This document shows, piece by piece, positions 1-64,000 of a stretch of DNA of 64,000 bases. Both the position numbers and the translations under genes were made by a program. Under the pieces are notes generated by a model. It was given only the letters and a program-made list of their open reading frames with translations. It had not been told where the DNA came from and ran no database searches. Positions within the stretch are counted from its first letter, which is position 1. The number at the start of each line of letters is the position of its first letter. Origin of the DNA: an uncultured Planctomycetales bacterium (GTDB taxonomy: Bacteria > Omnitrophota > Gorgyraeia > Zapsychrales > JANLHA01); contig CAYNSM010000001.1 of assembly GCA_964400065.1 (NCBI GenBank), forward strand, positions 16,685 to 80,684, given 5' to 3'.

Positions 1-1429
1 TTCCTCCATTTTTTTCCATCGCATCGCGTGCATTAATAATCAAATTCAAAAAAACCTGCTGCAATTGATTGGCATCAGCCATAATCGCCGGCAAGCCAGA
101 CGACAATTGCTGTTTGATTTCAATGTGCGTTTTTTTAATGTGAAATTTCGCAATCAGAAGAGCTGCTTCAATGGCCTTATTGACATCCATCGCCACCATT
201 TCTTCTTTTTTACGGCGGCCAAATTGCAAAAGAGTTTGAACGATCGCCTGGCAACGATGGGCTTCACTCTCGACAATACCCGCAAATTCGGCACATTCTT
301 TTATTTTGTGTGCATCCAAGTTCTCTTTCCCCAGCTGTCCAACAATCAACTGCGAATATCCCAAAATACTCGTCATCGGATTATTGATCTCATGCGCAAC
401 CCCGCCGGCTAATTGGCCTAAGGCGGATAATTTTTCGGACTCAATCAATTGGGCTTGCTGTTGTTTGAGCTCCTCATTGACTTTATGCAAATTGTCAAAC
501 AGCTGCGAATTTTCGATAGCCACCGCCGCCTGATGAGAAATCGCGGTTAGCATTTCAAGATCTTCGCGAACAAAGCTGGCGACCTTGCCTTTTGTGTCGA
601 CGTAGAGAATTCCTAAAATCCGATCCTTGATTTTTATGGGAACACACATCGTTGAGCGGATCCCCTGGATGACAATGCTCTGTGCTTGTTTAAAACGCTC
701 ATCTAACCCCGCATCCGAAATCAAAAGCGATTCGCCGCTGTGCATAACTTGTTGGGCAATGGTTTGTGACAAAGAAATCTCTTCGCTTTCATCAACTCCC
801 GGCCTTCGATAAACAGCTTGTAGAATCAGTTGCTGAGTTTCCTCATCTTTCAACATAATAAATCCACGGTCCGCTTTAATCACATTTAAAACAGATTCCA
901 ATATCCGAAACGAAAGTTTTTTAAGGTCGACAACAACACCCAAATCAAGGCTGATCCGATAAACCGTCAATAACCTCTGGTATAATTCCAACAAAGATTT
1001 TGGATCGGCGGGAAAATCTTTTTTTTCAAAACTGCCCGACGCAGTTGAAAGCGACATCACCACATTGCTTTTAGACACATTCTCCTGCGCTGAAAGCAAC
1101 CGCACCTGAGTCAATCCGTCCGTTTGGCGATCTTCGGGTGCGTTGAGTTGCAAAAATTCAATGACCGTTGCCCCCAACATGATTTGATCGCAAAATTGCA
1201 ACTTCCCTTTACGCACGGTCTGGCCGTTGACAAACGTGCCGTTGACAGACCCCAAGTCTTCAATCCACCACTCCCCAGCTTGAGAAAAAATCGATGCATG
1301 CCGTCGAGAAACACGCCTGTCAGGAATCACAACCGTGTTAGACGGATCGCGACCAAGCTCTAATTTTTGATCACCAACCCGGATCACAGAACCTTTTCGT
1401 TCCCCATTTTTTATCAATAACTTTGGCAT
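1..1429 (-). CDS. FHA-GAF sensor histidine kinase, 3'-truncated at window edge
   Basis: Hand translation of the minus strand from ATG at 1429 gives MPKLLIKNGERKGSVIRVGDQKLELGRDPSNTVVIPDRRVSRRHASIF...GEWWIEDLGSVNGTFVNGQ, an FHA fold. A GAF-like middle region follows, then a HisKA H-box (LSALGQLAGGVAHEINNPMTSILGYSQL) near 300-470. The frame stays open to position 1. It is absent from the ORF track because no stop lies in the window. Confidence 0.7.
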   Translation of the reverse strand, partial: MPKLLIKNGERKGSVIRVGDQKLELGRDPSNTVVIPDRRVSRRHASIFSQAGEWWIEDLGSVNGTFVNGQTVRKGKLQFCDQIMLGATVIEFLQLNAPEDRQTDGLTQVRLLSAQENVSKSNVVMSLSTASGSFEKKDFPADPKSLLELYQRLLTVYRISLDLGVVVDLKKLSFRILESVLNVIKADRGFIMLKDEETQQLILQAVYRRPGVDESEEISLSQTIAQQVMHSGESLLISDAGLDERFKQAQSIVIQGIRSTMCVPIKIKDRILGILYVDTKGKVASFVREDLEMLTAISHQAAVAIENSQLFDNLHKVNEELKQQQAQLIESEKLSALGQLAGGVAHEINNPMTSILGYSQLIVGQLGKENLDAHKIKECAEFAGIVESEAHRCQAIVQTLLQFGRRKKEEMVAMDVNKAIEAALLIAKFHIKKTHIEIKQQLSSGLPAIMADANQLQQVFLNLIINARDAMEKNGG

Positions 1430-1465
1430 AGATCCATTTGACCTGTTGATAGATGAAACTCAACC

Positions 1466-2854
1466 TTAATTCTTAGTCGCTGTTAATTGTTCAATATGCT
1501 GCTGTGCGATTTTGATTTGGGCCGCATCGTTTTCGTATTTTAATAAATCTTTCCAAGCCTTTATAGCCTTTTTGTAATCATTTTTCTTTTCATAAATTAA
1601 AGCTAATTGTTTGTAATACACCGGCTCATCCGCTCTTAATTGCAGGGCCTTTTGAATCTCAGAAATCGCTTCATCGGACAATCCCTGACGAGCAAAAGAT
1701 TGTCCCTGATCAAAATGCGCTTGGGCCTGTTCTAGAAGTGTTAAGGTAATATTCGTTTCTTTTACCAAATCCCTTTGCCCAACCGTTACGGCAAATTTAT
1801 TCCACGGCACTTTTTTAAAAATGTCGGTCGCCTTGTCCCGATAAAAATAAATAAGTGCTGCGCAAACCACAAGGGCAAACATTTTTCCCCAAGCTAGGCC
1901 TTTGGCCTTTTGGGGCCGGCCAGCAGCGTTGGGCCTCGAAAAAATGGGTGCCTTTTGGGTAAGATCGGTTTGAGTTGCGCTTTGAGCGTGATCATCTTCT
2001 TTCGATAACTTCTGCAAATCATTTTTTAAATCCTGCGCACAAGAATAACGGTTCACAAGATTTTTAGCCATCGCCTTGTTGATCATCGATTCTAATTCGA
2101 ACGGAACTTGCGGCCTAAGTGCAGAAATCGCCAAGGCAGCTTGTGTTTGATGTTTGTGCAACAACTCCTGCAACGTGTCGGCTTCAAAAGCAAGACGGCC
2201 GGTGACCATTTCATACATCGTAATCCCCAGAGAATAAATATCTGTGCGGCTATCTACCCCTTCCCCTGTAATTTGCTCAGGCGACATATACTCTGCGGTG
2301 CCCAAAGAAGAACCTTCGACCGTGACACTTGTGCGTCCTAAAATTTTGACCAAACCATAATCCATCAACTTAACTCGTCCGTCGGGCAAAATCATAATAT
2401 TGCCCGGCTTGATATCGCGATGAATCATTCCCCTCTGATGCATATGCGCTAGCGCATCAGCAACACAAACGCTTATTTTAATGACGCGTTCAATCGGCAG
2501 CGGCCCTTTGGCTGTAATCAAATTCTTAAGATTATCGCCTTCAACAAATTCCATGACGAGAAAATGTTTCCCCTCTTGCATCCCTGACTCATAAACTTCA
2601 ATCATATTAGGATGTTTTAACTGGGTCATCGCCTGCGCTTCACGATGAAAACGCTCAACCGTCACGCGATCAACCATCATGGGGGGAAGGACTTTGATGG
2701 CCACCGTTTTTTGCGTCGCTGGATTTAAGGCCTTATAAATAATGCCCATCCCGCCTTTGGCAATCTCGCGGACAATCTTATATTGTCCTAATGTATTTTC
2801 CATAGCTGCATCCTCTGCAAAATTATTTATGTCCCTTCCAATAATTAACCGCAA
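1466..2854 (-). CDS. Hanks-type Ser/Thr protein kinase with TM segment and C-terminal TPR repeats
   Basis: GxGxxG loop (IAKGGMGIIYKA), VAIK lysine, HRDIKPGNIM catalytic loop and DYG motif. A hydrophobic segment (LAWGKMFALVVCAALIYFY) is followed by TPR-like repeats. The true start may be the internal MENTLGQ at about 2803. Confidence 0.85.
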   Translation of the reverse strand: MRLIIGRDINNFAEDAAMENTLGQYKIVREIAKGGMGIIYKALNPATQKTVAIKVLPPMMVDRVTVERFHREAQAMTQLKHPNMIEVYESGMQEGKHFLVMEFVEGDNLKNLITAKGPLPIERVIKISVCVADALAHMHQRGMIHRDIKPGNIMILPDGRVKLMDYGLVKILGRTSVTVEGSSLGTAEYMSPEQITGEGVDSRTDIYSLGITMYEMVTGRLAFEADTLQELLHKHQTQAALAISALRPQVPFELESMINKAMAKNLVNRYSCAQDLKNDLQKLSKEDDHAQSATQTDLTQKAPIFSRPNAAGRPQKAKGLAWGKMFALVVCAALIYFYRDKATDIFKKVPWNKFAVTVGQRDLVKETNITLTLLEQAQAHFDQGQSFARQGLSDEAISEIQKALQLRADEPVYYKQLALIYEKKNDYKKAIKAWKDLLKYENDAAQIKIAQQHIEQLTATKN

Positions 2855-3860
2855 GTCCAGCGCCCGCTCCAGTAAAATACGGCGGATTTAGAGACGAGCC
2901 AAAAGTAAACTGGTCAAATGTCGTATTCGTTAAATTAATATCTCTGCCCGCCACCAAAGCACCTGCAAAAATTCGTGTAGGCCCTGTCAATGATGAAAGG
3001 GAAATATCTTGACCTGCATACACTACCCCATAGATTGTAGGTTTCCATGTTGAAGTCATCCCTATACTGCCGCCGACGACAATAGCCGGATAATTGCCCG
3101 CCGGTTGGATCGTAAAACTTCCCGTGCAGGCAGAAATATTTAACGCCCCGCTAACAATAAGACTTCCTTGCAAATTAAAATTATTAACTCCGGCAATCGT
3201 TAAATTTCCATTGATATAATAACTGCCATTCCCATCCGGAGGCTGGCCATTCCACATATATGAATTTAAAACTGGATAAACATGGTCCGCACTTGCCTTA
3301 TAACTTGGCAAACTTACCGTAGGTGTAATCAAAGTGCTCGTATTAGGCCTCGGCAATCCACCGGTTAATAATGGGGAAAGGCTAATCGTGCCGCTAGCAT
3401 ACAAAAAACCTGTGACCGTCCCATTATTCCCAGTAGTTGCAACAATATTGCGCCCGGCCTGCATAAAGCCAATCCATATTTTAGGTTTCACATTGGTTTC
3501 AATCGTGCGTACAATCCCCTCAACACCGGTATTACCCGTCGATGAAATAATGTTTGTCGAAGAATTATATGTTGCCGAATAATCCATACTTGCATCCCCA
3601 TCCAAATCCTGCAAAGGGATATTGCCCAAGCCGTCGGCATCTTTATCCACATTGTTGACAAGCTCGGCAATCGAATGCTGCAGCGCACTTTCTGAATAAT
3701 AAAAAGCTTTAAGCGTACTGATTTGATTTCGGGCAATCATAAGTTGAGTTCTGGCCATCATCAAATACCCCAAGCCTAAGTTTAAAAACAAAACCATCAA
3801 GACAATTGCCGTAACAAAAGCCACTCCACTGTTATTTATTTTTTTCATTTGTCCCGTCAC
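2823..3860 (-). CDS. PilX-N-like large minor pilin / pilus assembly protein
   Basis: N-terminal hydrophobic helix followed by a YYSESALQ-type PilX_N signature. Gly/Thr/Asn-rich beta-rich C-terminal region. It is the last gene of the pilin block. Confidence 0.5.
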   Translation of the reverse strand: MTGQMKKINNSGVAFVTAIVLMVLFLNLGLGYLMMARTQLMIARNQISTLKAFYYSESALQHSIAELVNNVDKDADGLGNIPLQDLDGDASMDYSATYNSSTNIISSTGNTGVEGIVRTIETNVKPKIWIGFMQAGRNIVATTGNNGTVTGFLYASGTISLSPLLTGGLPRPNTSTLITPTVSLPSYKASADHVYPVLNSYMWNGQPPDGNGSYYINGNLTIAGVNNFNLQGSLIVSGALNISACTGSFTIQPAGNYPAIVVGGSIGMTSTWKPTIYGVVYAGQDISLSSLTGPTRIFAGALVAGRDINLTNTTFDQFTFGSSLNPPYFTGAGAGLAVNYWKGHK

Positions 3861-4411
3861 TTGTCTCGAAAATTTGCCATCGTAGAAACAATCACCGTTT
3901 TAGAATGCAAATCCTGCATACTCATCGCAACCTTAAGCCCGACGGCTAAGGACAAAGGGTCAAGCGTATCCAAGGGGACAACGTTAAACCCAGCATCAAG
4001 CTTGACCGGAGTAACACTATAAAATTTTGCAATAACCCCGCCGGGCAAAGCATCACCTGCCGCAATTTGCTTTGTCCCTGCGTTGACAGAACGCTCAATC
4101 GTGTTGCCCACAACTTCATAACGGATCGTTTCTGTCGTCGTATTATCCGAATCGACCAAAACCTTGGTTGTAAACTCAACACCAAGCAAATTGGCCTGCG
4201 TTAAACCTGTCGCATAACGCAATTCCGAACTTAAACGCGCCATAGCCGTCCGTGCATGTTGCAAAAGTTCGCTTTGCTGATTACTGACATTCCAGCTTGA
4301 TTTTCCCACTTTGAAAACTAGCAAAAGCGAACCTAACAGAAGGGCGCTGATCGCAACGGCCAAAGTGGCTTCCAAAAGAGTAAATCCTTTGATATTACGC
4401 ACCCGAGTCAC
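3857..4411 (-). CDS. prepilin-type minor pilin (PilW-like)
   Basis: Class III signal KGFTLLEATLAVAISALLLG (G|FTLLE cleavage/methylation motif). 4-nt overlap with the downstream gene. Confidence 0.7.
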   Translation of the reverse strand: MTRVRNIKGFTLLEATLAVAISALLLGSLLLVFKVGKSSWNVSNQQSELLQHARTAMARLSSELRYATGLTQANLLGVEFTTKVLVDSDNTTTETIRYEVVGNTIERSVNAGTKQIAAGDALPGGVIAKFYSVTPVKLDAGFNVVPLDTLDPLSLAVGLKVAMSMQDLHSKTVIVSTMANFRDK

Positions 4412-4426
4412 TTCTTTGGGCCTTTC

Positions 4427-4804
4427 TTATTGTTTGTCCCCAACCAAAAAATCAATCTGTTCTGTCTTATTAACCCCCACACCCGACGGATAAATACAGC
4501 TGACGTGCACCTTCTTTAAATACGGATTACCCAAATACGGCACCGTTTGGGTCGCACTCAATTTATATTTCCCAAAGCCTGTAATTACCTGATCTGTCAC
4601 AGTGATATTTTTTGTAAAAGGCTGACAGCGGATCTCTTCGATCTTATATTGAAGCAGATTGGTAACAGCTAAATCTTCCTCAACAAGAAAATTCATCTGT
4701 CCTCCAAAAGAATACAGATTCATAATCGATACCGCCATCACGCCTGTGACAACAACCGCGGCAAGAAGCTCGATTAAACTAAAACCTTTCTGTTTCTTTT
4801 TCAT
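4427..4804 (-). CDS. prepilin-type minor pilin (PilV-like)
   Basis: KGFSLIELLAAVVVTGVMAV prepilin N-terminus. Confidence 0.7.
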   Translation of the reverse strand: MKKKQKGFSLIELLAAVVVTGVMAVSIMNLYSFGGQMNFLVEEDLAVTNLLQYKIEEIRCQPFTKNITVTDQVITGFGKYKLSATQTVPYLGNPYLKKVHVSCIYPSGVGVNKTEQIDFLVGDKQ

Positions 4805-5256
4805 GGGAACACCGATAATTGCCCAGTGACAGCCGAAATTTGGATATATTTTGAAGCCATCGTTTTTTCATGCCGCAACATAATCATTCCAGCTTCCGAC
4901 GGAGATCCAAATTGATCAAAATCCACCGACCCTGGGTTAATGATAAATGTCGTATTTATTACACTAACATTGTTTTGATATCCATTGGTTTCCTGAAGAA
5001 CAAAACTGACCCCATCGAACTTCTTGAGCGTATAAACCTTACCCGGAATATCCCAAGTCATCCGATAAGTAGCCTGTTTGGCAATCGCCAAATTCTGCGC
5101 TTGCCTGATTTTGGCTTTGAGTTTATTAATTTCAATATCCAAATCCCAAACATTCATTAGGCTGACCATTTTGGGGATAATGATCATCATCCCTATGGCA
5201 AGGATGCCTAAGACCATCGCCATTTCCAGTAAAGTGTACCCTTTAGAAACCTTCAT
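4801..5256 (-). CDS. GspH/FimT-like pseudopilin
   Basis: KGYTLLEMAMVLGILAIG prepilin N-terminus and GspH-like size. 4-nt overlap with the upstream pilin gene. Confidence 0.65.
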   Translation of the reverse strand: MKVSKGYTLLEMAMVLGILAIGMMIIIPKMVSLMNVWDLDIEINKLKAKIRQAQNLAIAKQATYRMTWDIPGKVYTLKKFDGVSFVLQETNGYQNNVSVINTTFIINPGSVDFDQFGSPSEAGMIMLRHEKTMASKYIQISAVTGQLSVFP

Positions 5257-5317
5257 TTTAAAATCCCCACTTCATAACGCCGTGTGCAAATTTTTTTTAC
5301 CGACTTGCACCTCACGT

Positions 5318-5722
5318 TTAATATGTCGAATAAAGAACACCCGTGGCATCTGTTCCCGTCAAGTTTGGAATAATCGTATGCGTCGGTAAATCATAAAACC
5401 ATCCGCCCGTATTCGTCGAAACATTGGTAACCGAATTTTTGTGGGTGATCTCTTCGGAAGGCAGCTTGCCCAAATATATTTTACCGCTAGGGGCTGTCCC
5501 TAGATAAAGTTCAGATAAGTTGCCGACAGGCCATGTGCCTTCAACCTCATAATAAAAAGCTATCGCCGTGCGGATACTTTCTAAGTTTGCTTTAGTCACA
5601 TTGATCGCGGTTCTTTTTCTCTGCGAATCATACCGCATGACAACCAGAGAAGACAAAAGCCCGACGATAAAGACAACCATGATGACTTCCATCAGCGTAT
5701 ATCCTTTTTTCATCACTGACAT
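5318..5722 (-). CDS. major (pseudo)pilin, GspG/PilA-like
   Basis: KKGYTLMEVIMVVFIVGLLSSLVV prepilin N-terminus. 134 aa. It is the first pilin after pilC. Confidence 0.75.
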   Translation of the reverse strand: MSVMKKGYTLMEVIMVVFIVGLLSSLVVMRYDSQRKRTAINVTKANLESIRTAIAFYYEVEGTWPVGNLSELYLGTAPSGKIYLGKLPSEEITHKNSVTNVSTNTGGWFYDLPTHTIIPNLTGTDATGVLYSTY

Positions 5723-5744
5723 CGGCTAAAGCCTTTCTTTATCG

Positions 5745-6962
5745 TCAACGAATCGTTTGCAGCAAACTCGACAAGGGCAAAAAAATCGATGTTGTAATAA
5801 AGCCAATAATTCCAGCCATAATCACCATCAAGGTCGGCTCAATCATTTTTGTAAAATATTCGACAGCATTATTAACATCCTTGAAATAAAATTCGCCGAT
5901 TTTATCGAGCATGTTGCTCAAGGAGCCGGTTTCCTCGCCGACACGAATCATGTTAATCAGCATGTCAGGAAACATCCGGCTTTCTTCCAAAGGCTGGGCG
6001 ATCGGTTTGCCTTGTTCAACAAACGAAGAAACTTTTTTGAGCACTTTGACAATAGCTTTATTGCCAATGGTATCTGTGACGACATCCAAAGCCGAAAGAA
6101 TCGGGATTCCAGCACTGACTAAGGTCGACAACGTTTGCGTAAACTGAACCGTCACGGATTTGTTAATCAACCCCCCGATGACAGGAAGCTTTAATTTCAA
6201 CAGATCAAATTGATACCCGCCCTGATCCGTGTTAACAACGACCCACCCCAAAGTGCACAATCCAAGTGCTGCGCCGATAAATATCAACCAATATGTCCTT
6301 AACATCGCGCTAAAACTCAAAAGCATCTGTGTGGGCACAGGCAGGCTCACCCCTATTTCCTTAAAAATGCTGGAGAACTGAGGCAGAACAAACATCACCA
6401 AAAACATGATAACGGCACAAGAGACTGTCAATAGCAGCGCTGGATAAATCATTGCAGATTTTATTTTGGAACTGATTTCAGCTTGACGTTCATAATAGAT
6501 GGCCAGCCTTTTTAACATTTCGTCTAAAACTCCGCCAACCTCGCCAGCATTGACCATCTGCACATAAAACCTTGAAAAAACTTTCGGGCTTTCTTTAAGG
6601 GCATCAGAAAACGTCGAACCTGCTTCAACACGGCTATAAACCCGGCTTAAAGCTGTTTTTAAAACTTCGTTTTTTGTCTGGTTGATGATGATCGTTAAAC
6701 TGTTACTCAATGTCAGGCCAGCATTTAACAACGTAAAAAACTGCCAGCTGATAAGCGCTAAATCTGTATAACTGGCATGCCCCAAACCAAAAGAAATCGA
6801 TTTAAACAAAAACTCTTTTTTACTCGTAAGCCGGCTATAGTCAATAATAAAATATTCCCGCTCGTCGAGCTTACGGCGCAAATCACGTTCATCAGCGGCT
6901 TCCATCTGGCCGTTGTGAATTGTTGCAGCTTTATCTCGCACTTTGTAAGAATACATCGGCAT
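5745..6962 (-). CDS. pilC: type IV pilus / T2SS inner-membrane platform protein PilC/GspF
   Basis: 405 aa with two GspF-type repeats and three TM segments. Positioned between the ATPase and pilin genes. Confidence 0.9.
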   Translation of the reverse strand: MPMYSYKVRDKAATIHNGQMEAADERDLRRKLDEREYFIIDYSRLTSKKEFLFKSISFGLGHASYTDLALISWQFFTLLNAGLTLSNSLTIIINQTKNEVLKTALSRVYSRVEAGSTFSDALKESPKVFSRFYVQMVNAGEVGGVLDEMLKRLAIYYERQAEISSKIKSAMIYPALLLTVSCAVIMFLVMFVLPQFSSIFKEIGVSLPVPTQMLLSFSAMLRTYWLIFIGAALGLCTLGWVVVNTDQGGYQFDLLKLKLPVIGGLINKSVTVQFTQTLSTLVSAGIPILSALDVVTDTIGNKAIVKVLKKVSSFVEQGKPIAQPLEESRMFPDMLINMIRVGEETGSLSNMLDKIGEFYFKDVNNAVEYFTKMIEPTLMVIMAGIIGFITTSIFLPLSSLLQTIR

Positions 6963-6968
6963 AAAATA

Positions 6969-8687
6969 TTATTCCCCCTCCAAGAAAGTAACCCGCTTAA
7001 GCTCCTCAATGGTTGTCTGTCCTTGCATGACTTTTTCTAACCCGTCATCCCACAAAAATTTCATCCCTGATTTTTGCGATGCACTGCGCAGTGCATCGAC
7101 CGACTTTCCCTCATGAATCAGTTGCCGCAACTCTTTGTCGACGACCATCAGTTCAAAAAGACCTGTGCGGCCGCGAAAACCCGTCTGACCGCAATCTTCA
7201 CATCCTTTTCCACGATAAAATGTCACTTCTGCCGCAGAAGCTTTGATCCCCGCAGAATCTAACTGTTCTTGACTAGGGCTATAGGCTTCTTTACATTTGT
7301 CGCAAATCGTACGCACCAAACGTTGCGCTAAAACACAACAAATCGACGAGGTCACAAGATAGGAAGCGATCCCCATGTCAATTAACCGTATAATCGAACT
7401 AGAAGCATCATTCGTGTGCAACGTGCTAAACACCAAATGTCCCGTCAGCGCAGCACGCACCGCAACATCCGCCGTTTCCAAATCGCGCATCTCGCCTACC
7501 ATAATGACATCCGGGTCTTGACGCAAAATCGAACGCAACCCCTTTGCAAACGTGATGCCGGCCTTGTTGTTGACCGGAATCTGATTGACCCCTTCAAGGT
7601 CATATTCCACAGGCTCTTCAATGGTGATGATATTTTTGTCGGGAGAATTAAGCGTTTGTAAAGCCAAGTAAAGCGTCGTTGTTTTGCCGCTTCCCGTGGG
7701 ACCCGTAACCAAAATAATGCCGTAAGGACGATTGATCAGCTCGCTAAAACGCTCCAGACAGCTTTTGCTTAAGCCGCAATCCATAAGGCCCATTTTAATA
7801 AACGATTTGTCCAATAAGCGCATGACCAGTTTTTCGCCATAAATTGTCGGGACTGAAGAAATTCGCACATCGATATTTTTGTTTTCGACGCGGATTTTAA
7901 AACGACCGTCCTGCGCCTGGCGCTTGATGGAAATATCCATCTCCGCCATGATCTTAATACGTGAAATAATCGGCGCCTGCAGCCGTTTGGGCGGCGACAT
8001 CGTTTCGCGCAATATGCCGTCAATCCGGTAACTGATGCGCAAACCCTTTTCATCCGGTTCGACGTGAATATCACTGGCCCGCTGCTTGATTGCCTGTGTA
8101 ATAATCGTATTGACCAGTCGTATAATCGGCGCATCGACCGCCTGAGCATCAATTTTTTCATTTTCTTCTTCACGGGTTTCTCGAATGATCTCAAGCTCTT
8201 CGGCCTCCTGAGTCATGCCCTTAACAATCTCCTCGATGTTTTCCTTTTCCTCATAAAAAATGCTTAAGGTCTTTAAAATATCTTCCTTCTTACTCAACAC
8301 CGATTCGATCTTACATTTTGTCAGTGCCTGAAGATCATCTAAAACAAAAACATCAAACGGGTCAAACATGGCGATCGTCAAAATATTTGCAGTTTTATAC
8401 AGAGGCAAAACAAAATTTTCACGGCAGGTTTTTTCGGGGACAATTTTGACGATTTGCGGATCGGTGATTTTGCTAAAAAGATCTTTAACAATCGGAATTC
8501 CCATGACCTTTGCGGTAAACTCCAAAAGTTTATCTTCACTGATAAACCCCAAGTCGACTAAAATCTGGCGCAAAAGGACCTTGGTTTCCTTATGTTTTTT
8601 TAAGGCCAACTCAAATTGCTCGGCGGTAATTAGCCCTTCTTCAACTAATCTTTCGCCAAACCTTTTGCGAATGTATGTTGGTGGCAT
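6969..8687 (-). CDS. pilB: type IV pilus / T2SS assembly ATPase PilB/GspE
   Basis: N-terminal GspE_N-like domain, Walker A GPTGSGKTTTLY, a tetracysteine motif (CDKC...CEDC) and Asp/His boxes. Confidence 0.9.
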   Translation of the reverse strand: MPPTYIRKRFGERLVEEGLITAEQFELALKKHKETKVLLRQILVDLGFISEDKLLEFTAKVMGIPIVKDLFSKITDPQIVKIVPEKTCRENFVLPLYKTANILTIAMFDPFDVFVLDDLQALTKCKIESVLSKKEDILKTLSIFYEEKENIEEIVKGMTQEAEELEIIRETREEENEKIDAQAVDAPIIRLVNTIITQAIKQRASDIHVEPDEKGLRISYRIDGILRETMSPPKRLQAPIISRIKIMAEMDISIKRQAQDGRFKIRVENKNIDVRISSVPTIYGEKLVMRLLDKSFIKMGLMDCGLSKSCLERFSELINRPYGIILVTGPTGSGKTTTLYLALQTLNSPDKNIITIEEPVEYDLEGVNQIPVNNKAGITFAKGLRSILRQDPDVIMVGEMRDLETADVAVRAALTGHLVFSTLHTNDASSSIIRLIDMGIASYLVTSSICCVLAQRLVRTICDKCKEAYSPSQEQLDSAGIKASAAEVTFYRGKGCEDCGQTGFRGRTGLFELMVVDKELRQLIHEGKSVDALRSASQKSGMKFLWDDGLEKVMQGQTTIEELKRVTFLEGE

Positions 8688-8696
8688 ACGCGAAGT

Positions 8697-9449
8697 TTAT
8701 CCTTTATCTGTTGACTCAATATCCTTGATCAGGGCAAGAAACGATTCAACATACTGCGGACTTTGCAAAATTTGATTGACCCCGGCCTGATAGCTGCTCA
8801 TCGGCACGTTTTTTCCAACCGCGTACGTATACGCCACCACAGGAACCTGACTTAAATCTCTATAACTTTTTATTTTTTTGATAATTTCCTCACCGGCGCC
8901 ATCACTTTGGCCGCATTCTAAAAGAATAAAGCGCGGTTTACGCCTTTGCGTAATTCTTTCAAACTCCGTCGAAGCATTCACTCCAACAACATCATAGTTT
9001 TTGCTAATAAGAATTTTGGTAAGCTGACGTACTGTTTCTGACGCACAATGGTCAATGAGAAATACAATTGGCCGCGGCGCAAGAGCGATAATCCGGTGGA
9101 CTTCCTCGATAAAATGATTAATAAGAAAAGGCTTGGGGATAAACCCCGCGACGTTGACATCCTTAAAAATATCTTCGAATTCGATGCGGCTCGTCAAAAC
9201 AAGGACAGGATACAAAGAATGCTCACCATCGGCCATAATGTGCCGAAAAAATTCCAGACCATTCATCTGCGGCATATTAATATCAAGAATAATCAAAGAC
9301 GGGATGATGGTTTTTAACTTCTCTAGCCCTTCTTTCCCGTTAGAGGCGACAACGACGTCATATCCGGTATCTTCAAGCTGACGTTTCATTAAACCTGCGA
9401 GATGAACATCATCATCGATAATCAGAATAGTCGGAGCATGATCCATCAT
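8697..9449 (-). CDS. response regulator: canonical REC plus C-terminal pseudo-receiver (Glu at phosphoacceptor position)
   Basis: REC1 has IIDDD, LIILDINMP, VLVLTS and KPF. The second domain has IVFLIDH...ILLECGQSDG...VVAYT...K, with E replacing the phospho-Asp. Confidence 0.8.
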   Translation of the reverse strand: MMDHAPTILIIDDDVHLAGLMKRQLEDTGYDVVVASNGKEGLEKLKTIIPSLIILDINMPQMNGLEFFRHIMADGEHSLYPVLVLTSRIEFEDIFKDVNVAGFIPKPFLINHFIEEVHRIIALAPRPIVFLIDHCASETVRQLTKILISKNYDVVGVNASTEFERITQRRKPRFILLECGQSDGAGEEIIKKIKSYRDLSQVPVVAYTYAVGKNVPMSSYQAGVNQILQSPQYVESFLALIKDIESTDKG

Positions 9450-10018
9450 TTTTCCAAAAGTTTTTCGATCTTGCCTTTTAACTGCTCAATATCAAAAGGT
9501 TTGGCCAAGCACATATTCGCGCCGACCTTCAAAATCTTCTCTTCTCCCTCGACAGCAAATGAACCGGACACCGCAATGATCTTAACGTCTTTATTGGCAG
9601 GATCTTTTCGGATATTCGCACAAACTTCATACCCGTTAAGGCCGGGCATCATAATATCCAAAACGACAAGATCCGGACGAAACGCAGAAAATTTTTGGCC
9701 GGCACTAAAACCGTCGTAAGCAACATCGAGCTGATAACGGCTGTCGACTTCAAGCGCGGCACGGACCAAATGAGCGATTTTTTGGTCATCGTCAACAATC
9801 AAAATTTTATTCTTTTGTGTTGTTCGTTCGAGGCCCGCAGGAATGGGCATATGGAATTTTTCTAAAAAATCGAGGAAATCATTGATGGCGACACGGCTAT
9901 GCTGACCCGGCGTGCGGTAGGCTTTAAGCTTGCCCTCTACTATCCACTTTAATACGGCACGATAAGTAACGTGACAGTATTGAGCGACTTCTCCGGTTGT
10001 CAAAAGTTCTTTTTTCAT
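9446..10018 (-). CDS. response regulator with N-terminal HTH (MerR/excisionase-like) and C-terminal REC
   Basis: LTTGEVAQYCHVTYRAVLKWIVEGKL helix-turn-helix is followed by ILIVDDD...LVVLDIMMPGLNG...IIAVSG...KPF receiver. 4-nt overlap with the downstream regulator. Confidence 0.75.
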   Translation of the reverse strand: MKKELLTTGEVAQYCHVTYRAVLKWIVEGKLKAYRTPGQHSRVAINDFLDFLEKFHMPIPAGLERTTQKNKILIVDDDQKIAHLVRAALEVDSRYQLDVAYDGFSAGQKFSAFRPDLVVLDIMMPGLNGYEVCANIRKDPANKDVKIIAVSGSFAVEGEEKILKVGANMCLAKPFDIEQLKGKIEKLLEK

Positions 10019-10054
10019 TCAAGTTACAATCCTTGGAATGAATATAGTATATTT

Positions 10055-10684
10055 TTATGACGTTTTATATAATAATTCCCATTTTTTTGAATCGACATTT
10101 AGGACTTTGCTTAAAAGATATCTATTTTTAGACATCTTATTTTTGGCAAAATCAAGTACGCTTGATTCGTCGATTTTCTTTAGATTCATATTATCAAAAT
10201 AATAAAACTGTCCATGATCTTCAAATACCGTTACCGCATGATTTTGAACAGCAGGATTAAAAAATGCGACAAATTTTGCGTCATACCCCATCACTTGCAA
10301 AACAGCAATATTCAAAAAAGTGAAATCTTCACAATCCCCAAATTTACGAGCTAAAGTTTCCAAAGGATTAGACCATTGGTCACTATCCTGATCTTTTTTG
10401 AATTGAACATTTTTGGCTAACCATTGGGCATATTCCTGCGGATTATGTATATTGTTGTCCTTCAAGAACTTAACAATTTCGACGTCCTCATTCGAAGGAC
10501 GCGAAACCAAAACGCCATTAAGGTTCAATTTTTCCTGGCGAACTTTATAGGTTGCAGAAGTGTTAGCAAAAGCGTAATTATTTGATAATAAAAAGGATAC
10601 AAAAATCAAAGCCAAGATGCCTTTGCCAATGATCGCTCTTGGGGCTTGTCTTTTTTGAACCTGATTTTGATTTTTTGTATTCAT
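10055..10684 (-). CDS. secreted transglutaminase-like cysteine peptidase family protein
   Basis: Signal/TM N-terminus. Putative Cys-His-Asp triad context: GDCEDFTFL, NHAVTVF and YYFDN. Embedded in AT-rich DNA. Confidence 0.45.
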   Translation of the reverse strand: MNTKNQNQVQKRQAPRAIIGKGILALIFVSFLLSNNYAFANTSATYKVRQEKLNLNGVLVSRPSNEDVEIVKFLKDNNIHNPQEYAQWLAKNVQFKKDQDSDQWSNPLETLARKFGDCEDFTFLNIAVLQVMGYDAKFVAFFNPAVQNHAVTVFEDHGQFYYFDNMNLKKIDESSVLDFAKNKMSKNRYLLSKVLNVDSKKWELLYKTS

Positions 10685-10864
10685 TTTTGCATCCTTTTCT
10701 ACTTAGTTCTTATTGTTCCACTTGTTCTTCTTATTCATATAGTATATTATATTCTTATTGTTGTCAATATATACAATAATAATACTATTGTTATAAAGCA
10801 TTGGGAATAAGATGCTTATAATTATTTCAAGAATTTCTTGATTTTTTTTAGCAAAAAAGGAAGC

Positions 10865-11287
10865 TTATTTGCTTTTTTTCTGAAACTGGGCTTTAACAAG
10901 GTCAATCAGCTGACTGCGGTCAAACGGCTTGGCGATAGCAGGATAATTCTGATTTTCAACTTTTAAAGTAATATTATTGACCTCTTCTTCCTTTTTGGTG
11001 ATCATTCCAGTTAAAAAGATCACTGGTGCTTGACAAGCATATTTTGTTTTGGCTTCCTGGATAATTTCGGCCCCATTCATATCAGGAAGCATCAAATCAA
11101 CAATCAAAAGATCCGGACGCTGCTCTTGAATCTTTTTCAAAGCCTCGGCCCCAGAGCTCGCCTTAACAATTTCAAAACCTTCTTGCGCTAAGATGTGATC
11201 GCAAAGCCGAAGAACCTGGAGATCATCTTCAATAATTAATATTTTCTTTTTATTTTCCACAAGCGGCTCCTTTTGAAATAAACGCAA
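10865..11287 (-). CDS. single-domain CheY-like response regulator
   Basis: ILIIEDD, LLIVDLMLPDMNG, IFLTG and KPF motifs. Confidence 0.8.
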   Translation of the reverse strand: MRLFQKEPLVENKKKILIIEDDLQVLRLCDHILAQEGFEIVKASSGAEALKKIQEQRPDLLIVDLMLPDMNGAEIIQEAKTKYACQAPVIFLTGMITKKEEEVNNITLKVENQNYPAIAKPFDRSQLIDLVKAQFQKKSK

Positions 11288-11404
11288 AAAAATCTAATAA
11301 TTTGCCTGATGTTACCACAGAACCTTTGCATCAAAAAATATTAAAACAATTCTTTTTTCGCTTTATATTTTTTAAAGAACGCGCCTGTTTAAACACCAAG
11401 CCGC

Positions 11405-13885
11405 TTGAAGCGCGCTGATGCTTTCTATATAATGCCCGTCATGCGCTGGCTTAAAAAAACGTTTTTTATTCTTGTCTTTCTTTGCCTTGTCCTGGGTGGT
11501 GGAATATTTTACCTAAATACCATTTTTCTTCCCCTTCAAGTCAAAGATATCCTTAGCGCAAAAGCAACCGCCTGGCTAAAACGCAATGTTTCCGTCGGGG
11601 AAATAAAATTTCATCCGCAAAAAGGATTTATTCTTAAAAATATTCGCATTGACGAGCAGCTTTCTTCTGCTGTTGCGTTTATTAGCATCGATGAGGTCCG
11701 ATTTAACATTGTCCTTCCCAACTTTTTTCGGGCCCGCGAAATTTTTATCCCCTCGATAACACTCGACAAACCGGTTGTTCACCTTAAACGCATAAAAGAT
11801 GACCAATGGAACTTTTCTGATCTTCTAACCAAAAGCCCGACGAAGACAGAGAACAATTCTAGCACAAAATCCGGGAAAGTCAGGTTTTCTCTGGGCGCCG
11901 TCAAAATCCAAAATGGGCAAGTCATTATTTCAGATCCTGCGACAAGCGAAACAATCAACGTGCTTCATGCAAGCCTGCAGCTGTCTTTACCGGATGCGAT
12001 CCGCTTTGAATCTGATTTTGTCATCGAAGCTGACCATTGCACTTTGAGCATGAAAGGAAAATTCTTTCCCGCAGCGCAAGAATTAAACGCTTCCATAAAA
12101 ACACACAACTTAAACCCTCCGCGCTTGATTCATTTAACCGGCGTGCCGCTCTATGTTGTTTTTGACCGATGGCTCATTGACGAGGCTGACCTTGCGGTGC
12201 AATTTAAAAACAAGCAGTGGACGCTCAAAGGCATGATCATAGGACCCGTCGATATTACGACCAAAACGAATATTGCCGTAAAAACAACCGGCGTTATCAT
12301 TTCCAAAAACTTTACTTACCATAAACAAGGACGCGATTTTGATCTTGCCGGGAACTTTTTAGCAACTGATACGAGCATTGCGGTAGGCACAGACAAAATG
12401 TTTTCGGGTAATTTTTCGGGTACGGCGATTTCATTTCAAAAATCCGGCGATCATTTTACGATGACAGCAGACCTTTCGGCACAAAAAGCTAAAATACTCT
12501 GGGCCAAAGAAACCTTAACTGGCGACATTGAAACAAAAAAAATATTTTTTGATAAACTCGACGACAAACTAGTCCTTGCAGGCGAAAGCAAAATCATAAA
12601 TTCAACGTTCAAAGATCCCATTTGGGACATTGCCATAAACCAAGCTACAACCAATTGGAAATTTAATAGGCATAAAAACGGCTTCCTATTAGACATCCCT
12701 GATTTACGCGCAAAAAATCTTTCCGGGCTATTTTTGACAACACAAGTCGATGGTAGTGCAACGGCCCAGAATATTAAAATCAATTCGACTGATGAAATCT
12801 TAAACGCCCAAGGCCATTTTGTAACAGAAAACTTAAAGCTCGTGTGGCCAAACAAAATATCTTTTTCTGGCAATCCGCAATTTGATTTGACGCTCTCACG
12901 TAATCCCGCTGTCGACGACAACAAGATGATCCCAAGCGGCGTCATTCTTTTTTCTGACGACACATTCCAGGGAATTCCCAAAATTACTCAAATCAAGAAC
13001 CTCACCGGTCAACTCGTCTTTGGCGCGGATGAGGCTTCGAGCAAAAATCTTACGCTGACTCTTGGGCAAACGCCGCTATCGCTTGTCGGGACGATCGAGC
13101 ACTTTAGCGCCCCTGACATTGATGCAAAAGTTTTAGGAAAAGACTTTGATGTTTCTGTTTATTTTAAAACAGCCAGCCAACGTCAAAATATCCGCCTAGA
13201 AGGCCTTGTTTACGACGGAAAACTTTCCCTAGATGCCGACATTGCGCTACAAGAAAAAAATGTACCCAGCGAAATTGCGGCGAGCATCACAGGACTTCAT
13301 GTTCAAAGACTGAAGAATACTTTTCCCAAGTTAAAAGACAAAGACTTGTCTGGAATTTTATCAGCGAATGTCAATCTTAAAGGTCCGCTTGAAGATTACA
13401 AAGCTCTTGAGGGAAACGGAGCGATTGCCATCAAAGAGGGAAAACTCCTGGAACTGGAAATGCTCCAAGGAATTTGGAAAGTTTTATTTAACAATTTGCT
13501 CGTCGAAGATTATCGTAAAATCACCTTCACACAGGGCAAAGCGACTTTTAAAGTCCACGACGGGTTTATCAAAACCGAGGATCTTCTTTTAGAAAGTGAG
13601 CCTGCGGATATTTCAGCGCGCGGCTCACTAAGTTTAAATGGCGTATTAAATTTTGATGTGATTGCAAAAGTGCGGCAAGCGCCGATCGTCACGGCCTTAA
13701 GCCTGCAGGCTGTCCCAACAACAATTATTTCCCAAGTGGTCAAAAACGTCGTCGGAATAAAACTCACCGGATCAATCAGCGCCCCACAAGTCCGATACAA
13801 AATTCTCCCCTTAAAAGTTCTCGAAAAAACAACCGGGTCAATTTTTGAGGGGATACAAGGGATGCTGGAAGATATTTTGGAATAA
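11405..13885 (+). CDS. AsmA-family outer-membrane assembly-like protein
   Basis: N-terminal TM anchor followed by a long beta-rich region with an AsmA-like N-domain. 826 aa. The start may be a downstream Met (MRWLKK). Confidence 0.7.
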   Translation: MKRADAFYIMPVMRWLKKTFFILVFLCLVLGGGIFYLNTIFLPLQVKDILSAKATAWLKRNVSVGEIKFHPQKGFILKNIRIDEQLSSAVAFISIDEVRFNIVLPNFFRAREIFIPSITLDKPVVHLKRIKDDQWNFSDLLTKSPTKTENNSSTKSGKVRFSLGAVKIQNGQVIISDPATSETINVLHASLQLSLPDAIRFESDFVIEADHCTLSMKGKFFPAAQELNASIKTHNLNPPRLIHLTGVPLYVVFDRWLIDEADLAVQFKNKQWTLKGMIIGPVDITTKTNIAVKTTGVIISKNFTYHKQGRDFDLAGNFLATDTSIAVGTDKMFSGNFSGTAISFQKSGDHFTMTADLSAQKAKILWAKETLTGDIETKKIFFDKLDDKLVLAGESKIINSTFKDPIWDIAINQATTNWKFNRHKNGFLLDIPDLRAKNLSGLFLTTQVDGSATAQNIKINSTDEILNAQGHFVTENLKLVWPNKISFSGNPQFDLTLSRNPAVDDNKMIPSGVILFSDDTFQGIPKITQIKNLTGQLVFGADEASSKNLTLTLGQTPLSLVGTIEHFSAPDIDAKVLGKDFDVSVYFKTASQRQNIRLEGLVYDGKLSLDADIALQEKNVPSEIAASITGLHVQRLKNTFPKLKDKDLSGILSANVNLKGPLEDYKALEGNGAIAIKEGKLLELEMLQGIWKVLFNNLLVEDYRKITFTQGKATFKVHDGFIKTEDLLLESEPADISARGSLSLNGVLNFDVIAKVRQAPIVTALSLQAVPTTIISQVVKNVVGIKLTGSISAPQVRYKILPLKVLEKTTGSIFEGIQGMLEDILE

Positions 13886-14485
13886 TTAGTCGACGAGATA
13901 TTTTGCTAGAAGAACTTTAAGTTTTTTTAAAGCGCGGGCACGGTGACTGATCTTGGATTTAATCTCGGGAGCAAGTTCTCCAAATGTTTTGTTATAACGC
14001 GCAATAAAAAATAACGGATCATACCCAAAGCCATTATTTCCCCGACGCTCTTTTGTAATCAATCCTGCGCAACTGCCATCAACAACACCGACGAGTTTTT
14101 TCCCATCGGATAAAGCGACAAAACAACGGTATCGCGCCTGACGCTTAGGCTTTGGAACATTTTTTAAAGAAGCCAAAAGCTTGTCATTGTTCTTTTCATC
14201 AGTCGCGTTTGGATCCGAAAACCGCGCCGAATAAATGCCGGGCTTATTGCCCAGAGCCTTAACTTGCAAACCTGAATCTTCGCCTATTGTCAATTTACCG
14301 GTGTGCTTTCCAATGACGGTCGCTTTTTTGACGGCATTGGCCTTGAAAGTCTTACCATCCTCGACGATGTCAGGGCAGTTAGAATAATCAGCCAAAGACG
14401 TAACTTTAAGATCAAAGTCTTTAAGAAGCTCGCGAATTTCGCGAAGTTTCCCCACATTTTTTGTAGCGACTAAAAGTTCTTTCAT
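13886..14485 (-). CDS. rdgB: non-canonical purine NTP pyrophosphatase RdgB/HAM1
   Basis: LVATKNVGKLREI, EDSGL, GFGYDPLF and SHRA motifs. Start chosen at MKELLV. The ORF-track start at 14509 lies inside a hairpin. Confidence 0.85.
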   Translation of the reverse strand: MKELLVATKNVGKLREIRELLKDFDLKVTSLADYSNCPDIVEDGKTFKANAVKKATVIGKHTGKLTIGEDSGLQVKALGNKPGIYSARFSDPNATDEKNNDKLLASLKNVPKPKRQARYRCFVALSDGKKLVGVVDGSCAGLITKERRGNNGFGYDPLFFIARYNKTFGELAPEIKSKISHRARALKKLKVLLAKYLVD

Positions 14486-14496
14486 ATTTTTATATA

Positions 14497-14516
14497 GGGC
14501 ACGAGGCATCGTGCCC
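14497..14516. other. GC stem-loop GGGCACGA-ggca-TCGTGCCC between rph and rdgB
   Basis: Perfect 8-bp inverted repeat seen directly. No clean U-tract on the minus-strand transcript. Confidence 0.3.
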
Positions 14517-14521
14517 CTACA

Positions 14522-15229
14522 TTATATATATTTCTTTTGTATCTTGATTAATTCCTTAATCCCTTTTTCGGCCAACTTCAAAAGCGCATCGACTTCTTTT
14601 TTGGAAAACGGATCCTTTTCTGCGGTGCCTTGAACCTCGACGAACTTACCCTTGCCAACCATAACGACGTTCATATCCATGTCTGCTGATGAATCCTCTT
14701 CATAAGGAAGATCCAAAACCGGCTGTCCGTTAAAAATCCCGACGCTGACTGCCGCCACAGAATCCAAAAGCGGATTAGCTGTTAATATACCGCTCTTTAA
14801 TAATTTTTTGACCGCCAAAGCCAGCGCAATAAATCCGCCGGTCACGGAGGCTGTGCGCGTCCCCCCATCTGCCTGCAAAACATCACAATCAATTTTGATC
14901 GTGCGCTCACCAAGTTTGCTTGTATCAACCACAGCACGCAAAGAACGACCAATCAGCCGTTGAATTTCCAGCGTACGACCCGTCGTCAGCGTCTTGTCCC
15001 GATTAAGCCGCGTGTTCGTCGAGCGCGGCAACATCCCATACTCGGCTGTGACCCAGCCTTTGCCGGAATTTCGCAAAAAAGGCGGAACGTTCTCTTCAAC
15101 CGTTGCCGTGCAAGCTACACGCGTATCCCCAAATTCAATCAAGCACGACCCTTCGGCATGTTTATTAAAAGGAACCGTCACCTTGATTTTGCGCAACTGA
15201 TTAAATCTTCGTCCGTCGGCTCTGATCAT
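14522..15229 (-). CDS. rph: ribonuclease PH
   Basis: [18 protein letters not shown]...[13 protein letters not shown]...[12 protein letters not shown] are all diagnostic. A GGAGGA RBS lies upstream. Confidence 0.9.
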
Positions 15230-15287
15230 TTTTCCTCCAATTTATTATCGGGTTAAGTTGGTTAATTTTTATGGCTCAAGAAACGGT

Positions 15288-15341
15288 CCCCGGTAGATGT
15301 CCCGCCTTTCGGCGGGAGAAAATCGGGGCTGCGTTCCGATT
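15288..15341 (-). ncRNA. structured RNA-like element: GNRA-capped hairpin with two mutually exclusive flanking stems
   Basis: On the minus strand: CCCGCC-GAAA-GGCGGG hairpin (15301-15316) nested in CCCCG...CGGGG (15288-92 / 15324-28). AATCGG (15321-26) alternatively pairs with CCGATT (15336-41). No U-tract follows. Lies between the queF stop and the rph RBS. Confidence 0.3.
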
Positions 15342-15373
15342 CGCCATAAAAATTACCCAGCTTAACCTTCCAG

Positions 15374-15775
15374 CTATTTTTTATTTTTAAATTCAGCGCG
15401 CACCGTTGTGGCAATGCCACCACGCGGATTCATGATAGCCTCCACGCACGCAGAACGCGGACCGCAAGCTTTGACAATATCGTCGAGAATTTTATTGACC
15501 AAATGCTCGTGAAAAATCCCAACATTACGGTAATAAACAATATACATTTTTAAAGATTTAAGCTCCAAGCAAGTTTTAGCTGGGACATAATCGATTTTGA
15601 TGATCGCAAAATCCGGCAAACCCGTCTTAGGGCAAATGCAGGTAAATTCCGGGATTTCGATAGTAATCTGATACTGCCGATCAGCATACTCGTTTTCCCA
15701 AACTTCAATCTCAGGCGTTGACAAATTACGAACGTGTGACTGCAAACCCTGATAAGAACTTTTTTTCTGTTTCAC
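15374..15775 (-). CDS. queF: NADPH-dependent 7-cyano-7-deazaguanine reductase QueF (type I)
   Basis: EFTCICPKTGLPDFA motif with catalytic Cys. 133 aa. Confidence 0.85.
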   Translation of the reverse strand: MKQKKSSYQGLQSHVRNLSTPEIEVWENEYADRQYQITIEIPEFTCICPKTGLPDFAIIKIDYVPAKTCLELKSLKMYIVYYRNVGIFHEHLVNKILDDIVKACGPRSACVEAIMNPRGGIATTVRAEFKNKK

Positions 15776-15793
15776 TTTCTTTGCCTCCGATAA

Positions 15794-16492
15794 CTATTGG
15801 ATTTTCATAAATTTATGCATTTGCGGCAAAACACGCGTATTGGGCAAACTTTTAAAACACAGCCGCTGAAAATCATCGCATTTCTCAACAACCCCTTTTT
15901 GCAAATCAAACGTGTTAGGTTGCAAAATAAAAAGTATATCTTTCTTAGCTACCCTTAAAATCTCAACCGTCCTAAGAATATCTTCCTTGCGTGTCTTCTT
16001 GGAAACAACAGCTTTAACGAACAAATCTTTTTTGTGACGCAAAACCGTTGCAACAAACTGCTCATGCTCTTTCCAAAATGCCCGTTCTCCCGTCGAACTT
16101 GGCATTTTAATGTCCATGGCCACAATGTCAATGTCCTTAATAATCTTACCTAATGCTTTGTGCAAAACGCCGCTGGTTTCCAGGTAAACCGGCCATTTAG
16201 CTTTTTTCAAAAGCGGCAAAAGCTTGCCAATAAAGTCCAGCTGCAAAAGCGGCTCCCCACCCGTCAAACTAACCGAGTGGCAGTCTTTAAACAAAACCTT
16301 AATCTTGGCAAAAACTTGCGCAAGCGTCATTTCTCTATAATCGCCCAGAGAATCCCCAATCGACTCAGGCGTATCACACCAAGAGCAGTGCATATGACAG
16401 CCAAAGAAACGCACAAAAACCTGCCGGACGCCAGCATACTTGCCTTCGCCTTGAATAGACTGAAAAATTTCTGAAATTTTAGCCGTTTGCAT
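15794..16492 (-). CDS. queE: 7-carboxy-7-deazaguanine synthase QueE (radical SAM)
   Basis: CHMHCSWCDT CX3CX2C cluster and LTGGEPL motif. Confidence 0.85.
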   Translation of the reverse strand: MQTAKISEIFQSIQGEGKYAGVRQVFVRFFGCHMHCSWCDTPESIGDSLGDYREMTLAQVFAKIKVLFKDCHSVSLTGGEPLLQLDFIGKLLPLLKKAKWPVYLETSGVLHKALGKIIKDIDIVAMDIKMPSSTGERAFWKEHEQFVATVLRHKKDLFVKAVVSKKTRKEDILRTVEILRVAKKDILFILQPNTFDLQKGVVEKCDDFQRLCFKSLPNTRVLPQMHKFMKIQ

Positions 16493-16499
16493 AAAACTT

Positions 16500-17156
16500 T
16501 TATCGACGATTTTTCGCCTCTTGAAAGCCTTTGACCCGAATCAAACAGCTGTCGCACACGCCACAGGGCTTTTTGCCACCAGCGTAACAGGACCATGTCA
16601 AATCATAAGGCACTTTTAATTTTTGTCCCAAACGGATAATCTGCGCTTTGGTTTTACGAATCAGCGGCGTATAAATTTTGATCGGTTTTCCCCCAACGCC
16701 CGTCTTTAAACCACGCTTAAGAGCCTGCGCAAACGCTTCATAAAATTCCGGCCGGCAATCAGGATACCCCGAATAATCAACGGCATTAGCGCCTATAAAA
16801 ATCGCATTGGCCCCGACAGTCTCGGCGAAAGATGCGGCAAAACTTAAAAAAATGATATTACGTGCCGGGACATAGGTTGCAGGAATTTCTCCTGACATAT
16901 TTTTGCGGTTTTTAGGAAGATCGACCTTTTTGTCCAAAAGCGCAGAGCCGCCCCACGGCAGACGAATCTTAATTATGTGGTATTCACTTTTTGTATAGTG
17001 GGCTAATTTTTTAGCTTGCAGGATTTCTTTGACGTGGCGCTGGCCGTAATCAAAAATCAGACAATGCGTTTCAAAGCCTTGAGAGCGACAATAAAAAAGA
17101 GTTGTGGCGGAATCCAAGCCGCCGGAAAGAAGGACAACGCACTTTTTGTTCATCAT
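16500..17156 (-). CDS. queC: 7-cyano-7-deazaguanine synthase QueC
   Basis: VVLLSGGLDSAT PP-loop and C-terminal CxxC...CxxC zinc site (CGVCDSC). Confidence 0.9.
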   Translation of the reverse strand: MMNKKCVVLLSGGLDSATTLFYCRSQGFETHCLIFDYGQRHVKEILQAKKLAHYTKSEYHIIKIRLPWGGSALLDKKVDLPKNRKNMSGEIPATYVPARNIIFLSFAASFAETVGANAIFIGANAVDYSGYPDCRPEFYEAFAQALKRGLKTGVGGKPIKIYTPLIRKTKAQIIRLGQKLKVPYDLTWSCYAGGKKPCGVCDSCLIRVKGFQEAKNRR

Positions 17157-17515
17157 TCAAAATAGGTTACGCTGGAGGTTTCGCTTTCCCAGACCCGAAC
17201 ACGTTTTAAAATAAAAGGTGAACTGACTTTTGCAAATTCGCGGTAAATGTATTGCGCAAGATTCTCCGTCGATGGATTGACATCGTCAAAATACGGCAAA
17301 TCATTGAGGCAGACGTGGTCGATGGGCATCAAAATTTGTTTGAGCTTTTGTTTTAAGTCGCGAAAATCAACAACCAACCCAATATCGTTGAGTTTGTCCG
17401 ACTGTATCGTCACTTCGACTTTCCACGTATGGCCATGCAAATTTTTGCAGGGACCTTCGTAATTGCGCAAAAAATGTGCCGCAGCAAAATGTCCACTAAT
17501 CGATAACTCAAACAT
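17153..17515 (-). CDS. queD: 6-carboxy-5,6,7,8-tetrahydropterin synthase QueD
   Basis: GHFAAAHFL...CKNLHGHTWKVEV PTPS-family motifs. Start taken at MFELSIS. The longer ORF overlaps murI. Confidence 0.85.
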   Translation of the reverse strand: MFELSISGHFAAAHFLRNYEGPCKNLHGHTWKVEVTIQSDKLNDIGLVVDFRDLKQKLKQILMPIDHVCLNDLPYFDDVNPSTENLAQYIYREFAKVSSPFILKRVRVWESETSSVTYFE

Positions 17516-18320
17516 GGCATCTTTCCACGTTACTAATATCAAAGCCTAAAAATCGACGAGCCAACTTTTGAAAATGTGCCGGCTCATCACTAACAAGAAA
17601 TTTATAACTACCTTTGTGCGTCTTTTCATTAAGAGCATCTTTCTGCTCCAAGACTTTTCGCACATCCACAACAACTTCCTCGGCGGAATCGACCAACTTA
17701 ACTTTTGCGCCCAAAACTTTACGCAATGTATTTTTTAACAACGGATAATGGGTGCAGCCTAAAATCAAAGTATCAATCTTTGACTGGCTTAATTTTTTCA
17801 AATACTCATTGGCGATTGTCACCGTCACAGGTTTCTTAGACCAGCCCTCTTCAATCAGCGGCACAAAAAGCGGACAAGCTTGGCCAATGACTTTTATTGT
17901 CGAATCTAACCGTGCGATTTCCTGCGGATAAGCGTAACTGTTGATCGTCGCGGGTGTCGCAATAATGCCAATTCTTTTATTTTTAGTGGCTTTCGCAGCG
18001 GCGCGACAGCCCGGCTCAATGACGCCAATAATCGGCAGATCAAAAGTTTCGTGCAAAGTGGCCAAGGCATGACTCGACGAGGAATTACACGCAACGACAA
18101 TCATTTTGACTTGTCGCTTTAAAAGCAAGGCTACGTTTTCTTTCGAAAAACGGATAATCGATTCCCGTGACTTTGTCCCATAAGGAACGCGTGCAGTATC
18201 GCCAAAATACACGATGTCTTCCTGAGGCATTCGGCGCATCAGCGCTTTGACAACCGTCAAGCCGCCTAAGCCCGAATCAAAAACGCCGATCGCTTGGTTT
18301 TTATTTTTTATACTCAACAT
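17508..18320 (-). CDS. murI: glutamate racemase
   Basis: IGVFDSGLGGLTV, VVACNSSS and GCTHYP motifs. Start at MLSIKNK. The upstream 15 codons of the tracked ORF are the repeat-containing leader. Confidence 0.9.
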   Translation of the reverse strand: MLSIKNKNQAIGVFDSGLGGLTVVKALMRRMPQEDIVYFGDTARVPYGTKSRESIIRFSKENVALLLKRQVKMIVVACNSSSSHALATLHETFDLPIIGVIEPGCRAAAKATKNKRIGIIATPATINSYAYPQEIARLDSTIKVIGQACPLFVPLIEEGWSKKPVTVTIANEYLKKLSQSKIDTLILGCTHYPLLKNTLRKVLGAKVKLVDSAEEVVVDVRKVLEQKDALNEKTHKGSYKFLVSDEPAHFQKLARRFLGFDISNVERCHV

Positions 18321-18330
18321 AAAAGTTTTT

Positions 18331-18358
18331 CCAGCCTCCAGCCTCCAGCCTCCAGCGT
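18331..18358 (-). repeat. tandem heptanucleotide repeat (GGAGGCT x3, plus a degenerate 4th unit) in the murI leader
   Basis: The plus strand reads ccagcctccagcctccagcctccagcgtc. On the coding strand this gives three consecutive GGAGG Shine-Dalgarno-like units 14-28 nt upstream of the murI ATG. Confidence 0.8.
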
Positions 18359-18370
18359 CTAACATCCTGT

Positions 18371-19381
18371 TTAACGTGCCGAAAAACTCGCCACACTTGC
18401 CGCAACTCCGTCGGCAATCTTTTGACGGTACTCAGCCTTTCGCAGCAACATTTCTTCTTGAGTATTCGATAAAAACCCGACTTCGACTAAAACAGCCGGA
18501 ATCAAAGTGTTACGCAAAACATGAAACCCCGCACGTTTAACCCCTCGGCTGACCACATTTGCCCCCAAACTTGTTCCTTTATTAACGTACGCCGCCAAAA
18601 GCTGGGACTCGGCCATTTTATAGTTATAAAGCATGTCGGCAATAATCGACTCAAGACTTGCATCATTGTTTTTCATCGTTAGACTTTTTGCCAAAACACG
18701 CTGGTTTTTAAGACGCTGCGGGTCACGCTTTTCGGCGCTGTTCAAATCCCTTAGCGCATAAACTTCAATCCCATCGACATTGCGTGTCGGACTGGAATTC
18801 GCATGGATGCTGACAAAAATATCTGCCTTGGCGCGAGTGGCGATTTCGGTGCGCTCCTCGAGCGAAATAAAAACATCTCGATCGCGCGTCATCGTGACTT
18901 TAAAACCCTTGTCTTCCAAGTTTTGTTTTAAACGCCGTGCGATATCAAGCGTAATATCTTTTTCTTCTGTCCCGTTTCGACTCCTGGCTCCCGGGTCCTT
19001 GCCGCCATGCCCGGCATCGACAACGATATGATAACCCTGCCGGCCTGCAATGGAGGAACCGACAACACGCAAAATAACTTTGGGCAGAAAATCTTCCGGA
19101 ACAATCACTCTGCCCTGTTCCCGACGCAAAACGTCACTTAAAAAAACTTTTTGACCCTCAACAACAACGATGTTGCTGCCGACTAAAGCTTTCGCTTCAC
19201 GGCCAGCGGCCCGAAGGTTCACAACCTGCGAAACATTGTCAAAATACCATTGAATATTGTATTGTTCGCAAAGGACTTTCAAATCACGCGAAACTTTGGG
19301 GCCCACAGGAAGCGTTTCGCAACCAGACATCCAAAGGATGCAACCTGCGGCAAAAACACAAAATAGATATTTTCTAAGCAT
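18371..19381 (-). CDS. N-acetylmuramoyl-L-alanine amidase (Amidase_3) lipoprotein
   Basis: Lipoprotein signal LWMSGC. Amidase_3 core HIVVDAGHGGKDPGA...DIFVSIHAN. Confidence 0.85.
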   Translation of the reverse strand: MLRKYLFCVFAAGCILWMSGCETLPVGPKVSRDLKVLCEQYNIQWYFDNVSQVVNLRAAGREAKALVGSNIVVVEGQKVFLSDVLRREQGRVIVPEDFLPKVILRVVGSSIAGRQGYHIVVDAGHGGKDPGARSRNGTEEKDITLDIARRLKQNLEDKGFKVTMTRDRDVFISLEERTEIATRAKADIFVSIHANSSPTRNVDGIEVYALRDLNSAEKRDPQRLKNQRVLAKSLTMKNNDASLESIIADMLYNYKMAESQLLAAYVNKGTSLGANVVSRGVKRAGFHVLRNTLIPAVLVEVGFLSNTQEEMLLRKAEYRQKIADGVAASVASFSAR

Positions 19382-19443
19382 ATGGAGAATTTATTATACC
19401 AGCATTTACTAAAAAACAAACCGTCGAACAATATTCTTCAACT

Positions 19444-20007
19444 TCATTTTAAACAATTGCGCAAATGATACCCCACAATCCCAAAGGCCACACCGACATT
19501 CAAAGAATTTTTATGCCCTGCCATTTCGATTTCAACAGACGCATCGGCTAAATCGACGAGTTGATCAGAAACCCCCTCTATTTCATTCCCGAGAATCAGA
19601 CACACCGGCGCCGTCGGCAAAAAATCATGGTACAAAACACTGCTGTCGGTCTGTTCTAAAACGACAATTTGATAACCGCTTTTTTTAAGATCGCCTACGA
19701 CCAAAGCGGCATCATACGCATGGTCCCAAGGCACACGCGTTTCTGCGCCAAGCGCTGTCTTTGCAATCTGGGAGTCTGGCGGATAACCGGTAATCCCGCA
19801 AAGCCAGATTTTTTCGACACCCATTCCGTCAGCGGTACGAAAAATCGAACCGACATTATAAAGACTGCGAATATCATTAAGAAGAACCGTCAAACGCAGA
19901 GGCTTTTGCGGATATGCGTCTTGACGAGCGACAATCTCTTGATGGGATAATTTTTTCATAAAGTTAAAAGGGGATGACCAAAAACTGGCCATCCCCTTTG
20001 AGGACAC
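19444..20007 (-). CDS. SpoU/TrmH-family RNA 2'-O-methyltransferase
   Basis: SPOUT motifs LRLTVLLNDIRSLYNVGSIFRTADGMG and LILGNEIEGVS...GHKNSLNVGVAFGI. Confidence 0.75.
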   Translation of the reverse strand: MSSKGMASFWSSPFNFMKKLSHQEIVARQDAYPQKPLRLTVLLNDIRSLYNVGSIFRTADGMGVEKIWLCGITGYPPDSQIAKTALGAETRVPWDHAYDAALVVGDLKKSGYQIVVLEQTDSSVLYHDFLPTAPVCLILGNEIEGVSDQLVDLADASVEIEMAGHKNSLNVGVAFGIVGYHLRNCLK

Positions 20008-20015
20008 GACAGCGT

Positions 20016-21035
<1,020 letters not shown>

Positions 21036-21082
21036 TTAATGTTGCTTTTTGTTAGTGAAATTTTTATGTTTAAGAACGAGGC

Positions 21083-22087
21083 TTACGAAATTGCGGCACG
21101 CAAATGCTCGGCGGCAACCGATGGGGCCGTGCGAACAACATAAAAACCGGTGCCCCATTCAAACCCGGCAACGCGGGTCAACTGCGGAACAATTTCAATA
21201 TGCCAATGATAGCTCTGCGGATTTTCGTAATCCACAGGAGTGACGTGCAAATAAAAATTATAAGAAGGATCCGATAAACAAACCTTTATCCGCAACAGAA
21301 CACTTTTGAGAATTTCCGCCAATTCCCGTCGCTCTTTGTCTTGCAAAGTGACAAAGTCGCAACCATGGTCTTTGGGGAAAATCCAGCTTTCAAACGGAAA
21401 GCGCGGGACAAACGGGCAAAAACTGATAAACCCGTCATTGCTGGTAATAATCCGTCGCTGGTCCTGATACTCTTGCTGTATCATATCGCAAAACACACAA
21501 CGCCCGCGAAAATCGTAATACTGTTTTGCGCCTTCCAATTCTTCGGCGACATATTTGGGCACCATCGGCAAAGCAATAATCTGGCTGTGCGCATGCTCAA
21601 CAGAGGCGCCGGCCGATTGGCCATAATTTTTAAAGATCATAATGTACTTAAAACGTTTATCTCTAGCCAAGCTCGCTGAGCGGCTTTGATAAAGCTTAAG
21701 GACATTGACGACTTCATCAACGGAATAATCCGCAAAATTTTTTGCGTGCTCTGGCGTTTCGATCAAAACCTCATGAGCTCCTACGCCATTGCTCATATCA
21801 TAAAGCCCTACGCCCCGACGGCCCAAATCGCCTTCAATACGCAGTGCCGGAAATTTATTGGGGACAACACGCGCCTGCCAGCCTATCGCATTGGGCGCAT
21901 ACACGCCCGGCCGAATTGCGTCGACTTCCGGTGGAGTTTGCGCTTCACGGCCTGCACAAAACTGACAAACCGCCGCCTGCTTAATAACATGCGGCTCTTT
22001 TTCATAATCCGCAGGGCCCAAAGACTTTTCGCGCTGTTCGACAATCACCCAACGGCCAATAACCGGATCTCTCCTTACTTCTGACAT
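21083..22087 (-). CDS. galT: galactose-1-phosphate uridylyltransferase family protein (GalT class I)
   Basis: CQFCAGRE zinc CxxC and HxHxQ active site (VEHAHSQIIALP) with both His present. 334 aa. Confidence 0.8.
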   Translation of the reverse strand: MSEVRRDPVIGRWVIVEQREKSLGPADYEKEPHVIKQAAVCQFCAGREAQTPPEVDAIRPGVYAPNAIGWQARVVPNKFPALRIEGDLGRRGVGLYDMSNGVGAHEVLIETPEHAKNFADYSVDEVVNVLKLYQSRSASLARDKRFKYIMIFKNYGQSAGASVEHAHSQIIALPMVPKYVAEELEGAKQYYDFRGRCVFCDMIQQEYQDQRRIITSNDGFISFCPFVPRFPFESWIFPKDHGCDFVTLQDKERRELAEILKSVLLRIKVCLSDPSYNFYLHVTPVDYENPQSYHWHIEIVPQLTRVAGFEWGTGFYVVRTAPSVAAEHLRAAIS

Positions 22088-23091
22088 TAAACTTTGACCT
22101 CCCGCAAAAAGTCCGCAACACTTTCCGGTGGAATCGAAGAAATATAAAATCCGGAACCCCGCTCAAAACCGGCCACACGCGTTAATCTCGGCAAAAGTTC
22201 GATATGCCAATGATAATCCTCAGCCAATGTTTTCCACTTCGTAGATTTTTCCCCATGACGAAATGGCGCAGAATGAATGACATAATTATACGCCGGGTCA
22301 TCCAATCCTTTTTTTAATTTCATCAAAAGGACTTTGATCAACCCCGCTAAATCATGCTCATGTCCGAGAACACCTTTGCCAAAATCGCAATGATGCTTCT
22401 TGGGAAGAATCCAAATTTCAAAAATAAAACGCGGCGCAAACGGTGTCATCGCCACAAAATGTTCGCTCTCGGCAATGATGCGGACCTTAGCTTCAAGCTC
22501 CTGGGCAATCATGTCGCAATACAGACAGCGTTCGCGGTAATTATAATATTTTTTGGCTCCGGCAAGTTTTTCTTTGGCGCTAAAAGGAATAACCGACGTA
22601 GAAATGATCTGCGAACGCGAATGCCCAATGCGACGAGAACCTGCCGCCCAGCCGTAATTTTTGTAAGCAATGACATATTGAAAATTGGCGTTTTTTTCAA
22701 GTTCATTGTAACGGACAGCGTAGGTTTCAAAAACCATGCGAATTTGTTCCTGGCTTAAATCCGCCATGTTGGCAATATGTTCCGGCGTTTCAATGACCAC
22801 CTCATGGCTGCCGTAATCATTGACCACATCATAAAGACCGTGACCTTTTCGGCTAAACTTTCCATGGGTCGACAAAAGAGGCGTACCGCTTTCGACAACA
22901 CGGACTTTCCACGGGCCGCCTGGCTGAGGATACACTGCATAAATTTCTTTTTCCTGATTGTCACAGAACGAACAATGCCCCGAATCAAAAGTATTCTTTT
23001 GGGAATCGATAAAAACACCAGGCCGTCTTGCTCTTTCAGTAGCAATAATGACCCAACGCCCGATAACCGGATCTTTACGTAGTTCTGGCAT
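22087..23091 (-). CDS. GalT-family paralog lacking the catalytic nucleophile His (H-S-R-S-Q)
   Basis: Collinear with the downstream copy (CSFCDNQE...IGHSRSQIIS). The second His of HPH is replaced by Arg. ATGA overlap at 22087. Confidence 0.75.
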   Translation of the reverse strand: MPELRKDPVIGRWVIIATERARRPGVFIDSQKNTFDSGHCSFCDNQEKEIYAVYPQPGGPWKVRVVESGTPLLSTHGKFSRKGHGLYDVVNDYGSHEVVIETPEHIANMADLSQEQIRMVFETYAVRYNELEKNANFQYVIAYKNYGWAAGSRRIGHSRSQIISTSVIPFSAKEKLAGAKKYYNYRERCLYCDMIAQELEAKVRIIAESEHFVAMTPFAPRFIFEIWILPKKHHCDFGKGVLGHEHDLAGLIKVLLMKLKKGLDDPAYNYVIHSAPFRHGEKSTKWKTLAEDYHWHIELLPRLTRVAGFERGSGFYISSIPPESVADFLREVKV

Positions 23092-23195
23092 ATATATTTA
23101 AAAAACGATTAAACACCCACCAATTTATTAATCAAGAAGAGCGATTATAGCATAATGACAACGACGTGCAAATTATTCTCCACTTTCCTACTTTT

Positions 23196-23564
23196 CTATT
23201 TTGCGGCAGAACTTAAAGCATTTTCAATCGCTGCCAATATTGTTTGCGTCTCATACGGTTTTGTAAAGTACGCTGTTACTCCTTCAACTTTAAACAAAGA
23301 ATCCAAATTTGCGTGCGCTGTTAATACGATAACCGGAATTTTGGCATTTTCTTTTTTGGTGCGCATTTCCTTAATAAAGGTATACCCGTCGAGCTTTGGC
23401 ATTTTAATATCAAGGATGATCAAGTCCGGTTTGCCTTCCTCAACTTTTTTTAGTCCCTCTTCTCCGTCAGATGCCTCCAAAACTTCATAATGGTGATGTT
23501 CCAAACGCTGCTTGAGTATTGTCGATAAATCAATTTCGTCTTCAACAATCAATATTCTCTTCAT
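23196..23564 (-). CDS. single-domain CheY-like response regulator
   Basis: MKRILIVEDE, LIILDIKMPKLDG, VIVLTA and KPY motifs. Confidence 0.8.
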   Translation of the reverse strand: MKRILIVEDEIDLSTILKQRLEHHHYEVLEASDGEEGLKKVEEGKPDLIILDIKMPKLDGYTFIKEMRTKKENAKIPVIVLTAHANLDSLFKVEGVTAYFTKPYETQTILAAIENALSSAAK

Positions 23565-23746
23565 TGTGCCTCCATTGTTGTGCAAAAAATTCCGCAAAAA
23601 CTTTAACACGCCATTTAATTCTACTTCAGAGACAAAAAAAACAAAGTTGATTAATGTTTTTTTTAAAAACCATTTTATATTTTTCTTGTGATTAAATAAG
23701 AAGACGGCTACAATGCCTCATTAATATTTAAACTGATAATTTTCTT

Positions 23747-24556
23747 ATGCCAAAAATAATTCTTGTTGTCGATGATGAGCCTGATCTAAGTCTTGTCATT
23801 GTTGAACGTCTTAAAAATGCAGGGTACGATGTTTCGTCTGCTCCCAACGGCCGCGTCGCATTAGAACAAATTAAAACCACCAAACCAGATTTAATTATTA
23901 CGGATGTTCTAATGCCAGAATTAGACGGCTTTGGTCTTTTTAAAGCTCTTCAACAAAACGCAGCCACCGCAAAAATCCCTGTGATTGTTCTGACGGCGCG
24001 GGGAAAAATGTCCGATACGTTTACATCCATGGGTGTTGCCGATTTCCTTGCAAAGCCTTTTGATGCACAAACATTACTGGCTACCGTTAATAAACATCTT
24101 GCGACAAGTGCGCCTATCGCCCCGACCCCAGCTATCGCCAAACCATTAACAAAAAATAAAAAAGTTTTCATTGCCGGTGTCGAAGATCAAGTCATACAAG
24201 AAATCTCCAAACAACTCCAAGAACAAGGTTATGCTATCGAAACAACGGCGGATTGTCTCCAAATTCTTCCCAAAATCGGGGCATTTCTGCCAAATGTATT
24301 CTTGCTGGAAATACCTTTGGAAAACATTGCTGTCAAAGACATCGTCAACATTGTCCGAGGGCTTCCTAAACTTCAAAAAATCCCTATCTTCCTTTATAGT
24401 TATCAAGAAACCGTCGAAGGCGGGACAGACGACACACGACAAAAAGCTATTAGTATTGATACCGCAAAGCAAGAATGCATTGATGCCGGAGCAACGGCAT
24501 ATATTGGAAGTTATAACGAAGGAAATTTTGTTAGATCGCTGATTAAACTTTTATAA
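23747..24556 (+). CDS. response regulator: REC plus C-terminal pseudo-receiver (Glu at phosphoacceptor position)
   Basis: REC1 has VVDDEPD, LIITDVLMPELDG, VIVLTA and KPF. The second domain has VFIAGVED, VFLLEIPLEN and IFLYSY. It is divergent from the REC gene at 23196-23564. Confidence 0.8.
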   Translation: MPKIILVVDDEPDLSLVIVERLKNAGYDVSSAPNGRVALEQIKTTKPDLIITDVLMPELDGFGLFKALQQNAATAKIPVIVLTARGKMSDTFTSMGVADFLAKPFDAQTLLATVNKHLATSAPIAPTPAIAKPLTKNKKVFIAGVEDQVIQEISKQLQEQGYAIETTADCLQILPKIGAFLPNVFLLEIPLENIAVKDIVNIVRGLPKLQKIPIFLYSYQETVEGGTDDTRQKAISIDTAKQECIDAGATAYIGSYNEGNFVRSLIKLL

Positions 24557-24560
24557 CGAA

Positions 24561-25556
24561 TCACAATCCCAGCAAATTCAATTTTTGCCCCACATTTTGT
24601 TTTAAAGCACTGCGATAAACCAGATCTGCAACCGCCAAATCCTGTATCGCCAAACCTGTTGAATCAAAAACGGTAATTTGCTCAGCAGAACTGCGGCCTT
24701 TTTTATTGCCGCAAACAATCTCGCCTAACTGCGCATAAATATCTTTTTGACTCAAATATCCTTTCGAAACCGAGACATTAATCTCGCCACTATGACTAGC
24801 TTGGCGATAATCATCGACGACAACTTTAGCATTTTTCAAAATCAAAGGGTCAAGTTCCTGTTTGCCGGCGGCATCTGCTCCGATGGCGTTAATATGCGTG
24901 CCGTTTTTAATCCATGAGCTTTGAACAATTGGCTTTCGAGAAGGAGTCGTCGTTACCACAATATCACAATCACCGACACATTCTTTAACCGTCGAGCAAA
25001 TGCTCATTATCTCTCCGGGACACCGCATATCTTTTACAAAATTTTGGGCGAGAATTGCTTCTTTGCCCCAGACTTTAACGCTTTTGATTTTAAAAATTTC
25101 TCGCAAAGCCAAAAGCTGTGTCTTTGCCTGCACCCCAGAGCCGACTAAACCGACCGTTTGACTGTTTTTAGAAGCAAGATACTTTGCCGCAACACCACCG
25201 GCGGCGCCGGTGCGAATACTGGTCAAAGCTGTTGCATCCATAATGCTTAAAGGAAAACCAGTTTTAGGATCATTCAGAATGATGATCGCCATCACCGACG
25301 GAAAACCATGACGAGCATTATTCGCATGCGTGTTGACCCATTTGAGAGAGCATTTTCCGATCCCTTGGGCATATGCCGGCATCGCACGAAAATCCCCGCC
25401 AAGCTGCGGCAAATCCAAATAAATCTTTGGCGGCATAAGCGTACGCCCAAGACCATGCTGCACAAAAACTTTTTCAACAGCACGGATCGCAGATTTCATG
25501 TCGACAAGTGCCGTAACACTCTTGCGATCAAGAATGAGCGTCGTCAGATTTTTCAT
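24561..25556 (-). CDS. ornithine cyclodeaminase / mu-crystallin family protein
   Basis: OCD/mu-crystallin fold. Rossmann motif VGLVGSGVQA. Confidence 0.8.
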   Translation of the reverse strand: MKNLTTLILDRKSVTALVDMKSAIRAVEKVFVQHGLGRTLMPPKIYLDLPQLGGDFRAMPAYAQGIGKCSLKWVNTHANNARHGFPSVMAIIILNDPKTGFPLSIMDATALTSIRTGAAGGVAAKYLASKNSQTVGLVGSGVQAKTQLLALREIFKIKSVKVWGKEAILAQNFVKDMRCPGEIMSICSTVKECVGDCDIVVTTTPSRKPIVQSSWIKNGTHINAIGADAAGKQELDPLILKNAKVVVDDYRQASHSGEINVSVSKGYLSQKDIYAQLGEIVCGNKKGRSSAEQITVFDSTGLAIQDLAVADLVYRSALKQNVGQKLNLLGL

Positions 25557-25559
25557 CAG

Positions 25560-25841
25560 CTAGTCCACCCGCTTGGTAATCTCAACTAAATGATATCCAA
25601 ACTGTGTTTTGACCGGCCCATGAACTTTACCGACTTCACCCTTAAAAACCACCTTGTCAAATTCCGGCACCATTTGTCCGGGCCCAAATTCGCCTAAAGC
25701 GCCGCCTTGCTTTCCCGACGGACATTGCGAATGCGCCTTTGCAACAGCCGCAAAATCTTTACCCGCCTCAATTTCACTTTTTAACTTATTGCACTCTGCT
25801 TCACTGGCGACAAGAATATGCCGCGCACTTGCTCTGGCCAT
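25560..25841 (-). CDS. parvulin-type peptidyl-prolyl cis-trans isomerase (PpiC-like)
   Basis: ARHILV...FGYHLVEI Par10-like signature. 93 aa. Confidence 0.85.
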   Translation of the reverse strand: MARASARHILVASEAECNKLKSEIEAGKDFAAVAKAHSQCPSGKQGGALGEFGPGQMVPEFDKVVFKGEVGKVHGPVKTQFGYHLVEITKRVD

Positions 25842-25858
25842 AAAATCTCCTTTAGTTA

Positions 25859-26101
25859 TTACTTTCTTTTCTTAGTTTGCTTAGTTTGCTTTGCTTTCTT
25901 TGCGGCTTGACGACGCAGACGAAGGCTGTCAGCCATGCGTTTCTTGGCAGCGATGCCTTCTTTCGTAGCGAAGTACTCTTTCATAATAATTTTTTTACAT
26001 GGACGGCAATAATGCGTTAATCCGTCGCGACTTTTGGCATTTTTGACAAACTGATCCAAGGACTTTCTGTTGCGACAGCGTGAACATCTTTTGGTGCTCA
26101 T
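25859..26101 (-). CDS. small basic zinc-ribbon protein
   Basis: CSRC...CRPC two CxxC pairs. Lys/Arg-rich C-terminal tail. Start at MSTKRC. Confidence 0.45.
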   Translation of the reverse strand: MSTKRCSRCRNRKSLDQFVKNAKSRDGLTHYCRPCKKIIMKEYFATKEGIAAKKRMADSLRLRRQAAKKAKQTKQTKKRK

Positions 26102-26136
26102 AACGCCTCCTTTGTCAATGAACAAACGTTAACTTT

Positions 26137-26361
26137 TTAAAAATTGGGTCGATACCTATCCGGCGCACCATTGACCGCTTTTAAAAAAGCCGGAAAACTG
26201 CGCGAAGGAATGACCATTTCTGTGACCTTTTCGTGCGTGACATCTTCAAAAATCATCGTCATGCCCTTGCGTCCGTCATCGTCGGTATAATGTTTGATGT
26301 AAACACTAAAATGCGAACCCAAATAATCCCACTCAATCAAATTATTGACCTGCGCCATAGC
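26137..26361 (-). CDS. hypothetical small protein
   Basis: The ORF-track version (to 26457) overlaps the upstream gene by 91 nt, so the internal Met MAQVNN is the likelier start. Confidence 0.3.
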   Translation of the reverse strand, partial: AMAQVNNLIEWDYLGSHFSVYIKHYTDDDGRKGMTMIFEDVTHEKVTEMVIPSRSFPAFLKAVNGAPDRYRPNF

Positions 26362-26366
26362 TTGCC

Positions 26367-27095
26367 TTAGTCTCTGCTGCGAAGCTTGGAAAGCAAGCGC
26401 AAAATTTCCATATATAACCAGATCAAGGTCACCATCAAGCCAAAAGCGCCGTACCATTCCATATACTTGGGCGCGCCTGATTGCGCTCCTTTTTCGATGA
26501 AATCAAAATCAAGAACAAGGTTAAGCGCCGCAACAACGACAACGATAAGGCTAAACCCAATCCCCAACAAGCTGTTGCTGCCAATGATAGAAACATTGAC
26601 GTTAAAAAGACTTAAAATCCATGTTGCAAAATAAAACACCGCAATCCCGCCGGTAGCTGCAAAAATTCCCATACGGAAATTATCGGTGACCTTGATAAGA
26701 CCGCTTTTATAAACCGCCAGCAGGGCAAACATCGTGCCAAAAGTCAAGCCCACCGCCTGGATCACGATGCCCGGATAAGCCTTTTCAAACATCGAAGACA
26801 AACCGCCTAAAATAACCCCCTGGACTAAGGCATACACCGGCGAGGTATACATCGCCCATTCTTTTTTGAAAACCGTAACCAGCGCGACGATAAGACCGAC
26901 AATCATCGCCGGAAGAAAAAACATCGCCAATTTTGCCGGATTGCTCCAAACCCACGACGCACTCAAAAGAATAAGCCCCAAAAGCAAAAACGCTTTATTA
27001 GTCGTTCCTTGAATGGTCATAGAACCACTTTGATCGTACGTTGCCACATTATTAAATGTGTTGTCATTGAGAACCGGATTTCCTGTGCGCATCAT
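26367..27095 (-). CDS. Bax inhibitor-1/YccA-like multi-pass membrane protein
   Basis: Cytoplasmic N-terminus, then about seven hydrophobic helices. 242 aa. The family assignment is tentative. Confidence 0.55.
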   Translation of the reverse strand: MMRTGNPVLNDNTFNNVATYDQSGSMTIQGTTNKAFLLLGLILLSASWVWSNPAKLAMFFLPAMIVGLIVALVTVFKKEWAMYTSPVYALVQGVILGGLSSMFEKAYPGIVIQAVGLTFGTMFALLAVYKSGLIKVTDNFRMGIFAATGGIAVFYFATWILSLFNVNVSIIGSNSLLGIGFSLIVVVVAALNLVLDFDFIEKGAQSGAPKYMEWYGAFGLMVTLIWLYMEILRLLSKLRSRD

Positions 27096-27481
27096 TTTGT
27101 CTCTCCTTTTGTTTTTTAATATGTTTTTTAAACTTTATTTCACAAGATAGCATATTTAGTTTCTGAATAATATAACCGAAATTTCTAAAATTACACAAAA
27201 AAATTAATTCCTAAAGATACAAACCCGCCGCATAGTGGAGCATTTTAACATAAAAAGTTAAAAATTTTTTCTTTCTTACAATAAAAATAAATAACTCGAT
27301 CTTAAGTCGTTGTCCTACTTAGCTATAAATCAAAAGAAAGCCCTTGCCCCAATACAGCCGCATCCGTTACTTAAAGCAAAATTATATGGCATAATTAAAG
27401 CGCAAGGAGTGTTTAAAGAGGCTTACGCCCCTTTAAGTTAAAAATCGTACCAAGGCATCAAAGGAGTGCCTAAAAAAGATT

Positions 27482-28531
27482 ATGAAACGCTTACTGGGAA
27501 GTAAATATCTGCTGGTTTTGGTTTCCTTGCTCTGGGCAAATCCAAGAGCGTGGGGCGATACTTTGGAATTTGGCAATGGCCAAACCATGCAAACCGAAGA
27601 AATCAACCCAGCGGAAACCATTAAAAACTTCCAGTACGGCCTTGTCCGAGTCAATTACACCTCGGCCGCTGTCAAAAGTCTAAAAATCAATGGCGAGGAA
27701 AGCTATAAAATTTTGCCAGGAGATTTATTTGTAAGCGACGCGCATGCTTCTGCTTCTTCTCTGGATAAAAACATTTTTACAGCTGGACGTTTTGCCCATG
27801 AAGCTTTACGCAGCGCAATGCGCTTTGAAGATGTTCGCCCCTTTATCACTCAGCAAGCGTATGAAAATTTAGTCAGCAAACGCAACGACGGTTCCAAAGA
27901 ACTCCTTATCTTGCAGATCTTGCGAACGACCATTCCAGACCAAATTGAAATTGTCCAAACACAAATCAAAGATGATACGGCGCAAGCTGTTGCGCGTGGA
28001 AAAATCAACGGCCAAGACTTTTGGGGGACACTGACTTTGGAGCGGCAAGACGGGAAATGGAAATTAGCCCAAGAAACATGGTACGGAAACGAAAGCAAAC
28101 CTGTCTTTGTCAAAAATATCCGGACTGCCGATGATTTTTTAAACCAAATCAATGATCAGCCGGACAAAAACTTTGTCAGCTGGGTCGACTCGGCCGGCCG
28201 CCCCAAAAGTACGCTGCCTCTAGAATATGGCAAAATCAGAACTCCAAAAAACTCTTTCTGCTTCTTTTTCTTTTTGAATCCTCAAAAGCATGGAAAAAAA
28301 GATACCAATGATATCACTCCCTTAGTCTCCGCTATTCCTTCTCCCGACATGCACATCGTCTGGCCGTCGGGATTGCGTCATGATCCTAAAGTTTATGAAG
28401 GCAACAATTCGGATGGCTTTGATGTTTCGGTCGCGGCAGACAAAGACGGTTATTATCCCAACAAAATGAATTTGCGCCTGCCCAGCGGCAAACCGCGCGA
28501 AGTTTATGTCGGTTTCTTAATGTCGTTTTAA
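27482..28531 (+). CDS. secreted hypothetical protein
   Basis: Signal peptide (LLVLVSLLWANPRAWG). No recognisable motifs. Confidence 0.6.
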   Translation: MKRLLGSKYLLVLVSLLWANPRAWGDTLEFGNGQTMQTEEINPAETIKNFQYGLVRVNYTSAAVKSLKINGEESYKILPGDLFVSDAHASASSLDKNIFTAGRFAHEALRSAMRFEDVRPFITQQAYENLVSKRNDGSKELLILQILRTTIPDQIEIVQTQIKDDTAQAVARGKINGQDFWGTLTLERQDGKWKLAQETWYGNESKPVFVKNIRTADDFLNQINDQPDKNFVSWVDSAGRPKSTLPLEYGKIRTPKNSFCFFFFLNPQKHGKKDTNDITPLVSAIPSPDMHIVWPSGLRHDPKVYEGNNSDGFDVSVAADKDGYYPNKMNLRLPSGKPREVYVGFLMSF

Positions 28532-28538
28532 TCCCAAA

Positions 28539-31493
28539 TCATTTAAAAACTTTATCGAGTATCCCGCCGATGATTTGCTCGCCCGTCGACTCTTGGCGTA
28601 GCGTGGAGGGGTCTTGAGCTTGCTGTTGATTTTGAGAATCGCGGGGAATTCCTAAAGCTTTATCTAAAATCTTGCCTAACTCTTTTTTGCCTTCATTGCG
28701 CGCTGCATTTTTGCCAAGGTCAAGAGCCGATTGCATGACAGAAATAACCGGCGTTTGGCTGCCCTTGCCGCTAATATGCACCGGCAAACTGATATTATTA
28801 TCGGCATCGTATAAATAGGTCAATTCTTCTGTCGATTGGCCCATGATCGCCGAAAGCTCTCGGGTAATTTTAAACGCGCCATCCAACGTATAAACCTGTT
28901 CAAAATTGACGTTCGATTTTCCCTCAAAAACAAACTCATCGGCCTTAACCGCAATCGGATCTACAAGAATATTTCCGCTGTTCAAATTAAAAGTCCCAGA
29001 AACTTCGTTAATTTGGGTATCTTTATCGTCGAGCTTGACCTTATAATTTTCGGGCAGCTTAGCCTCAATGCGAGAGGCCAGATCAGGAATAAAAGAAATT
29101 TTATCAAGGACCGTTTTAAGAACGTTCAAATCCATTAACTTAGCTTGCTTGACTTCAAAACTCCCATCCGCTGCCATCGATTTGATATCAGCGCCTTGGC
29201 CCTTGGCTTTGAAGTTTGCAAAAACCGACCCCCCAACCTTGAGGGAAGCTTGCGTTTGGTCAAGAAGTTGCGAAAGTTCAAGGCCTTTGATTTGCGTCGT
29301 CAGATCAAAATTTTGTTGCCTCATATAGTCGGTAACATCAATCTTAGAAACAATCTGCCCTTGGCCGAGATTAACCGCAAACTCATCGGCCGAAATTTGG
29401 TTTTCTGTCACTTTAAATTTTGCTGCGACACCGCTTATCGGCACGAGAAGCTCTTTGAGTTTGACCTCCCAATTCTTGAGCGTAACATCACTCGCCAAAG
29501 CCAAAAGTCCAGCTGGCCCGACGCTGACATTAGCAATCGCAACCTCTAACTCACCTTTAATTTTTTCGGGCAAGGACACATCTTTTAGCGACACGATTTT
29601 AGTTTTTATTTGTTCCAACGACACTTTCGCAAGATCTGTCTTAAACGCAGCCTCTGTTATGCTCACTTTTTGAGCCGACGGATCAAGCAGAACTTGCCCT
29701 TTGAAAGAAAGATTCGGTTCATCGCTTTCATATCCAAGCGTAGCCTCGAGCGCAAACGGCTTGATCAGAGAAAAATCTGTGACCTTGATATTGACCTGAT
29801 CCGCCGCAAGCGAAATCCCCGGAGCAAGTTCGTTGACGACAATTTTACCGTTTTGCCATTTCAGATCGACATTCATTGGACCTAAACCTTTAGGCGAAGC
29901 ATTAAGATCATTAATCTGCGCCTGAAAAACACCGGCAAGCGTTTGCGGAAAAACGATATTAGCCGGCACCAAGCCCAAAGCTTTAAAACGTTCCAAATCA
30001 AAACTGTTGGTATTAAATTCGGCAATCCCGTTTTTTATGGAAACCTCTTGCGTGTTTAAATCCAAAGCAACAGCACCAGAAAAAGAGACATTTTGAGATT
30101 CACTTAAATACGCACTCTTTAGAGAAACGCTAAACTGCTTGCCGAATGAAAAATTTTCGATTTTTACATCCGTTTTTGCCAAAGCTACCAGCGCACCGGG
30201 CAAAATATCTTTTAACAAAATCGTGCCGTCCTGCCAGTTTAAGTCCAAAAGAACGCTCTGCAAGCCGCTTGAGGAAACGAGCGCTTCCTTAATACTAACT
30301 TTAAATTTGCCTGACAAATCTTCCGGCAAAGCGACATCTTTTAGAGGTACAATCGCCGACTTGATTTTTGCAAGCGGCCAGAGGGCAAGATCCGTCGAGA
30401 ATTCTGCGTCAGTAATCTGCGCTTGCATTTTTTGCGGATCAAGCAAAACTTTAGCACTCAAGTCAAAATTCGTTTGCTCCTGATACAACGCCGCCTTCAC
30501 ACTGACTAGCAAAGGCCGTGTATTATCCAGCGAAAAATTTTCACAACTGATATTCAATCGTCTTGCTTCCAAGGAAATTCCGGGAACAAACTCATCGGCG
30601 ACGACTTTGGCGTTGGTCAAATAAATGTCCGTATTAAATTTTTCAACACCTTTGGAGGAAAGCTCTAACTGATGAATTTTAAATTTTAGCTGTCCGTCAA
30701 GAATTCGCGGAAAAGTCACTTGGGCTAAGCTCGGCAGGGCTTTTAACTTTTCCAACGGCAATTGACTTAAATTAACACCTAAGTCCATCTCGGAAAGCAT
30801 AAGCTGTAATTTAGCTAAATCCAGCTGAGCTTTCGCATTAAACGAAAAATTCTTTTGGTCAGACAAAACAGCCGCATCCAAAAGAACATCAAAAGGCTTG
30901 GTAAGAGAAAATTCTTTAACTTCTAACGTTGCCTGCGAAACGTCAAGCTTAAGCTCTGGCACAACAGTTTGGTCGATCAAGACAATCTGTGCATTTTCGA
31001 TTTTTAAAGAATTAATAAAAATTACCGGAATTGCCGACGACCGGGTAAGAGCTGCGGATTGCGAGGCCTCTTGCTTAGCGGCCATACTTTGAAAATTCAA
31101 AAGACCTTTGGAATTTCGGATAATCGAAATCTGCGGAGAATCAATGAGAATCCCGGGCACCGATATCTGGCGCGTCGTCAAAAAAGCCACCAAATCAACC
31201 CCCAAATCGATTTGCTTGACCGTCACAAAATTTTCATTGCCAAAATCCGGGTTCTCGGCAATCGAAAAATCGGTCAAATGAAACCGCACACCTTTTTCCA
31301 TTGAGACTGCAAGATCGATATCATTAAAATTAACCGCCCGCCCCAAAGCATTGGTCGCCGAGGCAATAATTTGCGGCTTATATTTCTTAATATCAAACGT
31401 CTTCAAAAAAATCAGCCCCGCAAAAAGCACAAGGACGATTAAAATAAAAACGCTAAACACAAAAATCCCAAAAATCTGAAAAAACTTTTTCAT
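28539..31493 (-). CDS. AsmA-family large envelope protein
   Basis: N-terminal TM anchor plus about 950 aa of beta-rich repeat. AsmA-like organisation. Confidence 0.75.
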   Translation of the reverse strand: MKKFFQIFGIFVFSVFILIVLVLFAGLIFLKTFDIKKYKPQIIASATNALGRAVNFNDIDLAVSMEKGVRFHLTDFSIAENPDFGNENFVTVKQIDLGVDLVAFLTTRQISVPGILIDSPQISIIRNSKGLLNFQSMAAKQEASQSAALTRSSAIPVIFINSLKIENAQIVLIDQTVVPELKLDVSQATLEVKEFSLTKPFDVLLDAAVLSDQKNFSFNAKAQLDLAKLQLMLSEMDLGVNLSQLPLEKLKALPSLAQVTFPRILDGQLKFKIHQLELSSKGVEKFNTDIYLTNAKVVADEFVPGISLEARRLNISCENFSLDNTRPLLVSVKAALYQEQTNFDLSAKVLLDPQKMQAQITDAEFSTDLALWPLAKIKSAIVPLKDVALPEDLSGKFKVSIKEALVSSSGLQSVLLDLNWQDGTILLKDILPGALVALAKTDVKIENFSFGKQFSVSLKSAYLSESQNVSFSGAVALDLNTQEVSIKNGIAEFNTNSFDLERFKALGLVPANIVFPQTLAGVFQAQINDLNASPKGLGPMNVDLKWQNGKIVVNELAPGISLAADQVNIKVTDFSLIKPFALEATLGYESDEPNLSFKGQVLLDPSAQKVSITEAAFKTDLAKVSLEQIKTKIVSLKDVSLPEKIKGELEVAIANVSVGPAGLLALASDVTLKNWEVKLKELLVPISGVAAKFKVTENQISADEFAVNLGQGQIVSKIDVTDYMRQQNFDLTTQIKGLELSQLLDQTQASLKVGGSVFANFKAKGQGADIKSMAADGSFEVKQAKLMDLNVLKTVLDKISFIPDLASRIEAKLPENYKVKLDDKDTQINEVSGTFNLNSGNILVDPIAVKADEFVFEGKSNVNFEQVYTLDGAFKITRELSAIMGQSTEELTYLYDADNNISLPVHISGKGSQTPVISVMQSALDLGKNAARNEGKKELGKILDKALGIPRDSQNQQQAQDPSTLRQESTGEQIIGGILDKVFK

Positions 31494-31499
31494 AACCGC

Positions 31500-33107
31500 T
31501 TATTCCTTCTGTTGGTCCAAGGCCGTTAAGGTGAAAATCAACGGCACAAATCCCAAACTTGCCTGTTGTTCTTGATTATTGACAATACGCACACGACGAG
31601 GATCGACATGTTCTTTAAGCAATGCCTCATAAACAACCTTGGCCCGACCAGAGGCCAATTCGTTTAAAGCAGACTTGTCAGGGAAAGCATCTTCACTTAA
31701 TTGCCGGCGGATTTCGGGATTAAGCTTTTCGTAATCATACCCGCCTTTGATTTTAAAATGCTTGGTTAACTTCCACAATTGCCTGATCCCATAATGGCGC
31801 TGATACAACGTCTGCAAAATCCAATATTCGCTGCGGCTGGTTTCTTTGTGCAAAGCCTCATATTCTTTTAAAAAACGGCCTGTTTTGATAGCTTTCCAGT
31901 CGAGTGTTATATCGTAACTACCGTTTATTTCTAAAAGCAATTTGGGCCGCTGTTTCAAAGCTTGGGCCAAGGAAACAATCTTCTGCTGCTCCTGCGACGA
32001 CAAATCAACCTCCCCGGGCAAAAACTTAACCGAGCCTAATTCTTGGCTGCCAGCTTGCGAACCAATCAAAGACCCTAACATCGAAAAAGGAGCAGTCGTT
32101 AACTTAATAAAAAAATTGCGCGCAGTTTGTCCAATCAAATGCGTGTATGTAAACTTTGGATCACTCAAGTCGCCCGTAACCGGCAAAGAAATATCAATGC
32201 GGCCCTGCGAATCTTCCAGTAAAGCAACGGCCAGCCCAAAAGGCAAATTGAGCGCATCCTTACTCTCAACCTTTTGGCCAAAAGTAAAACCTTCAATCAA
32301 AAGCTTGTGGGATGCGGTCAAATGATTTTGACTGATCCGGTACGTCGTCGAAAAATCGAGTTCTCCCTCAGACAATCCACGGCCGGTATATTTTCCGACA
32401 TAAGGGCCAACCACGGTAAGGGCATAATGGTCCAAGCCAAAATTCAAATCCAAGTCCAGCGGAGAAGCAAAAGGCTTAATCTGTGCCGAAGCATTGATAA
32501 TCCCTCGATCATCAATCAGTGCTTTCAACGTCAAAGCCGTCATTCCCTGCGTTTGCGTTGAAAAATTTTGAACCGTCACATTAATATCGTTTAAAACTGT
32601 TTTAAAAATCGGGGCAACTGTCTTATCCTCAAAGCTGATACGCGCATCGCGGATTACAATAGCGTCGATAAAAAGAGCTGGCAAGACGGTTGGTTTTTGC
32701 TCTGCGGCTACCGGGGAAACAGCAGGGAAAAGATCGAGCAAATTGATTCGTCCGTTTTCTGACAATGTCGCGGCAACAGCAAGCCCAGATAATTCGACCG
32801 ACTCGATACGATAAATTTTTTTCAACAGACTCAAGCAACTGACGTCAACACTCAAGCGGTCAAAAGCGACAAGCGCTCGGGTGGACGCATCCTGAATTTG
32901 AAAACCTTTCAACGTGACACGCCACAAAAAAGGATTAACCACGGCCGACCGAAGCTTGACGGGGACTTTAAGAAATTTCGTTGCCTGCACGCTAAGAGCC
33001 CACGGCAAAACCAACGGGATGATGACGAGGGTCCCAACAAAATAAAACAGAATAAGGCCAATCGCACACTTGGCCATCAAACCGCAGAATGACTTTAAAA
33101 ATTTCAT
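31500..33107 (-). CDS. DUF748/AsmA-like envelope protein
   Basis: TM anchor and beta-rich body. Start set at MKFLKSF to avoid a 35-nt overlap with the upstream gene. Confidence 0.65.
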   Translation of the reverse strand: MKFLKSFCGLMAKCAIGLILFYFVGTLVIIPLVLPWALSVQATKFLKVPVKLRSAVVNPFLWRVTLKGFQIQDASTRALVAFDRLSVDVSCLSLLKKIYRIESVELSGLAVAATLSENGRINLLDLFPAVSPVAAEQKPTVLPALFIDAIVIRDARISFEDKTVAPIFKTVLNDINVTVQNFSTQTQGMTALTLKALIDDRGIINASAQIKPFASPLDLDLNFGLDHYALTVVGPYVGKYTGRGLSEGELDFSTTYRISQNHLTASHKLLIEGFTFGQKVESKDALNLPFGLAVALLEDSQGRIDISLPVTGDLSDPKFTYTHLIGQTARNFFIKLTTAPFSMLGSLIGSQAGSQELGSVKFLPGEVDLSSQEQQKIVSLAQALKQRPKLLLEINGSYDITLDWKAIKTGRFLKEYEALHKETSRSEYWILQTLYQRHYGIRQLWKLTKHFKIKGGYDYEKLNPEIRRQLSEDAFPDKSALNELASGRAKVVYEALLKEHVDPRRVRIVNNQEQQASLGFVPLIFTLTALDQQKE

Positions 33108-33144
33108 GGGGCCATTGTAGCACTCGACAAATAAGTTGTCATTA

Positions 33145-34626
33145 TCACGAAGGATTTTTTCTCTCGGCGATATAGGCAATCTTTTTGATCATGCCGCCAA
33201 AAATATACTCATGCAAAGGCATAAGCAAATGCCAATAAATAATTCCGCCTAAACCCCGCGGAGCAAAACGCGCACAAATAGAAAGTTCGCAACTCTGCTC
33301 TGTCAACCGTAAAATCTTAAAGTCCAGCGTCGCTAAGCCAGGCAGTTTCATTTCCGCAGCTAATGAGAGTTGTTGATTTTCTTCAACACCCGTCACGCGC
33401 CAAAAATCAAGAGCATCCCCAACGGCAATCTTTTGCGAATTTTTTCGCCCACGCCGAAGTCCCACGCCGCCAACAACGCGGTCAATGAACCCACGCAAAA
33501 CCCACAGCCAAGTGCCGTGATACCACCCCTGCTCTCCACCGATGCGAGAAACGACAGCCCAAACTTTTTCTGAACAAACGCCAACTTTAAGCGTCCGTTT
33601 ATCTTCATAAATAGTTCCGCCCGCCCAATGAGGGTCACCCGACTGCGCCAATGAATATTGCGCAATAACCCCCGCGTCAACCCACGAGGTTTCGACATCA
33701 TTATTATGTATCCGAAGCAAAGCCCGCCGTATCGCTTGACGGCAATCTAAAAGTTCTTGCACAATAATTTCGCGGATACGCGAATCTTTACAAACAACCG
33801 GATTTTTTAAACCCTCAGCTAAAGGCCGCGCAATATAACTGGGAACCGGAGTCACCAAATGAATCCACAGCGAACTTAACTGCGGCGTTAAAACGGGTAC
33901 CGGAATAATCAATCGTCGAGGCAAACCGGCTTCTTCGGCATAAATTCGCATTAATTGTTGATATGAAACAACTTCCCTCCCACCGATATCAAAAGTTTCC
34001 CCGATCGTTTCATCTTTTTCTAAACAGCCATAAAGATACTCAATGACATTTTTTATCGCAATCGGCTGATTGGGCGTATTGACCCAACGGGGAGTAATCA
34101 TAATCGGCAAACGATCAACCAAGTACCGTAAAATTTCAAATGAAACACTGCCAGATCCGATAATCATCGCAGCCTGCAAGACTGTCACGGGCACCAAACC
34201 GGACTTTAATATTTCAGAAACTTCATGGCGCGATTTTAAATGTTTACTTAGATCCGCAGAATCTTCGCCTAAGCCGCCCAAATAAATGATTCGCTTTAAA
34301 CCACATTCCTTTGCAAGTGTAATCATATTATGCGCGGCAATGCGATCGGCGGCCTCAAAATCCTCAGTTTGCGGATTCATTGAATGCACCAAGTAGTAAG
34401 CGACATCCACATCCACTAAAGCCAAACGTAAAGATTTTGGATCATGAATATCCACCTCGACAAGTTCTACATTTGGATGATTCGCCCAAAAACGACTCCG
34501 GAGTTTTTTAACAGATCTTCCCGAAGCTTTAACACAATAGCCACCTTCTAAAAGTTTAGGCAAAAGCCTCCCGCCGACATACCCAGTTGCTCCAAGAACC
34601 AAAATTTTTTTATATTTAGGATTCAT
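33145..34626 (-). CDS. NAD(P)-binding SDR/NmrA-like domain fused to DUF2867-like domain
   Basis: KILVLGATGYVGGRL Rossmann motif. 493 aa two-domain protein. Confidence 0.75.
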   Translation of the reverse strand: MNPKYKKILVLGATGYVGGRLLPKLLEGGYCVKASGRSVKKLRSRFWANHPNVELVEVDIHDPKSLRLALVDVDVAYYLVHSMNPQTEDFEAADRIAAHNMITLAKECGLKRIIYLGGLGEDSADLSKHLKSRHEVSEILKSGLVPVTVLQAAMIIGSGSVSFEILRYLVDRLPIMITPRWVNTPNQPIAIKNVIEYLYGCLEKDETIGETFDIGGREVVSYQQLMRIYAEEAGLPRRLIIPVPVLTPQLSSLWIHLVTPVPSYIARPLAEGLKNPVVCKDSRIREIIVQELLDCRQAIRRALLRIHNNDVETSWVDAGVIAQYSLAQSGDPHWAGGTIYEDKRTLKVGVCSEKVWAVVSRIGGEQGWYHGTWLWVLRGFIDRVVGGVGLRRGRKNSQKIAVGDALDFWRVTGVEENQQLSLAAEMKLPGLATLDFKILRLTEQSCELSICARFAPRGLGGIIYWHLLMPLHEYIFGGMIKKIAYIAERKNPS

Positions 34627-34644
34627 AATTCTTTAGACCAGACT

Positions 34645-35004
34645 TTATCGTCCGCTCACCGGATTTTTGGGCCATTCTTGAAAAACATAATCCGGCTGCA
34701 TCAAAGCTTTAGACTGATCTGATTTGACAGCCGGGAAAGTAACAATATCCCACGCGCCAGATCCGGCACGTTTAATGGTTTGCACTGTGCCCCACACAGC
34801 GCCGGAAAAAATCCAAACAAGAATGTGCGGCGTTTTTTGCGCACCCTTAATCCAATAACTGCGCGTTTGTTTAACCACTTCAACCGGCGCTGTCAAAACA
34901 TTAGTAACTCCACGTAATAATTTTTTTGCCGGTTGATTAGCGGCCGACGCTTTCCCAACCGCTAAAAACATAAACAACAAAACCAGTACAAAGACATTTT
35001 TCAT
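34645..35004 (-). CDS. small secreted protein
   Basis: Signal peptide (MKNVFVLVLLFMFLAVGKASA). The RGVTNVLTAPVEV segment weakly resembles an exosortase-associated small-protein family. Low confidence. Confidence 0.4.
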   Translation of the reverse strand: MKNVFVLVLLFMFLAVGKASAANQPAKKLLRGVTNVLTAPVEVVKQTRSYWIKGAQKTPHILVWIFSGAVWGTVQTIKRAGSGAWDIVTFPAVKSDQSKALMQPDYVFQEWPKNPVSGR

Positions 35005-35606
35005 GCGCCCTCCTTTTGTAAGGATATTATCGGAACCCTGATTTCCCAATCAATATTTATGTAATCTCCAACGATAATTCCGCCCTTGTCTAAAAGTTTA
35101 TTCCAAATAATTCCAAAATCTTTACGTTTAATGACCCAGTTGCCTTTTAAAAGCATGATTTCTTTTTGCGTATCTTTATCTATAAAAATGTCCTGCGTAA
35201 AGCTCGAAAAAAATTCTTTCTTAACGCCGTGTAAATTCAGAACCCCTTTGACCCGATAACCTTCTGGATCCCCAACAATCGAGTGACTTTCAAAAGTGAT
35301 TTTTGGAAATTCTTTTGCACTAAGAATTTGTTTGGAACGAACAATTTTATCGAGACTTAAAAAAGACGACCGGACACTATTAACCTCAATTTCTAAAAAA
35401 ACTGATTTAACGCTCTTTTGATCTTCATTGAAAATAAGCGTACCCTCATATTTCTCAAAATGGGCACGGTATCGCCCGACGAGCGTGTAGTTGATGGAAG
35501 CCTTAATCTGTGAAGTTTCTGGGCCGAAAGAGACCTTGATATCAGCCCAAGCATCAGCTAGAGGAAAAAGGAGAATAACGATAAGAATAAGTAATTTTGC
35601 TCTCAC
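35001..35606 (-). CDS. YceI-like periplasmic protein
   Basis: Signal peptide. YceI-like pattern (KEFPKITFESHSI...YRVKGVLNLHGVKKEF). Confidence 0.7.
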   Translation of the reverse strand: MRAKLLILIVILLFPLADAWADIKVSFGPETSQIKASINYTLVGRYRAHFEKYEGTLIFNEDQKSVKSVFLEIEVNSVRSSFLSLDKIVRSKQILSAKEFPKITFESHSIVGDPEGYRVKGVLNLHGVKKEFFSSFTQDIFIDKDTQKEIMLLKGNWVIKRKDFGIIWNKLLDKGGIIVGDYINIDWEIRVPIISLQKEGA

Positions 35607-35694
35607 AAAATCACTTTAACACTAAAAACTCAACGATCAATAATGATTATCAACCGACATTTCATTTACAAAGAAATACATAGTAAGCCAAAAG

Positions 35695-37593
35695 TTACTC
35701 AAGAGCTTCGCGCGAAGCTTCTAAATATTCCCAGCGCTCATAGAGCTTAAGAAGTTGCTCGCCGATAACATCGACGCGTTCTTGCGCTTGAGCAACTTCT
35801 TTGGGACCTTTTTGATAAAAAGCGATGTCCGCTAAGAGCGCGTACAAATTTTCTTGCTCGGCTTCAAGCTTTTGAATTTCTGACGGCAAAAGTTCCAGCT
35901 CACGCTGTTCTTTATAGGAAAGTTTTCGGACGGTTATCGGTTTTTCTTCCTCACGTGGCCGGTCCGCTTTAAGCTTGGCGGCTGTTTTTTTCTCCTGCGT
36001 GCCCCTCTGGGAGAGCCAATCGTCATAACCGCCGGCGTATTCATAAATTTCGCCTGTCCCATCGAGCACGATCGTCGATGTAACAACATTGTTCAAAAAA
36101 GACCGGTCGTGGCTGACCAAAATAAGCGTACCCGAATATTCCATCAAAAGCTCTTCTAGCAGCTCCTGTGTTTCAATGTCCAAATCATTGGTCGGCTCAT
36201 CCATAACCAAAAAATTCGACGGCGTTGTAAAAAGCCGTGCCAAAAAAATCCGGTTGCGCTCCCCGCCAGACAACACCTTAACCGGCGTGCGCGCACGCTC
36301 CGGGGTAAACAAAAAATCCTGCAAATACCCAATCACATGCCGGGGCTTACCGTTGATCGTAATCGTGTCCCCGCCTTTGGTGATGTTTTCGATAACCGTT
36401 TTTTCTTCGTCTAATTGCTGGCGCATCTGGTCGTAATAAGCAATTTCCAAATTGGTTCCTAAACGAATTTTGCCTTTGTCCGGTGATAACTGTCCCAAAA
36501 GAATACGCAGCAAAGTCGTCTTGCCCGAACCGTTTGCCCCTATAACGCCAATCTTGTCCCCGCGCATAATCTGTGTCGAAAAGTCCCGAATAATACATTT
36601 CTCGCCGTAACTAAACCCAAGATTCGACGCCTTGATGACTAAATGCCCAGATGCCTCAGCTTCGTGCGACACAATACGCGCTTTGCCGATTTGATCTCGC
36701 TGGGCCATTTTTTCCAGACGCATGCGCTCCAAGGCTTTGACGCGGCCTTCATTACGCGTCCGGCGAGCCTTAACGCCTTTGCGAATCCAAATTTCTTCTT
36801 CGGCGAGCTTTTTGTCAAACTCAAGCCTTTGTACCGCTTCATTTTCTAAAGCCATCTGTTTGCGTTGCAAAAAAGTTTGGTAATCACACGCCCAGCTAAA
36901 AAGTTTTCCGCGGTCAAGTTCCAAAATGCGCGTCGACAAATGCGACATAAACATCCGATCATGCGTAACAAAAAACAGCGTGCCCGGATAATTTTTTAAG
37001 AAACCTTCGAGCCAATTGATCGTGTCAATGTCCAAATGATTTGTCGGCTCATCGAGTAAAAGAATATCTGGCTTTAAAATAAGCGCTTTGGCAAGCAATG
37101 CACGGCGCTTCTGTCCGCCGGAAAGCGTTTGAAAATCCGCTTCCCCGTCTAAATGCATTTGCGTCAAAATATTTTCGACCTCAGAATTAAGATCCCAGCC
37201 GTTTATCTTGTCGATCTGTGTTTGCACACGATCCAATTCGCGCATAATCTCATCCGAGTGATCCGTGTGCATCCGATGCGTCACGTGATGATAATCGCTT
37301 AAAATTTTAGCGCGCTCACCTAAGCCGGAAAAGACAATATCAAAAACAGTCCCCGTAATATCATTGGGGACTTCCTGCGGCAAATGCGTGACCTTGACGC
37401 CTTTTTGAAAAATGATCTCACCGCCGTCAATCTCAACTTGACTAGCCATAACTTTCATCAAGGTCGTTTTGCCTGTGCCGTTGCGGCCCAGCAAAGCAAT
37501 GCGCTCATTGGGCTCAACCTGCAAGCTTAACCCATCAAAAAGTAAAGGCCCGCCGAAGGCGAGGCTGATTTCCTGAAGACTAATAAGTGCCAT
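35695..37593 (-). CDS. ABC-F family ATPase (Uup/EttA-like)
   Basis: Two ABC cassettes: GRNGTGKTT with LSGGQKRR, and GANGSGKTT with LSGGERNR. C-terminal coiled-coil tail. Start at MALISLQE. Confidence 0.9.
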   Translation of the reverse strand: MALISLQEISLAFGGPLLFDGLSLQVEPNERIALLGRNGTGKTTLMKVMASQVEIDGGEIIFQKGVKVTHLPQEVPNDITGTVFDIVFSGLGERAKILSDYHHVTHRMHTDHSDEIMRELDRVQTQIDKINGWDLNSEVENILTQMHLDGEADFQTLSGGQKRRALLAKALILKPDILLLDEPTNHLDIDTINWLEGFLKNYPGTLFFVTHDRMFMSHLSTRILELDRGKLFSWACDYQTFLQRKQMALENEAVQRLEFDKKLAEEEIWIRKGVKARRTRNEGRVKALERMRLEKMAQRDQIGKARIVSHEAEASGHLVIKASNLGFSYGEKCIIRDFSTQIMRGDKIGVIGANGSGKTTLLRILLGQLSPDKGKIRLGTNLEIAYYDQMRQQLDEEKTVIENITKGGDTITINGKPRHVIGYLQDFLFTPERARTPVKVLSGGERNRIFLARLFTTPSNFLVMDEPTNDLDIETQELLEELLMEYSGTLILVSHDRSFLNNVVTSTIVLDGTGEIYEYAGGYDDWLSQRGTQEKKTAAKLKADRPREEEKPITVRKLSYKEQRELELLPSEIQKLEAEQENLYALLADIAFYQKGPKEVAQAQERVDVIGEQLLKLYERWEYLEASREALE

Positions 37594-37662
37594 AAGAGAA
37601 GGAGTGTAACATACCGTCAAGGTTTTGACTAGCACCTTAACGGTAAACATGCTAAAAAGCGC

Positions 37663-38364
37663 CTATAACACTTCTCTTTTAAATTGTTCCCTCAATCGGA
37701 CGAGATCTTTTTCCTTATTGCGCAGATTGTCTTGCAGTTTTTCGAAATCTTCTTTTGGCACCCAGCTCTCGGCATCCTTTTTCTCAGAAAGCCGCTCTGT
37801 CTCCCAGCGCAATTCTTTGACTGTTTTACGCAAAACCTCATTTTCGGCTTCAATTTTTTGGACATGCAACTCTAAATTGCGACGGACTTGCACAATCGAA
37901 TCATTTTCGCTCTTTGATTCACGCAATTCCCTCTCAAAACGCAGACGATCTGAATGCATGACCCCCAAATCATGCTCCATTTTACGAAGATCATTTTTAA
38001 GCGTCAGGATTTCCTGCGCCTTTTTTTCAATATCATCGCTCTCTTTTTTTTGCCAATCACGTTCTTGCAGAAGTTTTTCCTGCAGCTTGCTATATTTTTG
38101 GCTCTGCACCGAAAGGTCCCGTTCCAAATTCTTTTCTTTTCTCTGAGACTCATCAATTTCTTTGCGCAAAGCCTGAATGTGCCTTTCTAATTTGAGGCTG
38201 ACCGATTGCCAATCTTTTTGGGGAGGCATCTGAGATTTCATTTTTTGCTCACCTGAAGAACGCTCGCGTCGCGTCTTTTTCGTCGGGACAATCAGCAAAA
38301 TACCCAAAACCCCCAAAAGAAAAACCGCAATGCCTGCGGCAATAATTTGAAAAGATAGCGTCAT
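37663..38364 (-). CDS. membrane-anchored coiled-coil protein
   Basis: Single N-terminal TM segment followed by a charged heptad-rich sequence. Confidence 0.55.
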   Translation of the reverse strand: MTLSFQIIAAGIAVFLLGVLGILLIVPTKKTRRERSSGEQKMKSQMPPQKDWQSVSLKLERHIQALRKEIDESQRKEKNLERDLSVQSQKYSKLQEKLLQERDWQKKESDDIEKKAQEILTLKNDLRKMEHDLGVMHSDRLRFERELRESKSENDSIVQVRRNLELHVQKIEAENEVLRKTVKELRWETERLSEKKDAESWVPKEDFEKLQDNLRNKEKDLVRLREQFKREVL

Positions 38365-40040
38365 TGGACTCCTAAAGATTTTTGTTTAAGCACCTGTTCT
38401 AAATTTTTTGCTGCAGCCTGAAAATTTGAATCAATGGTTAAAGCGCGGCGAAAATGTTGTTCGGCCTTTTGCAAATCTTTGGCGTAAATCGCGCAAACGC
38501 CCAAATTATTTTCAACACGACTGTCCTCTACAGAGAACAATAAAATCTTTTCATACTCGTCGCTGGCCGCCTGCCAATTCCCAAGCGCCTGCTCACAGCC
38601 AGCAATCCCCAGCAAGCTGTCTTTTAAGAACGAGAGGTAAAACGGTTTGACCCGCTGGTCTTTGATTTTGCCAAGATATTTGAGCATAATATCACGCCCG
38701 ACGCTGTATTCTCCCTTGGCTTGCCGAAAATCGCCGTTGGCATAATAAGCCTGCGCCAAAAGAAGATGCAGCCGGCCTATACCGTTTTCGTATTTAACCG
38801 CTCTTTCAAAAAGAGCAATCTCACCAGCCCAAACTCGCGTTTGCGCTTGCGTTAAAACAACAGCGGCAACAATCGCAAAGGCCATAAAAGTTTTTTTGAC
38901 AATCGGACTTTTTCGACGAAATATTTGCTCCGCAAAATAGTCCAACACAATTAGCAGGCTCCATAAAAGACCCGCCAAAGGCAAATAAAGAAAATGTTCA
39001 AAGGCTGCAATAAAAGAATATTCATGGACTAACGGAACAATACTCGTCGTCGGCAAAAGTGTGAGCGCAAACCATCCTAACCCAAAGCTATAAAGCATCT
39101 GACGATTCTTTGGCAAAATCGTCCAGACTAAAATGCAAACAATCAGCAAAAGAAAAAAACTGACCGCCGGCCAAGCCCAAGGCAAAAGAATGTCATAACT
39201 GCGGTAATAATGCAAATCCGAAGGCCAAAAAACCGTTTGCAAATGATTGAGCATCATCCCCGGAAACGATTTTAGCCTTAAATAAAATTCACCCCAATTG
39301 CTCACAAAAGAAGTCAAGAATTCGCCGACGATAATTTTGCGCCACATAAGATACCCGCCGGCGACAATTAAAAACCCTGCCAACCGAAGCCGCCAGATAT
39401 TATTACTGGTGGTCATAATTCTGGGAAAACAAAATTCATAAAGCAACAAAAGCAGCGGCAAAACAATCGCCTGTTCCTTAGACAAAAGCGCGCAGCCAAA
39501 AAGAACAAGCGCCCCGCTATACGTTGCAGCCTCGTCAACCCAAGTCAATTGAGAAGTTTGATTAGAAATCCGGGTATAGAGCAAAAACGATGCGAGCAGA
39601 AAGAATACAAAAAGCAGATTGGATATTCCGGAAATACACGCGACCGCCTCACTTTGTATCGGATGAACCAAAAACAAAGCTGCCGCACACCATGAAAAAA
39701 TTTCACGTCCCGTCAAACGCAAACCCAAGGCAAAGATCAAAAACGCATTGGCCAGATGAAGCCCGATATTAAGCAGATGATATCCTTGAGGAGCCGGACC
39801 AAACAGCCAATACTCCAGACGATAAACAAGATCCAAAAAAGGGCGGTAATACCCATTGGCGACCGCAATCGATGCGGGCGCAAAAGAACTTTTATTAAAA
39901 ACTTCCGCGATCCCGGTAAGATGATGGACTCCGGGATTTTGCAGAATAAAAACAATATCGTCGTGGACAAACGGATTTCCGACCGCATTAAAATAACACA
40001 ATGCCCCTAAGAGAATAAGCGTTAAAAGTGAAAAACGCAT
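38361..40040 (-). CDS. polytopic membrane protein with C-terminal TPR repeats (TMTC/DUF1736-like)
   Basis: YYRPF...HLLN N-terminal signature and about 10 TM helices. TPR repeats at the C-terminus. Confidence 0.65.
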   Translation of the reverse strand: MRFSLLTLILLGALCYFNAVGNPFVHDDIVFILQNPGVHHLTGIAEVFNKSSFAPASIAVANGYYRPFLDLVYRLEYWLFGPAPQGYHLLNIGLHLANAFLIFALGLRLTGREIFSWCAAALFLVHPIQSEAVACISGISNLLFVFFLLASFLLYTRISNQTSQLTWVDEAATYSGALVLFGCALLSKEQAIVLPLLLLLYEFCFPRIMTTSNNIWRLRLAGFLIVAGGYLMWRKIIVGEFLTSFVSNWGEFYLRLKSFPGMMLNHLQTVFWPSDLHYYRSYDILLPWAWPAVSFFLLLIVCILVWTILPKNRQMLYSFGLGWFALTLLPTTSIVPLVHEYSFIAAFEHFLYLPLAGLLWSLLIVLDYFAEQIFRRKSPIVKKTFMAFAIVAAVVLTQAQTRVWAGEIALFERAVKYENGIGRLHLLLAQAYYANGDFRQAKGEYSVGRDIMLKYLGKIKDQRVKPFYLSFLKDSLLGIAGCEQALGNWQAASDEYEKILLFSVEDSRVENNLGVCAIYAKDLQKAEQHFRRALTIDSNFQAAAKNLEQVLKQKSLGVQ

Positions 40041-40046
40041 TACCGT

Positions 40047-41045
40047 CTATTTCTTCCAATCAAATTTTGCCAGGATACGGCTCATATCCATATTAATTGT
40101 TTCATGAATTGACAAATTGTCTTTTTTGTTCTCTAAGGTCACGCTAACGCCGGCTACTCTCTCATTGAGTTTAAGAATTCTAACCTGGGCATTATCAAAC
40201 TCGATTTTGCCTTTTTTCTCGATCGAATCTGTTATCTTGCCAAGAGTTTCTTCGTCAACAATATACCCGCTTATCTTTTTGCCAAGATTCGTCGACAGAG
40301 TGCCTCCTTTAGGAATTTCGGCAAAAATAGCCAAAACGGCAATCAACCCTTCGGCCCGGCTAAACTTTAAAGTCCCGTTAAAGTCCCCGCTAACTTGCGC
40401 AAAAAGCCTTTTATTAAACAACGCTAATTCCGTACTTTTCATGTCCCAAAATTCAATGTTGATTTCTTCCGAAACCTTAGGCGTAAACGTCAAACTGATT
40501 TTTCCCTTTGCCCCACCGCCATAAGCCTGGGCCTTGAATTCGGGAATTTTGACACTCTGGCGACTGGCCTCAATACGCGCCTGGATCCCCGTCAACTTAT
40601 AAGGAGCAATTTTTATTGCCGCCTGGCGCAGGACAATTAAACAATTATCGAATGATTTATCGTTGAGATTAACCGTCAAACCTGCAGACGCGTTGAGAAT
40701 TTCCCAATCTTTCTTGTGAATATCAACGCCCGAAAGATCGATCAAAGCCTGTTGCTGCGTTCTGATAAACGTTTGAAAATTTAAAAAATCCAATTCTGCA
40801 ATCGCAAGCTCGTAGGTCTCGTTTTCCCACTGAAACTCGGCACGGATATTATAAAGCTTCAAAACTTCCGGGTACGCAATCGACTGGCCGCCGATTCGCA
40901 AAGAATTCAACGTCACTTCTTTAACATATTTTTCAATAAACGCCGGGGCGGCTTTTTGCACCAAAGCCGGCGTATAAAACGCATAGTAAAATGCGCCGAC
41001 CAAAAGGGCAAACATCATCATCGTCAAAACGAAAATACTACGCAT
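40047..41045 (-). CDS. membrane-anchored hypothetical protein
   Basis: N-terminal TM segment followed by a 300-aa soluble domain. Sits upstream of the Hpt gene. Confidence 0.5.
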   Translation of the reverse strand: MRSIFVLTMMMFALLVGAFYYAFYTPALVQKAAPAFIEKYVKEVTLNSLRIGGQSIAYPEVLKLYNIRAEFQWENETYELAIAELDFLNFQTFIRTQQQALIDLSGVDIHKKDWEILNASAGLTVNLNDKSFDNCLIVLRQAAIKIAPYKLTGIQARIEASRQSVKIPEFKAQAYGGGAKGKISLTFTPKVSEEINIEFWDMKSTELALFNKRLFAQVSGDFNGTLKFSRAEGLIAVLAIFAEIPKGGTLSTNLGKKISGYIVDEETLGKITDSIEKKGKIEFDNAQVRILKLNERVAGVSVTLENKKDNLSIHETINMDMSRILAKFDWKK

Positions 41046-41068
41046 AGCCCTGCCCTTTTAACATGTAG

Positions 41069-41422
41069 TTAAGCACCAAATTCTTTTTTAATCTCAGCGA
41101 TACGGCCTTGAAGATTTTTGAAACTTTCGTCGAGCACAGGCAAAGCGGCTTGTGTGGCGGCGATGTCTTTTTTGGCACAAAGCTCTTCGATATTAACGCA
41201 AACCGCATGCAGGGCCTTTGCTGAAATATTTCCGGCCGCCCCTTTGATCGAATGCACAAGGTCCTTGATCAGCTCAATGTTCTTTTCGGCAATGGCTTTT
41301 TTTAACGTTTGGGTCTTTTGCAAATAATCTTTCGTGAAAATGTCAAAAAGCTCCAGCAAAAGTTCTTTATCTTCCTGTACACGTTCCAACACTTCCTCAA
41401 GATCAATAACTTTTTCGCTCAT
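41069..41422 (-). CDS. Hpt histidine phosphotransfer protein
   Basis: HSIKGAAGNISA Hpt signature. 117 aa. Confidence 0.8.
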   Translation of the reverse strand: MSEKVIDLEEVLERVQEDKELLLELFDIFTKDYLQKTQTLKKAIAEKNIELIKDLVHSIKGAAGNISAKALHAVCVNIEELCAKKDIAATQAALPVLDESFKNLQGRIAEIKKEFGA

Positions 41423-41444
41423 ACCATTCCTTTTTTAAAACTGA

Positions 41445-43739
41445 TTAAACAACATTTTCGACCGCCTCATAAAGTTTTTGCCGATCGATTGGTTTCGTAA
41501 CATAGCCGTCCATCCCCGCATCCAGACATTTTTGCCGATCACCGGCCATCGCATGAGCGGTAAGAGCAACAATCGGAATATGCTTACCAGTTTTTTTCTC
41601 CGCTTCACGGATCAAACGAGTGGCTTCAAAACCATCTAAAACAGGCATCTGGGCATCCATCAAAATCACATCAAACGGCTCCTGTTCAAGATACTCGAGA
41701 ACTTGTTTTCCGTTTTCAGCCCCCTTAACAAACCATCCTTTTTTTTCGAGCATTTTGGCGGCAATTTTTTGATTGACCAAATTGTCCTCCGCAAGCAAAA
41801 TTTTAACAGCCTTGGCTTCTTTGGCAGCAACCGTCGCTTGGTTAACTTCAGGCAAAACAGCCGCTTGCCCATTTTGTCCGATACGAAACTTTGCGGTAAA
41901 AATAAATGTACTGCCCTGAAACTCTTCGCTTTCCACCCAAATCCGGCCGCCCATCATTTCGACGAGCCTCTTGGAAATCGCCAACCCCAAACCCGTCCCG
42001 CCAAAACGACGTGTTGTCGAAGCATCTGCCTGCGTAAAAACTTCAAAAATTGTTTCTAATTTATCCTGAGCAATCCCAACCCCCTGATCTTTAACTGAAA
42101 ACTGCAATTGACAAACTGCGTCGGTCACATCAAGCAATTTGACAGTTGTAACAATCTGCCCCTGAAACGTAAATTTAATCGCATTATTGATAAGATTGAC
42201 CAAAATCTGGCGTATTCTCACCGGATCTCCGATTAACGTCGATGGAATATTCTCATCGACTTGCCGAACAAGCTCGATCTTTTTATTGCGCGACAAAACT
42301 TCGAGCCCCTTGCACACGCTCTGCAAAATATTGGGAATGCTTAATTCGATATTCTCCAACTGGATCTTGCCAGACTCCACACGCGAAAGGTCAAGAATAT
42401 CATTGAGCAAACTCAAAAGAATATCGCCGGCGTTTTTGATCGTCGTCAAATTGTCCCGCTGCTCAGGCGAAAGCTGGGTATCCAAAGTCAAATCCACAAG
42501 CCCCAAAATCGTATTCATCGGGGTGCGGACCTCATGCGACATGTTGGCCAAAAACAAACTTTTTGAATTATTCGCCTCCTCAGCGGCAATCTTAGCTTTG
42601 ACCAGCATTTGCTCGACGCGCTTTCGTTCGGTAATATCCTGCATGATTCCAACCGACCCGACGATACTGCCATTGGAATCCTTAAGAATATTGACCGAAA
42701 GGTCCACATCAATCAATGTCCCGTCTTTTTTTAACGCAAATGTTTCAAAATGATGGCGTGAACCGCTCTTGCGGATATCGGCCGCGCGGATCTTTTCCCA
42801 TTCGGAGGGCGGATAAAGCACACTAACAGGCTGCAAATAAAGATCGTCCTTGGACTTATCGAGCATCTGTTCAGTAAAGCGGTTCCAGGTAATTATCCGT
42901 TCTTGTTCATCGGTCAAAGTAATCGCCGCAGCCGAGTGATCGAGAATAATACGGATTTTGGCCTCGGATTCCCGAATTTTGCGTTCTGCAATTTTTTGTT
43001 TGGTCATATCACGCAAAATCACAATCGACCCGTTTAATCGATTCTGAGGGTCCTTAATAAATGACAGCGAAAGCCCGACGTCCAAGACAGTGCCGTCTTT
43101 TTTATAAACCTGCGTCTCAATTTCTGTTATCCCCTCGCTGTCTTTGGCGCGTATTGCAAGGACCCGCTCCCATTCATTGGGTGCAAAAAGCTCACTAAAT
43201 TCTTTGTTAAAAAGATCAATTTTTTCAACACCAAGCATCTGTTCGACAAAAGGATTCCAGGCGGTGACCCGTCCAGCCGCATCGGCCACAAGAATTGCCA
43301 CCGCCGAGTTATTAAAAACATTCTGAAAAATTTCTTTCGATTCTTCGAGATCTTTTTGCGCGCGCTTGCTATCGGTAATATCCTGTAATATCCCGTCGAC
43401 AAAAAGAGGTTTTCCTTTGCCCTCTTTGACAGCAACCAAAGACAAACTGCAGGACAAAAGACGTTTGGCCTTGGTCAAAATTTCAATCTCGGCGATAGTC
43501 GCAGACTTTTCTTTCGCCGCCGTCTGCACCAAAGCAAGTCCGATTTTTTTGTCTAAAAGAATATCCTCAAACCATAACGCCTCTAACTCCAAACGCGAAT
43601 AAGAAAGCATACGGCAGAAGCACTCATTGACAAAAACAAAAGGGTGCTTATCCTGCAGCTTGATCCTAAAAACGCCCAACGGCATCGCATCAAGCAAACC
43701 AGAAACTTCCGAAGATACTGTCTGAGAAAGATCACTCAT
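41445..43739 (-). CDS. hybrid sensor histidine kinase (multi-PAS, HisKA, HATPase, C-terminal REC)
   Basis: H-box [15 protein letters not shown]-boxes [10 protein letters not shown], and a receiver ([11 protein letters not shown]...[12 protein letters not shown]...KP). Confidence 0.9.
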
Positions 43740-44026
43740 TTTCTTAATTTAATATTTTTCAAAACGGCGACAAGATTGATCATTCCAACTAAAACGGTTA
43801 AGGCGCTTAGAGAATAACAAAAAACCAAATTCCACACCCCAGAGCTCATCGACGGAATAAACGGCCCTATGCTCAAACGCAATACCCACAGGCCAAGAAA
43901 GATTGCACAGCCAGCTAACAGAAACACTAAGAACGACAACAAAAAAGAAATGACAATGACATAACAGTTGTAAAGAAATAGATTTCCCGACGAAATTTTG
44001 CTGGCAATCATTCCGATCCGTTCCAT
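43736..44026 (-). CDS. small membrane protein
   Basis: 2-3 hydrophobic helices. ATGA-type 4-nt overlap with the hybrid kinase start. Confidence 0.4.
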   Translation of the reverse strand: MERIGMIASKISSGNLFLYNCYVIVISFLLSFLVFLLAGCAIFLGLWVLRLSIGPFIPSMSSGVWNLVFCYSLSALTVLVGMINLVAVLKNIKLRK

Positions 44027-44040
44027 AAACTCTCCGCTGA

Positions 44041-44658
44041 TTAACGTTCGAATTTAACAACATTCTGCCACCAAAGGTGGCTGTCCCATGTTTCGATCGT
44101 CGCCCACATTTTTTGCGCACTTTTGGTTTTCAAATATTCCGGTGCCCGCTTAAAAAAAAGTTTGGCGCCCTGGTGCCCGCGATCGTAATATTCCTTAGCT
44201 TGCAACAGGCATTCTAAAATATCCGCATCGCGAGCGACAATGCTTTCTGGCGTTGTCTGCTCGTCGTAATCTTTGCGCATTTTTTCGAGGACAATACCGA
44301 TTTTTTGATCAAGCTGCGCAACCTGGTCTTTAAAAACTTTTTTCTCGGCATCTTTAAAGTCAATGTAGTAATGGCCCATTTTGTGCAAATCGTTAATGCG
44401 CGCCTCGTGAATGTCATTAAAAAGCGCCATGACGACGACCTTGTAAGGGTCCAAATTTTCTAAATGGGCCAGATAAAATCCGATGACCGCCGTGCGAAAA
44501 CAATGTTCAGCCACCGACTCAGGTTCCTTGATGCCGGCAACCCACCAGCCGCTTCGCTTGACATGTTTCAAAAGTCCAGCCTCGGCAAAGAAATCGACCG
44601 CCGCCCTCAAAGACGGCTGGGACTTTTTTTTCTGAATTTGCGATGTTGTTTTTTTCAT
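44041..44658 (-). CDS. HD-domain hydrolase (YfbR-like)
   Basis: H...HD...D metal motif context (AEHCFRTAVIG, FNDIHEARINDL). Confidence 0.75.
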   Translation of the reverse strand: MKKTTSQIQKKKSQPSLRAAVDFFAEAGLLKHVKRSGWWVAGIKEPESVAEHCFRTAVIGFYLAHLENLDPYKVVVMALFNDIHEARINDLHKMGHYYIDFKDAEKKVFKDQVAQLDQKIGIVLEKMRKDYDEQTTPESIVARDADILECLLQAKEYYDRGHQGAKLFFKRAPEYLKTKSAQKMWATIETWDSHLWWQNVVKFER

Positions 44659-45404
44659 TTTTTCTGTGTTTTTAAATGTTCTTTATATTGAGTTCTTTGT
44701 CGCGAAATTTCATAACATAAAATCGTCGTCGCATGGGCCGCGTTAAACGACATGCGATCATGCGCCATCGGGATTGTAATCGCAAGATCCAAATGTTTGA
44801 CGATAACATCCCGGATCCCTTTTTGTTCCGACCCGATCACCACTGCTAGCGGAAACTGGAATTGGGTCTTTATTAAATCTTCTCCGTTTTTGACGACCGA
44901 TCCGGCAATCCAAAAACCCTCTTCTTTCGCTTTTGTAATTGCAACGGCGATATTGGCGACTTTAGCTACAGCAACATAATTATCCCCGCCGCAGGCGACG
45001 CGCAAAACGGTCTCGGTCACTTCAACCGAGTGATGCGTCGGCAAAACAATATAAAAATGGCCAAGGCAACCTAGGCTGCGCATAATTCCACCAAGATTCT
45101 GCGGGTCATTAAGCTCATCTAAAAAAACCAATGTTCCGTGTTTTTCTTTTGCCTGCGCTAGAAGATCAGGAAACGGCAAATATGAAAACCCTTCCACCTC
45201 GGCGAGCAAGCCCTGGGAGTTGACATCACGCGCAAGTTTGAGCATCTTAGAGGCGGGGACCATCGTCACAGGCAAGCCAAACTGCTTGGCCTTCTGATTA
45301 ACATACGCTGAGTCTGGATGGCCATGCTCAACAAAAATCCGCTTGATGCTGCGCGGGTTGGACTTGATTCTTTCTAAAACTGGATTGCGTCCGTATAGTC
45401 TCAT
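44655..45404 (-). CDS. rlmB: 23S rRNA (guanosine-2'-O)-methyltransferase RlmB
   Basis: SpoU_sub_bind N-domain plus SPOUT core (FLDELNDPQNLGGIMRS...VIGSEQKG). Confidence 0.85.
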   Translation of the reverse strand: MRLYGRNPVLERIKSNPRSIKRIFVEHGHPDSAYVNQKAKQFGLPVTMVPASKMLKLARDVNSQGLLAEVEGFSYLPFPDLLAQAKEKHGTLVFLDELNDPQNLGGIMRSLGCLGHFYIVLPTHHSVEVTETVLRVACGGDNYVAVAKVANIAVAITKAKEEGFWIAGSVVKNGEDLIKTQFQFPLAVVIGSEQKGIRDVIVKHLDLAITIPMAHDRMSFNAAHATTILCYEISRQRTQYKEHLKTQKK

Positions 45405-45676
45405 GGCACCATCTCAGTTGCCGCGCTGGGCGTATTTTGGTTTTGGATCAAATCCCGACGGCCATCAATCTGTTTTTGATAATCTTCTTCAATCCGTTTT
45501 TTATCCTCAAGATATTGCACGTAGCTGATCTTTTTTTGCAGATAATCTTTTTCGAGCTGCTCTAACTGCATCTTATATCCGCTAAACTGCTCATCACGGA
45601 TAATATTTTTGATCGGCCCCGGCGCTGCGCATCCGACAATAAACAATACCACACAACTAACCATCAACCGTTTCAT
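45401..45676 (-). CDS. small lipoprotein
   Basis: LFIVGC lipobox. 91 aa. Confidence 0.5.
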   Translation of the reverse strand: MKRLMVSCVVLFIVGCAAPGPIKNIIRDEQFSGYKMQLEQLEKDYLQKKISYVQYLEDKKRIEEDYQKQIDGRRDLIQNQNTPSAATEMVP

Positions 45677-46437
45677 ACCGCCTCCTCTGCTGTCATAAAA
45701 TTACCAAATTTAAGAAAAAACGGAAAAACCAAAATAACCACAATCGTCATCAGAGCCAAAATCGAAAACCAAATACACATCACATCAAAAAACCATCCGA
45801 TACCGCTACGACGAGAGCACAGGTCCTTGTAAGCACTACGCTTGCCGCTGCGAATCTTTTTATACGCGCTTTCCTTGATCAGGCCTTCGGTCTTGTTGAG
45901 GTTTCCGTTTAAAATCTCCTTAACGATTCTCGAATACTCCATGTTGTATTCACATTCTGCCGAATTATGCAATTGAGTCGCATGGACTTGATGAAATTTC
46001 CAACCGCACTTTGTGCAATACGCATTATAGGACAAACGAATATAAATAGAGTCTAAAGTATTAAGGACAACCCAAGGCAGCGTAAGAAAAGACGTTAAAT
46101 TCAGTGGCTGAACGAGAAGACGTTTAAAATCGCGCCCCATCTTAAAGTGATTGCGGCTAAAATCGTACAAAAACTTAAATGTCCTGACTTTAAAATATGT
46201 TCCGATAACATATTGGGCCCGCAAATATTCGCCTAATTCCCAATCCGACAAAATCTGTTTTAGCGTCGAGACTTCACGCTTGATATCTCCGCCGACTAAG
46301 TTAGGGTCAAAATCCTTTTCATCTCGAAACCCTACCGTGTCGTCACGTTCAACTTTCAACAAATCCGTGTCGCAATACAAACACTGTTTGCGTTCGTCAT
46401 TATGAAAAACAATTTTACAGCGGCTGCACTTTTTCAT
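45673..46437 (-). CDS. zinc-ribbon protein with C-terminal TM helix
   Basis: CSRC...CLYC N-terminal zinc ribbon and a hydrophobic C-terminus. Start at MKKCSRC gives an ATGA overlap with the GT2 gene. Confidence 0.5.
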   Translation of the reverse strand: MKKCSRCKIVFHNDERKQCLYCDTDLLKVERDDTVGFRDEKDFDPNLVGGDIKREVSTLKQILSDWELGEYLRAQYVIGTYFKVRTFKFLYDFSRNHFKMGRDFKRLLVQPLNLTSFLTLPWVVLNTLDSIYIRLSYNAYCTKCGWKFHQVHATQLHNSAECEYNMEYSRIVKEILNGNLNKTEGLIKESAYKKIRSGKRSAYKDLCSRRSGIGWFFDVMCIWFSILALMTIVVILVFPFFLKFGNFMTAEEAV

Positions 46438-47165
46438 TTTTTTATTCCCAGCCCCAAATAAAAGATCGGTTTTAAAATACTCCACCAACCGACAATCGGC
46501 TTCATTTTTGTATACCCCAAACTTTTGGCCGGATAAATTTTTGTGACAGGCGCCTCACAGAAACGATAGCCTAAACGAATGGTTTTAAAAAGGATGTATG
46601 GCTCTAACTCATAAGTATCAAGCCACTTCTGGTCAATGTTTAAGCGTTTATCTTTAAACAAAGAAAGCCGTATGGCCCTAAAACCATTGGTGCTGTCGGT
46701 GACCGTATGCCCCACAAAAACCGAAAGAAGAAACGGATGCAAACGCGTTGCCCATTTGCGATAAAACGGCATGTCTCCGCCAATACGATTGCCACCTAAA
46801 TAGCGCGAACCCTGGACCAAATCAAAACCGCGCTTTAGTATCGGTTCAAGAATAATCGGAATTTCATCCGGGTTATCTTTATCATTCCCGGCCATGATGA
46901 CCAAAACATCATAACCTTTTTCGATGGCGTATTTGATGGCCGTGCGTATCGCAGCTCCAACCCCTCGACGCTGTGTGTGGCGGATTGTCTTGACAGCTTG
47001 CGCGTCAAAAGAGTGGATCATTTCGCTTGTGCCATCATCGGAGCCGTCATCGACAATCAAATAATCCACTTGATTTACAACAGGCGATTTTAAAAACCGC
47101 TCAATGACCTTTCGAAGCTTGACATGTTCATTGTAGGCAACCGGAGAAACCAAACATTTATTCAT
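46434..47165 (-). CDS. family 2 glycosyltransferase (polyprenyl-phosphate sugar transferase-like)
   Basis: YLIVDDGSDDGT and DxD-type motifs. 243 aa. Confidence 0.85.
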   Translation of the reverse strand: MNKCLVSPVAYNEHVKLRKVIERFLKSPVVNQVDYLIVDDGSDDGTSEMIHSFDAQAVKTIRHTQRRGVGAAIRTAIKYAIEKGYDVLVIMAGNDKDNPDEIPIILEPILKRGFDLVQGSRYLGGNRIGGDMPFYRKWATRLHPFLLSVFVGHTVTDSTNGFRAIRLSLFKDKRLNIDQKWLDTYELEPYILFKTIRLGYRFCEAPVTKIYPAKSLGYTKMKPIVGWWSILKPIFYLGLGIKK

Positions 47166-47172
47166 AAAAAAT

Positions 47173-47742
47173 CTATTCTTTAGGACGGAGTTTGTTTTCT
47201 AGAAACAAGAATTGTTTGCGGCAGGCAGCGCAATAATAGTCAGCAGAAAGCTTGCGCCCGCAGAGGCAAGCATAACCCAAACAACGGCCCGGATTGCCGG
47301 CAACAATTTCAAAATCGCCGACACTTTTAGTGACCACGCTGCCGGCACCCACAACCGCATATTGCCCGATGGTAATCCCGCACAAAATAACGGCATTGCT
47401 GCCAATCGAAGCCCCGCACTTTACGAGTGTTTTTTCCAAAACCCACGGATCCCGTCGCAAAGCGCGCGGATGACGGTCATTGGTAAACGCCGCATTGGCC
47501 CCGCAAAAAACATTGTCCTCGATCGTCACACCTTCAAAAACATTGACGCCGTTTTTTAAGGTCACATGATTTCCAACGACAGCCCCTTTTTCGATATAAC
47601 AGCCGTCGCAAATATTGCAATCCTCGCCGATCATCGCCCCCTCCTGGATGTTGGCAAAAGCCCAGATCCGCGTGCGATTTCCAATCTGCGCTTTGGGACT
47701 GACCAAAGCGGTGGGATGTTTGAAAAATTTCTTTTTTATCAC
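47173..47742 (-). CDS. hexapeptide-repeat sugar N-acetyltransferase with C-terminal Cys-rich tail
   Basis: Left-handed beta-helix repeats. GTG start with a GGAGAT RBS and a GTGA overlap with the upstream dehydrogenase stop. C-terminal CLGYACLCG...CAAC. Confidence 0.75.
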   Translation of the reverse strand: MIKKKFFKHPTALVSPKAQIGNRTRIWAFANIQEGAMIGEDCNICDGCYIEKGAVVGNHVTLKNGVNVFEGVTIEDNVFCGANAAFTNDRHPRALRRDPWVLEKTLVKCGASIGSNAVILCGITIGQYAVVGAGSVVTKSVGDFEIVAGNPGRCLGYACLCGRKLSADYYCAACRKQFLFLENKLRPKE

Positions 47743-48755
47743 GCTATCTCCACGGGTGCGCCACCTTGCTGAATCGAACGCTGTGTCGCACATAACGTGC
47801 GGACAACATAATAACCCTTTTGGGCATCCGCACGTTCTGGTTGTTTATGGTTCAAAACGCAATCGATAAAATACTGCGCCTGTACTTTGAGCGGTTCGTG
47901 AAATCCCATATTAGGGATCGTGATGCTTCCCTCGCGCGAGAGCAGCTGAAATTCGCCGTAACTTTCATAAAATTTACTCGTGCGTTCGACGTGTTTGTCA
48001 TAGAGACGAATCGGCCCCAAATTATCCAAATCGTCCCAAACAACCATTTTTTTGTCGCCGACAATTGTAATCTGGCGCACCTTTTTAGGGTCCAGCCAGC
48101 TGACATGAACATTGACCAAAATGTTTCCCGGATACTCCAACGAGGCGAAAGCCACATCTTCAAGACTTTGCCCCAAATATTTCTGGCCGCAAGATGAAAC
48201 TTTCAAAGCTGATGAATCAAACAAAAAATCAAAAATGGAAATATCATGCGGCGCCAAATCCCAAAGCGCATTGACATCGTAGCGAAAAGGTCCCAAATTT
48301 GTGCGCTGCGAATGGGCATACTGGATCTTTCCTAGCTCGCCGGAATTAATATATTCCTTAAGCCGCACAATGCCCTGATTAAAAACAAAGATGTGACCCA
48401 CCATAAGTAGTTTTTGTTTTTGGCTAGCGAGTTCTTTTAACTGCAAACATTCTTGCGGGTCTAGCGCCAGCGGCTTTTCGCACAAGACATGCTTGCCGTG
48501 CTCGAGCGCTTCTTTCGAAAACTGAAAATGCGTATTAGTAGGGGTTGCAATACACACCGCGTCAATATCCGGGTCGGTTAAAATTTCGCGATAATTTTTT
48601 GTCGTCTTGATCGTCGGGAAAAGTGCCTTAATCGACTTTAGTCGCGCTTCGTCCAAATCCGCACAGATCACCACTTGCGAATTGGCCACCTGGCTAAAAA
48701 TACGGATATGGTTAGGGCCCCAATGGCCGCAACCGATAATGCCTAAACGAATCAA
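47739..48755 (-). CDS. Gfo/Idh/MocA-family sugar dehydrogenase (WbpB-like)
   Basis: IRLGIIGCGHWG Rossmann start. TTG start preceded by AGGGAGGAAA. The ORF-track ATG at 48809 adds a non-conserved leader. Confidence 0.8.
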   Translation of the reverse strand: MIRLGIIGCGHWGPNHIRIFSQVANSQVVICADLDEARLKSIKALFPTIKTTKNYREILTDPDIDAVCIATPTNTHFQFSKEALEHGKHVLCEKPLALDPQECLQLKELASQKQKLLMVGHIFVFNQGIVRLKEYINSGELGKIQYAHSQRTNLGPFRYDVNALWDLAPHDISIFDFLFDSSALKVSSCGQKYLGQSLEDVAFASLEYPGNILVNVHVSWLDPKKVRQITIVGDKKMVVWDDLDNLGPIRLYDKHVERTSKFYESYGEFQLLSREGSITIPNMGFHEPLKVQAQYFIDCVLNHKQPERADAQKGYYVVRTLCATQRSIQQGGAPVEIA

Positions 48756-48972
48756 GGTTTCCTCCCTTTTGTCAGTGCACCAGTAAAATTCTATCGCCAT
48801 TATAGGCAAATAAGTTTAAGTTAAAAATAATAATTTTTTATATTTATTGTAGAATACAAAAACAACGCCTATATCTTTAACGAATTCAAAAATCCTTTTA
48901 AGGCGAATTGCGCCATAGAGGCGCCAATCAATTGAGCCGCAAAAGGATTTTTGGATTCGTTAACACAAGCTA

Positions 48973-49479
48973 ATGCTAACAATAAATAAAAAGTTTTTAA
49001 TTTTTGTACACCTTTGGAAAGCACCGCTGTTTTTAGCTACCGCGTCTTTGCTCTTGGCCTTTAATCTTTTTTGCTCAGCCAAAGAAACGGTAAAAATGTC
49101 CCAAGTCCGCAAGCGTATTGCCTATACATTTTTAGGCGACCGCTTTCGCGGGCTTAGGTCCTTTATCGGCAACGCTCCTTATATTGGCTACGCGACCGAT
49201 AAAAATCTCGACGACAATCGCAACGCTATGCAGTTTGCGCAAGCTCAGCTGGTTTTGGCACCAACGATTCTTGACTTAAATAATATGTCCCACGAATTTG
49301 TCATTTTTGATTACACAACGCCACAGGCCGCAGTTAAGAAAATCAAAGAACTCAAATTACAAGCGCTCAAAGCTAACCAATATGGAATCATTCTCGTGCA
49401 CAATCCAAACACCAGTATTATTTACAAAGCTGACGAGAACGAAACGTTTAATAAAATCCAGCATACACAAATGCCATGA
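48973..49479 (+). CDS. hypothetical exported protein
   Basis: Signal/TM N-terminus. ATGA overlap with the downstream membrane gene. Confidence 0.45.
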   Translation: MLTINKKFLIFVHLWKAPLFLATASLLLAFNLFCSAKETVKMSQVRKRIAYTFLGDRFRGLRSFIGNAPYIGYATDKNLDDNRNAMQFAQAQLVLAPTILDLNNMSHEFVIFDYTTPQAAVKKIKELKLQALKANQYGIILVHNPNTSIIYKADENETFNKIQHTQMP

Positions 49480-50828
49480 TCCTCTTACCCTTTTTGATTT
49501 CTAGCGCCATTGGGATTCTCTGGATAAACTTTTTGTTTAAAAAAGATACCCCACCTAATCTTTTTCTTACTAGCGCACTGGGTATTGGTTTAGGATTAGG
49601 GTTAAGCAGCCATTTGACATTCGCAAGCTTTTTATTTTTTAACCGCCTTCTGCCGGAGTTTATTATCAGCGCACATCTTGTGATTCTGGTAGCGTTAATG
49701 ATTGAACGCTTTGTCTTTCGAAAAAACAAGTCCCTAAGAGTTGATTTACCCAAAATGACATGGCAAAACATCAGCCTTGCGTCCCTTATTCTCGTCATCC
49801 TTTTTCTCGTCGTCAAACAAGGCCTGTTTTATCCTTACGGCGGTTGGGACGCCTGGCAGGTTTGGAACTTTAAAGCCAAATTTCTATTCTTGTCCGGGGA
49901 ATATTGGCACAATCTTTTTTCAGCGGATCTTTGGCGCAGCAGCCCGCATTATCCGCTTCTTTTGCCGCTGATCAATGTCTGGGGCTGGTTGTTTAGCGCA
50001 AAACCAAATGACACAACACCTTTAGTCACATCCATTCTTTTTTCGTGTTTGACCGCCGGATTATTAAGCAGCGCTCTTTGGGAAAAAACAAAAAACGTTT
50101 TTTCACTCTTGCCAGGTCTTTTGATCCTGACCTTGCCGTTTTATATTTTGCTGGCCACGACCCAATACTGCGACATTGTGCTTTCGTTTTATCTCTTAGC
50201 TTCTATCGTCGCCCTTACAGAAGCACAAAAAAAGAACCGAAAGCCATTGGCCTTGCTCGCCGGACTTTTGGCCGGCTTTCTGGGATTTACCAAACCTGAA
50301 GGCTTGATCGCTTCCCTTATTCTCTGCGGCTTGGTCGTCGGGTTAACCCTAACAAGCAAATTGCGCAAAAACAAAAACTTTTCTTTCGTTTGCGCCGGAC
50401 TTTTTTTCTTAGGATTTGCCCTCTGTTCTTTACCAACCTTTGTCTTTAACGTGCTTTACTCGCCGGGCAATCAGACATTTGTCAATGGTCTGACTTCGAC
50501 ACTCAAACCGTCGACATGGGAGCGGCTTCAAATTATTTTAAATTTTCTTTGGGTGGAATTTAAAAGCGCCAAGTGGAATGGCTTGTGGATTTTACTTCTC
50601 TTAGGCTTAATTCTCGGCGGCAAAAAGCCGTGGGTCAAGACTAATATTCTCAGTGGCTTGTTTTTGCTGTTTTATCTAACGGTGATTGTTGCGTATTATC
50701 AGATCAATACGTATTTTGAAATCAAATGGTGGCTTTCGGTGTCGCTAAACCGCATTCTCTTTTCGCTCTTGCCGCTTTTTTTGTTGTGGGTTTTTGGGAG
50801 CCTGCTCGACAAAAATAATAATCCGTAG
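49476..50828 (+). CDS. polytopic membrane protein, possibly a GT-C-type glycosyltransferase
   Basis: About 12 hydrophobic helices. 450 aa. Convergent with the giant-protein operon. The functional assignment is speculative. Confidence 0.55.
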   Translation: MILLPFLISSAIGILWINFLFKKDTPPNLFLTSALGIGLGLGLSSHLTFASFLFFNRLLPEFIISAHLVILVALMIERFVFRKNKSLRVDLPKMTWQNISLASLILVILFLVVKQGLFYPYGGWDAWQVWNFKAKFLFLSGEYWHNLFSADLWRSSPHYPLLLPLINVWGWLFSAKPNDTTPLVTSILFSCLTAGLLSSALWEKTKNVFSLLPGLLILTLPFYILLATTQYCDIVLSFYLLASIVALTEAQKKNRKPLALLAGLLAGFLGFTKPEGLIASLILCGLVVGLTLTSKLRKNKNFSFVCAGLFFLGFALCSLPTFVFNVLYSPGNQTFVNGLTSTLKPSTWERLQIILNFLWVEFKSAKWNGLWILLLLGLILGGKKPWVKTNILSGLFLLFYLTVIVAYYQINTYFEIKWWLSVSLNRILFSLLPLFLLWVFGSLLDKNNNP

Positions 50829-50840
50829 AAAACAGAATCT

Positions 50841-53800
50841 CTAACGCACTTCAACTAAAGAAACATCTTCTGCCGGCGGCGTTGAAGATAAGCCTAAAAG
50901 CAAAGGCAAACTCACAGGCGTTGTCTGAATGATAATCGGCGTAATGCCGCTAAACGGGACGATGGCAGAGTTTTCAGGATCAAAAAGAATTACTGACGAG
51001 GCCGGCCGGTCTGTTTGTTCTTCCAATTGCCAATTTTGTGGATTTAAGTCAATACCGCCGGGCGGCTCTATATCCAGAGAAGAACTGACAGATTTAGGAC
51101 TTTGCTTTTGCTCTTTAAGCCAAGCTTCAATCTTTGGTTTTAACATTTTAACCGCCTCTGTAAAACCCTGCATTGAGGAGCCTGCACCATTGTGCCGCAC
51201 GCCAAGATTTCCGACAGTTTGCGCATATTCATATTCTGCCCCCGGGATTTCAATAGCCAAACGCGTTTCGTATCCGCCTGTTTCTTGGCTCTGCACAACA
51301 TGCAGATCAAACACTCGCCCAGCAATATCAACCTGCGTTAAGAACTCAATTCTTTGATTCTTATACTCTGGCTGAATCAGATTTAACCGTTTGGCTTGAA
51401 TCTCATCAAGTGTCAAAACCTTTGTGGACTCTCCCAAAGGAGCAATAGACACAATCCCTTTGCTGGCTGCAGTTTTATTAAAATCTCTCAAAGCCTCGTC
51501 AAATGCTTTAGAAAAATCTGTCCCGCTTTGACTAGCATAAAGATTTCCTCGCCACCCTTGCGGCCGATCATTTTTAATAAAACGAATATTGACTACTTTT
51601 TTAGGCTCATCGCGTACTTTTTTCTTACCTTCCCACGCTCTATCCCGACCGCCAGATAACTCAATAATCAGCTCCCACGGCTCACCGGAAACATTAACTG
51701 GCGCCTTGACTATTAAACTTTCTCCGTGAGCATAAGACTTTTGCGCTAAGACTTCGCTGACAGCTTTTAAAATGCTTTGCACATTATTTTTTTCTGATGC
51801 TGGCACTTGGGTTAATCTGCGTCCAACGACCTCTTGCAGGGAAGTTTCGCCTTGTTTACGAACTAGCTCAACGTCCCACGCATCATTCTCAAAATAATCT
51901 TGGCTAACGACAAAAACATCTTGATCTGCATAACCTTGGTCTTTAATGAAACGTTCTAAAGCGGCCCTCGCTTGCTTCTGATCTTGGGCACTTACTTTTT
52001 GTCCCCCTTGAGCAAGACGATCAATAATTTCTTTTTTATTCCCCTGAAAAGATTCAATCTGTACTCTGGTCACGTCTAGGCCTATTCCACCCGGATCAAA
52101 ATGAGGAATAATATTTGTATTCAAAAAAGACATATCCGCTGGCTTAGCTTGTGTATCAGCTATTCCCTTTCTTTTTTGTGCATCTGTTTTAGCTTTTGCT
52201 AAATCCGTCATAGTCTTACTTAAAAATTCTTTCATAAAGTCTTTAAAAAACTGGCCAGACTCTCTTTTTGAAACGGTCTTCTCTTTAAACATCTCTGCCG
52301 CTAATTCTTTCGCCTGATTGCGACGCTCTGGCGATTGACTTCGGTCATATTGATCTGAAAAAATCCTACGAAAATGATGAAGCAGCAAATCTGTATCAGT
52401 AAAATATTCGGCAAACTCGCGATCGTGCGAAACCTCATGATATCCCATATGCGTTAAAAGTTTTTTCAAGAATTCTTGTTCCTTCGCTGAAAGTTTTTGT
52501 TTAACCTTTGACACTTCTTGTTGATACTGCTTGTCGCTTTCATACAAAGCATGACCTTTTTCATGTTCACGCACAGTATTTGCATCATCTTCTCGCAAAT
52601 CATTTGGATGAACCAAAATATTGACATTTTTGTCCTCAACAAACTTGCCGCCTTGATTTTTAATCACTCCATTCTTTTCCAAAAAGTTTCTAAATTCTTT
52701 TTCCTCTCGTGATAATTTATCGCCGGCCTGATTAAAAAACCGCGCCAACTCATCAGCGGTAAAGTTATAAGCCGTGAATAATGAATCCTTCTTTTCTCCA
52801 AAATAATCACTATGTATATCCCCCGTCGATGTCAAAAGCTCATCAACTTTTTGTGGACTGACAACCTGCCCCTGATAGGCAGGATGTTCTTTCCAAACTC
52901 CAGCACGATTTAACATATCTCCCATTTCACGCATATTTCTGACAGCAACTTCCTTTGTACCCGGCAAACCTTTGACATCTTCCATAGCCAACTTTTGCCC
53001 TTTAGGAATTGAAATGGGCTTTAATTGATTAACTATTGGAGCAAAACCATTTGGCGGTGAATAAACCTGCGGGACATATTCATCCTTTGGCATCGTATAT
53101 GGAATACTAATCGGCTCCTGAGGAACATACTTCATGCTGTTTTCTTGCTCAACTGGCTTTTCCCCAACTTTGCGCGTTAGCCTTTGAATACCTGCCTGAC
53201 CAATAGGAACATCGACGACCTCACCGTTTGCACCTAATAAAGCATGAGGCGAACGTTTTCGTTCTTCTTCCGATAAACCAAAAGGATTTTTAGGATCAAC
53301 GCCTTCGATAAACGCCGTCGTCCGATTAGAAGACAAAGAATCATTTGGATCTAAAAACCCTTCCCCTAAAGGTTTTCCATCCATGCGCATTATGAGCGGC
53401 TTTGATTCTTTTTGCTCGGCGGAATTGGATGCTTGTTGCTCAGCAGATTTTTTTACGTCTGGCAAACTTACAAGAACCGCCTCTAAACTTGGCGCAGATT
53501 CAATTCGGTGAGTTTCATTTCCCTGCGGCCCCCACAACACAAAAAAGTGAAACAACAAAGACACACTCAGCGCGGCAACAAAACTACGATTCTTGCTTTC
53601 ACGATTTAATCCTAAATAAGTTAAAACTTGATAAGCTCTACCCTTTTGGACACCTTCAACTTCTAAAGCACTGCCAGCAACGACAGATGTTTTTTCCTCT
53701 AAATTTAAATTCGTCACATCAACCCCACCGGAAAAATACTTTCGAGGGATCATCTCCTGCGTCTGCGGGTCAACTTCTTCTTTAATAATGTTGTAAATCC

Positions 53801-54809
53801 CTTTTTCAAAAGACTGCAAGTATTCCCCGTAAATTTTTTCTTTAAGCGAAAGGTCGTCTGTCTCAACGCCCACAATTTTATTCTGCTGGACATAATTTTT
53901 TCCCAAAAAACTTTCGCGCAAATGTTTTTTAAACCAAACAGCCAAAATAAGCGAATGATACACTTGTCGCAGCGGCGCAAAATCTTTGCCCTCATTGACT
54001 TGTTTTTCGATGGTGGGAAGGATGGTAGAACGAAAGATATCTGATGAGGCGCTCGACTTCAGAACTCCCCCTTCCCCCTCTTTATCTAAAGAGGGGGTTA
54101 CTAGATGATTCTCTTTATTAGAAGAGAGGTTTCCCCCACTCTCCCCCTCTTTTTTAAAGAGGGGGCTGGGGGGAGTTAAATCCTCCGCCAGCATGACCTT
54201 CAAATGCGCCTGAGCGACAAAAACCTTGTCGTCTTGACGATAAATCTTGGCAATATCCGGCACGATCCAGACTTTGTTCTGTAGGGAACGGTCGCGACCG
54301 TTCCCTACTTTAGCCCAATATTCTTTCCCCAAATCCGTATCTGGATTCGTTAAAGACGCCGCTAATTGTTTTAAAAGATAATCTTGCGCCAAAAGCGTCA
54401 TGCCCATTTTAGTCGATCCAAATCCGTCGGGAATAATCCTGTCCTTCTCATCCGGCGAAAGATTGACCCACATATTTTTGTCAGGGACAGTCAAAGACGC
54501 CAAGAAATATTTGATCAACTCTTGGGATTCATCTGTCAAAGCTTGCCCAGCTAAATTTTCCTCCCCAGCATCAATGATAAAATTAAATTTTAAGGGATCG
54601 TCGGAAAAATATTGTAAACCACGTAAAACAACCGGAGAATACTCGAGCTTTTCAGAAACCATATCTCCCGGCAAAGGTAAAGCCGCGGCTTCTTGCCCAA
54701 ACGCCGGACTAACCGGCATCAAAACTGCATTGACGACAAACGCCAAAAGAATGCCGCACGAAATATTGCGTCGCAGGGGACGATTGTTTTTTGTATTAAG
54801 TTTTATCAT
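50841..54809 (-). CDS. giant secreted protein A (1322 aa), paralog of downstream-strand neighbour
   Basis: Signal peptide. Shares about 450 aa of N-terminal domain with gene B. Internal hydrophobic segment. Single HEKGH motif. C-terminal GGIDLNP...PLLLG region. Confidence 0.8.
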   Translation of the reverse strand: MIKLNTKNNRPLRRNISCGILLAFVVNAVLMPVSPAFGQEAAALPLPGDMVSEKLEYSPVVLRGLQYFSDDPLKFNFIIDAGEENLAGQALTDESQELIKYFLASLTVPDKNMWVNLSPDEKDRIIPDGFGSTKMGMTLLAQDYLLKQLAASLTNPDTDLGKEYWAKVGNGRDRSLQNKVWIVPDIAKIYRQDDKVFVAQAHLKVMLAEDLTPPSPLFKKEGESGGNLSSNKENHLVTPSLDKEGEGGVLKSSASSDIFRSTILPTIEKQVNEGKDFAPLRQVYHSLILAVWFKKHLRESFLGKNYVQQNKIVGVETDDLSLKEKIYGEYLQSFEKGIYNIIKEEVDPQTQEMIPRKYFSGGVDVTNLNLEEKTSVVAGSALEVEGVQKGRAYQVLTYLGLNRESKNRSFVAALSVSLLFHFFVLWGPQGNETHRIESAPSLEAVLVSLPDVKKSAEQQASNSAEQKESKPLIMRMDGKPLGEGFLDPNDSLSSNRTTAFIEGVDPKNPFGLSEEERKRSPHALLGANGEVVDVPIGQAGIQRLTRKVGEKPVEQENSMKYVPQEPISIPYTMPKDEYVPQVYSPPNGFAPIVNQLKPISIPKGQKLAMEDVKGLPGTKEVAVRNMREMGDMLNRAGVWKEHPAYQGQVVSPQKVDELLTSTGDIHSDYFGEKKDSLFTAYNFTADELARFFNQAGDKLSREEKEFRNFLEKNGVIKNQGGKFVEDKNVNILVHPNDLREDDANTVREHEKGHALYESDKQYQQEVSKVKQKLSAKEQEFLKKLLTHMGYHEVSHDREFAEYFTDTDLLLHHFRRIFSDQYDRSQSPERRNQAKELAAEMFKEKTVSKRESGQFFKDFMKEFLSKTMTDLAKAKTDAQKRKGIADTQAKPADMSFLNTNIIPHFDPGGIGLDVTRVQIESFQGNKKEIIDRLAQGGQKVSAQDQKQARAALERFIKDQGYADQDVFVVSQDYFENDAWDVELVRKQGETSLQEVVGRRLTQVPASEKNNVQSILKAVSEVLAQKSYAHGESLIVKAPVNVSGEPWELIIELSGGRDRAWEGKKKVRDEPKKVVNIRFIKNDRPQGWRGNLYASQSGTDFSKAFDEALRDFNKTAASKGIVSIAPLGESTKVLTLDEIQAKRLNLIQPEYKNQRIEFLTQVDIAGRVFDLHVVQSQETGGYETRLAIEIPGAEYEYAQTVGNLGVRHNGAGSSMQGFTEAVKMLKPKIEAWLKEQKQSPKSVSSSLDIEPPGGIDLNPQNWQLEEQTDRPASSVILFDPENSAIVPFSGITPIIIQTTPVSLPLLLGLSSTPPAEDVSLVEVR
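54074..54165 (-). repeat. in-frame palindromic repeat units in giant gene A
   Basis: CCCCCTCTTT-atct-AAAGAGGGGG (54074-54097) and CCCCCTCTTT-ttt-AAAGAGGGGG (54143-54165). Confidence 0.85.
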
Positions 54810-54830
54810 AAATCAGACTTTATCTAATTT

Positions 54831-57800
54831 CTAACCAGCCGAATTAGCCGCCAGTTCTGGTTCTCTGGCTGGTTCTTTAGGAGCCTGCCCTAAAAAGATC
54901 GGCAAGGTCTGGGCATTGATCGGCGTAATGTTAATGATGACAGGAAACAATCCCTGAATATTAATCTGTTCCAAATTCTGTTGGGGCAAAGGCAATGGAA
55001 CACCTTTCCCGTCGCGCTTAATTTGCAAATTCATGTTGGTTGGGTCAAAGTCGATACCACCCTTCGTGAAATCACCTTCTACTGTCGGCGCGGAAGAACT
55101 ATTTGCAGGTGCCGAAGAAACATCTGGCAACTCATAGATCATTGACCCGGAATGTGCCAAGGCATTGATTTGATAATCTGCCAAGCGTTCCCCTTTTTCC
55201 ATGACCTCAATTAAGTCACGAACTAAAGGATTTATAGGATTAATAAAACGAAAACCATGTTTCCAATAAAAAATGACTGCCGTTCGTTCAATCGCTTCTC
55301 TCCCAAATATTTGTTTTCCTTGCACAATAAAACTTTTTCTTCCGGTTATTGTCTTAAGAATGTCCATCCTCCCATGCAGAATATCCCAACTATTAATCTT
55401 ATCCTTTCCTAAAGCCACACGCCTTGTCTGAACGTCACGAAGGACATTAAATGTCAAAAAAATCGAGTCTGTGTCTGATTGTACCGGAATCATACTCGCA
55501 CCATATGCAAGCGGCTTATCGTCTGAATCCACGACAAGTTCAAACCAACGGTTTTCATTTTGATCATAAATTCCAACCCAACGCAGATCTCCGATTTGCG
55601 CAATTTTAACCAAATTTTCTTTTCCAAGATCATACATCCCAGGAATGTTGCGCTTTCGCGAATGTAATGCCCTCCAAAACTTATCCACCCAAAACATTCT
55701 CTTATCGGCCTCAACATCCTGCACATCCACCGTGCTCGACGCGGCGGGGGGAATATCTACATCGATTTTCTTACCTGCCTTAGTTGCATCAATTACTGGC
55801 ATTACTTTATCAGCGGCGGGCCCAAATAAAGTCTTATTATCGCGATAATTTGCACCCAAAGAATTTCTATCCAGAGCTATTAGTACAGCTTCAATTTGCT
55901 TTCTTAAACCAATCAACTCCCACTTATCACCGTATTTAAACGGATATGTTTCTCCATAACCTTCCAAATAACTAAAAATACTGGTATTCAATATCCATGC
56001 CGTATGAAATAAATCTATCAAATCATCTTTTGTTACAACTTGACCATCATTAAATTGAGTAAAATAAACTAAAGCCTCAATTAAATCACGAGTAGATACT
56101 TGTTCGCGATTTTGAAAATTTTCCAAAATACGGTGGTAACGAACATATTGAGATCCATACCTTTCATATCCCGGCTGCTTTCCAATAAGTCTCTGCCAAT
56201 TTTCGTGTAGCCGATTTTCAACCTCTATTGTGCCCTGTCTCAAATCTGAAACTATCTGCTCCTCATTAGACAATTTGGAAGCAATGGATGGACTCGGTTC
56301 AATCGGTTTTTGGCTTTTTTCATACTCGGTTGCCGCGTCTGAAAGTAAATTCTGGGCCGCCTGAAAATCAGCCCAATCTTTTAGACGATCTTTTGCACTT
56401 ATAAACTCCGAACTTCCGATCACTTGCTCCAAAGAACTTAAATCAATGACCATGTCGGCAACTTTTTCACGGGCCTGCGTTGTATTTAATATAGCTGCTC
56501 CTATCGACGGATCATTAGCAGCAATAACGCGCTTTAAAATCTGAAACTCCACATCCGCCGTTATCTCAAACCCAAGTCCAGTATGACTCGGTGTCGGATT
56601 GGCCAACGTTGCAATCAGTTTAATCATCCCACTCTGAGTTTTGGGTTGCTGCACTAAAGCATCTAACAAGCTAATCAATTGCTGACCAGAGATCTTTTTC
56701 CCCGTAAAATTAACAGGGTTAACTTGCGCAGGAACGTCCGTTGACATAGCAATAGCTTTTAATGTCCCAACGGCTTCTTGCAGCTCTGTTAAAGCATCTC
56801 CTTTTAATTGACCACTTTGCGCTGCTTCTTCGATAAGTCTTACGACTCTCGAAATGTCAATCACAGGATGACTCGCAAGCGTTCTACTAAAATAATTTAA
56901 TATTCCAGGATTTCGACTTCCGAAAGCTTTTATCACAATTTCATCAGGACTATTTGCTAATGTGGTCGCCATATGCACTATTTTGGCAATAGCAGCTATA
57001 TCTGCATCGCCCGGATTATCTCTCAATTGTTGGATTGATTCTGCTAAAACTTTAATCTCGCCTACCGCGCTGGAGGCGAGGGAATCAATAGTGATGCTTA
57101 AAATATTTTGAACGGTAAATCCTTTAATGTCATAAGCATCTTCTTCGAGACTAGGGACTTTAACGCGAACTATTGTTGTGCCATCAATGACCCTATCTTT
57201 TTTTCCTATCGTCTGGCCATTAATTTCAATGATTGAACCTGTGGGCGATTCCGTGGTTTCTTTACTGCCATCAAAATGTTTATACGTCACAGTAACGCTA
57301 TCACCCCCCTGAAGCAATGAAACTGCATGGACAATCTCTTTTTGCACGTTAAACGTTTTCCCAACTAATTGTGCTCTTTCTTCGTCCAAAGCGCTCGAGG
57401 CAGCGAGTGTGACGGAAATGATTTTATCCAAAGACATCAGAGCATAACCTTCGAACTTAATCTTTCCTTTTTCTCTATCGATTTTTTCTATTTTAGTCTT
57501 AGTAGATATACTTTGCTCATTCGCACTTGCCCAATAAGTGAATGAAACAATTTTTGTCCCAACGCTAATTAAACTGCTTAAAACGCCTTCTTCAAATTCT
57601 GCACTAGTCAATTCTTGATCTTTCGGCAAAGTTACCGCAATCCCGCTGGAGGCGCTTTTGCTATCTGGAGGAAGACTCTTAATTAAATTTTCTATTTCCT
57701 TCCCAAGCGTACGAGGAGTGACCTCCTGAGTTGATTGGTCAACACTCCCATCACTGCGTGTTATTTTAGAAATTGTCCTCAATTTTACTATATTTGGCAA

Positions 57801-60536
57801 ATTACCGACTTCCTTCAAGACCCCTTTAGCATTTTGATAAATTTGACGATATACAGCCTTTTGATCTTGAGGGTTCATCCCTTTAGCTTTCTGAAAATCC
57901 TTTTGCAAATTAAGAAAAATCTGAAAATTGTGTTCCAAAGACTCTGCCGCAGATTGCATTTGCTCTGTGCTCCTAATCAATGCTTTCGCGTTTGCAATAT
58001 TACCTTCAACGGAAACTTGAATATTTCTTAAATTCTGGCTTACATCGGGATGTCCCTCCAGGAGAGGTTCTTTACGCAACTCTTTAATCGTCGCTAAGAT
58101 ATCACTTAAAGTGTTAACCATGCCTTGAGCTTGCTCGCTATTATATTGATTGGGAAGCGCATTACTCTTATCAATCAATTTTATCAACACCCCTTCTGCA
58201 GCATAAATTCTTCCAATGTCTTGCGGAGTATACCCAACAATAGATTGCAAATTACCTTTTACTGTCGCATCAACATCGCTATAGTTGGCAGTGACTGCCC
58301 CATTAACAATTTGCCGCGCCCTAACCACCTTGTGCCCGACATTTTCATTCAATTTGCGTTCGTATCCTTGCGAATTATCAGAAAGCCAAACATCTCCATC
58401 ACCGAATTTAAGCATAGGCGTCACATGCCCAGCAGGTTCTTGTTTTTGATTTACAAAATTCCTTATAACCGGAACTACTGAAACATCATAGGGACCTTTA
58501 AAAATCCCTAAATCGCCAAGAATCATAATGCGCAACTCCGCTTCATTACCGCAAATAAATGTTTTTGGATTTTCTTTGTCATTGCCATATTGATAGCGGA
58601 GATTTCCAATAAATACATTTCTCCAATTATCAGGCCATAATTCCCTTGAGATATTCCCAAAAAATTTAGAATTTTTCCTAATTTCCTCGAGGGCCTTATG
58701 ATCATAGACTGCACTTGCTTTGATCCAAGACTGAACCCAACGGGCTGCTGATTTTTGTAATGCCCCCAATTTAATATTATCGCTAGAGATCTTTTGGGCC
58801 TCACGTTGTAATCTAGCCCTGACCTCATCAAAACTTTTGGCCCCATTAAGAAAACTAATCAATCCGTCCGTCGTTATCTGTCCGCCGTTTTTTTGTGCAA
58901 ATTCTTGAAGCATTTTATCTAAATTGATATTCAATTCATTTTTTGCACCATTCGTATCTAACTTTCGTCCTCTATAATTCTGTTCCGCAACATAAGCATT
59001 CGCAAAATCAAGGGAAACCGCAGGAACATCGAATGAAGCAAAACTCAAAGCAAGAACGGCAGCAAAAGCAGAAAGCAATTTTGTTAACTTCTCTTTCCCG
59101 CTAGCGACAACATCCGTGACTCCACTCGAGGAAGCATCAATTTGCGCTTGCGCGGCGGCCACAGCGCCTAATGCCGGGCCCTCTGCTTCAGTTAAAATCC
59201 GAACTATAAATGGTAAAATCGGCCCACTTTCTTGCAATACTCTTTCTATGCCCTCATCATTAATAGGCGTTATCTTTAAATCAAAATCCTTCCAGCCGGC
59301 TACAGATGAACCTTCTACAATTTGAATCCCACCACTAAAATACTTTCTCGGGATAAGGTCGCCGTTTTCGTCGGCTTCTTCCTTAATCAAGTTGTACGCG
59401 CCTTTTTTAAAGGCGGCTAAATATTGCTCGTAAATTCGCTGTTTCATCTCTTTGTCGTCGGTTTCAACGCCGGCGACTTTGCCTTTATCGGTATAAATTT
59501 TGCCCAGCAAACTTTCTTTGAGGGCTTTTTTGTACCACGCGGCTAAGATGACCGAGTTGTAAATCTGACGCACGTCGGCAAAATCTTTTCCTTCGTTGAC
59601 CGCTTTTTCGATGGTGGGAAGGATGGTGGAACGGAAAATTTCGGACGAGAGGTTGGATTTCAGAACTCCCCCTTCCCCCTCTTTATCTAAAGAGTGGGTT
59701 ACTAGAAAATTTTCTTTATTTGAAGAAGGGGTTACCCCACTCTCCCCCTCTTTATCTAAAGAGGGGGTTAGTTGGGTGTCGCTCTGTTTATCTAAAGATG
59801 GGGTTGCTAGAGCATCTCTGCTCTCCCCCTCTTTTTTAAAGAGGGGGTTGGGGGGAGTTAAGTCCTCCGCCAGCATGACCTTCAAACGCTTTTCGCCAAC
59901 CAAGACGATGCCGTTGCTTTCTAACACTTCGGCTTTAGCAGGCATAATCCAGACCTTGTTAAAGTCGCTAGACATTGGAGGCTGGACACTGGTGGTTGAG
60001 TTTTTCTCTAGCGTCAAACGTCCAGCATCTAACGTCCTTACCCCATTAACCTGATCCCAATATTTCTTACCTAAATCCGTTTCCGGATTGGTGAGTGATG
60101 CGGCCAATTGTTTCAAAACATAATCCTGCTCGAGCATGGTCTTGCCCATCGTCGTCTGCCCCAAAACGTCGGGAATGATTCTGTCTTTTTCGGTCGGAGA
60201 AAGATTGACCCAAACTTCCTTATCTGGAATCGTTAATGCGGCGAGAAAATATTTAACGAGCTTTGTTGTTTCACTTTTAAGTTCGTCAGTCGAAAGTTTC
60301 GACTGACCTTGATCGACGATAAAATCAAACAAAAGCGGGTTTTCAGGATGAATTTTAAGGCCGAGCAAAACTGGCGGTTGATAACCAGCGGCAAGACTTA
60401 CCGGGTTATTTAAAACTGGTAACACCTGTGCGCCAGCCGGAGCAACGATAAGCGAAGTTAGAAAAGTTAGTGCAATAAAACTGCTGATAACTTTTTTACA
60501 AAACGTTAGACTATCGCGATTAAAGAGAACCTGCAT
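54831..60536 (-). CDS. giant secreted protein B (1901 aa)
   Basis: AAGGAGGA RBS. Signal peptide. Same N-terminal domain as gene A. Expanded SLDKEGE repeat block. C-terminal GGIDFDP...PIFLG region. Confidence 0.8.
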   Translation of the reverse strand: MQVLFNRDSLTFCKKVISSFIALTFLTSLIVAPAGAQVLPVLNNPVSLAAGYQPPVLLGLKIHPENPLLFDFIVDQGQSKLSTDELKSETTKLVKYFLAALTIPDKEVWVNLSPTEKDRIIPDVLGQTTMGKTMLEQDYVLKQLAASLTNPETDLGKKYWDQVNGVRTLDAGRLTLEKNSTTSVQPPMSSDFNKVWIMPAKAEVLESNGIVLVGEKRLKVMLAEDLTPPNPLFKKEGESRDALATPSLDKQSDTQLTPSLDKEGESGVTPSSNKENFLVTHSLDKEGEGGVLKSNLSSEIFRSTILPTIEKAVNEGKDFADVRQIYNSVILAAWYKKALKESLLGKIYTDKGKVAGVETDDKEMKQRIYEQYLAAFKKGAYNLIKEEADENGDLIPRKYFSGGIQIVEGSSVAGWKDFDLKITPINDEGIERVLQESGPILPFIVRILTEAEGPALGAVAAAQAQIDASSSGVTDVVASGKEKLTKLLSAFAAVLALSFASFDVPAVSLDFANAYVAEQNYRGRKLDTNGAKNELNINLDKMLQEFAQKNGGQITTDGLISFLNGAKSFDEVRARLQREAQKISSDNIKLGALQKSAARWVQSWIKASAVYDHKALEEIRKNSKFFGNISRELWPDNWRNVFIGNLRYQYGNDKENPKTFICGNEAELRIMILGDLGIFKGPYDVSVVPVIRNFVNQKQEPAGHVTPMLKFGDGDVWLSDNSQGYERKLNENVGHKVVRARQIVNGAVTANYSDVDATVKGNLQSIVGYTPQDIGRIYAAEGVLIKLIDKSNALPNQYNSEQAQGMVNTLSDILATIKELRKEPLLEGHPDVSQNLRNIQVSVEGNIANAKALIRSTEQMQSAAESLEHNFQIFLNLQKDFQKAKGMNPQDQKAVYRQIYQNAKGVLKEVGNLPNIVKLRTISKITRSDGSVDQSTQEVTPRTLGKEIENLIKSLPPDSKSASSGIAVTLPKDQELTSAEFEEGVLSSLISVGTKIVSFTYWASANEQSISTKTKIEKIDREKGKIKFEGYALMSLDKIISVTLAASSALDEERAQLVGKTFNVQKEIVHAVSLLQGGDSVTVTYKHFDGSKETTESPTGSIIEINGQTIGKKDRVIDGTTIVRVKVPSLEEDAYDIKGFTVQNILSITIDSLASSAVGEIKVLAESIQQLRDNPGDADIAAIAKIVHMATTLANSPDEIVIKAFGSRNPGILNYFSRTLASHPVIDISRVVRLIEEAAQSGQLKGDALTELQEAVGTLKAIAMSTDVPAQVNPVNFTGKKISGQQLISLLDALVQQPKTQSGMIKLIATLANPTPSHTGLGFEITADVEFQILKRVIAANDPSIGAAILNTTQAREKVADMVIDLSSLEQVIGSSEFISAKDRLKDWADFQAAQNLLSDAATEYEKSQKPIEPSPSIASKLSNEEQIVSDLRQGTIEVENRLHENWQRLIGKQPGYERYGSQYVRYHRILENFQNREQVSTRDLIEALVYFTQFNDGQVVTKDDLIDLFHTAWILNTSIFSYLEGYGETYPFKYGDKWELIGLRKQIEAVLIALDRNSLGANYRDNKTLFGPAADKVMPVIDATKAGKKIDVDIPPAASSTVDVQDVEADKRMFWVDKFWRALHSRKRNIPGMYDLGKENLVKIAQIGDLRWVGIYDQNENRWFELVVDSDDKPLAYGASMIPVQSDTDSIFLTFNVLRDVQTRRVALGKDKINSWDILHGRMDILKTITGRKSFIVQGKQIFGREAIERTAVIFYWKHGFRFINPINPLVRDLIEVMEKGERLADYQINALAHSGSMIYELPDVSSAPANSSSAPTVEGDFTKGGIDFDPTNMNLQIKRDGKGVPLPLPQQNLEQINIQGLFPVIINITPINAQTLPIFLGQAPKEPAREPELAANSAG
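59675..59847 (-). repeat. in-frame palindromic repeat units in giant gene B (4 units, 2 perfect)
   Basis: Units at 59675-59698 (1 mismatch), 59744-59767 (perfect), about 59784-59803 (degenerate) and 59825-59847 (perfect). Confidence 0.85.
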
Positions 60537-60645
60537 AGAGTTTTTCCTCCTTAAGGGAAGTAATACTAATAAGTATTGTCAAAGGAAAATTAAAAAAGAC
60601 GAAAAATACAGATAAGGTACACAGCTAAAATATACAAGCAAAGCC

Positions 60646-60667
60646 CTCAAAAGGCAAATTTATTTTC
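60646..60667 (-). terminator. weak putative terminator after greA
   Basis: GGCAA-N12-TTGCC followed by UUUU on the minus-strand RNA. Short stem. Confidence 0.25.
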
Positions 60668-60679
60668 GCTTGCCAAATT

Positions 60680-61159
60680 TTACAGCGGGCGTTCAATTTT
60701 GAGGATTTTATAATGCAGAATGCCGGCCGGGACCTTGATTTCAACCGATTCGCCGACTTTGTGACCTAAAAGTCCCTTACCAATCGGAGAAAAAATAGAA
60801 ATCTTACTTTCTTCATAACTGGCTTCCTCAGGGGAAACCATCAAATATTTCATCTGCTCACCGGACTTGACATCTTTAAGCGAAACCAAAGCACCAATTA
60901 AAACTTTGTCGGAAGCGATATTTTGATCTTCGATAATGCGAACATTAGCCAACTTGGCCTCGAGCTCCGCGATACGCGATTCACAATGCGCTTGCGCGTC
61001 TTTAGCCGCGTCATATTCGGCGTTTTCAGAAATGTCCCCCATCAGCCGCGCTTCGCCAATGGCCTTCGAAATCCGATAGCGTTCTGTCGTTTTTAAATGC
61101 TCCAAATCCAAGCGCAGTTTTTCAAAACCGGCGCGCGTCAAATACACTTCTTGTCCCAT
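60680..61159 (-). CDS. greA: transcription elongation factor GreA
   Basis: N-terminal coiled-coil with acidic tip (ISENAEYDAAK) and a C-terminal FKBP-like domain. AAGGAG RBS. Confidence 0.9.
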   Translation of the reverse strand: MGQEVYLTRAGFEKLRLDLEHLKTTERYRISKAIGEARLMGDISENAEYDAAKDAQAHCESRIAELEAKLANVRIIEDQNIASDKVLIGALVSLKDVKSGEQMKYLMVSPEEASYEESKISIFSPIGKGLLGHKVGESVEIKVPAGILHYKILKIERPL

Positions 61160-61215
61160 GAGAACTCCTTAAAAGATTGCCAAATTTCTACAATAAATTT
61201 ACACAATGCCTACCC

Positions 61216-61314
61216 GACGGCTGCACCGCTAGACTCAATTATCGGATTCATACTGTGGCGGCTGCGCCACAATTAATAAAAGAGTTCATCCTGTGACGGC
61301 TGCACCATCACAGG
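61216..61314 (-). promoter_or_regulatory. greA leader: three GACGGCTGCACC-type motifs about 40 nt apart, two inside 7-bp hairpins
   Basis: Cores at 61216-27, 61257-68 and 61295-306. Hairpins TGTGGCG-gctg-CGCCACA and CCTGTGA-N11-TCACAGG. On the RNA the latter is followed by a U-rich run. Confidence 0.5.
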
Positions 61315-61356
61315 ATGCCACCTCTCGCAATGTAGCAGAATAAAAGGCTCGAGGCG

Positions 61357-61590
61357 TCACATACTCTCAATAGCTTTCATGATAAGCGGGGCCACTTCTT
61401 GGGCTTCCGTCTTATTCATGCGGCCTAACTTGGCAAAACGCCAATCATTGTTTTGGTCCCGATTTTCACGAGAAAGCTGTAATTTCTTTTCGCCATTGTT
61501 ATACGAAAAAACCCCGACCGTCACACGGCTTTCGCCAAACTCTTTAGTCACCTTAAAAATTTCTTTGTCGAGCGTTGCATCATACGGCAT
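61357..61590 (-). CDS. PC4/YdbC-like small ssDNA-binding family protein
   Basis: 77 aa. SYNNGEKKLQLSRE...WRFAKLGRMNKTEAQEV resembles a bacterial PC4-like fold. Tentative. Confidence 0.45.
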   Translation of the reverse strand: MPYDATLDKEIFKVTKEFGESRVTVGVFSYNNGEKKLQLSRENRDQNNDWRFAKLGRMNKTEAQEVAPLIMKAIESM

Positions 61591-61673
61591 GTGTGTCCTC
61601 CTTATAAGAGCGGGGTAGTTTGATTAATAAAACCTCCGTTGACTAACAACAGAGGCTGGCAAAAATCTTTAAA

Positions 61674-61958
61674 TTACTTTAAACCCGGCATCGCGGCCAT
61701 CATTTTTTGTGCGGCCACCTGCTGGACTTTTCTTGTCGCAACATTAAGACTGCGCATCAAATCAGCTTCCAAACGCTTTTTGTTCGTCGGAACAAGAAAA
61801 GTCTCGTCAATATCAATGCCACGAATTTCCTGAGAGCCGGTAATCGAAATTTTGATACCCTTAACATCAGTTATTTCCAAAGTCACCGCGTCCAACTCTT
61901 TTTTCAGCCGATCCGCTTGACCTTTCATCTCCATCAACTGTTTCATTTTGTCGAACAT
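61674..61958 (-). CDS. ybaB: nucleoid-associated protein YbaB/EbfC
   Basis: MFDKMKQLMEMKGQ...ITGSQEI YbaB signature. Confidence 0.85.
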   Translation of the reverse strand: MFDKMKQLMEMKGQADRLKKELDAVTLEITDVKGIKISITGSQEIRGIDIDETFLVPTNKKRLEADLMRSLNVATRKVQQVAAQKMMAAMPGLK

Positions 61959-62052
61959 TCAATATCTCCTTAATCACAGGTAAAAGAATATACACAAGCA
62001 ATATATTTGAATCTTATACACAAAAACTTTCGCTTATGCAAGATTTAAAAAT

Positions 62053-62343
62053 TCACAATCGATTGGCAATGTCATAAAGCGTAGCCACCAAAAAAGATTT
62101 CAGCGCAAAAATCACCAAAAAAGCCACAATCGGCGAAATGTCAATGGCTAAAACCGGCAAAAAACGGCGTATCGGCTCTAAAATCGGTTCGGTCGCCTGA
62201 TGCAAAAGCACAACAATCGGATTACCCGGGTCCGGATTGACCCAACTAATAAGCGCACGGACCACAATCAGCCAATACAAAATCGTTAAAATAATATTAA
62301 CAATTTGCGCCAGAGTAATAAGAAGATTCGCCAAAATAAACAT
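62053..62343 (-). CDS. yggT: YggT-family membrane protein
   Basis: Two-helix small membrane protein with a WVNPDP motif. Confidence 0.8.
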   Translation of the reverse strand: MFILANLLITLAQIVNIILTILYWLIVVRALISWVNPDPGNPIVVLLHQATEPILEPIRRFLPVLAIDISPIVAFLVIFALKSFLVATLYDIANRL

Positions 62344-62361
62344 ATCCTTACAAACTTTCGG

Positions 62362-62958
62362 TTAAAAGATTTTAAATAAATTTCCGTCGATAACTCTTTG
62401 TTCAACGCGATTTAACAGACGTTTTGTCGAGCCCGAAACATCCTTGATTTCGCGGATCATGTCATTGATCGACCGGGATGTTTGCAAAAGCGACCCGGCC
62501 GCATCGCCAAAGGTCTCGGTCAAATTTTGCACATCCAGCGGATCAACGCCAATAACCGTCCTCGTTAAATCCGTACGCCTAAATCCCGGCGAAGTTGTAA
62601 TCTCAACGACTTTTTCGCCCAAAACTCCCTCGGTAATAATCGCGAATTTAACACTTTTCAAAAGCTGTTTTTGATATTTTGAATACAAGTTAAGCTTAAC
62701 TTCGACGTCCCGACCGGCTATTTCCTGATCCAAAAACCCGATATCCTTGACCGTCCCAACTGTCACACCCGAAAGCCGCACCGGAGCACCGACGGAAAGA
62801 CCGCCTACTTTACTAAAAACCACATCCATTTGGAATTTAGGTTGAGTCAATCCTTTTTCAACGCCAATGATAAAAATCACAACACCAATAACGCCTAAGC
62901 ACATGATAAAAAACAAACCGGCGACAAATTTCTTAACAAAATCATTTTGTTCCATCAT
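62362..62958 (-). CDS. mlaD: MCE-domain protein MlaD
   Basis: N-terminal TM anchor plus MCE domain. Confidence 0.8.
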   Translation of the reverse strand: MMEQNDFVKKFVAGLFFIMCLGVIGVVIFIIGVEKGLTQPKFQMDVVFSKVGGLSVGAPVRLSGVTVGTVKDIGFLDQEIAGRDVEVKLNLYSKYQKQLLKSVKFAIITEGVLGEKVVEITTSPGFRRTDLTRTVIGVDPLDVQNLTETFGDAAGSLLQTSRSINDMIREIKDVSGSTKRLLNRVEQRVIDGNLFKIF

Positions 62959-62979
62959 AAGGAAAACTCCCTAATCAGT

Positions 62980-63696
62980 TTAATTTAAAAATTCCTGCAA
63001 ATACGAATCCTTCGACGAACGAAATTGCTCCGGCGTACCTTCTGCCACAATTTTGCCTTCACGGATCAAAAGCAGTCGATCGGCAATACGCAAAGAATTA
63101 AAAATGTCATGCGACGCAATCACAGTCGTGCATTTAAGCTTGCGCGCGAGCGTGTTAATTAAATCCATAATACTACGACTTTTGATCGGATCAAGCCCGG
63201 AAGTCGGTTCATCGCAAAACAAAATTTTGGAATCCAAAATAACCGCCCGCGCCAAGGCCGCACGCTTTTGCATACCGCCGCTTAATTGCGAGGGAAATTT
63301 TCCTTCTGCCCCCCCAAGCCCAACCAAATTAAGCATATCCGTAACTTTGCTGACAACTTCCTTTTGTTTTAAACCCGTATGCTCGCGCAAAGGAAAAGCC
63401 GCATTTTCAAAAACCGTCATAAAATCATATAACGCACCGTCCTGAAAAAGATATCCCATGTCTTTTCGCACACCCAAAAGCTGACGTTCGGTTAATCGTG
63501 TAATATCAAGATCGTCAATCTCAACGCTACCGCTATCAGGACGCAAAAGACCGATCAAGTGCTGCAGCAAAACGCTTTTGCCCGAGCCACTTTCGCCTAA
63601 AATCACCAACAGTTCCCCGGGCTTCATCGAAAAATTGATATCCGAGAGAACCGTTTGGCTTCCAAACTTTTTAAAAAGCTTTTTTACTTTTATCAT
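62980..63696 (-). CDS. mlaF: ABC ATPase MlaF
   Basis: Walker A GESGSGKS, signature LSGGMQKR and Walker B ILFCDEPTSGLD. Start at MIKVKK. Confidence 0.85.
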   Translation of the reverse strand: MIKVKKLFKKFGSQTVLSDINFSMKPGELLVILGESGSGKSVLLQHLIGLLRPDSGSVEIDDLDITRLTERQLLGVRKDMGYLFQDGALYDFMTVFENAAFPLREHTGLKQKEVVSKVTDMLNLVGLGGAEGKFPSQLSGGMQKRAALARAVILDSKILFCDEPTSGLDPIKSRSIMDLINTLARKLKCTTVIASHDIFNSLRIADRLLLIREGKIVAEGTPEQFRSSKDSYLQEFLN

Positions 63697-64000
63697 CGGG
63701 CGCTTTAGTTTCAAAAACACGAAATTTGTTATTATCAAATTTTGTATAAATCCGCTCGTAGGGCCGGACATCGACGGTTTGCAAATAAAACGGCACGTCC
63801 CGATAAACCCCCAGAGGCATGACTTCCGAATCCATCAAAATATCCACCGTATCCCGTGGATACCACAGTTCCCCTTCAAATTCAATCGGCTCGCCATTGC
63901 GTATCCACGCAGGTTCCGGACTAATGACTTTATAAACCGTCATCCCCATGTCGTGCCCCGACGCAGAAAAGCAACCGCTGCTAAAACCTACGGCAAACAA
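63671..64000 (-). CDS. hypothetical protein, possibly N-truncated at window edge
   Basis: ORF abutting the window end. No motifs. Overlaps the mlaF start region. Confidence 0.25.
   Translation of the reverse strand: MFAVGFSSGCFSASGHDMGMTVYKVISPEPAWIRNGEPIEFEGELWYPRDTVDILMDSEVMPLGVYRDVPFYLQTVDVRPYERIYTKFDNNKFRVFETKAPDDKSKKAF

Follow-up and report, generated by a model that had tools for sequence, protein, structure and literature searches.

A tandem pair of GalT-family paralogs in Omnitrophota with complementary active-site losses, probably forming a heterodimer with one composite site

Organization of the locus

The window analysed here, a 64-kb stretch of Omnitrophota DNA, carries two genes of the GalT family, A and B, arranged head to tail on the minus strand and each coding for a protein of 334 amino acids, as a sequence-only reading of the same DNA had already described. 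Aligned end to end, the two proteins share 41% identity (BLASTP E 4e-94). The genes and signals of the locus are:

Gene A, 22087..23091, minus strand: GalT/ADP-glucose-phosphorylase-like paralog without the His nucleophile (ORF and Pfam), proposed non-catalytic subunit
Gene B, 21083..22087, minus strand: GalT/ADP-glucose-phosphorylase-like paralog with intact catalytic motif (ORF and Pfam), proposed catalytic subunit
A/B junction, 22085..22103, minus strand: Shine-Dalgarno GGGAGG (22103-22098) within the 3′ end of A, followed by TAATG (22089-22085)
Promoter-like site, 23144..23172, minus strand: TTTGCA, 17-nt spacer and TG-n-TATAAT, within the 104 nt that separate A from the response-regulator gene
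Glyceraldehyde-3-phosphate dehydrogenase gene (gap), 20016..21020, minus strand: Pfam Gp_dh_N and Gp_dh_C, 62 nt downstream of B
Single-domain response-regulator gene, 23196..23609, minus strand: Pfam Response_reg, directly upstream of A, genomic context only

The two genes had been thought to overlap by the four nucleotides of an ATGA. The junction actually reads TAATG, in which the stop codon of A (TAA, 22089-22087) and the start codon of B (ATG, 22087-22085) share a single nucleotide, and the GGGAGG sequence is located 10 nt upstream of the B ATG. In most related pairs the distance from the A stop to the B start lies between −17 and +13 nt. The promoter-like site is the top sigma-70-type match in the interval 18000-24000, agreeing by consensus match alone at 10 of 12 positions plus the extended −10 TG, and is likely to mark the start of an A-B(-gap) transcript. 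In 31 related loci the pair is followed by gap, with pgk-tpi-secG often coming next; no convincing terminator was found in the interval between B and gap, and gap probably belongs to the same operon. Regulators homologous to the single-domain protein encoded upstream of A (cluster c17) also border glgC-galT-like-glgA clusters in other phyla.

The lack of an adjacent galK or galE, remarked on earlier, holds for at least 10 kb on each side of the pair. Neither these genes nor galM were found by Pfam within that distance, nor across 80 related loci, in which the neighbours are fmt/priA and gap-pgk-tpi, or glycogen genes. Relatives of glgA, glgC and GH57 genes were sought throughout the 64-kb window and none was found, which counts against the explanation preferred below.

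Family membership and fold

Both proteins exceed the Pfam gathering scores for PF01087 and PF02744. In TIGR00209, A scores 93.9 bits, below the cut-off of 102.1, and B 115.2 bits, just above it; in NF008724 neither A (109 bits) nor B (136 bits) reaches the cut-off of 448. B would thus be named GalT automatically, although marginally. Among solved structures A (E 2.9e-61) and B (E 5.7e-64) both match 1Z84 best, aligned over the full length. The AlphaFold2 model of A (pLDDT 81.9, pTM 0.85) has as top Foldseek match 2H39, with TM-scores of 0.82/0.87, and 2H39, 1HXQ and 5IN3 all fall between 0.78 and 0.82.

The nearest characterised homolog of A and B, of the same length class, is therefore not a Leloir enzyme: it is the ADP-glucose phosphorylase At5g18200 of Arabidopsis thaliana (1Z84, 1ZWJ, 2H39). 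Its first Zn site (C63, C66, H133, H184) and its second CxxC/His/His cluster (C216, C219, H255, H310) are preserved in every ortholog as well as in A and B. By alignment the predicted ligands of the structural Zn site are C40, C43, H105 and H157 in A and C41, C44, H114 and H165 in B, in columns that are 98-100% conserved in each group compared; the CxxC motif (C40-S-F-C43 in A, C41-Q-F-C44 in B) and the overall GalT layout are kept in both copies, as had been claimed. The Leloir GalTs (E. coli GalT and human GALT; class I, IPR001937) share the fold and the ping-pong catalytic motif; their sequence match to A and B is far weaker (E 1e-17 to 1e-23), and the orthologs of A and B sit by glycogen genes, not by gal genes. 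Single-copy bacterial orthologs annotated as GalT belong to the same clade as A and B, are 42-47% identical to A and score higher against B. They conserve all the elements of the active site, are single genes in glycogen clusters and are presumably homodimers. In other phyla they adjoin glgC, glgA and two GH57 genes, and fusions to GlgA (19 cluster members) and to GH57 also occur. Compared with them, the Omnitrophota pair has moved beside gap-pgk-tpi and has its roles split over two genes.

Active-site elements in A and B

The class I GalTs, like At5g18200, form homodimers in which the active sites are placed between the subunits (bioRxiv 10.64898/2026.09.13.751320). In the Leloir dimer, arm arginines and a C-terminal loop of one chain complete the site of the other, an architecture that A and B would share. 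In the E. coli structure UDP-glucose is contacted by R28 and R31, the counterparts of human R48 and R51; human R48 lies on the chain opposite to Gln188 of the H-x-H-x-Q motif, and the hexose-1-phosphate site of human GALT is made of K334-Q346 from one chain and Q188 and N173 from the other (PMC5081055). The assignment of residues of A and B as cis or trans was transferred from E. coli and human GalT by alignment, on the basis of the human GALT paper (PMC5081055) and our alignments. The corresponding segments are:

A R20-A-R-R23-P24, 23020..23034, minus strand: N-terminal arm arginines, equivalent to E. coli R28/R31 and human R48/R51 (alignment to 1HXQ)
A V-V-E-S68-G-T-P-L-L, 22873..22899, minus strand: degenerate form of the cis nucleotide-binding motif V-V-P-N-K-F-P-A-L
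A H157-S-R159-S-Q161, 22609..22623, minus strand: modified HIT motif, Zn-ligand His and Gln kept, nucleophile replaced by Arg
A 303-318, L-T-R-V-A-G-F-E-R-G-S-G-F-Y-I-S, 22138..22185, minus strand: C-terminal loop, equivalent to the GalT hexose-1-phosphate-binding loop lent to the other chain
B 17-25, E-Q-R-E-K21-S-L-G24-P, 22013..22039, minus strand: N-terminal arm, both partner-directed arginines gone (K21 and G24 in the family alignment)
B V-V-P-N77-K-F-P-A-L, 21842..21868, minus strand: cis nucleotide-binding motif intact
B H165-A-H167-S-Q169, 21581..21595, minus strand: intact H-x-H-x-Q with nucleophile His

The replacement of His by Arg in the upstream copy, the central point of the sequence-only reading, stands. 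Arg159 of A aligns to His166 of E. coli GalT, with no alternative His at the nucleophile position, and to His186 of At5g18200 (1Z84), the position mutated to Gly in 2H39. B shares the H-x-H-x-Q motif of At5g18200 with its nucleophile His, which is present in 34 of 34 B copies. Since A lacks this residue, it has the fold of the family but is no catalytic member of it by the canonical mechanism. The Zn-ligand His157, together with Ser160, Gln161, Lys144 and Asn145, which line the phosphate/sugar part of the pocket, is retained in A. The arm segment R20-P24 has a pLDDT below 50 in the monomer model. In the C-terminal loop, conservation of A-G-F-E-x-G-x-G-F-Y across the A clade is 91% or more.

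Conservation and selection

The A-then-B pair was found, on the same strand, in about 40 species-level Omnitrophota genomes, and in the related loci each A has a B directly downstream unless the contig ends; the tandem arrangement is thus conserved across Omnitrophota, and the His-to-Arg change is fixed in the A clade. Among the species-representative genomes the nucleophile His is missing in 34-35 of 39 A copies, with Arg in 33-34 of them and Cys in one, and among the closest homologs of A (55-100% identity) it is missing in 118 of 120. The Arg is encoded in the A clade by six codons (CGT, CGC, CGG, CGA, AGG and AGA), which indicates that Arg itself has been selected. In about 40 species-level genomes, with identities reaching down to 47%, the A reading frame is intact, and 65 columns are invariant across 29 A-clade sequences. 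The dN/dS ratios are 0.040-0.045 for A and 0.038-0.055 for B, with 0.023-0.032 for gap; purifying selection is as strong on A as on B. The sole frameshift seen affects a B copy, that of one metagenome-assembled genome (L008). Hence A has lost a catalytic residue, is kept by purifying selection and co-occurs strictly with B, the traits of a pseudoenzyme partner. The A clade and the B clade are each monophyletic; in the neighbour-joining tree they are not resolved as sister clades, so that it is unproven that one duplication at the root of Omnitrophota gave rise to both.

Reciprocal loss of cis and trans elements

The columns compared were those at least 85% conserved among 42 single-copy orthologs. 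In the numbering of At5g18200, N94, the adjacent Lys, A98, A180, M182 and H186 are lost in A and kept in B, whereas R41 and R44 are lost in B and kept in A, which retains them in 34 and 33, respectively, of 35 non-His copies. The two arm positions are Arg in 95-98% of the single-copy orthologs; in 30 B copies they are hypervariable, being occupied by N/H/D/Q/K/S and by G/K/L/T/A/V. None of the 42 single-copy orthologs lacks the motif Asn, nor does any of the 34 B copies (30 paired with a non-His A, 4 from control pairs); 30 of 35 A copies have Ser instead. The match to the single-copy consensus follows the same partition: for the N-terminal arm it is 0.88 in A versus 0.57 in B, for the cis N-K-F-P-A-L motif 0.54 versus 0.90, and for the catalytic loop 0.57 versus 0.76, while the overall divergence from that consensus is equal (0.60 in both). 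At5g18200 is a homodimer with two equivalent sites; A and B appear to be two diverged chains with half of the requirements each. Since A lost cis elements and B lost the trans arginines, a complete site could be assembled only in an A:B heterodimer.

The C-terminal trans loop does not take part in this division. In unfused pairs its match is 0.81 in both proteins, and since the loop of B is as conserved as that of A, and not relaxed, the second site may still bind something. The Arg maintained at the nucleophile position of A likewise hints at a residual role of the A site.

Pairs at earlier stages survive in related genomes. In three of them (L025, L027 and L029) A still has the His, yet the Asn-to-Ser change in A and the Arg loss in B are already present, so that the asymmetry predates the loss of the nucleophile. 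In a fourth His-retaining pair (L002) the Asn is still found in A, and both arm positions of B are Lys.

Fusion of A and B

In three divergent genomes the pair is replaced, at the same chromosomal position before gap-pgk-tpi-secG, by A-B fusion proteins of 596-599 amino acids that are 52-56% identical. The E-R-A-K-R-P arm and the C-terminal half of A are strictly conserved in them, the A-G-F-E-x-G-x-G-F-Y residues being invariant. The N-terminal cis half of A is degenerate, with the CxxC, the H-E-V-I-I-E and the H-x-R-x-Q motifs all gone. The B half begins at its CxxC, without an arm, and has an intact H-P-H-T-Q motif and a relaxed C-terminal loop. The fusions therefore take the same losses further than the unfused pair. 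When unfused A- and B-type sequences were added with MAFFT to the fusion alignment, both types were placed on the B half, and the AlphaFold2 model of the 599-aa fusion P0123, built from a 3-sequence alignment, has a mean pLDDT of 32 and a pTM of 0.23.

A model for the A:B pair

Taking into account (i) the fixed His-to-Arg change, (ii) the purifying selection on A, (iii) the conservation of the pair, (iv) the complementary losses and (v) the A-B fusions, the heteromer of a catalytic and a non-catalytic subunit suggested beforehand is the best-supported reading. We consider it probable that A and B are ancient class I GalT-fold (HIT superfamily) paralogs forming an obligate A:B heterodimer with one composite active site. 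In the model each GalT-fold site would be built from two chains, one providing the cis elements (the nucleophile loop H-x-H-x-Q, the Zn site and the Asn-containing nucleotide motif) and its partner the trans elements, which are the pair of N-terminal arm arginines and the sugar-phosphate loop at the C-terminus. With B in cis and A in trans the site would be complete; in the opposite combination it would be dead. Translational coupling, through the TAATG junction and the internal Shine-Dalgarno, would favour co-production of the two chains.

The chemistry would most likely be that of ADP-glucose phosphorylase, NDP-glucose + Pi <-> glucose-1-phosphate + NDP, through a nucleotidyl-His167(B) intermediate, since At5g18200 is the best match in sequence and fold and the orthologs lie by, or are fused to, glycogen genes, among them that for GlgA, a user of ADP-glucose. 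The pair would then act at the junction of glycogen/glucose-1-phosphate with glycolysis and not in the Leloir galactose pathway, in line with the doubt already cast on a Leloir role from the absence of gal genes. The physical heterodimer, the dead A site and the substrate, whether ADP-glucose, UDP-glucose or another, are what we infer from comparison of sequences.

The alternative that retains most weight, although we regard it as unlikely, also needs the heterodimer and makes of A a regulatory subunit, its pocket rebuilt as a ligand sensor in which Arg159 would bind phosphate or a sugar phosphate and tune the site of B. The selection on Arg (34 of 35 non-His copies), the pocket residues kept around it and the C-terminal loop of B, able in trans to complete the A pocket, fit such a role, and the sites of the human GALT dimer are interdependent, Q188R being partially dominant negative (PMC5081055). 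In the three fusions, however, decay of the N-terminal half of A has reached both the Arg loop and the Zn site and B has a relaxed C-terminal loop, so that the A pocket is dispensable in at least that lineage; sequence alone, moreover, names no ligand.

That A works independently of B is improbable. It would then be a homodimer or a monomer with a chemistry that needs no covalent His intermediate, such as hydrolysing or phosphorolysing a nucleotide sugar directly, or would purely bind, and would share with B nothing but regulation. The intact, well-folded prediction for A, its strong purifying selection and the retention of both metal sites agree with a protein that stands by itself. Nevertheless, A has lost, besides the nucleophile, the 100%-conserved nucleotide-binding Asn and its neighbours, which makes the altered chemistry proposed earlier for A alone unlikely. 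This alternative also leaves unexplained why B lost exactly those arm arginines that A kept and why the chains were fused with decay of the N-terminal half of A, and it has to face that A always has B directly downstream, unless the contig ends.

The view of A as a decaying duplicate, a pseudogene in the making next to the only copy that matters, could appeal to the lost catalytic His and to a TIGR00209 score under the cut-off, and is rejected as very improbable given a dN/dS of about 0.04, equal to that of B, conservation across the phylum with intact frames, invariant columns and a conserved replacement residue, and a sole frameshift that lies in a B copy. The pair is old, as its 41% identity indicates, and A is not decaying.

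Beyond the preferred model of a heterodimer with a dead second site, two ideas can be joined into one: that the dead half-site is an Arg159-based sensor gating catalysis, and that the bacterial clade is an NDP-glucose phosphorylase of glycogen metabolism. Taken together we hold this to be rather doubtful. The ligand sensed may be phosphate or a sugar phosphate, with the gate acting on the single catalytic site, and the clade, automatically annotated as galactose-1-phosphate uridylyltransferase, may be an unrecognised core glycogen enzyme coupled to GlgA. If this were true, the reverse reaction could combine glucose-1-phosphate with the ADP that GlgA releases and so remake ADP-glucose with no ATP spent, and the Omnitrophota version would be wired to the gap-pgk-tpi operon.

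Relation to known systems and significance

Pairs of enzyme and pseudoenzyme paralogs are known in glucan metabolism from GlgC/GlgD, the ADP-glucose pyrophosphorylase of Firmicutes, and from the small and large subunits of plant AGPase, in which a gene duplicate, lying beside the catalytic paralog or partnering its product, encodes a subunit of low or no catalytic activity that is retained by selection and needed for a fully functional hetero-oligomer of ADP-glucose metabolism. Their fold, a nucleotidyltransferase domain with a left-handed beta-helix, is unrelated to GalT, and each of their subunits has a complete pocket. The site of A and B, by contrast, would be intrinsically shared between chains, with cis elements lost in one and trans elements in the other; because GalT-fold chains share their active site, degeneration is reciprocal. 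The textbook GalT-fold enzyme is a homodimer whose two active sites are shared between its chains, and heterodimers of mutant and normal human GALT lie at the heart of the genetics of galactosemia.

Searches of the literature found nothing relevant on a heteromeric GalT, on a pseudoenzyme of the HIT family or on a GalT-like gene in GH57/glycogen clusters, and the accessible part of a 2024 Chemical Reviews survey of prokaryotic alpha-glucan enzymes makes no mention of GalT or ADP-glucose phosphorylase. Literature matches for the term 'ADP-glucose phosphorylase' are mostly misnomers for the pyrophosphorylase. As far as these searches reach, a reciprocal half-site split between paired GalT-family genes, which the heterodimer reading makes a good though not certain prospect, is undescribed for the family.

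If the heterodimer is real, the pair would be a natural example of how an enzyme/pseudoenzyme pair originates, a homodimer turning into an obligate heterodimer by complementary loss, with intermediate stages of the divergence surviving in related genomes and one lineage in which the chains were fused and the useless half decayed. It would also offer a convenient system in which to test by experiment whether one site per GalT dimer suffices. For annotation, A-type copies named GalT are probably non-catalytic, and the thousands of bacterial 'GalT' genes located in glycogen clusters or joined to a glycogen synthase gene probably encode something other than galactose enzymes.

The A-B gene pair

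Gene A and its downstream paralog B follow one another in the same direction on the minus strand. Their products are 41% identical over the full length, and each scores above the Pfam gathering thresholds of both GalT domains, N-terminal and C-terminal.

23172-23144, minus strand: sigma-70-like match, the best of the region, 50-80 nt upstream of A
22087-23091, minus strand: gene A, 334-codon ORF with Pfam N- and C-terminal GalT domains
21083-22087, minus strand: gene B, 334-codon ORF with Pfam N- and C-terminal GalT domains

Protein A carries the motifs C40-S-F-C43 and H157-S-R159-S-Q161, and protein B C41-Q-F-C44 and H165-A-H167-S-Q169. The tandem pair described in the sequence-only reading, with Arg at the nucleophile position of A, was confirmed with one correction: at the junction, GGGAGG is followed after 10 nt by TAATG, with one base shared, in place of the reported ATGA overlap. 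No convincing terminator was found between B and the glyceraldehyde-3-phosphate dehydrogenase gene (gap), which starts 62 nt downstream of B.

When PDB sequences were compared by phmmer, At5g18200, the Arabidopsis ADP-glucose phosphorylase, aligned end to end with both proteins (E 2.9e-61 for A, 5.7e-64 for B), R159 of A falling on His186, a position occupied by Gly in the mutant entry 2H39. The same entry was the best Foldseek match (TM-scores 0.82/0.87) of a confident AlphaFold2 model of A (pLDDT 81.9, pTM 0.85). Residues H157, R159 and Q161 of A align with E. coli GalT H164, H166 and Q168, and R20 and R23 with R28 and R31.

Conservation across Omnitrophota

The nearest database relatives belong to Candidatus Omnitrophota. 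His is absent from the nucleophile position in 118 of the 120 nearest A homologs (55-100% identity), where it is mostly replaced by Arg and in a few by Cys or Leu. A one-genome-per-species scan yielded 80 loci, 39 of them with an A-type gene, which is followed by a same-strand B-type gene save in L028 and L037, where the contig stops directly past A. Most A stops and B starts are -17 to +13 nt apart; in two loci of related genomes, L010 (7029-7430) and L011 (7029-7292), A and B do not overlap and lie 260-400 nt apart, with a short opposite-strand ORF in the L010 interval. The nucleophile His is present in 34/34 B copies and Arg in 34/35 non-His A copies, with all six Arg codons used, and each clade is monophyletic in the NJ tree.

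Two close relatives (87-89% identical) maintain the order A, 1-nt overlap, B, gap, and against them A has a dN/dS of 0.040-0.045, B of 0.038-0.055 and gap of 0.023-0.032. The sole frameshift affects the B gene of an Omnitrophota metagenome-assembled genome (7000-8000 of locus L008; tblastn frames 1 and 2, break near residue 80-97). No other copy in the roughly 40 pairs is disrupted, and either an assembly error or a genuine pseudogene could account for this break. Gene A is conserved, not decaying. Hence, given the conservation of both genes, the dN/dS values and a lone frameshift located in a B copy, neither finding named at the outset as contrary to the heteromeric reading was obtained: R159, and not a His, aligns at the nucleophile position with both At5g18200 and E. 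coli GalT, and the pair is not a recent duplication with one copy in decay.

Reciprocal loss of active-site elements

Four groups were aligned together with At5g18200, namely 35 non-His A, 4 His-keeping A, 34 B and, from other phyla, 42 single-copy orthologs, and the columns at least 85% conserved among the last were examined. In At5g18200 numbering, N94, the adjacent Lys, A98, A180, M182 and the nucleophile H186 are gone in A and retained in B; at N94, Ser occupies 30/35 A copies and Asn 100% of the B and single-copy sequences. Reciprocally, B has lost R41 and R44, kept in 34/35 and 33/35 A copies. The B residues at these positions are hypervariable (N/H/D/Q/K/S and G/K/L/T/A/V), a mark of relaxed constraint. 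Total divergence from the single-copy consensus is equal, and the asymmetry is regional.

Fraction matching the single-copy consensus
Whole protein: A 0.60, B 0.60
N-terminal arm: A 0.88, B 0.57
N-K-F-P-A-L motif: A 0.54, B 0.90
Catalytic loop: A 0.57, B 0.76

We regard this reciprocal loss as the decisive pattern of the analysis. In three of the pairs whose A keeps the His (L025, L027 and L029), A already has Ser for Asn and the arginines are already absent from B, and these loci represent a surviving earlier state. The fourth, L002, still has Asn in A, with Lys at both arm positions of B.

A proposed heterodimer with one composite site

Class I GalTs and At5g18200 are homodimers with active sites between the subunits (bioRxiv 10.64898/2026.09.13.751320). 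In human GALT, the hexose-1-phosphate site combines K334-Q346 of one chain with Q188 and N173 of the other, and Asn97 interacts with Gln188 of its own chain (PMC5081055). UDP-glucose is contacted in the E. coli structure by R28, R31, G159 and S161 (human R48, R51, G179 and S181), human R48 being supplied by the chain opposite Gln188 (PMC5081055). Human Asn97 is the equivalent of At5g18200 N94. Because of these contacts, the residues lost by A are assigned to the own-chain site and those lost by B to the partner's site. Consequently, (i) in an A:A dimer the partner-directed elements would be present and the nucleophile missing; (ii) in a B:B dimer nucleophiles would be present and the arm arginines missing, and (iii) A:B alone would build one complete site, from own-chain elements of B and partner-directed elements of A. 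This composite site is inferred by homology with the E. coli and human structures, and we propose that the pair probably forms an obligate A:B heterodimer with a single site. The catalytic plus non-catalytic heteromer favoured by the sequence-only reading is thereby supported, and sharpened by the reciprocal loss and by fusion genes. In the monomer model of A, residues 20-34, 148-152, 281-285 and 306-312 have pLDDT <50. Among them are the arm and some of the C-terminal loop, which would be expected to become ordered only when a partner is present; this is no more than suggestive.

An exhaustive search of representative proteins revealed a 599-aa A-B fusion, P0123, encoded just upstream of gap-pgk-tpi-secG, the chromosomal slot of the pair. 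Two more fusions (596 and 599 aa, 52-56% identical to P0123) come from other samples with the same synteny, and in the fusion-bearing genomes phosphoglucomutase is encoded a few genes upstream. In all three, the N-terminal arm M-S-E-L-R-K...W-V-x-V-A-V-E-R-A-K-R-P-N-D-F is invariant, the remaining A N-terminal half is unrecognisable (no CxxC, H-E-V-I-I-E stretch or H-x-R-x-Q loop is left), and the A C-terminal half, including A-G-F-E-W-G-T-G-x-Y-I-N-P, is invariant. After a short Ser/Lys-rich linker, the B part starts at its CxxC, without the arm, retains N-K-F-P-A-L and H-P-H-T-Q, and has a relaxed C-terminal loop. The fusions match the end state predicted by the heterodimer model and lend it independent support. 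The representative search also returned P0128 (871 aa), in which a long low-complexity N-terminus precedes two complete tandem GalT-like units. Each unit retains the nucleophile His (H-A-H-S-Q and H-P-H-S-Q), so that this single chain is to the A-B fusion what a covalent 'homodimer-like' form would be.

Two points sit less easily with the single-site heterodimer. In unfused pairs the partner-directed C-terminal loop of B is as conserved as that of A, and the Arg at the dead nucleophile position of A is under active selection. Taken together, they mean that the pocket of A may still bind a ligand or have a regulatory role; the fusion lineage shows that such a role can be dispensed with there.

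Likely chemistry and glycogen context

The E. coli GalT match (E about 1e-17 to 1e-23) is far weaker than that of At5g18200; neither protein reached the NF008724 equivalog cut-off, and only B passes TIGR00209, just. As the earlier remark on missing galK and galE implied, there are no gal genes within 10 kb in the window. The single-copy ortholog of other phyla (Nitrospirota, Planctomycetota, Acidobacteriota and others) adjoins genes for glycogen synthase, for glucose-1-phosphate adenylyltransferase and for two enzymes of family GH57 (loci L042-L080, e.g. L045 3032-10449, L078 261-5691, L064 and L066, with conserved glgC, glgA and two GH57 genes). It also occurs in the fusion proteins P0188 and P0147, joined either to GlgA (Coprothermobacterota; 814 aa, 19 cluster members) or to a GH57 domain (875 aa). 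The Omnitrophota pair sits between priA-fmt (or tyrS) and gap-pgk-tpi-secG, and glycogen synthesis and Embden-Meyerhof fermentation are reported to be encoded in Omnitrophota genomes (PMC8542988). The affinity to At5g18200, the lack of gal genes, the glycogen-cluster and fusion orthologs and the gap-pgk-tpi-secG setting favour an NDP-glucose:phosphate nucleotidyltransferase of the ADP-glucose phosphorylase type, to which we give an even chance; it would act between glycogen or glucose-1-phosphate and glycolysis. The galactose-enzyme name of the whole single-copy 'GalT' clade looks like a misnomer for an enzyme of the glycogen pathway. At least one genome labelled Omnitrophota, L059 (Candidatus Omnitrophota isolate Zod_Metabat.338), has just one copy, which is of the His type, lies within a glgC-glgA-GH57 cluster and falls among non-Omnitrophota sequences in the NJ tree; this reflects either an ancestral state or a binning/taxonomy issue.

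Other features of the window

Response-regulator genes are numerous, and the single-domain regulator directly upstream of A has homologs (cluster c17) that flank glgC-galT-like-glgA clusters of other phyla, beside a ~470-aa protein (c22), a hint that the pathway may receive two-component signals.

8697-9449, 10985-11248 and 41445-43739: response regulators
23196-23609, minus strand: single-domain response regulator
23747-24556, plus strand: response regulator
11405-13885, plus strand: AsmA/DUF748/YhdP family, 826 aa
28539-31493, minus strand: same family, 984 aa
31500-33179, minus strand: same family, 559 aa
15794-17156, minus strand: queuosine-precursor genes, radical-SAM QueE-like and QueC
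50841-54809, minus strand: very large ORF, 1322 aa
54831-60536, minus strand: neighbouring very large ORF, 1901 aa

The three large AsmA/DUF748/YhdP-family proteins, encoded within 20 kb, are probably envelope lipid-transport proteins. The queuosine-precursor genes lie downstream of amidase and racemase genes; a PTPS (QueD-like) gene is present in the syntenic relatives L081 and L082, and the gap-SpoU methylase-amidase-racemase-PTPS-QueC block is conserved in close relatives.

Relation to known systems

Our literature search found no paper on a GalT-fold enzyme that is heteromeric or on a pseudoenzyme partner in the HIT superfamily, and none discussing the present clade within bacterial glycogen clusters; the parts consulted of a 2024 review on the alpha-glucan enzymes of prokaryotes do not mention the single-copy clade. 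That a pseudoenzyme paralog completes an active partner is a well-known principle. The A-B pair would be a new instance of it: a shared-site dimer whose chains have lost own-chain and partner-directed elements complementarily, with intermediate stages still alive and fusion as the end state.

What the first reader, a model, noticed from the sequence alone, without database searches (positions are those of the whole stretch)
50841..60536. Tandem pair of paralogous giant secreted proteins of an unrecognised family, flanked by a glycosylation module
**Operon structure.** Two back-to-back minus-strand genes of 1901 and 1322 aa lie 21 nt apart and are evidently one operon. The first has a strong AAGGAGGA RBS.

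**Shared features.** Both proteins share a signal peptide, a colinear N-terminal domain of about 450 aa, a mid-protein hydrophobic segment, and a related C-terminal region (GGID(L/F)xPxN...LP.(L/F)LG). The shared N-terminal domain includes VWVNLSP(D/T)EKDRIIPD, LKQLAASLTNP(D/E)TDLGK, FRSTILPTIEK.VNEGKDFA and IPRKYFSGG. One roughly 250-nt block (54010-54200 versus 59600-59880) is about 90% identical at nucleotide level. Differences are concentrated at third codon positions, which points to purifying selection on the protein.

**Novelty.** I cannot assign the N-terminal domain or the about 900-1400 aa C-terminal parts to any family I know.

**Genomic context.** The pair sits convergent to a polytopic GT-C-like membrane protein, and next to a GT2 / acetyltransferase / sugar-dehydrogenase cluster. 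Together they look like a dedicated giant surface (glyco)protein system, for example an adhesin or S-layer-like system.
Basis: partly seen in the sequence, partly recalled or inferred. Interest (0 to 1): 0.8.

Follow-up and report, generated by a model that had tools for sequence, protein, structure and literature searches.

The report
Omnitrophota capped modular exported protein pair
The two big genes are real paralogues and belong to a very large, undescribed protein family found only in the uncultured phylum Omnitrophota, in which a fixed N-terminal module and a fixed 65-residue C-terminal module frame freely swapped "cargo", so they look like exported cargo carriers and not like an adhesin or S-layer glycoprotein system.

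Summary
**Observation:** confirmed. Two minus-strand genes (1901 and 1322 aa, 21 nt apart) share a signal peptide, a ~360-aa N-terminal domain (51% identity) and a C-terminal motif. Neither matches Pfam, NCBIfam or PDB.

**What it is.** Both belong to a huge Omnitrophota-restricted family. The C-terminal profile finds 2300 clusters (50% identity) at E<=1e-10. The plan is invariant:
- a classical AxA|Q signal peptide;
- an "N-cap" ending in PRKYFSGG, with no PDB fold match;
- a variable cargo of 300 to >4500 aa;
- a highly conserved ~65-aa "C-cap" (GGIDFxP..LQIKRDGxGVPLPLPQQ..PVIINIxP..LPxLLG) at the extreme C-terminus.

**Cargo.** In relatives it includes kinases, receiver domains, HEAT repeats and glycolytic enzymes. 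This matches the repertoire reported for Omnitrophota giant "Archaeovorins". Here it is orphan: gene A is helical, and gene B has a conserved HExxH block.

**Cargo exchange.** Cargo modules are exchanged at protein-level "ASSx[VLI]" linkers and between the caps, even at this syntenic locus.

**Context.** The glycosylation flank is not linked: relatives have it without the giant genes, and the giant gene without it.

**Best reading (inferred).** The caps are export and targeting modules of a polymorphic, effector-like family.

The parts
54831..60536 (-). Gene A, 1901 aa: signal peptide + N-cap + orphan multi-module cargo + canonical C-cap
   Evidence: ORF and translation. It is identical to P0001 in the protein collection.
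60545..60552 (-). AAGGAGGA ribosome-binding site of gene A
   Evidence: Read from the upstream sequence.
60429..60536 (-). Gene A signal peptide, aa 1-36 (…APAGA|Q)
   Evidence: Hydrophobic core at aa 12-43. The family-wide AxA|Q rule holds.
59328..60428 (-). Gene A N-cap, aa 37-403, ending in PRKYFSGG
   Evidence: 51% identical to B. Conserved across the family. AF2 core pLDDT is 80-90. No PDB fold match.
59649..59870 (-). In-frame hairpin-repeat insert in an N-cap loop of A. Units are CCCCCTCTTT-loop-AAAGAGGGGG, translated as PLFKKEGE / PSLDKEGEGG.
59001..59090 (-). Hydrophobic segment of A, aa 483-512. Possible TM helix; not a family feature.
55071..59327 (-). Gene A cargo, aa 404-1822. It has no family or PDB match and is divided by ASSx[VLI]-type linkers at aa 468, 962, 1046, 1154, 1599 and 1813.
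   Evidence: Homology blocks to P0002 and P0003 start and end at these linkers.
54888..55070 (-). Gene A C-cap, aa 1823-1883 (FTKGGIDFDPTNMNLQIKRDGKGVPLPLPQQNLEQINIQGLFPVIINITPINAQTLPIFLG)
   Evidence: It is 93% identical to the cap of the otherwise unrelated gene at the same position in L081.
54810..54830 (-). 21-nt intergenic spacer between A and B
50841..54809 (-). Gene B, 1322 aa: signal peptide + N-cap + orphan cargo + divergent C-cap
   Evidence: It is identical to P0076. Four full-length orthologues share 58-63% identity over the cargo, 66-68% over the whole protein.
54696..54809 (-). Gene B signal peptide, aa 1-38 (…SPAFG|Q)
53724..54695 (-). Gene B N-cap, aa 39-362
54058..54188 (-). 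Hairpin-repeat insert in the same N-cap loop of B. It is 90-96% identical at nucleotide level to the copy in A.
53523..53591 (-). Hydrophobic segment of B, aa 407-429, invariant in B orthologues
52416..52565 (-). Conserved HEKGH…HMGYHEVSHDREF block in the B cargo, aa 749-798. Candidate zincin-like metal site.
   Evidence: Invariant in all 5 orthologues. There is no HMM support.
50892..51068 (-). Gene B divergent C-cap, aa 1248-1306 (GGIDLNPQNWQLEEQTDRPASSVILFDPENSAIVPFSGITPIIIQTTPVSLPLLLG)
46434..50828 (.). Context only, not part of the system: 450-aa polytopic membrane protein (+), 168-aa protein (+), GFO/IDH/MocA oxidoreductase, hexapeptide acetyltransferase and GT2 (all -).
   Evidence: This block occurs without family genes in L077 and is absent next to the A orthologue in L083.

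Best explanation
A and B are tandem paralogues of a phylum-specific family of Sec-exported modular proteins.

**Architecture.** Every member has four parts:
- a cleavable signal peptide;
- a conserved ~360-aa N-terminal module, the 'N-cap';
- one or more interchangeable cargo modules, often joined by short ASSx[V/L/I] linkers;
- a highly conserved ~65-aa C-terminal module, the 'C-cap'.

**What is shown.**
- The architecture itself.
- Restriction of the family to Omnitrophota.
- Strict co-occurrence of the two caps.
- The hallmarks of a classical signal peptide.
- The diversity of cargo.
- Exchange of cargo between constant ends, including at this very locus.

**What is inferred.**
- After Sec export, the two caps act as the constant targeting, anchoring or delivery part.
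- The C-cap may work like a C-terminal sorting domain, and the N-cap like an anchor or translocation helper.
- The middle is the variable payload that the cell places on its surface or delivers to a host or prey cell. The logic is that of a polymorphic effector family.

**The two genes here.** The payload of A is an orphan, mostly helical multi-module region. The payload of B is an orphan region with a conserved HExxH block that may be a metallopeptidase.

**Glycosylation genes.** The neighbouring glycosylation genes are bystanders.
For: **Architecture**
- 116 of the 120 best homologues carry GGI[D/N] 58-107 aa from the C-terminus.
- In 80 genomic loci, the N-cap lies at ~aa 40-400 and the C-cap at the very end of the same ORF. 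ORF sizes run from 753 to >3690 aa.

**Family size and coupling of the caps**
- The C-cap profile finds 5148 clusters at E<=1e-3 and 2300 at E<=1e-10 in 1.84 billion representatives. The match is always C-terminal.
- Of the newly found hits of >=820 aa, 41 of 46 carry the N-cap. All of the 41 whose N-terminus is intact also have a signal peptide. The short hits look like 5'-truncated fragments.

**Taxonomy**
- At least 593 genomic matches. Essentially all are in Omnitrophota MAGs, or in MAGs labelled Planctomycetales that share near-identical housekeeping genes.
- There are many copies per genome, and tandem arrays are frequent.

**Export**
- The family follows the AxA|Q signal-peptide rule.
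- 122 of 156 members have no TM-like segment between the caps.

**Cargo diversity**
- Cargo includes Pkinase, Response_reg, HEAT, UDPGP, TIM, PGK, GAPDH, PGI, FBPase, ICL/malate synthase, DnaJ and HTH.
- The kinase cargo keeps its catalytic K/D/N/D residues.

**Cargo exchange**
- In L009, genes 0 and 1 are 99.7% identical over 2331 nt. They then have unrelated middles, then 88.6% identity over the last 237 nt.
- In L081 the gene at the A position shares only the N-cap (68%) and the C-cap (93%) with A, while flanking GreA and MlaD are 96% and 91% identical.
- In L083 (GreA 99%), the A orthologue lacks whole modules. The homology blocks start and end at ASS linkers.

**Linker motif**
- The motif is 15-fold enriched. 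It clusters right after the N-cap and right before the C-cap (40 of 156 each, against fewer than 1 expected).
- Its codons vary, so it is a protein-level signal.

**Envelope and background**
- The window also encodes Mla, AsmA/YhdP-like and T2SS/T4P components, so a diderm envelope has to be crossed.
- Omnitrophota include host-attached predators, and RNA of one of them is found inside prey cells (PMC10066038; PMC13153191).
Against: - No machinery that would recognise the caps was found. No gene family recurs next to family members.
- I could not obtain model coordinates, so I cannot say whether the C-cap docks on the N-cap. Only its first ~20 residues are modelled confidently.
- Much of the family's cargo needs cytoplasmic cofactors such as ATP or NAD. 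That is odd for exported proteins. It could mean that the signal-peptide reading is wrong or that the topology is more complex.
- A and B themselves carry a hydrophobic segment after the N-cap. If it spans the membrane, it would put their cargo on the cytoplasmic side.
- There are no expression or localisation data.
Confidence: 0.5

Rival explanations
1. Envelope-resident carriers. The proteins are exported but stay in the producer's periplasm or on its outer membrane. The caps tether diverse enzymes for the cell's own envelope or extracellular metabolism. Nothing is delivered into another cell.
For: - The same export evidence applies.
- West-Roberts et al. (10.1101/2023.11.21.568195, read) discuss extracellular pre-processing of sugars as one reading of glycolytic domains on Omnitrophota giant proteins.
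- The hydrophobic, proline-rich end of the C-cap (PVIINIxP…LPxLLG) could be a membrane- or wall-association element.
Against: - Kinases, receiver domains, HPr, DnaJ, HTH and NAD/ATP-dependent enzymes have no obvious substrates or cofactors outside a cytoplasm.
- Extreme paralogue diversification and cassette exchange are more typical of proteins that interact with other organisms.
Confidence: 0.25
2. A and B are giant adhesins or S-layer-like surface glycoproteins, made and glycosylated by the adjacent GT2, acetyltransferase, dehydrogenase and polytopic membrane protein genes, as one dedicated system.
For: - The genes are adjacent here and in two relatives, L081 and L003.
- The Ser-rich ASSx linkers could in principle be O-glycosylation sites.
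- Giant Omnitrophota proteins have been proposed as adhesins (PMC10066038).
Against: - L077 has GreA directly next to the membrane-protein and sugar block, with no family gene between them.
- L083 has the A orthologue without that block.
- No neighbour recurs across 80 loci.
- No SLH, Ig-like, cadherin, beta-helix or other adhesin repeats are found.
- The part of the A cargo that P0004 shares is modelled as helical bundles.
Confidence: 0.08
3. Type I membrane proteins. For the minority of members such as A and B, the N-cap sits in the periplasm. The hydrophobic segment after it spans the inner membrane. The cargo and the C-cap stay in the producer's cytoplasm, which would explain the cytoplasm-type cargo.
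For: - A hydrophobic segment follows the N-cap in A, B and 12 further relatives.
- It is invariant in the B orthologues.
Against: - 122 of 156 members have no such segment, yet they carry the same caps and the same kinds of cargo. The C-cap would then lie on different sides of the membrane in different members.
- In B, the basic residues lie on the N-cap side of the segment (RESKNRS). This runs against the positive-inside rule for this topology.
Confidence: 0.12
4. One split domain. The N-cap and the C-cap are two halves of a single conserved protein, for example an enzyme or a pore-former. That protein tolerates huge insertions at one site, and the 'cargo' is an insertion, not a payload.
For: - The two caps always co-occur.
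- The N-cap ends in an invariant PRKYFSGG that stays poorly modelled without a partner.
- The C-cap begins with GGI, so the junction looks duplicated.
Against: - No cargo-less member of ~450-500 aa was seen. The shortest are 753-821 aa.
- The full-length AF2 model did not raise confidence at the N-cap end.
Confidence: 0.1

Closest known systems
Omnitrophota giant proteins ('Archaeovorins'; West-Roberts et al. 2023 bioRxiv 10.1101/2023.11.21.568195; also 10.64898/2026.06.07.730766)
   Same: - Same phylum.
- Predicted signal peptides.
- N-terminal regions without known domains.
- The same unusual cargo repertoire: HEAT, GT5/starch synthase, methyltransferases, TIM, PGI, FBPase, PGM.
   Different: - Archaeovorins are defined as longer than 30,000 aa with many TM helices. 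A and B are 1.3-1.9 kaa with at most one TM-like segment and no Pfam domain.
- The papers I could read do not describe a conserved N-cap or the GGIDF C-cap.
- I could not test whether the giants carry these caps.
Type IX secretion cargo proteins with a C-terminal domain (CTD) (PMC11285876)
   Same: - Sec signal peptide, then arbitrary functional domains, then a conserved domain of tens of residues at the extreme C-terminus.
- That C-terminal domain defines a large and very diverse protein set within one phylum-level lineage.
   Different: - No match to the T9SS CTD models in NCBIfam or Pfam.
- The C-cap is shorter and proline-rich.
- A second constant module, the N-cap, is obligatory.
- No T9SS genes are seen.
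MARTX and other polymorphic toxins with constant arms and swappable effector modules (own knowledge)
   Same: - Constant N- and C-terminal regions flank a variable set of cytoplasm-acting effector modules.
- The modules are exchanged by recombination.
- Inter-module linkers serve as processing sites.
   Different: - MARTX toxins are T1SS substrates without a Sec signal peptide.
- Their arms are long glycine-rich repeats.
- They carry a cysteine protease domain for processing. None of these features was found here.
Two-partner secretion exoproteins (TpsA/CdiA) (own knowledge)
   Same: - Signal peptide followed by a conserved N-terminal domain.
- Large size.
- A polymorphic remainder.
- Frequent tandem or 'orphan' cassettes.
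   Different: - The N-cap is predicted to be alpha/beta with long helices, not a beta-helix.
- No TPS-domain match.
- No TpsB-like neighbour.
- Here the constant C-terminus is obligatory.
LapA-type RTX adhesins: N-terminal retention module plus C-terminal secretion signal (own knowledge)
   Same: Constant N-terminal and C-terminal modules frame a variable middle in very large surface proteins.
   Different: - No RTX repeats.
- A Sec signal peptide is present.
- No adjacent ABC/MFP/TolC or LapG/LapD genes.

Membership tests
Unnamed Omnitrophota 'N-cap / C-cap' family (defined here) | Cleavable Sec-type signal peptide with AxA|Q | tested here: met
   A has APAGA|Q and B has PAFG|Q. The family statistics agree. 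This is rule-based only; no SignalP run or experiment.
Unnamed Omnitrophota 'N-cap / C-cap' family (defined here) | N-cap of ~325-365 aa with WVNLSPxE, QDYxLKQ, NKVWIxP, EVNEGKxFA..RQ and PRKYFSGG | tested here: met
   Both genes carry it. E-values to homologues go down to 0.
Unnamed Omnitrophota 'N-cap / C-cap' family (defined here) | C-cap GGI[DN]…PVIINIxP…LPxLLG, 58-107 aa from the C-terminus | tested here: met
   A is canonical. B is divergent but alignable, and its form is conserved in its orthologues.
Archaeovorin-type giant proteins | Length above 30,000 aa with numerous TM helices | tested here: not met
   The proteins are 1901 and 1322 aa, with at most one TM-like segment after the signal peptide.
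Archaeovorin-type giant proteins | Glycosyltransferase, methyltransferase, glycoside hydrolase, peptidase and NUDIX domains in the protein | tested here: not met
   A and B have no Pfam or NCBIfam domain. Family relatives do carry such domains.
Archaeovorin-type giant proteins | Shared N-cap or C-cap with the giants (would show common descent) | not tested
The longest protein seen with both caps is 4969 aa.
T9SS cargo (CTD type A/B) | Match to Por_Secre_tail / type B CTD models | tested here: not met
   There are no NCBIfam or Pfam hits at E<=1 apart from noise.
T9SS cargo (CTD type A/B) | T9SS machinery (SprA/PorV/PorU/GldKLMN) in the genome | not testable with these tools
   Only a 64-kb window is available. 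None was seen in it or in 80 loci.
Two-partner secretion TpsA | TPS (haemagglutination activity) domain and an adjacent TpsB | tested here: not met
   No Pfam hit. The predicted secondary structure is helix-rich. No recurrent neighbour was found.
RTX / T1SS adhesins and MARTX | GGxGxDxUx repeats, C-terminal T1SS signal, no Sec signal peptide | tested here: not met
   No HemolysinCabind hit. A Sec signal peptide is present.
Exosortase-type sorting signals (PEP-CTERM, VPLPA-CTERM etc.) | Short motif, then a TM helix, then a basic cluster at the C-terminus | tested here: not met
   No NCBIfam hit. After LPxLLG, the tail is polar or acidic, with no TM helix and no Arg cluster.
S-layer / adhesin glycoprotein system | SLH or adhesin repeats, and conserved linkage to glycosylation genes | tested here: not met
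   No such domains. The linkage is broken in L077 and L083 and is absent across 80 loci.
Zincin metallopeptidase (B cargo only) | HExxH plus a third ligand in a recognisable peptidase fold | tested here: inconclusive
   HEKGH and a downstream His/Glu/Asp-rich block are invariant in 5 orthologues. There is no HMM or PDB sequence match and no structure model.

The most novel reading that the evidence does not exclude
The N-cap and the C-cap are the recognition signals of a previously undescribed, Omnitrophota-specific protein export and delivery pathway. After Sec export, it moves a huge and rapidly shuffled repertoire of cytoplasm-type enzymes and regulators out of these ultra-small cells and into host or prey cells. 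These include kinases, receiver domains and glycolytic enzymes. The ASSx[VLI] linkers act as processing sites that release the modules. The famous giant 'Archaeovorins' would then be the extreme end of the same system.
Probability: 0.22. Interest if true: 0.85.

Novelty: new variant of a known kind. Interest (0 to 1): 0.66.

Why it matters
- **Background.** Omnitrophota are widespread, uncultured, ultra-small bacteria thought to live as parasites or predators. Their oversized, unannotatable proteins are the main open puzzle of their genomes.
- **A handle on that puzzle.** Thousands of these proteins share two constant end modules and a classical signal peptide. Their middles are swapped as cassettes at defined linkers.
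- **Searchable definition.** Two profiles now capture a large part of the phylum's 'dark' proteome.
- **Candidate sorting signal.** The 65-residue C-cap can be tested with reporter fusions.
- **A sharper paradox.** It becomes possible to ask why cytoplasm-type enzymes sit behind a signal peptide.
- **Pay-off.** If the caps are a delivery signal, this is a new secretion or effector logic in a major uncultured phylum. It would also be a catalogue of what these cells inject or display.

Tried and rejected
- **Chimeric N-cap + C-cap model.** I used full-length P0004 instead. Without coordinates, the N-cap/C-cap contact question stays open.
- **AFDB Foldseek.** The afdb50 library was not available.
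- **Conserved neighbours.** Clustering the neighbours in 80 loci found only common housekeeping or regulator genes at variable distances. A SurA-like PPIase next to the A orthologue in L083 recurs only once.
- **Promoter and terminator scan.** Across the pair, counts were at shuffle level and uninformative.
- **ASS linker as a DNA recombination site.** This was rejected. A 10-nt core is enriched in gene A, but codons vary freely across the family.
- **Mid-protein hydrophobic segment as a family feature.** Rejected.
- **C-cap as a free-standing tag on proteins without an N-cap.** Not supported. The cap-only hits are short and look like truncated fragments.
- **Exact-match look-ups.** Look-ups of P0001 and P0030 to place the third paralogue of the source contig were not on record.
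Full report

Yes. The window holds two minus-strand ORFs, 54831..60536 (1901 aa, 'A') and 50841..54809 (1322 aa, 'B'), separated by 21 nt. A is preceded by AAGGAGGA at 60545-60552.

BLASTP of A against B gives 51% identity over 402 columns (E=8e-114). This covers the signal peptide and an N-terminal domain that ends in PRKYFSGG. A second, weak match (E=0.001) covers the GGID…C-terminal motif. Nothing in between is related.

Both proteins start with K/R, then a hydrophobic core, then a small-x-small|Q site. Both have one further hydrophobic segment after the N-domain (A 483-512, B 407-429).

Codon-position differences in the shared domain are 117/85/179, as expected under purifying selection.

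Neither protein hits Pfam or NCBIfam at E<=1 beyond noise, nor any PDB sequence.

It is 50 nt at 96% plus 109 nt at 90%, with an indel between them. The N-domain overall is 63-74% identical. The block has a different cause, described in section 7.

**2. What the two genes belong to**

A search with A returned at least 946 homologues. Every named one comes from Candidatus Omnitrophica/Omnitrophota, except one unclassified hydrothermal-vent metagenome protein. They share only the first ~21% of A. They are 1054-3242 aa long (median 1534).

The consensus is GGIDF(D/N)PxxLNLQIKRDGxGVPLPLPQQNLExINIxGLxPVIINIxPVxxQxLPxLLG.
- 97 of 120 have GGID and 19 more have GGIN.
- The motif lies 58-107 residues from the C-terminus.

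*The N-cap.* It is conserved from just after the signal peptide to PRKYFSGG, with about 45 invariant positions.

*Genomic scan.* A scan of one genome per species found at least 593 genomic matches.
- They lie in Omnitrophota MAGs and in MAGs labelled 'uncultured Planctomycetales'.
- One of the latter has a GreA 99% identical to the window's, so these are the same lineage.
- There are many paralogues per genome.

*Architecture in the loci.* In the 80 loci fetched, the N-cap sits at ~aa 40-400 and the C-cap at the very end of the same ORF.
- ORF sizes run from 753 to >3690 aa, the largest running off the locus.
- Same-strand tandem arrays of two or three members are common. The A-B pair is therefore typical.

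*Family size.* A profile of the C-cap alone, run against 1.84 billion representative proteins, finds 5148 clusters at E<=1e-3 and 2300 at E<=1e-10. The match is always at the C-terminus.
- Of the newly found hits of >=820 aa, 41 of 46 carry the N-cap. All of the 41 whose N-terminus is intact also have a signal peptide.
- The short hits lack a signal peptide and look like 5'-truncated gene calls.
- The longest complete member seen is 4969 aa.

The two caps are therefore obligate partners, and the family is very large and phylum-specific.

**3. Export**

In 114 members with a complete N-terminus:
- the presequence has a median length of 36 aa;
- 112 have K/R before the core;
- 112 have a strongly hydrophobic core;
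- Ala is at -1 in 102;
- A, V, S or G is at -3 in 100;
- Gln is at +1 in 106.

This is a textbook signal peptidase I substrate. It is rule-based, not experimental.

122 of 156 full-length members have no TM-like segment between the caps. Only 14, including A and B, have one shortly after the N-cap. At family level these are soluble exported proteins.

The window also encodes Mla components, three AsmA/YhdP/DUF748-like proteins and GspE/GspF-type ATPase and platform genes. This fits a diderm envelope.

**4. The variable middle**

Precomputed and re-run Pfam hits in relatives include:
- protein kinases, receiver domains, FHA, PP2C, HPr, DnaJ, HTH and RNA polymerase alpha CTD;
- HEAT repeats, methyl- and acetyltransferases, UDP-glucose pyrophosphorylase and starch-synthase GT5;
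- TIM, PGK, GAPDH, PGI, PGM, FBPase, isocitrate lyase and malate synthase.

The kinase cargo keeps the catalytic Lys, HxD…N and DFx-type Asp residues.

This is the same odd repertoire that West-Roberts et al. list for the >30,000-aa Omnitrophota 'Archaeovorins'. They note the same paradox of glycolytic domains predicted outside the cell. Neither that preprint, the 2026 complete-genome preprint nor Seymour et al. describes the two caps. A full-text search for the motifs found nothing relevant.

*Cargo of A.* It is shared in part with only P0002, P0003 and P0004. In the AF2 model of P0004, the shared part consists of helical bundles.

*Cargo of B.* It has only four orthologues, at 58-63% identity. 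They conserve three features:
- the hydrophobic segment;
- a block NILVHxNDL…REHEKGHALYE…HMGYHEVSHDREFAEYFTD, which contains an HExxH motif and could be a zincin-like metal site (inconclusive);
- a B-specific variant of the C-cap.

**5. Cargo is exchanged between constant ends**

- **L009.** Two tandem paralogues are 99.7% identical over their first 2331 nt, unrelated for the next 1.2-1.7 kb, and 88.6% identical over the last 237 nt.
- **L081.** The window's own locus is syntenic here: Mla–YggT–YbaB–GreA–A–B–450-aa membrane protein–sugar genes. GreA is 96% and MlaD 91% identical, and B is collinear at 64%. The gene in the A position shares with A only the N-cap (68%) and the C-cap (93% over 75 aa).
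- **L083.** This is the closest relative, with GreA 99.4%, MlaD 96% and MlaF 92% identical. The A orthologue P0002 keeps A residues 1-776 (48%), 961-1162 (71%) and 1598-1899 (77%). It lacks 777-960 and 1163-1597.
- **Linkers as boundaries.** The block boundaries coincide with a short motif: A 962 SASSGIAV, 1154 LASSAVGE and 1599 AASSTVDV. These correspond to P0002 1100 AASSGISI and 1294 AASSTVDV. The same holds for P0003.
- **Enrichment.** The motif [AVIS]SS[AGS][VLI] is 15-fold enriched over shuffles. It clusters within 40 aa after the N-cap (40 of 156 proteins, 0.6 expected) and within 40 aa before the C-cap (40 of 156, 0.2 expected).
- **Level of conservation.** Its codons vary freely across the family. 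It is therefore conserved as a peptide (a linker, processing site or modification site), not as a DNA recombination site.

**6. Structure**

*N-cap.* AF2 on A's N-cap with 28 homologues gives a mixed alpha/beta domain.
- It has two long beta-hairpins and about seven helices.
- Core pLDDT is 80-93. Two loops are disordered.
- The invariant PRKYFSGG end is modelled at low confidence.

*Full-length P0004.* This 1115-aa protein shares the caps and part of the cargo with A.
- The model reproduces the N-cap.
- The first ~20 residues of the C-cap (GGIDF…LQIKRD) form a confident beta-hairpin (pLDDT ~80-85). The rest of the cap has low confidence.
- There is no PDB match.
- I had no access to coordinates, so whether the C-cap docks on the N-cap remains open.

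**7. The high-identity nucleotide block**

It is a run of perfect DNA hairpins: CCCCCTCTTT, a 4-6-nt loop, then AAAGAGGGGG. They are inserted in frame in a disordered loop of the N-cap and translate as PLFKKEGE / PSLDKEGEGG.

The same element, 95-100% identical over 42-43 nt, sits at the same place in four paralogues of another MAG (L009, L005). Other members carry other repeat-like peptides in the same two loops, such as VIARSPQGDEAI, FPRKRES…RFRGND and TLDAGRLTLEKN…VQPP.

High identity here reflects a repeated DNA element, not protein constraint.

**8. The glycosylation flank**

GT2, a hexapeptide acetyltransferase and a GFO/IDH/MocA oxidoreductase are there. The 450-aa polytopic protein and its 168-aa partner have no family assignment.

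The gene order in relatives is:

| Locus | Gene order |
|---|---|
| L003 | GreA, one family gene, 450-aa membrane protein, sugar genes |
| L081 | GreA, two family genes, 450-aa membrane protein, sugar genes |
| L083 | GreA, A orthologue, SurA-like gene; no sugar block |
| L077 | GreA directly adjacent to the 450-aa protein and sugar block; no family gene between (a family gene lies ~5 kb further on) |

Across 80 loci, no neighbour family recurs next to family members. The flank is synteny, not a functional module.

**9. Mechanism**

*Shown:*
- the architecture: signal peptide, N-cap, exchangeable modules, C-cap;
- obligate pairing of the caps;
- phylum restriction and massive paralogy;
- cassette exchange.

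*Inferred, most likely (about 0.5):*
- the caps are the constant export, anchoring or delivery part;
- the middle is the payload, so the logic is that of a polymorphic effector family;
- the C-cap acts like a C-terminal sorting domain, as the CTD of T9SS cargo does;
- the ASS linkers are module joints and perhaps processing sites.

Cytoplasm-type, apparently catalytically competent cargo behind a signal peptide makes most sense if the final destination is another cell's cytoplasm. That would fit the attached, predatory or parasitic lifestyle proposed for Omnitrophota (PMC10066038) and the finding of predator RNA inside prey cells (PMC13153191). This step is speculative.

*Rivals:*
- envelope-resident enzyme carriers (0.25);
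- type I membrane topology for the TM-bearing minority, including A and B (0.12);
- a single split domain with a giant insertion (0.10);

**10. Verdict**

The adhesin, S-layer and glycosylation interpretation is not supported.

By kind, this is a new variant of known themes: C-terminal sorting domains and polymorphic modular effectors. Its two end modules have no detectable relatives.

Interest is moderately high. The finding gives a concrete and testable definition for a large part of the Omnitrophota 'dark' proteome, and a possible link to their giant proteins. Function remains inferred.

Noticed in passing
window 59649-59870 (gene A) and 54058-54188 (gene B); also L009 2398-2495, 6716-6813, 10562-10658 and L005 19577-19674: Runs of perfect 10-bp-stem DNA hairpins (CCCCCTCTTT, a 4-6-nt loop, then AAAGAGGGGG) are inserted in frame in a disordered loop of the N-cap. 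The two paralogues here are 90-96% identical in this element. Paralogues of a different MAG match it at 95-100% over 42-43 nt. It may be a mobile palindromic element or an RNA/DNA-level signal inside the coding sequence.
   Followed up: partly
window 59961-60056 (gene A only); other family members listed: A second in-frame element (RTLDAGRLTLEKNSTTSVQPP) is predicted to fold as one long hairpin (-26 kcal/mol, no shuffle control). Related or other repeat-like peptides recur in the same two N-cap loops of other members: VIARSPQGDEAI, FPRKRES…RFRGND and multiple TLEKQDARR units. These loops seem to be landing sites for small repeated elements.
   Followed up: partly
gene A aa 468, 962, 1046, 1154, 1599, 1813 (window 59106-59153, 57624-57671, 57372-57419, 57048-57095, 55713-55760, 55071-55118): The short linker motif ASSx[V/L/I] is 15-fold enriched in the family. 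It marks the borders of modules that are gained or lost between orthologues. It is conserved at peptide level, not DNA level. It could be a processing or modification site.
   Followed up: yes
L009 1714-5943 versus 6035-9760: Two tandem paralogues are 99.7% identical over 2331 nt, then unrelated, then 88.6% identical over the last 237 nt. This is a recent duplication followed by a cargo swap between the constant ends.
   Followed up: partly
window 52416-52565 (gene B aa 749-798): An invariant HEKGH…HMGYHEVSHDREF block lies in the otherwise orphan cargo of B and its four orthologues. It is a possible zincin-like metallopeptidase site without any HMM support.
   Followed up: partly
window 48973-50828 (+); L003, L077, L081: A 450-aa polytopic membrane protein and an overlapping 168-aa protein have no Pfam or NCBIfam match. 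They are conserved as a pair next to the GFO/IDH/MocA, hexapeptide transferase and GT2 genes in three relatives. They form an unassigned envelope-sugar module of their own.
   Followed up: partly
window 11405-13885 (+), 28539-31493 (-), 31500-33179 (-): A single 64-kb window holds three AsmA/YhdP/DUF748-like genes (bridge-type envelope lipid transport), together with Mla genes at 62362-63771.
   Followed up: no
window 20016-23091 (-): A stand-alone GAPDH is followed by two tandem 334-aa galactose-1-phosphate uridylyltransferase-like paralogues. The genome thus has ordinary cytoplasmic copies of enzyme types that appear as cargo in family members of other genomes.
   Followed up: no
L083 15048-16580 and L047 14442-15932: A SurA-like PPIase (Rotamase_2) lies convergent to a family member in two loci. 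West-Roberts et al. report a conserved Rotamase_2 PPIase near giant genes. It recurs too rarely here to draw a conclusion.
   Followed up: partly

Follow-up and report, generated by a model that had tools for sequence, protein, structure and literature searches.

In-frame palindromic arrays in two tandem paralogous genes and their likeness to dispersed class II triplex-motif DNA repeats

The two genes and their palindromic arrays

The window (the whole 64-kb stretch of DNA analysed here) contains two tandem paralogs, gene A and gene B (Table 1), which have in common a short C-terminal motif and an N-terminal domain of ~400 residues, 51% identical between the two. No Pfam family was assigned to either gene, and a Foldseek search of the N-domain model against the PDB gave no significant match. 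The N-domain family (592 matches) consists mostly of hypothetical proteins of Omnitrophota, the best of which are 47-48% identical to gene A. In 120 homologs, 26-89 residues that cannot be aligned separate the conserved motifs KVMLEEDY and IIREIIIP. The AlphaFold model of gene A has a mean pLDDT of 72; in it, residues 217-246, which are located between a confident β-hairpin and a confident helix, have pLDDT values below 50 without secondary structure. The site of the arrays is a hypervariable loop that, according to this model, is predicted to be disordered.

The palindrome recurring in the loop has the form CCCCCTCTTT-N3/4-AAAGAGGGGG. The first-pass annotation of this DNA had counted two copies in gene A and two perfect, one single-mismatch and one degenerate copy in gene B, and this count was confirmed: the window contains exactly four perfect matches, in comparison with none in 100 dinucleotide shuffles, together with the one-mismatch copy and the decayed units of both genes. 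Every copy in the 64-kb window sits within genes A and B. Also, five of the seven perfect hairpins with a stem of ≥9 bp in the whole window fall in the N-domains of the two genes, and base-shuffled copies of the whole window contain 0-4 such hairpins. The coding-strand sequence is CCC CTC TTT AAA AAA GAG GGG (PLFKKEG) for the 3-nt-loop unit and CC CCC TCT TTA GAT AAA GAG GGG (PSLDKEG) for the 4-nt-loop unit; the right arm is AAA GAG GGG in both loop types, and the left arm is read in two frames, just as had been described. The arrays measure 115 nt in gene A and 196 nt in gene B and are colinear save 81 extra nt in gene B, which correspond to two units and bear out the unequal copy number of the paralogs noticed earlier. 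Tandem Repeats Finder missed both arrays, owing to the strong divergence and indel variation among their units. A separate GTAG...CTAC palindrome is found in gene A at 54281-54308; it has no match in any compared locus carrying the element.

Table 1. Positions of the genes, array units, flanks and shared tracts in the window
Feature	Position	Strand	Description
Gene A	50841-54809	-	1322 aa; Omnitrophota-type, N-terminal hydrophobic helix, ~400-aa N-domain without Pfam match
High-identity tract, gene A side	54003-54203	-	Shared with gene B 59604-59885
Exact flank, left end of gene A array	54063-71		AACTCCCCC
Complete class II triplex motif	54063-54097	-	CCCCCTCTTT-AGAT-AAAGAGGGGG-AA-GGGGGAGTT, 9 triads; encodes TPSLDKEGEGGV
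Perfect palindrome copy, gene A	54074-54097
Decayed central hairpin, gene A array	54110-54127		TCTCTT-TATTAG-AAGAGA
Complete class II triplex motif	54143-54177	+	CCCCCTCTTT-TTT-AAAGAGGGGG-CTG-GGGGGAGTT(A), 10 triads; coding strand TPPSPLFKKEGE
Perfect palindrome copy, gene A	54143-54165
Exact flank, right end of gene A array	54169-77		GGGGGAGTT
Gene B	54831-60536	-	1901 aa; tandem paralog of gene A
High-identity (putative gene-conversion) tract, gene B side	59604-59885	-	Shared with gene A 54003-54203
Exact flank, left end of gene B array	59664-72		AACTCCCCC
Triplex motif, gene B	59664-59698	-	Hairpin with one mismatch, 9 triads
One-mismatch palindrome copy, gene B	59675-59698
Decayed unit, gene B	59712-59727		TTCTT-TATTTG-AAGAA; homologous to 54110-54127; one compensated pair change in comparison with gene A
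Internal perfect hairpin, gene B	59744-59767		Perfect palindrome copy without good third strand; part of 81-nt expansion region
Decayed, uncompensated unit, gene B	59780-59803		CGCTCTGTTTATCTAAAGATGGGG
Complete class II triplex motif, gene B	59825-59859	+	10 triads
Perfect palindrome copy, gene B	59825-59847
Exact flank, right end of gene B array	59851-59		GGGGGAGTT

Third-strand flanks and triplex-motif architecture

Both arrays have AACTCCCCC at their left border and GGGGGAGTT at their right border, which occur in exact form at only these four places in the window. On the strand on which it comes after the hairpin, GGGGGAGTT is located 2-3 nt past the purine arm AAAGAGGGGG, and only at the outermost copy of each array end. 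Placed antiparallel to AAAGAGGGGG, it keeps the reverse-Hoogsteen rule (G·GC, A/T·AT) for 9-10 consecutive triads at the four sites. A complete unit is laid out as a 5′ pyrimidine arm, a loop, a purine arm, 2-3 nt and a G-rich third strand, and each gene has an outward-facing inverted pair of such units, with hairpin-only and decayed units between them. The bracketing by AACTCCCCC and GGGGGAGTT, the decayed central unit of gene A and the third-strand flank that identifies the family had been overlooked in the first-pass annotation.

The architecture is that of the class II triplex motifs, which were defined and linked to genomic instability by Holder et al. 2015 (PMC4666352). In such motifs a loop of 1-6 nt joins a 5′ arm of pyrimidines only to a 3′ arm of purines only (CCCCCTCTTT and AAAGAGGGGG with loops of 3-4 nt in the window), followed on the 3′ side by a third strand forming ≥8 triads after a short second loop (9-10 triads and 2-3 nt in the window). 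In E. coli this architecture was first recognised as BoxC; Hoyne et al. (2000) described it as PIT elements, and Holder et al. surveyed it (PMC4666352). Haemophilus was among the earliest genomes reported to contain motifs of this kind (PMC4666352). The E. coli motif TMECO, with 9-nt stems and a 3-nt second loop, is always intergenic, has no strand bias and no tie to known mobile elements, often occurs as tandem inverted pairs, and marks regions of elevated rearrangement; its triplex forms in vitro, and none was detected in vivo (PMC4666352). The window element resembles BoxC/PIT/TMECO in the class II layout, in stems of 9-10 nt and a second loop of 2-3 nt, in frequent inverted pairs and in an association with local instability, and, as far as the other genomes are concerned, in being multi-copy, highly conserved and free of orientation bias. 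It differs in the stem, which is CCCCCTCTTT in the window and CCCTCNCCC in E. coli, and does not match the TMECO consensus CCCTCNCCC-N3-6-GGGNGAGGG-N3-GGGNGAGGG; it therefore belongs to the same class but to another family than that of E. coli. Further differences from TMECO, reported as always intergenic and proteobacterial, are that the window motifs are translated in frame and arrayed with hairpin-only units, and that the variant spans Patescibacteria to Omnitrophota. Formation of an intrastrand triplex by the window element is predicted from its sequence.

The relation between stem and third strand was examined in 74 other perfect homopyrimidine-arm hairpins, chosen blind to their flanks from loci that had all been selected for containing the canonical element, in genomes that constitute a non-random sample. 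In this set, the hairpin's own 3′ flank supplies ≥7 consecutive triads in 30 of the 74 cases, usually with a 3-nt loop in between. The number falls to 1 of 74 when the flank is taken 40 nt further away, and permutation of the arms among hairpins (1000 trials) gives 6.6 positives on average and 13 at most. The 30 positives have a mean of 9.03 triads with their own arms and 4.66 ± 0.39 with permuted arms. Their stems and third strands are diverse (AAGGGGGAGGA with AGGAGGGGGA, AAAGGGAGG with GGAGGGATT, AAAGAGAGGG with GGGTGAGTTA, and GGGAGAGGG with GGGTGAGGG); the last pair fits the E. coli TMECO (BoxC) consensus of PMC4666352, and this E. coli-type motif sequence is present in two loci (L009 and L040). 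With the register set by the G positions only, A is faced by an A or a T of the third strand 72 times out of 73 (T in 43%), which is the pattern expected for reverse-Hoogsteen pairing; a mirror copy would give A only. Judged by this comparison, the covariation of the third strand with the stem is the rule and not a coincidence.

Occurrence in other genomes and likeness to known repeats

In a scan of one genome per species with 10-bp perfect arms and any loop of 2-8 nt, the counts of which are lower bounds, the same stem was found in at least 117 stretches from at least 102 assemblies; the presence of the palindrome in other genomes, for which the first-pass annotation had seen reason to look, thus extends over many phyla. 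Among the matches listed, 13 assemblies gave two or three contigs each, and the groups represented are Omnitrophota, MAGs labelled Planctomycetales, Patescibacteria/Saccharibacteria, Nitrospirota, Delta- and Gammaproteobacteria, Pasteurellaceae, Dehalococcoidia, Elusimicrobia and Cloacimonadales. The flank, counted as AAC[T/G]CCCCC or GGGGG[A/C]GTT, or as the variant AAATCTCCCC / GGGGAGATTT, accompanies 84 of the 128 copies among the matches listed, usually 2-3 nt from the stem, in comparison with ~0.1% of random positions. Most of the copies among these matches are intergenic, with a median spanning ORF of 92 aa (331 aa at control positions), and the one-sided intergenic copies have no bias in orientation to genes (25 versus 29 downstream, 20 versus 25 upstream). 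This dispersed, mostly intergenic and bias-free occurrence holds across the other genomes, the host organism being sampled by the 64 kb alone. The motif is also borne by 39 viral contig stretches, mostly prophage-type records, which leave phage-borne spread neither proven nor excluded.

Copies also lie in frame within other genes. These are DNA polymerase X (in two genomes, at two different sites), DNA polymerase I (PolA), TrmD, Lnt, Sua5/TsaC and a cyclophilin, in all of which the Pfam domains continue across the insert. The copy in the CN-hydrolase domain of Lnt, in a locus of Omnitrophota (L083), consists of a double hairpin with AACTCCCCCC and GGGGGAGTT at its sides, the architecture also present in gene A. 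In unrelated genes the element is read in other frames and from either strand, giving for example APSFPKRGKGE, PPLYSKEGE, SPLFFSKRGLGG and NPLFTKEGG.

Several known repeats are comparable to the element. Intragenic REPs and the in-frame Rickettsia palindromic elements (RPEs) are documented by Di Nocera et al. 2013 (PMC3733652). As described there for RPEs, which are in-frame palindromes adding a short peptide at tolerated sites of genes that stay functional, the inserts in genes A and B, and those in PolA, PolX, TrmD, Lnt and TsaC elsewhere, are in frame and leave the gene intact. By the published descriptions, RPEs differ in that RPE-1 is longer, RPE-4 and RPE-6 are CGTC-tagged, and all are restricted to Rickettsia and described without a homopurine arm or third strand. 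The GTAG/CGTC-tagged REPs, in the same account (PMC3733652), are 20-40 bp stem-loops that are mostly extragenic, often form inverted dimers and now and then fall within genes, those of replication and repair in particular; the window-type element is likewise found in PolA and PolX. The tag of the window element is instead a mirror-like G-rich strand: its flanks are GGGGGAGTT / AACTCCCCC, without a GTAG or CGTC tag. With bacterial MITEs (such as Correia/NEMIS) it shares the outer inverted repeats, the folding of the array into one long hairpin and the in-frame position, but the basic unit is ~35 nt, there are no IS-like terminal repeats, and the borders inspected (window, L010 and L083) have no direct repeat indicative of a target-site duplication. 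No transposase or empty site was noticed at the loci inspected. Rfam at permissive thresholds, applied to the window region and nine loci, gave just sub-threshold matches to generic hairpins. In the literature, no publication was found for the peptides encoded by such repeats (PAKAGIQ, FPRKRES and others), and the sole match by arm sequence was a note on the capsule locus of A. pleuropneumoniae (PMC6008488). The 46-bp inverted repeat described there is essentially the same element, CAAATCTCCCCTATCCCCTCTTTACTAAAGAGGGGG, with a Pasteurellaceae flank variant; it is intergenic and was described just locally, as a possible terminator or recombination site.

Origin of the arrays and alternative explanations

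The loops of relatives carrying palindromes were compared with those of genes A and B. Two family members (L010 and L074) have their own copies of the element in the same loop, with differing loops and spacers, and the L010 copy forms a perfect palindrome of 48 nt. Gene B has its closest relative in the ortholog-like P0004, which is 63% identical to it overall and far more so outside two variable loops. Copies are found in both: loop 2 contains one perfect copy with the loop GGTT and the peptide PSLVKEGE, and loop 1 a copy with a 9-bp stem; the peptide TLDAGRLTL is located in loop 1 of gene B and in loop 2 of P0004. Other close relatives carry in the same loops unrelated perfect DNA palindromes (ATTCCCGCGAAAGCGGGAAT with ATCCCCGCTTTCGCGGGGAT; GGGCGGGTTTGAAACCCGCCC; ATCCCCGAATGTTCTTATCGGGGAT; GAAGCAATCC...GGATTGCTTC), and the loops are therefore sinks for several short structured repeat families with quick turnover.

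The arrays of genes A and B are themselves homologous, and independent insertions are ruled out by the spacers that they have in common. In a tract of about 200-280 nt with the array at its centre, the DNA of the two genes is 85-96% identical, versus 50-70% elsewhere in the domain. Where both proteins have the same residue, they use the same codon for it in 92-93% of cases in the array and left flank, in 42% in the conserved core upstream and in 52-63% on the downstream side; this high synonymous identity of the tract in comparison with the core indicates gene conversion. Gene conversion between the tandem paralogs, together with a two-unit expansion in gene B or contraction in gene A, is the simplest reading.

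Based on these results, the palindromes are probably the Watson-Crick hairpin of a dispersed, REP-like class II triplex-motif DNA repeat that lies in frame in a tolerant loop. This explanation is directly supported by the architecture, the dispersal across genomes, the in-frame presence in unrelated genes, the variability of the loop with its predicted disorder, and the homology of the arrays. The repeat would have come into the loop as DNA and taken the place of the greater part of the original loop. The array may then have grown (by 81 nt in gene B) through slippage, or through unequal recombination among the hairpins, and gene conversion may have swapped the tract between the paralogs. Its persistence would be due to the tolerance of the loop. 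The palindrome may have been retained as the sequence of the repeat itself, copied not long ago, and the frames may differ between units because loop lengths vary and only stop-free in-frame versions survive. Among the roles listed in the first-pass annotation, the in-frame-inserted REP/MITE-like element is thus the one backed by the evidence; a slippage or recombination hotspot is plausible from the 81-nt expansion and the gene-conversion tract.

The feature is therefore a further case of something already known, REP-like repeats lying in frame within genes, with triplex motifs as the repeats in this instance, and no new coding trick. What goes beyond the publications consulted is that triplex-motif repeats are translated, that they occur in essential genes of Patescibacteria and Omnitrophota, and that the third strand covaries with the stem. 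Repeats that are strictly intergenic in the E. coli reports can ride in frame within genes, and one exact stem-and-flank variant spans very distant phyla. For annotation, peptides such as PSLDKEGEGGV, SFPRKRES and VGAGLKPA in conserved proteins of uncultivated phyla are to be regarded as translated DNA repeats; such short inserts are neither functional motifs nor repeats under peptide selection. The reverse-Hoogsteen covariation also provides a testable handle on the biological relevance of triplexes. A bolder and rather doubtful extension is that hairpin-plus-third-strand repeats form a cross-phylum superfamily, in which the third strand covaries with the stem because a single-stranded DNA triplex is the functional or mobilised form, and which actively colonises coding loops of Omnitrophota and Patescibacteria, including those of essential enzymes, acting in surface-protein families of Omnitrophota as a generator of loop diversity. 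If true, the present data would constitute comparative (evolutionary) evidence for the importance of intrastrand DNA triplexes in vivo, a question that dates from 2000.

The same observations may be read adaptively, with the arrays as a contingency locus in which structure-prone repeats are kept because they make the DNA of the loop unstable and thereby vary the length and sequence of an exposed loop of secreted or surface proteins. The unequal copy number of the paralogs and the conversion tract are consistent with this idea, as are the family-wide hypervariability of loops 1 and 2, the other repeat families in close relatives, and the tie of E. coli triplex motifs to local genomic instability (PMC4666352). 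The same repeats, however, also reside in housekeeping enzymes with no obvious gain from variation, and the tolerance of a disordered loop accounts for the pattern without adaptation; we consider the adaptive reading rather unlikely. Much less probable is an mRNA structural element, another role listed in the first-pass annotation, whose hairpins would pause ribosomes or regulate stability and translation under selection at the RNA level. Predicted folding is indeed strong, the array of gene A being foldable into one long hairpin of -68.4 kcal/mol (z, -4.7) and the gene B region reaching -93.1 kcal/mol (z, -6.3), but the lack of orientation bias of the one-sided intergenic copies leaves an RNA role without support. 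In addition, purine-motif triplexes do not form in RNA (PMC4666352), the homologs have no conserved structure at the array site, no Rfam family matches, and two units of gene B have decayed without compensation.

Selection on the repeated peptide (PSLDKEGE / PLFKKEGE), with the palindrome as a by-product of codon choice in a single lineage, is the least probable of the explanations. Although the units are translated in frame and KEGE(G/S)G recurs, identical DNA is found in non-coding DNA of many phyla, other genes translate the element as different peptides in other frames and from either strand, and even in the window itself two frames are used for the left arm. The proposal of the first-pass annotation that DNA or RNA structure, rather than only the peptide, is under selection stands insofar as the DNA is conserved over the peptide, across many phyla and in other frames. 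Selection on structure within genes A and B is unneeded, because the decayed units are mostly uncompensated and close relatives of gene B have other palindromes in this loop or fewer copies of this one. A single event in the central unit, in which a C-G pair in gene A corresponds to a T-A pair in gene B, hints at some structural constraint, to which we attach little weight.

Genes A and B and palindromes within the window

The tandem paralogs, genes A and B, share an N-domain of ~400 amino acids that belongs to a very large family (592 hits, mostly from Omnitrophota), with no Pfam match and no significant match in a PDB fold search, and a C-terminal motif, GGID...P(V/I)II..TP, is also common to both. 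In loop 1, one of the two variable loops of the N-domain, gene A contains the palindrome GTAGGGAACGGTCGCGACCGTTCCCTAC, which encodes the peptide VGNGRDRSLQ and has the stem ends GTAG...CTAC, resembling REPs, the known dispersed stem-loop repeats. The equivalent position of gene B is occupied by another insert, RTLDAGRLTLE, made of an AACGTCC direct repeat. No match to GTAGGGAACGGTCGCGACCGTTCCCTAC was found among all loci retrieved from other genomes.

The palindrome GTCAGTCGAAAGTTTCGACTGAC is located in a conserved region of gene B that is invariant in length. Almost identical peptides are found in P0004, the closest relative of gene B, and in the further relatives L121 and L120, but are encoded there by non-palindromic codons, and the palindrome therefore arose by several substitutions together; a template-switch event or chance could be its origin. 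Elsewhere in the window, CGATGCACTGCGCAGTGCATCG lies in an ORF translated as ELMVVDKELRQLIHEGKSVDALRSAS..., which, judged by eye, resembles the C-terminal portion of GspE/PilB-type secretion ATPases.

Palindromes, triplex-motif clusters and two-sided copies, with their positions
Feature	Location	Position	Description
Gene A	window	50841-54809	contains N-domain
Gene B	window	54831-60536	contains N-domain
GTAGGGAACGGTCGCGACCGTTCCCTAC	window, gene A loop 1	54281-54308	perfect 28-nt palindrome, 14-bp stem, in frame
GTCAGTCGAAAGTTTCGACTGAC	window, gene B	60285-60307	perfect palindrome, 11-bp stem, peptide GQSKLSTDE
CGATGCACTGCGCAGTGCATCG	window, minus-strand ORF	7077-7098	perfect 22-nt palindrome
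Triplex motifs	L058, Arsukibacterium ikkense	1390-4690	4 copies between small ORFs
Triplex motifs	L093, Omnitrophota MAG	5090-5360	at least 5 different motifs within ~300 nt, stems differ
Tandem units	L014, Dehalococcoidia MAG	1-260	three ~90-nt units at contig end

Clustered and two-sided copies in other genomes

In the Arsukibacterium ikkense locus, each copy of the triplex motif (pyrimidine arm, loop, purine arm, and G-rich third strand) is preceded by a second hairpin, and the intervening small ORFs may represent toxin-antitoxin genes, as judged by eye; the arrangement resembles an integron-like cassette array. The cluster in L093 resembles BIMEs, the mosaic clusters built by REPs. Every unit of L014 holds a two-sided copy, in which the hairpin is flanked on either side (AACGCCCCC...hairpin...GGGGGAGTT). 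In such copies, the two flanks often differ, with G or C in one and T or A at the equivalent place in the other, which gives each strand a single perfect third strand.

Inserts in polymerase genes

PolA of L019 (Patescibacteria) and PolX of L011 (Saccharibacteria) contain additional short Pro/Gly-rich inserts, SPPKVGGDKGG and SPPSRGGKKRG, which look like translated copies of other G/C-rich hairpin repeats, suggesting that in these phyla a single gene can take up several repeats in frame, independently of one another.
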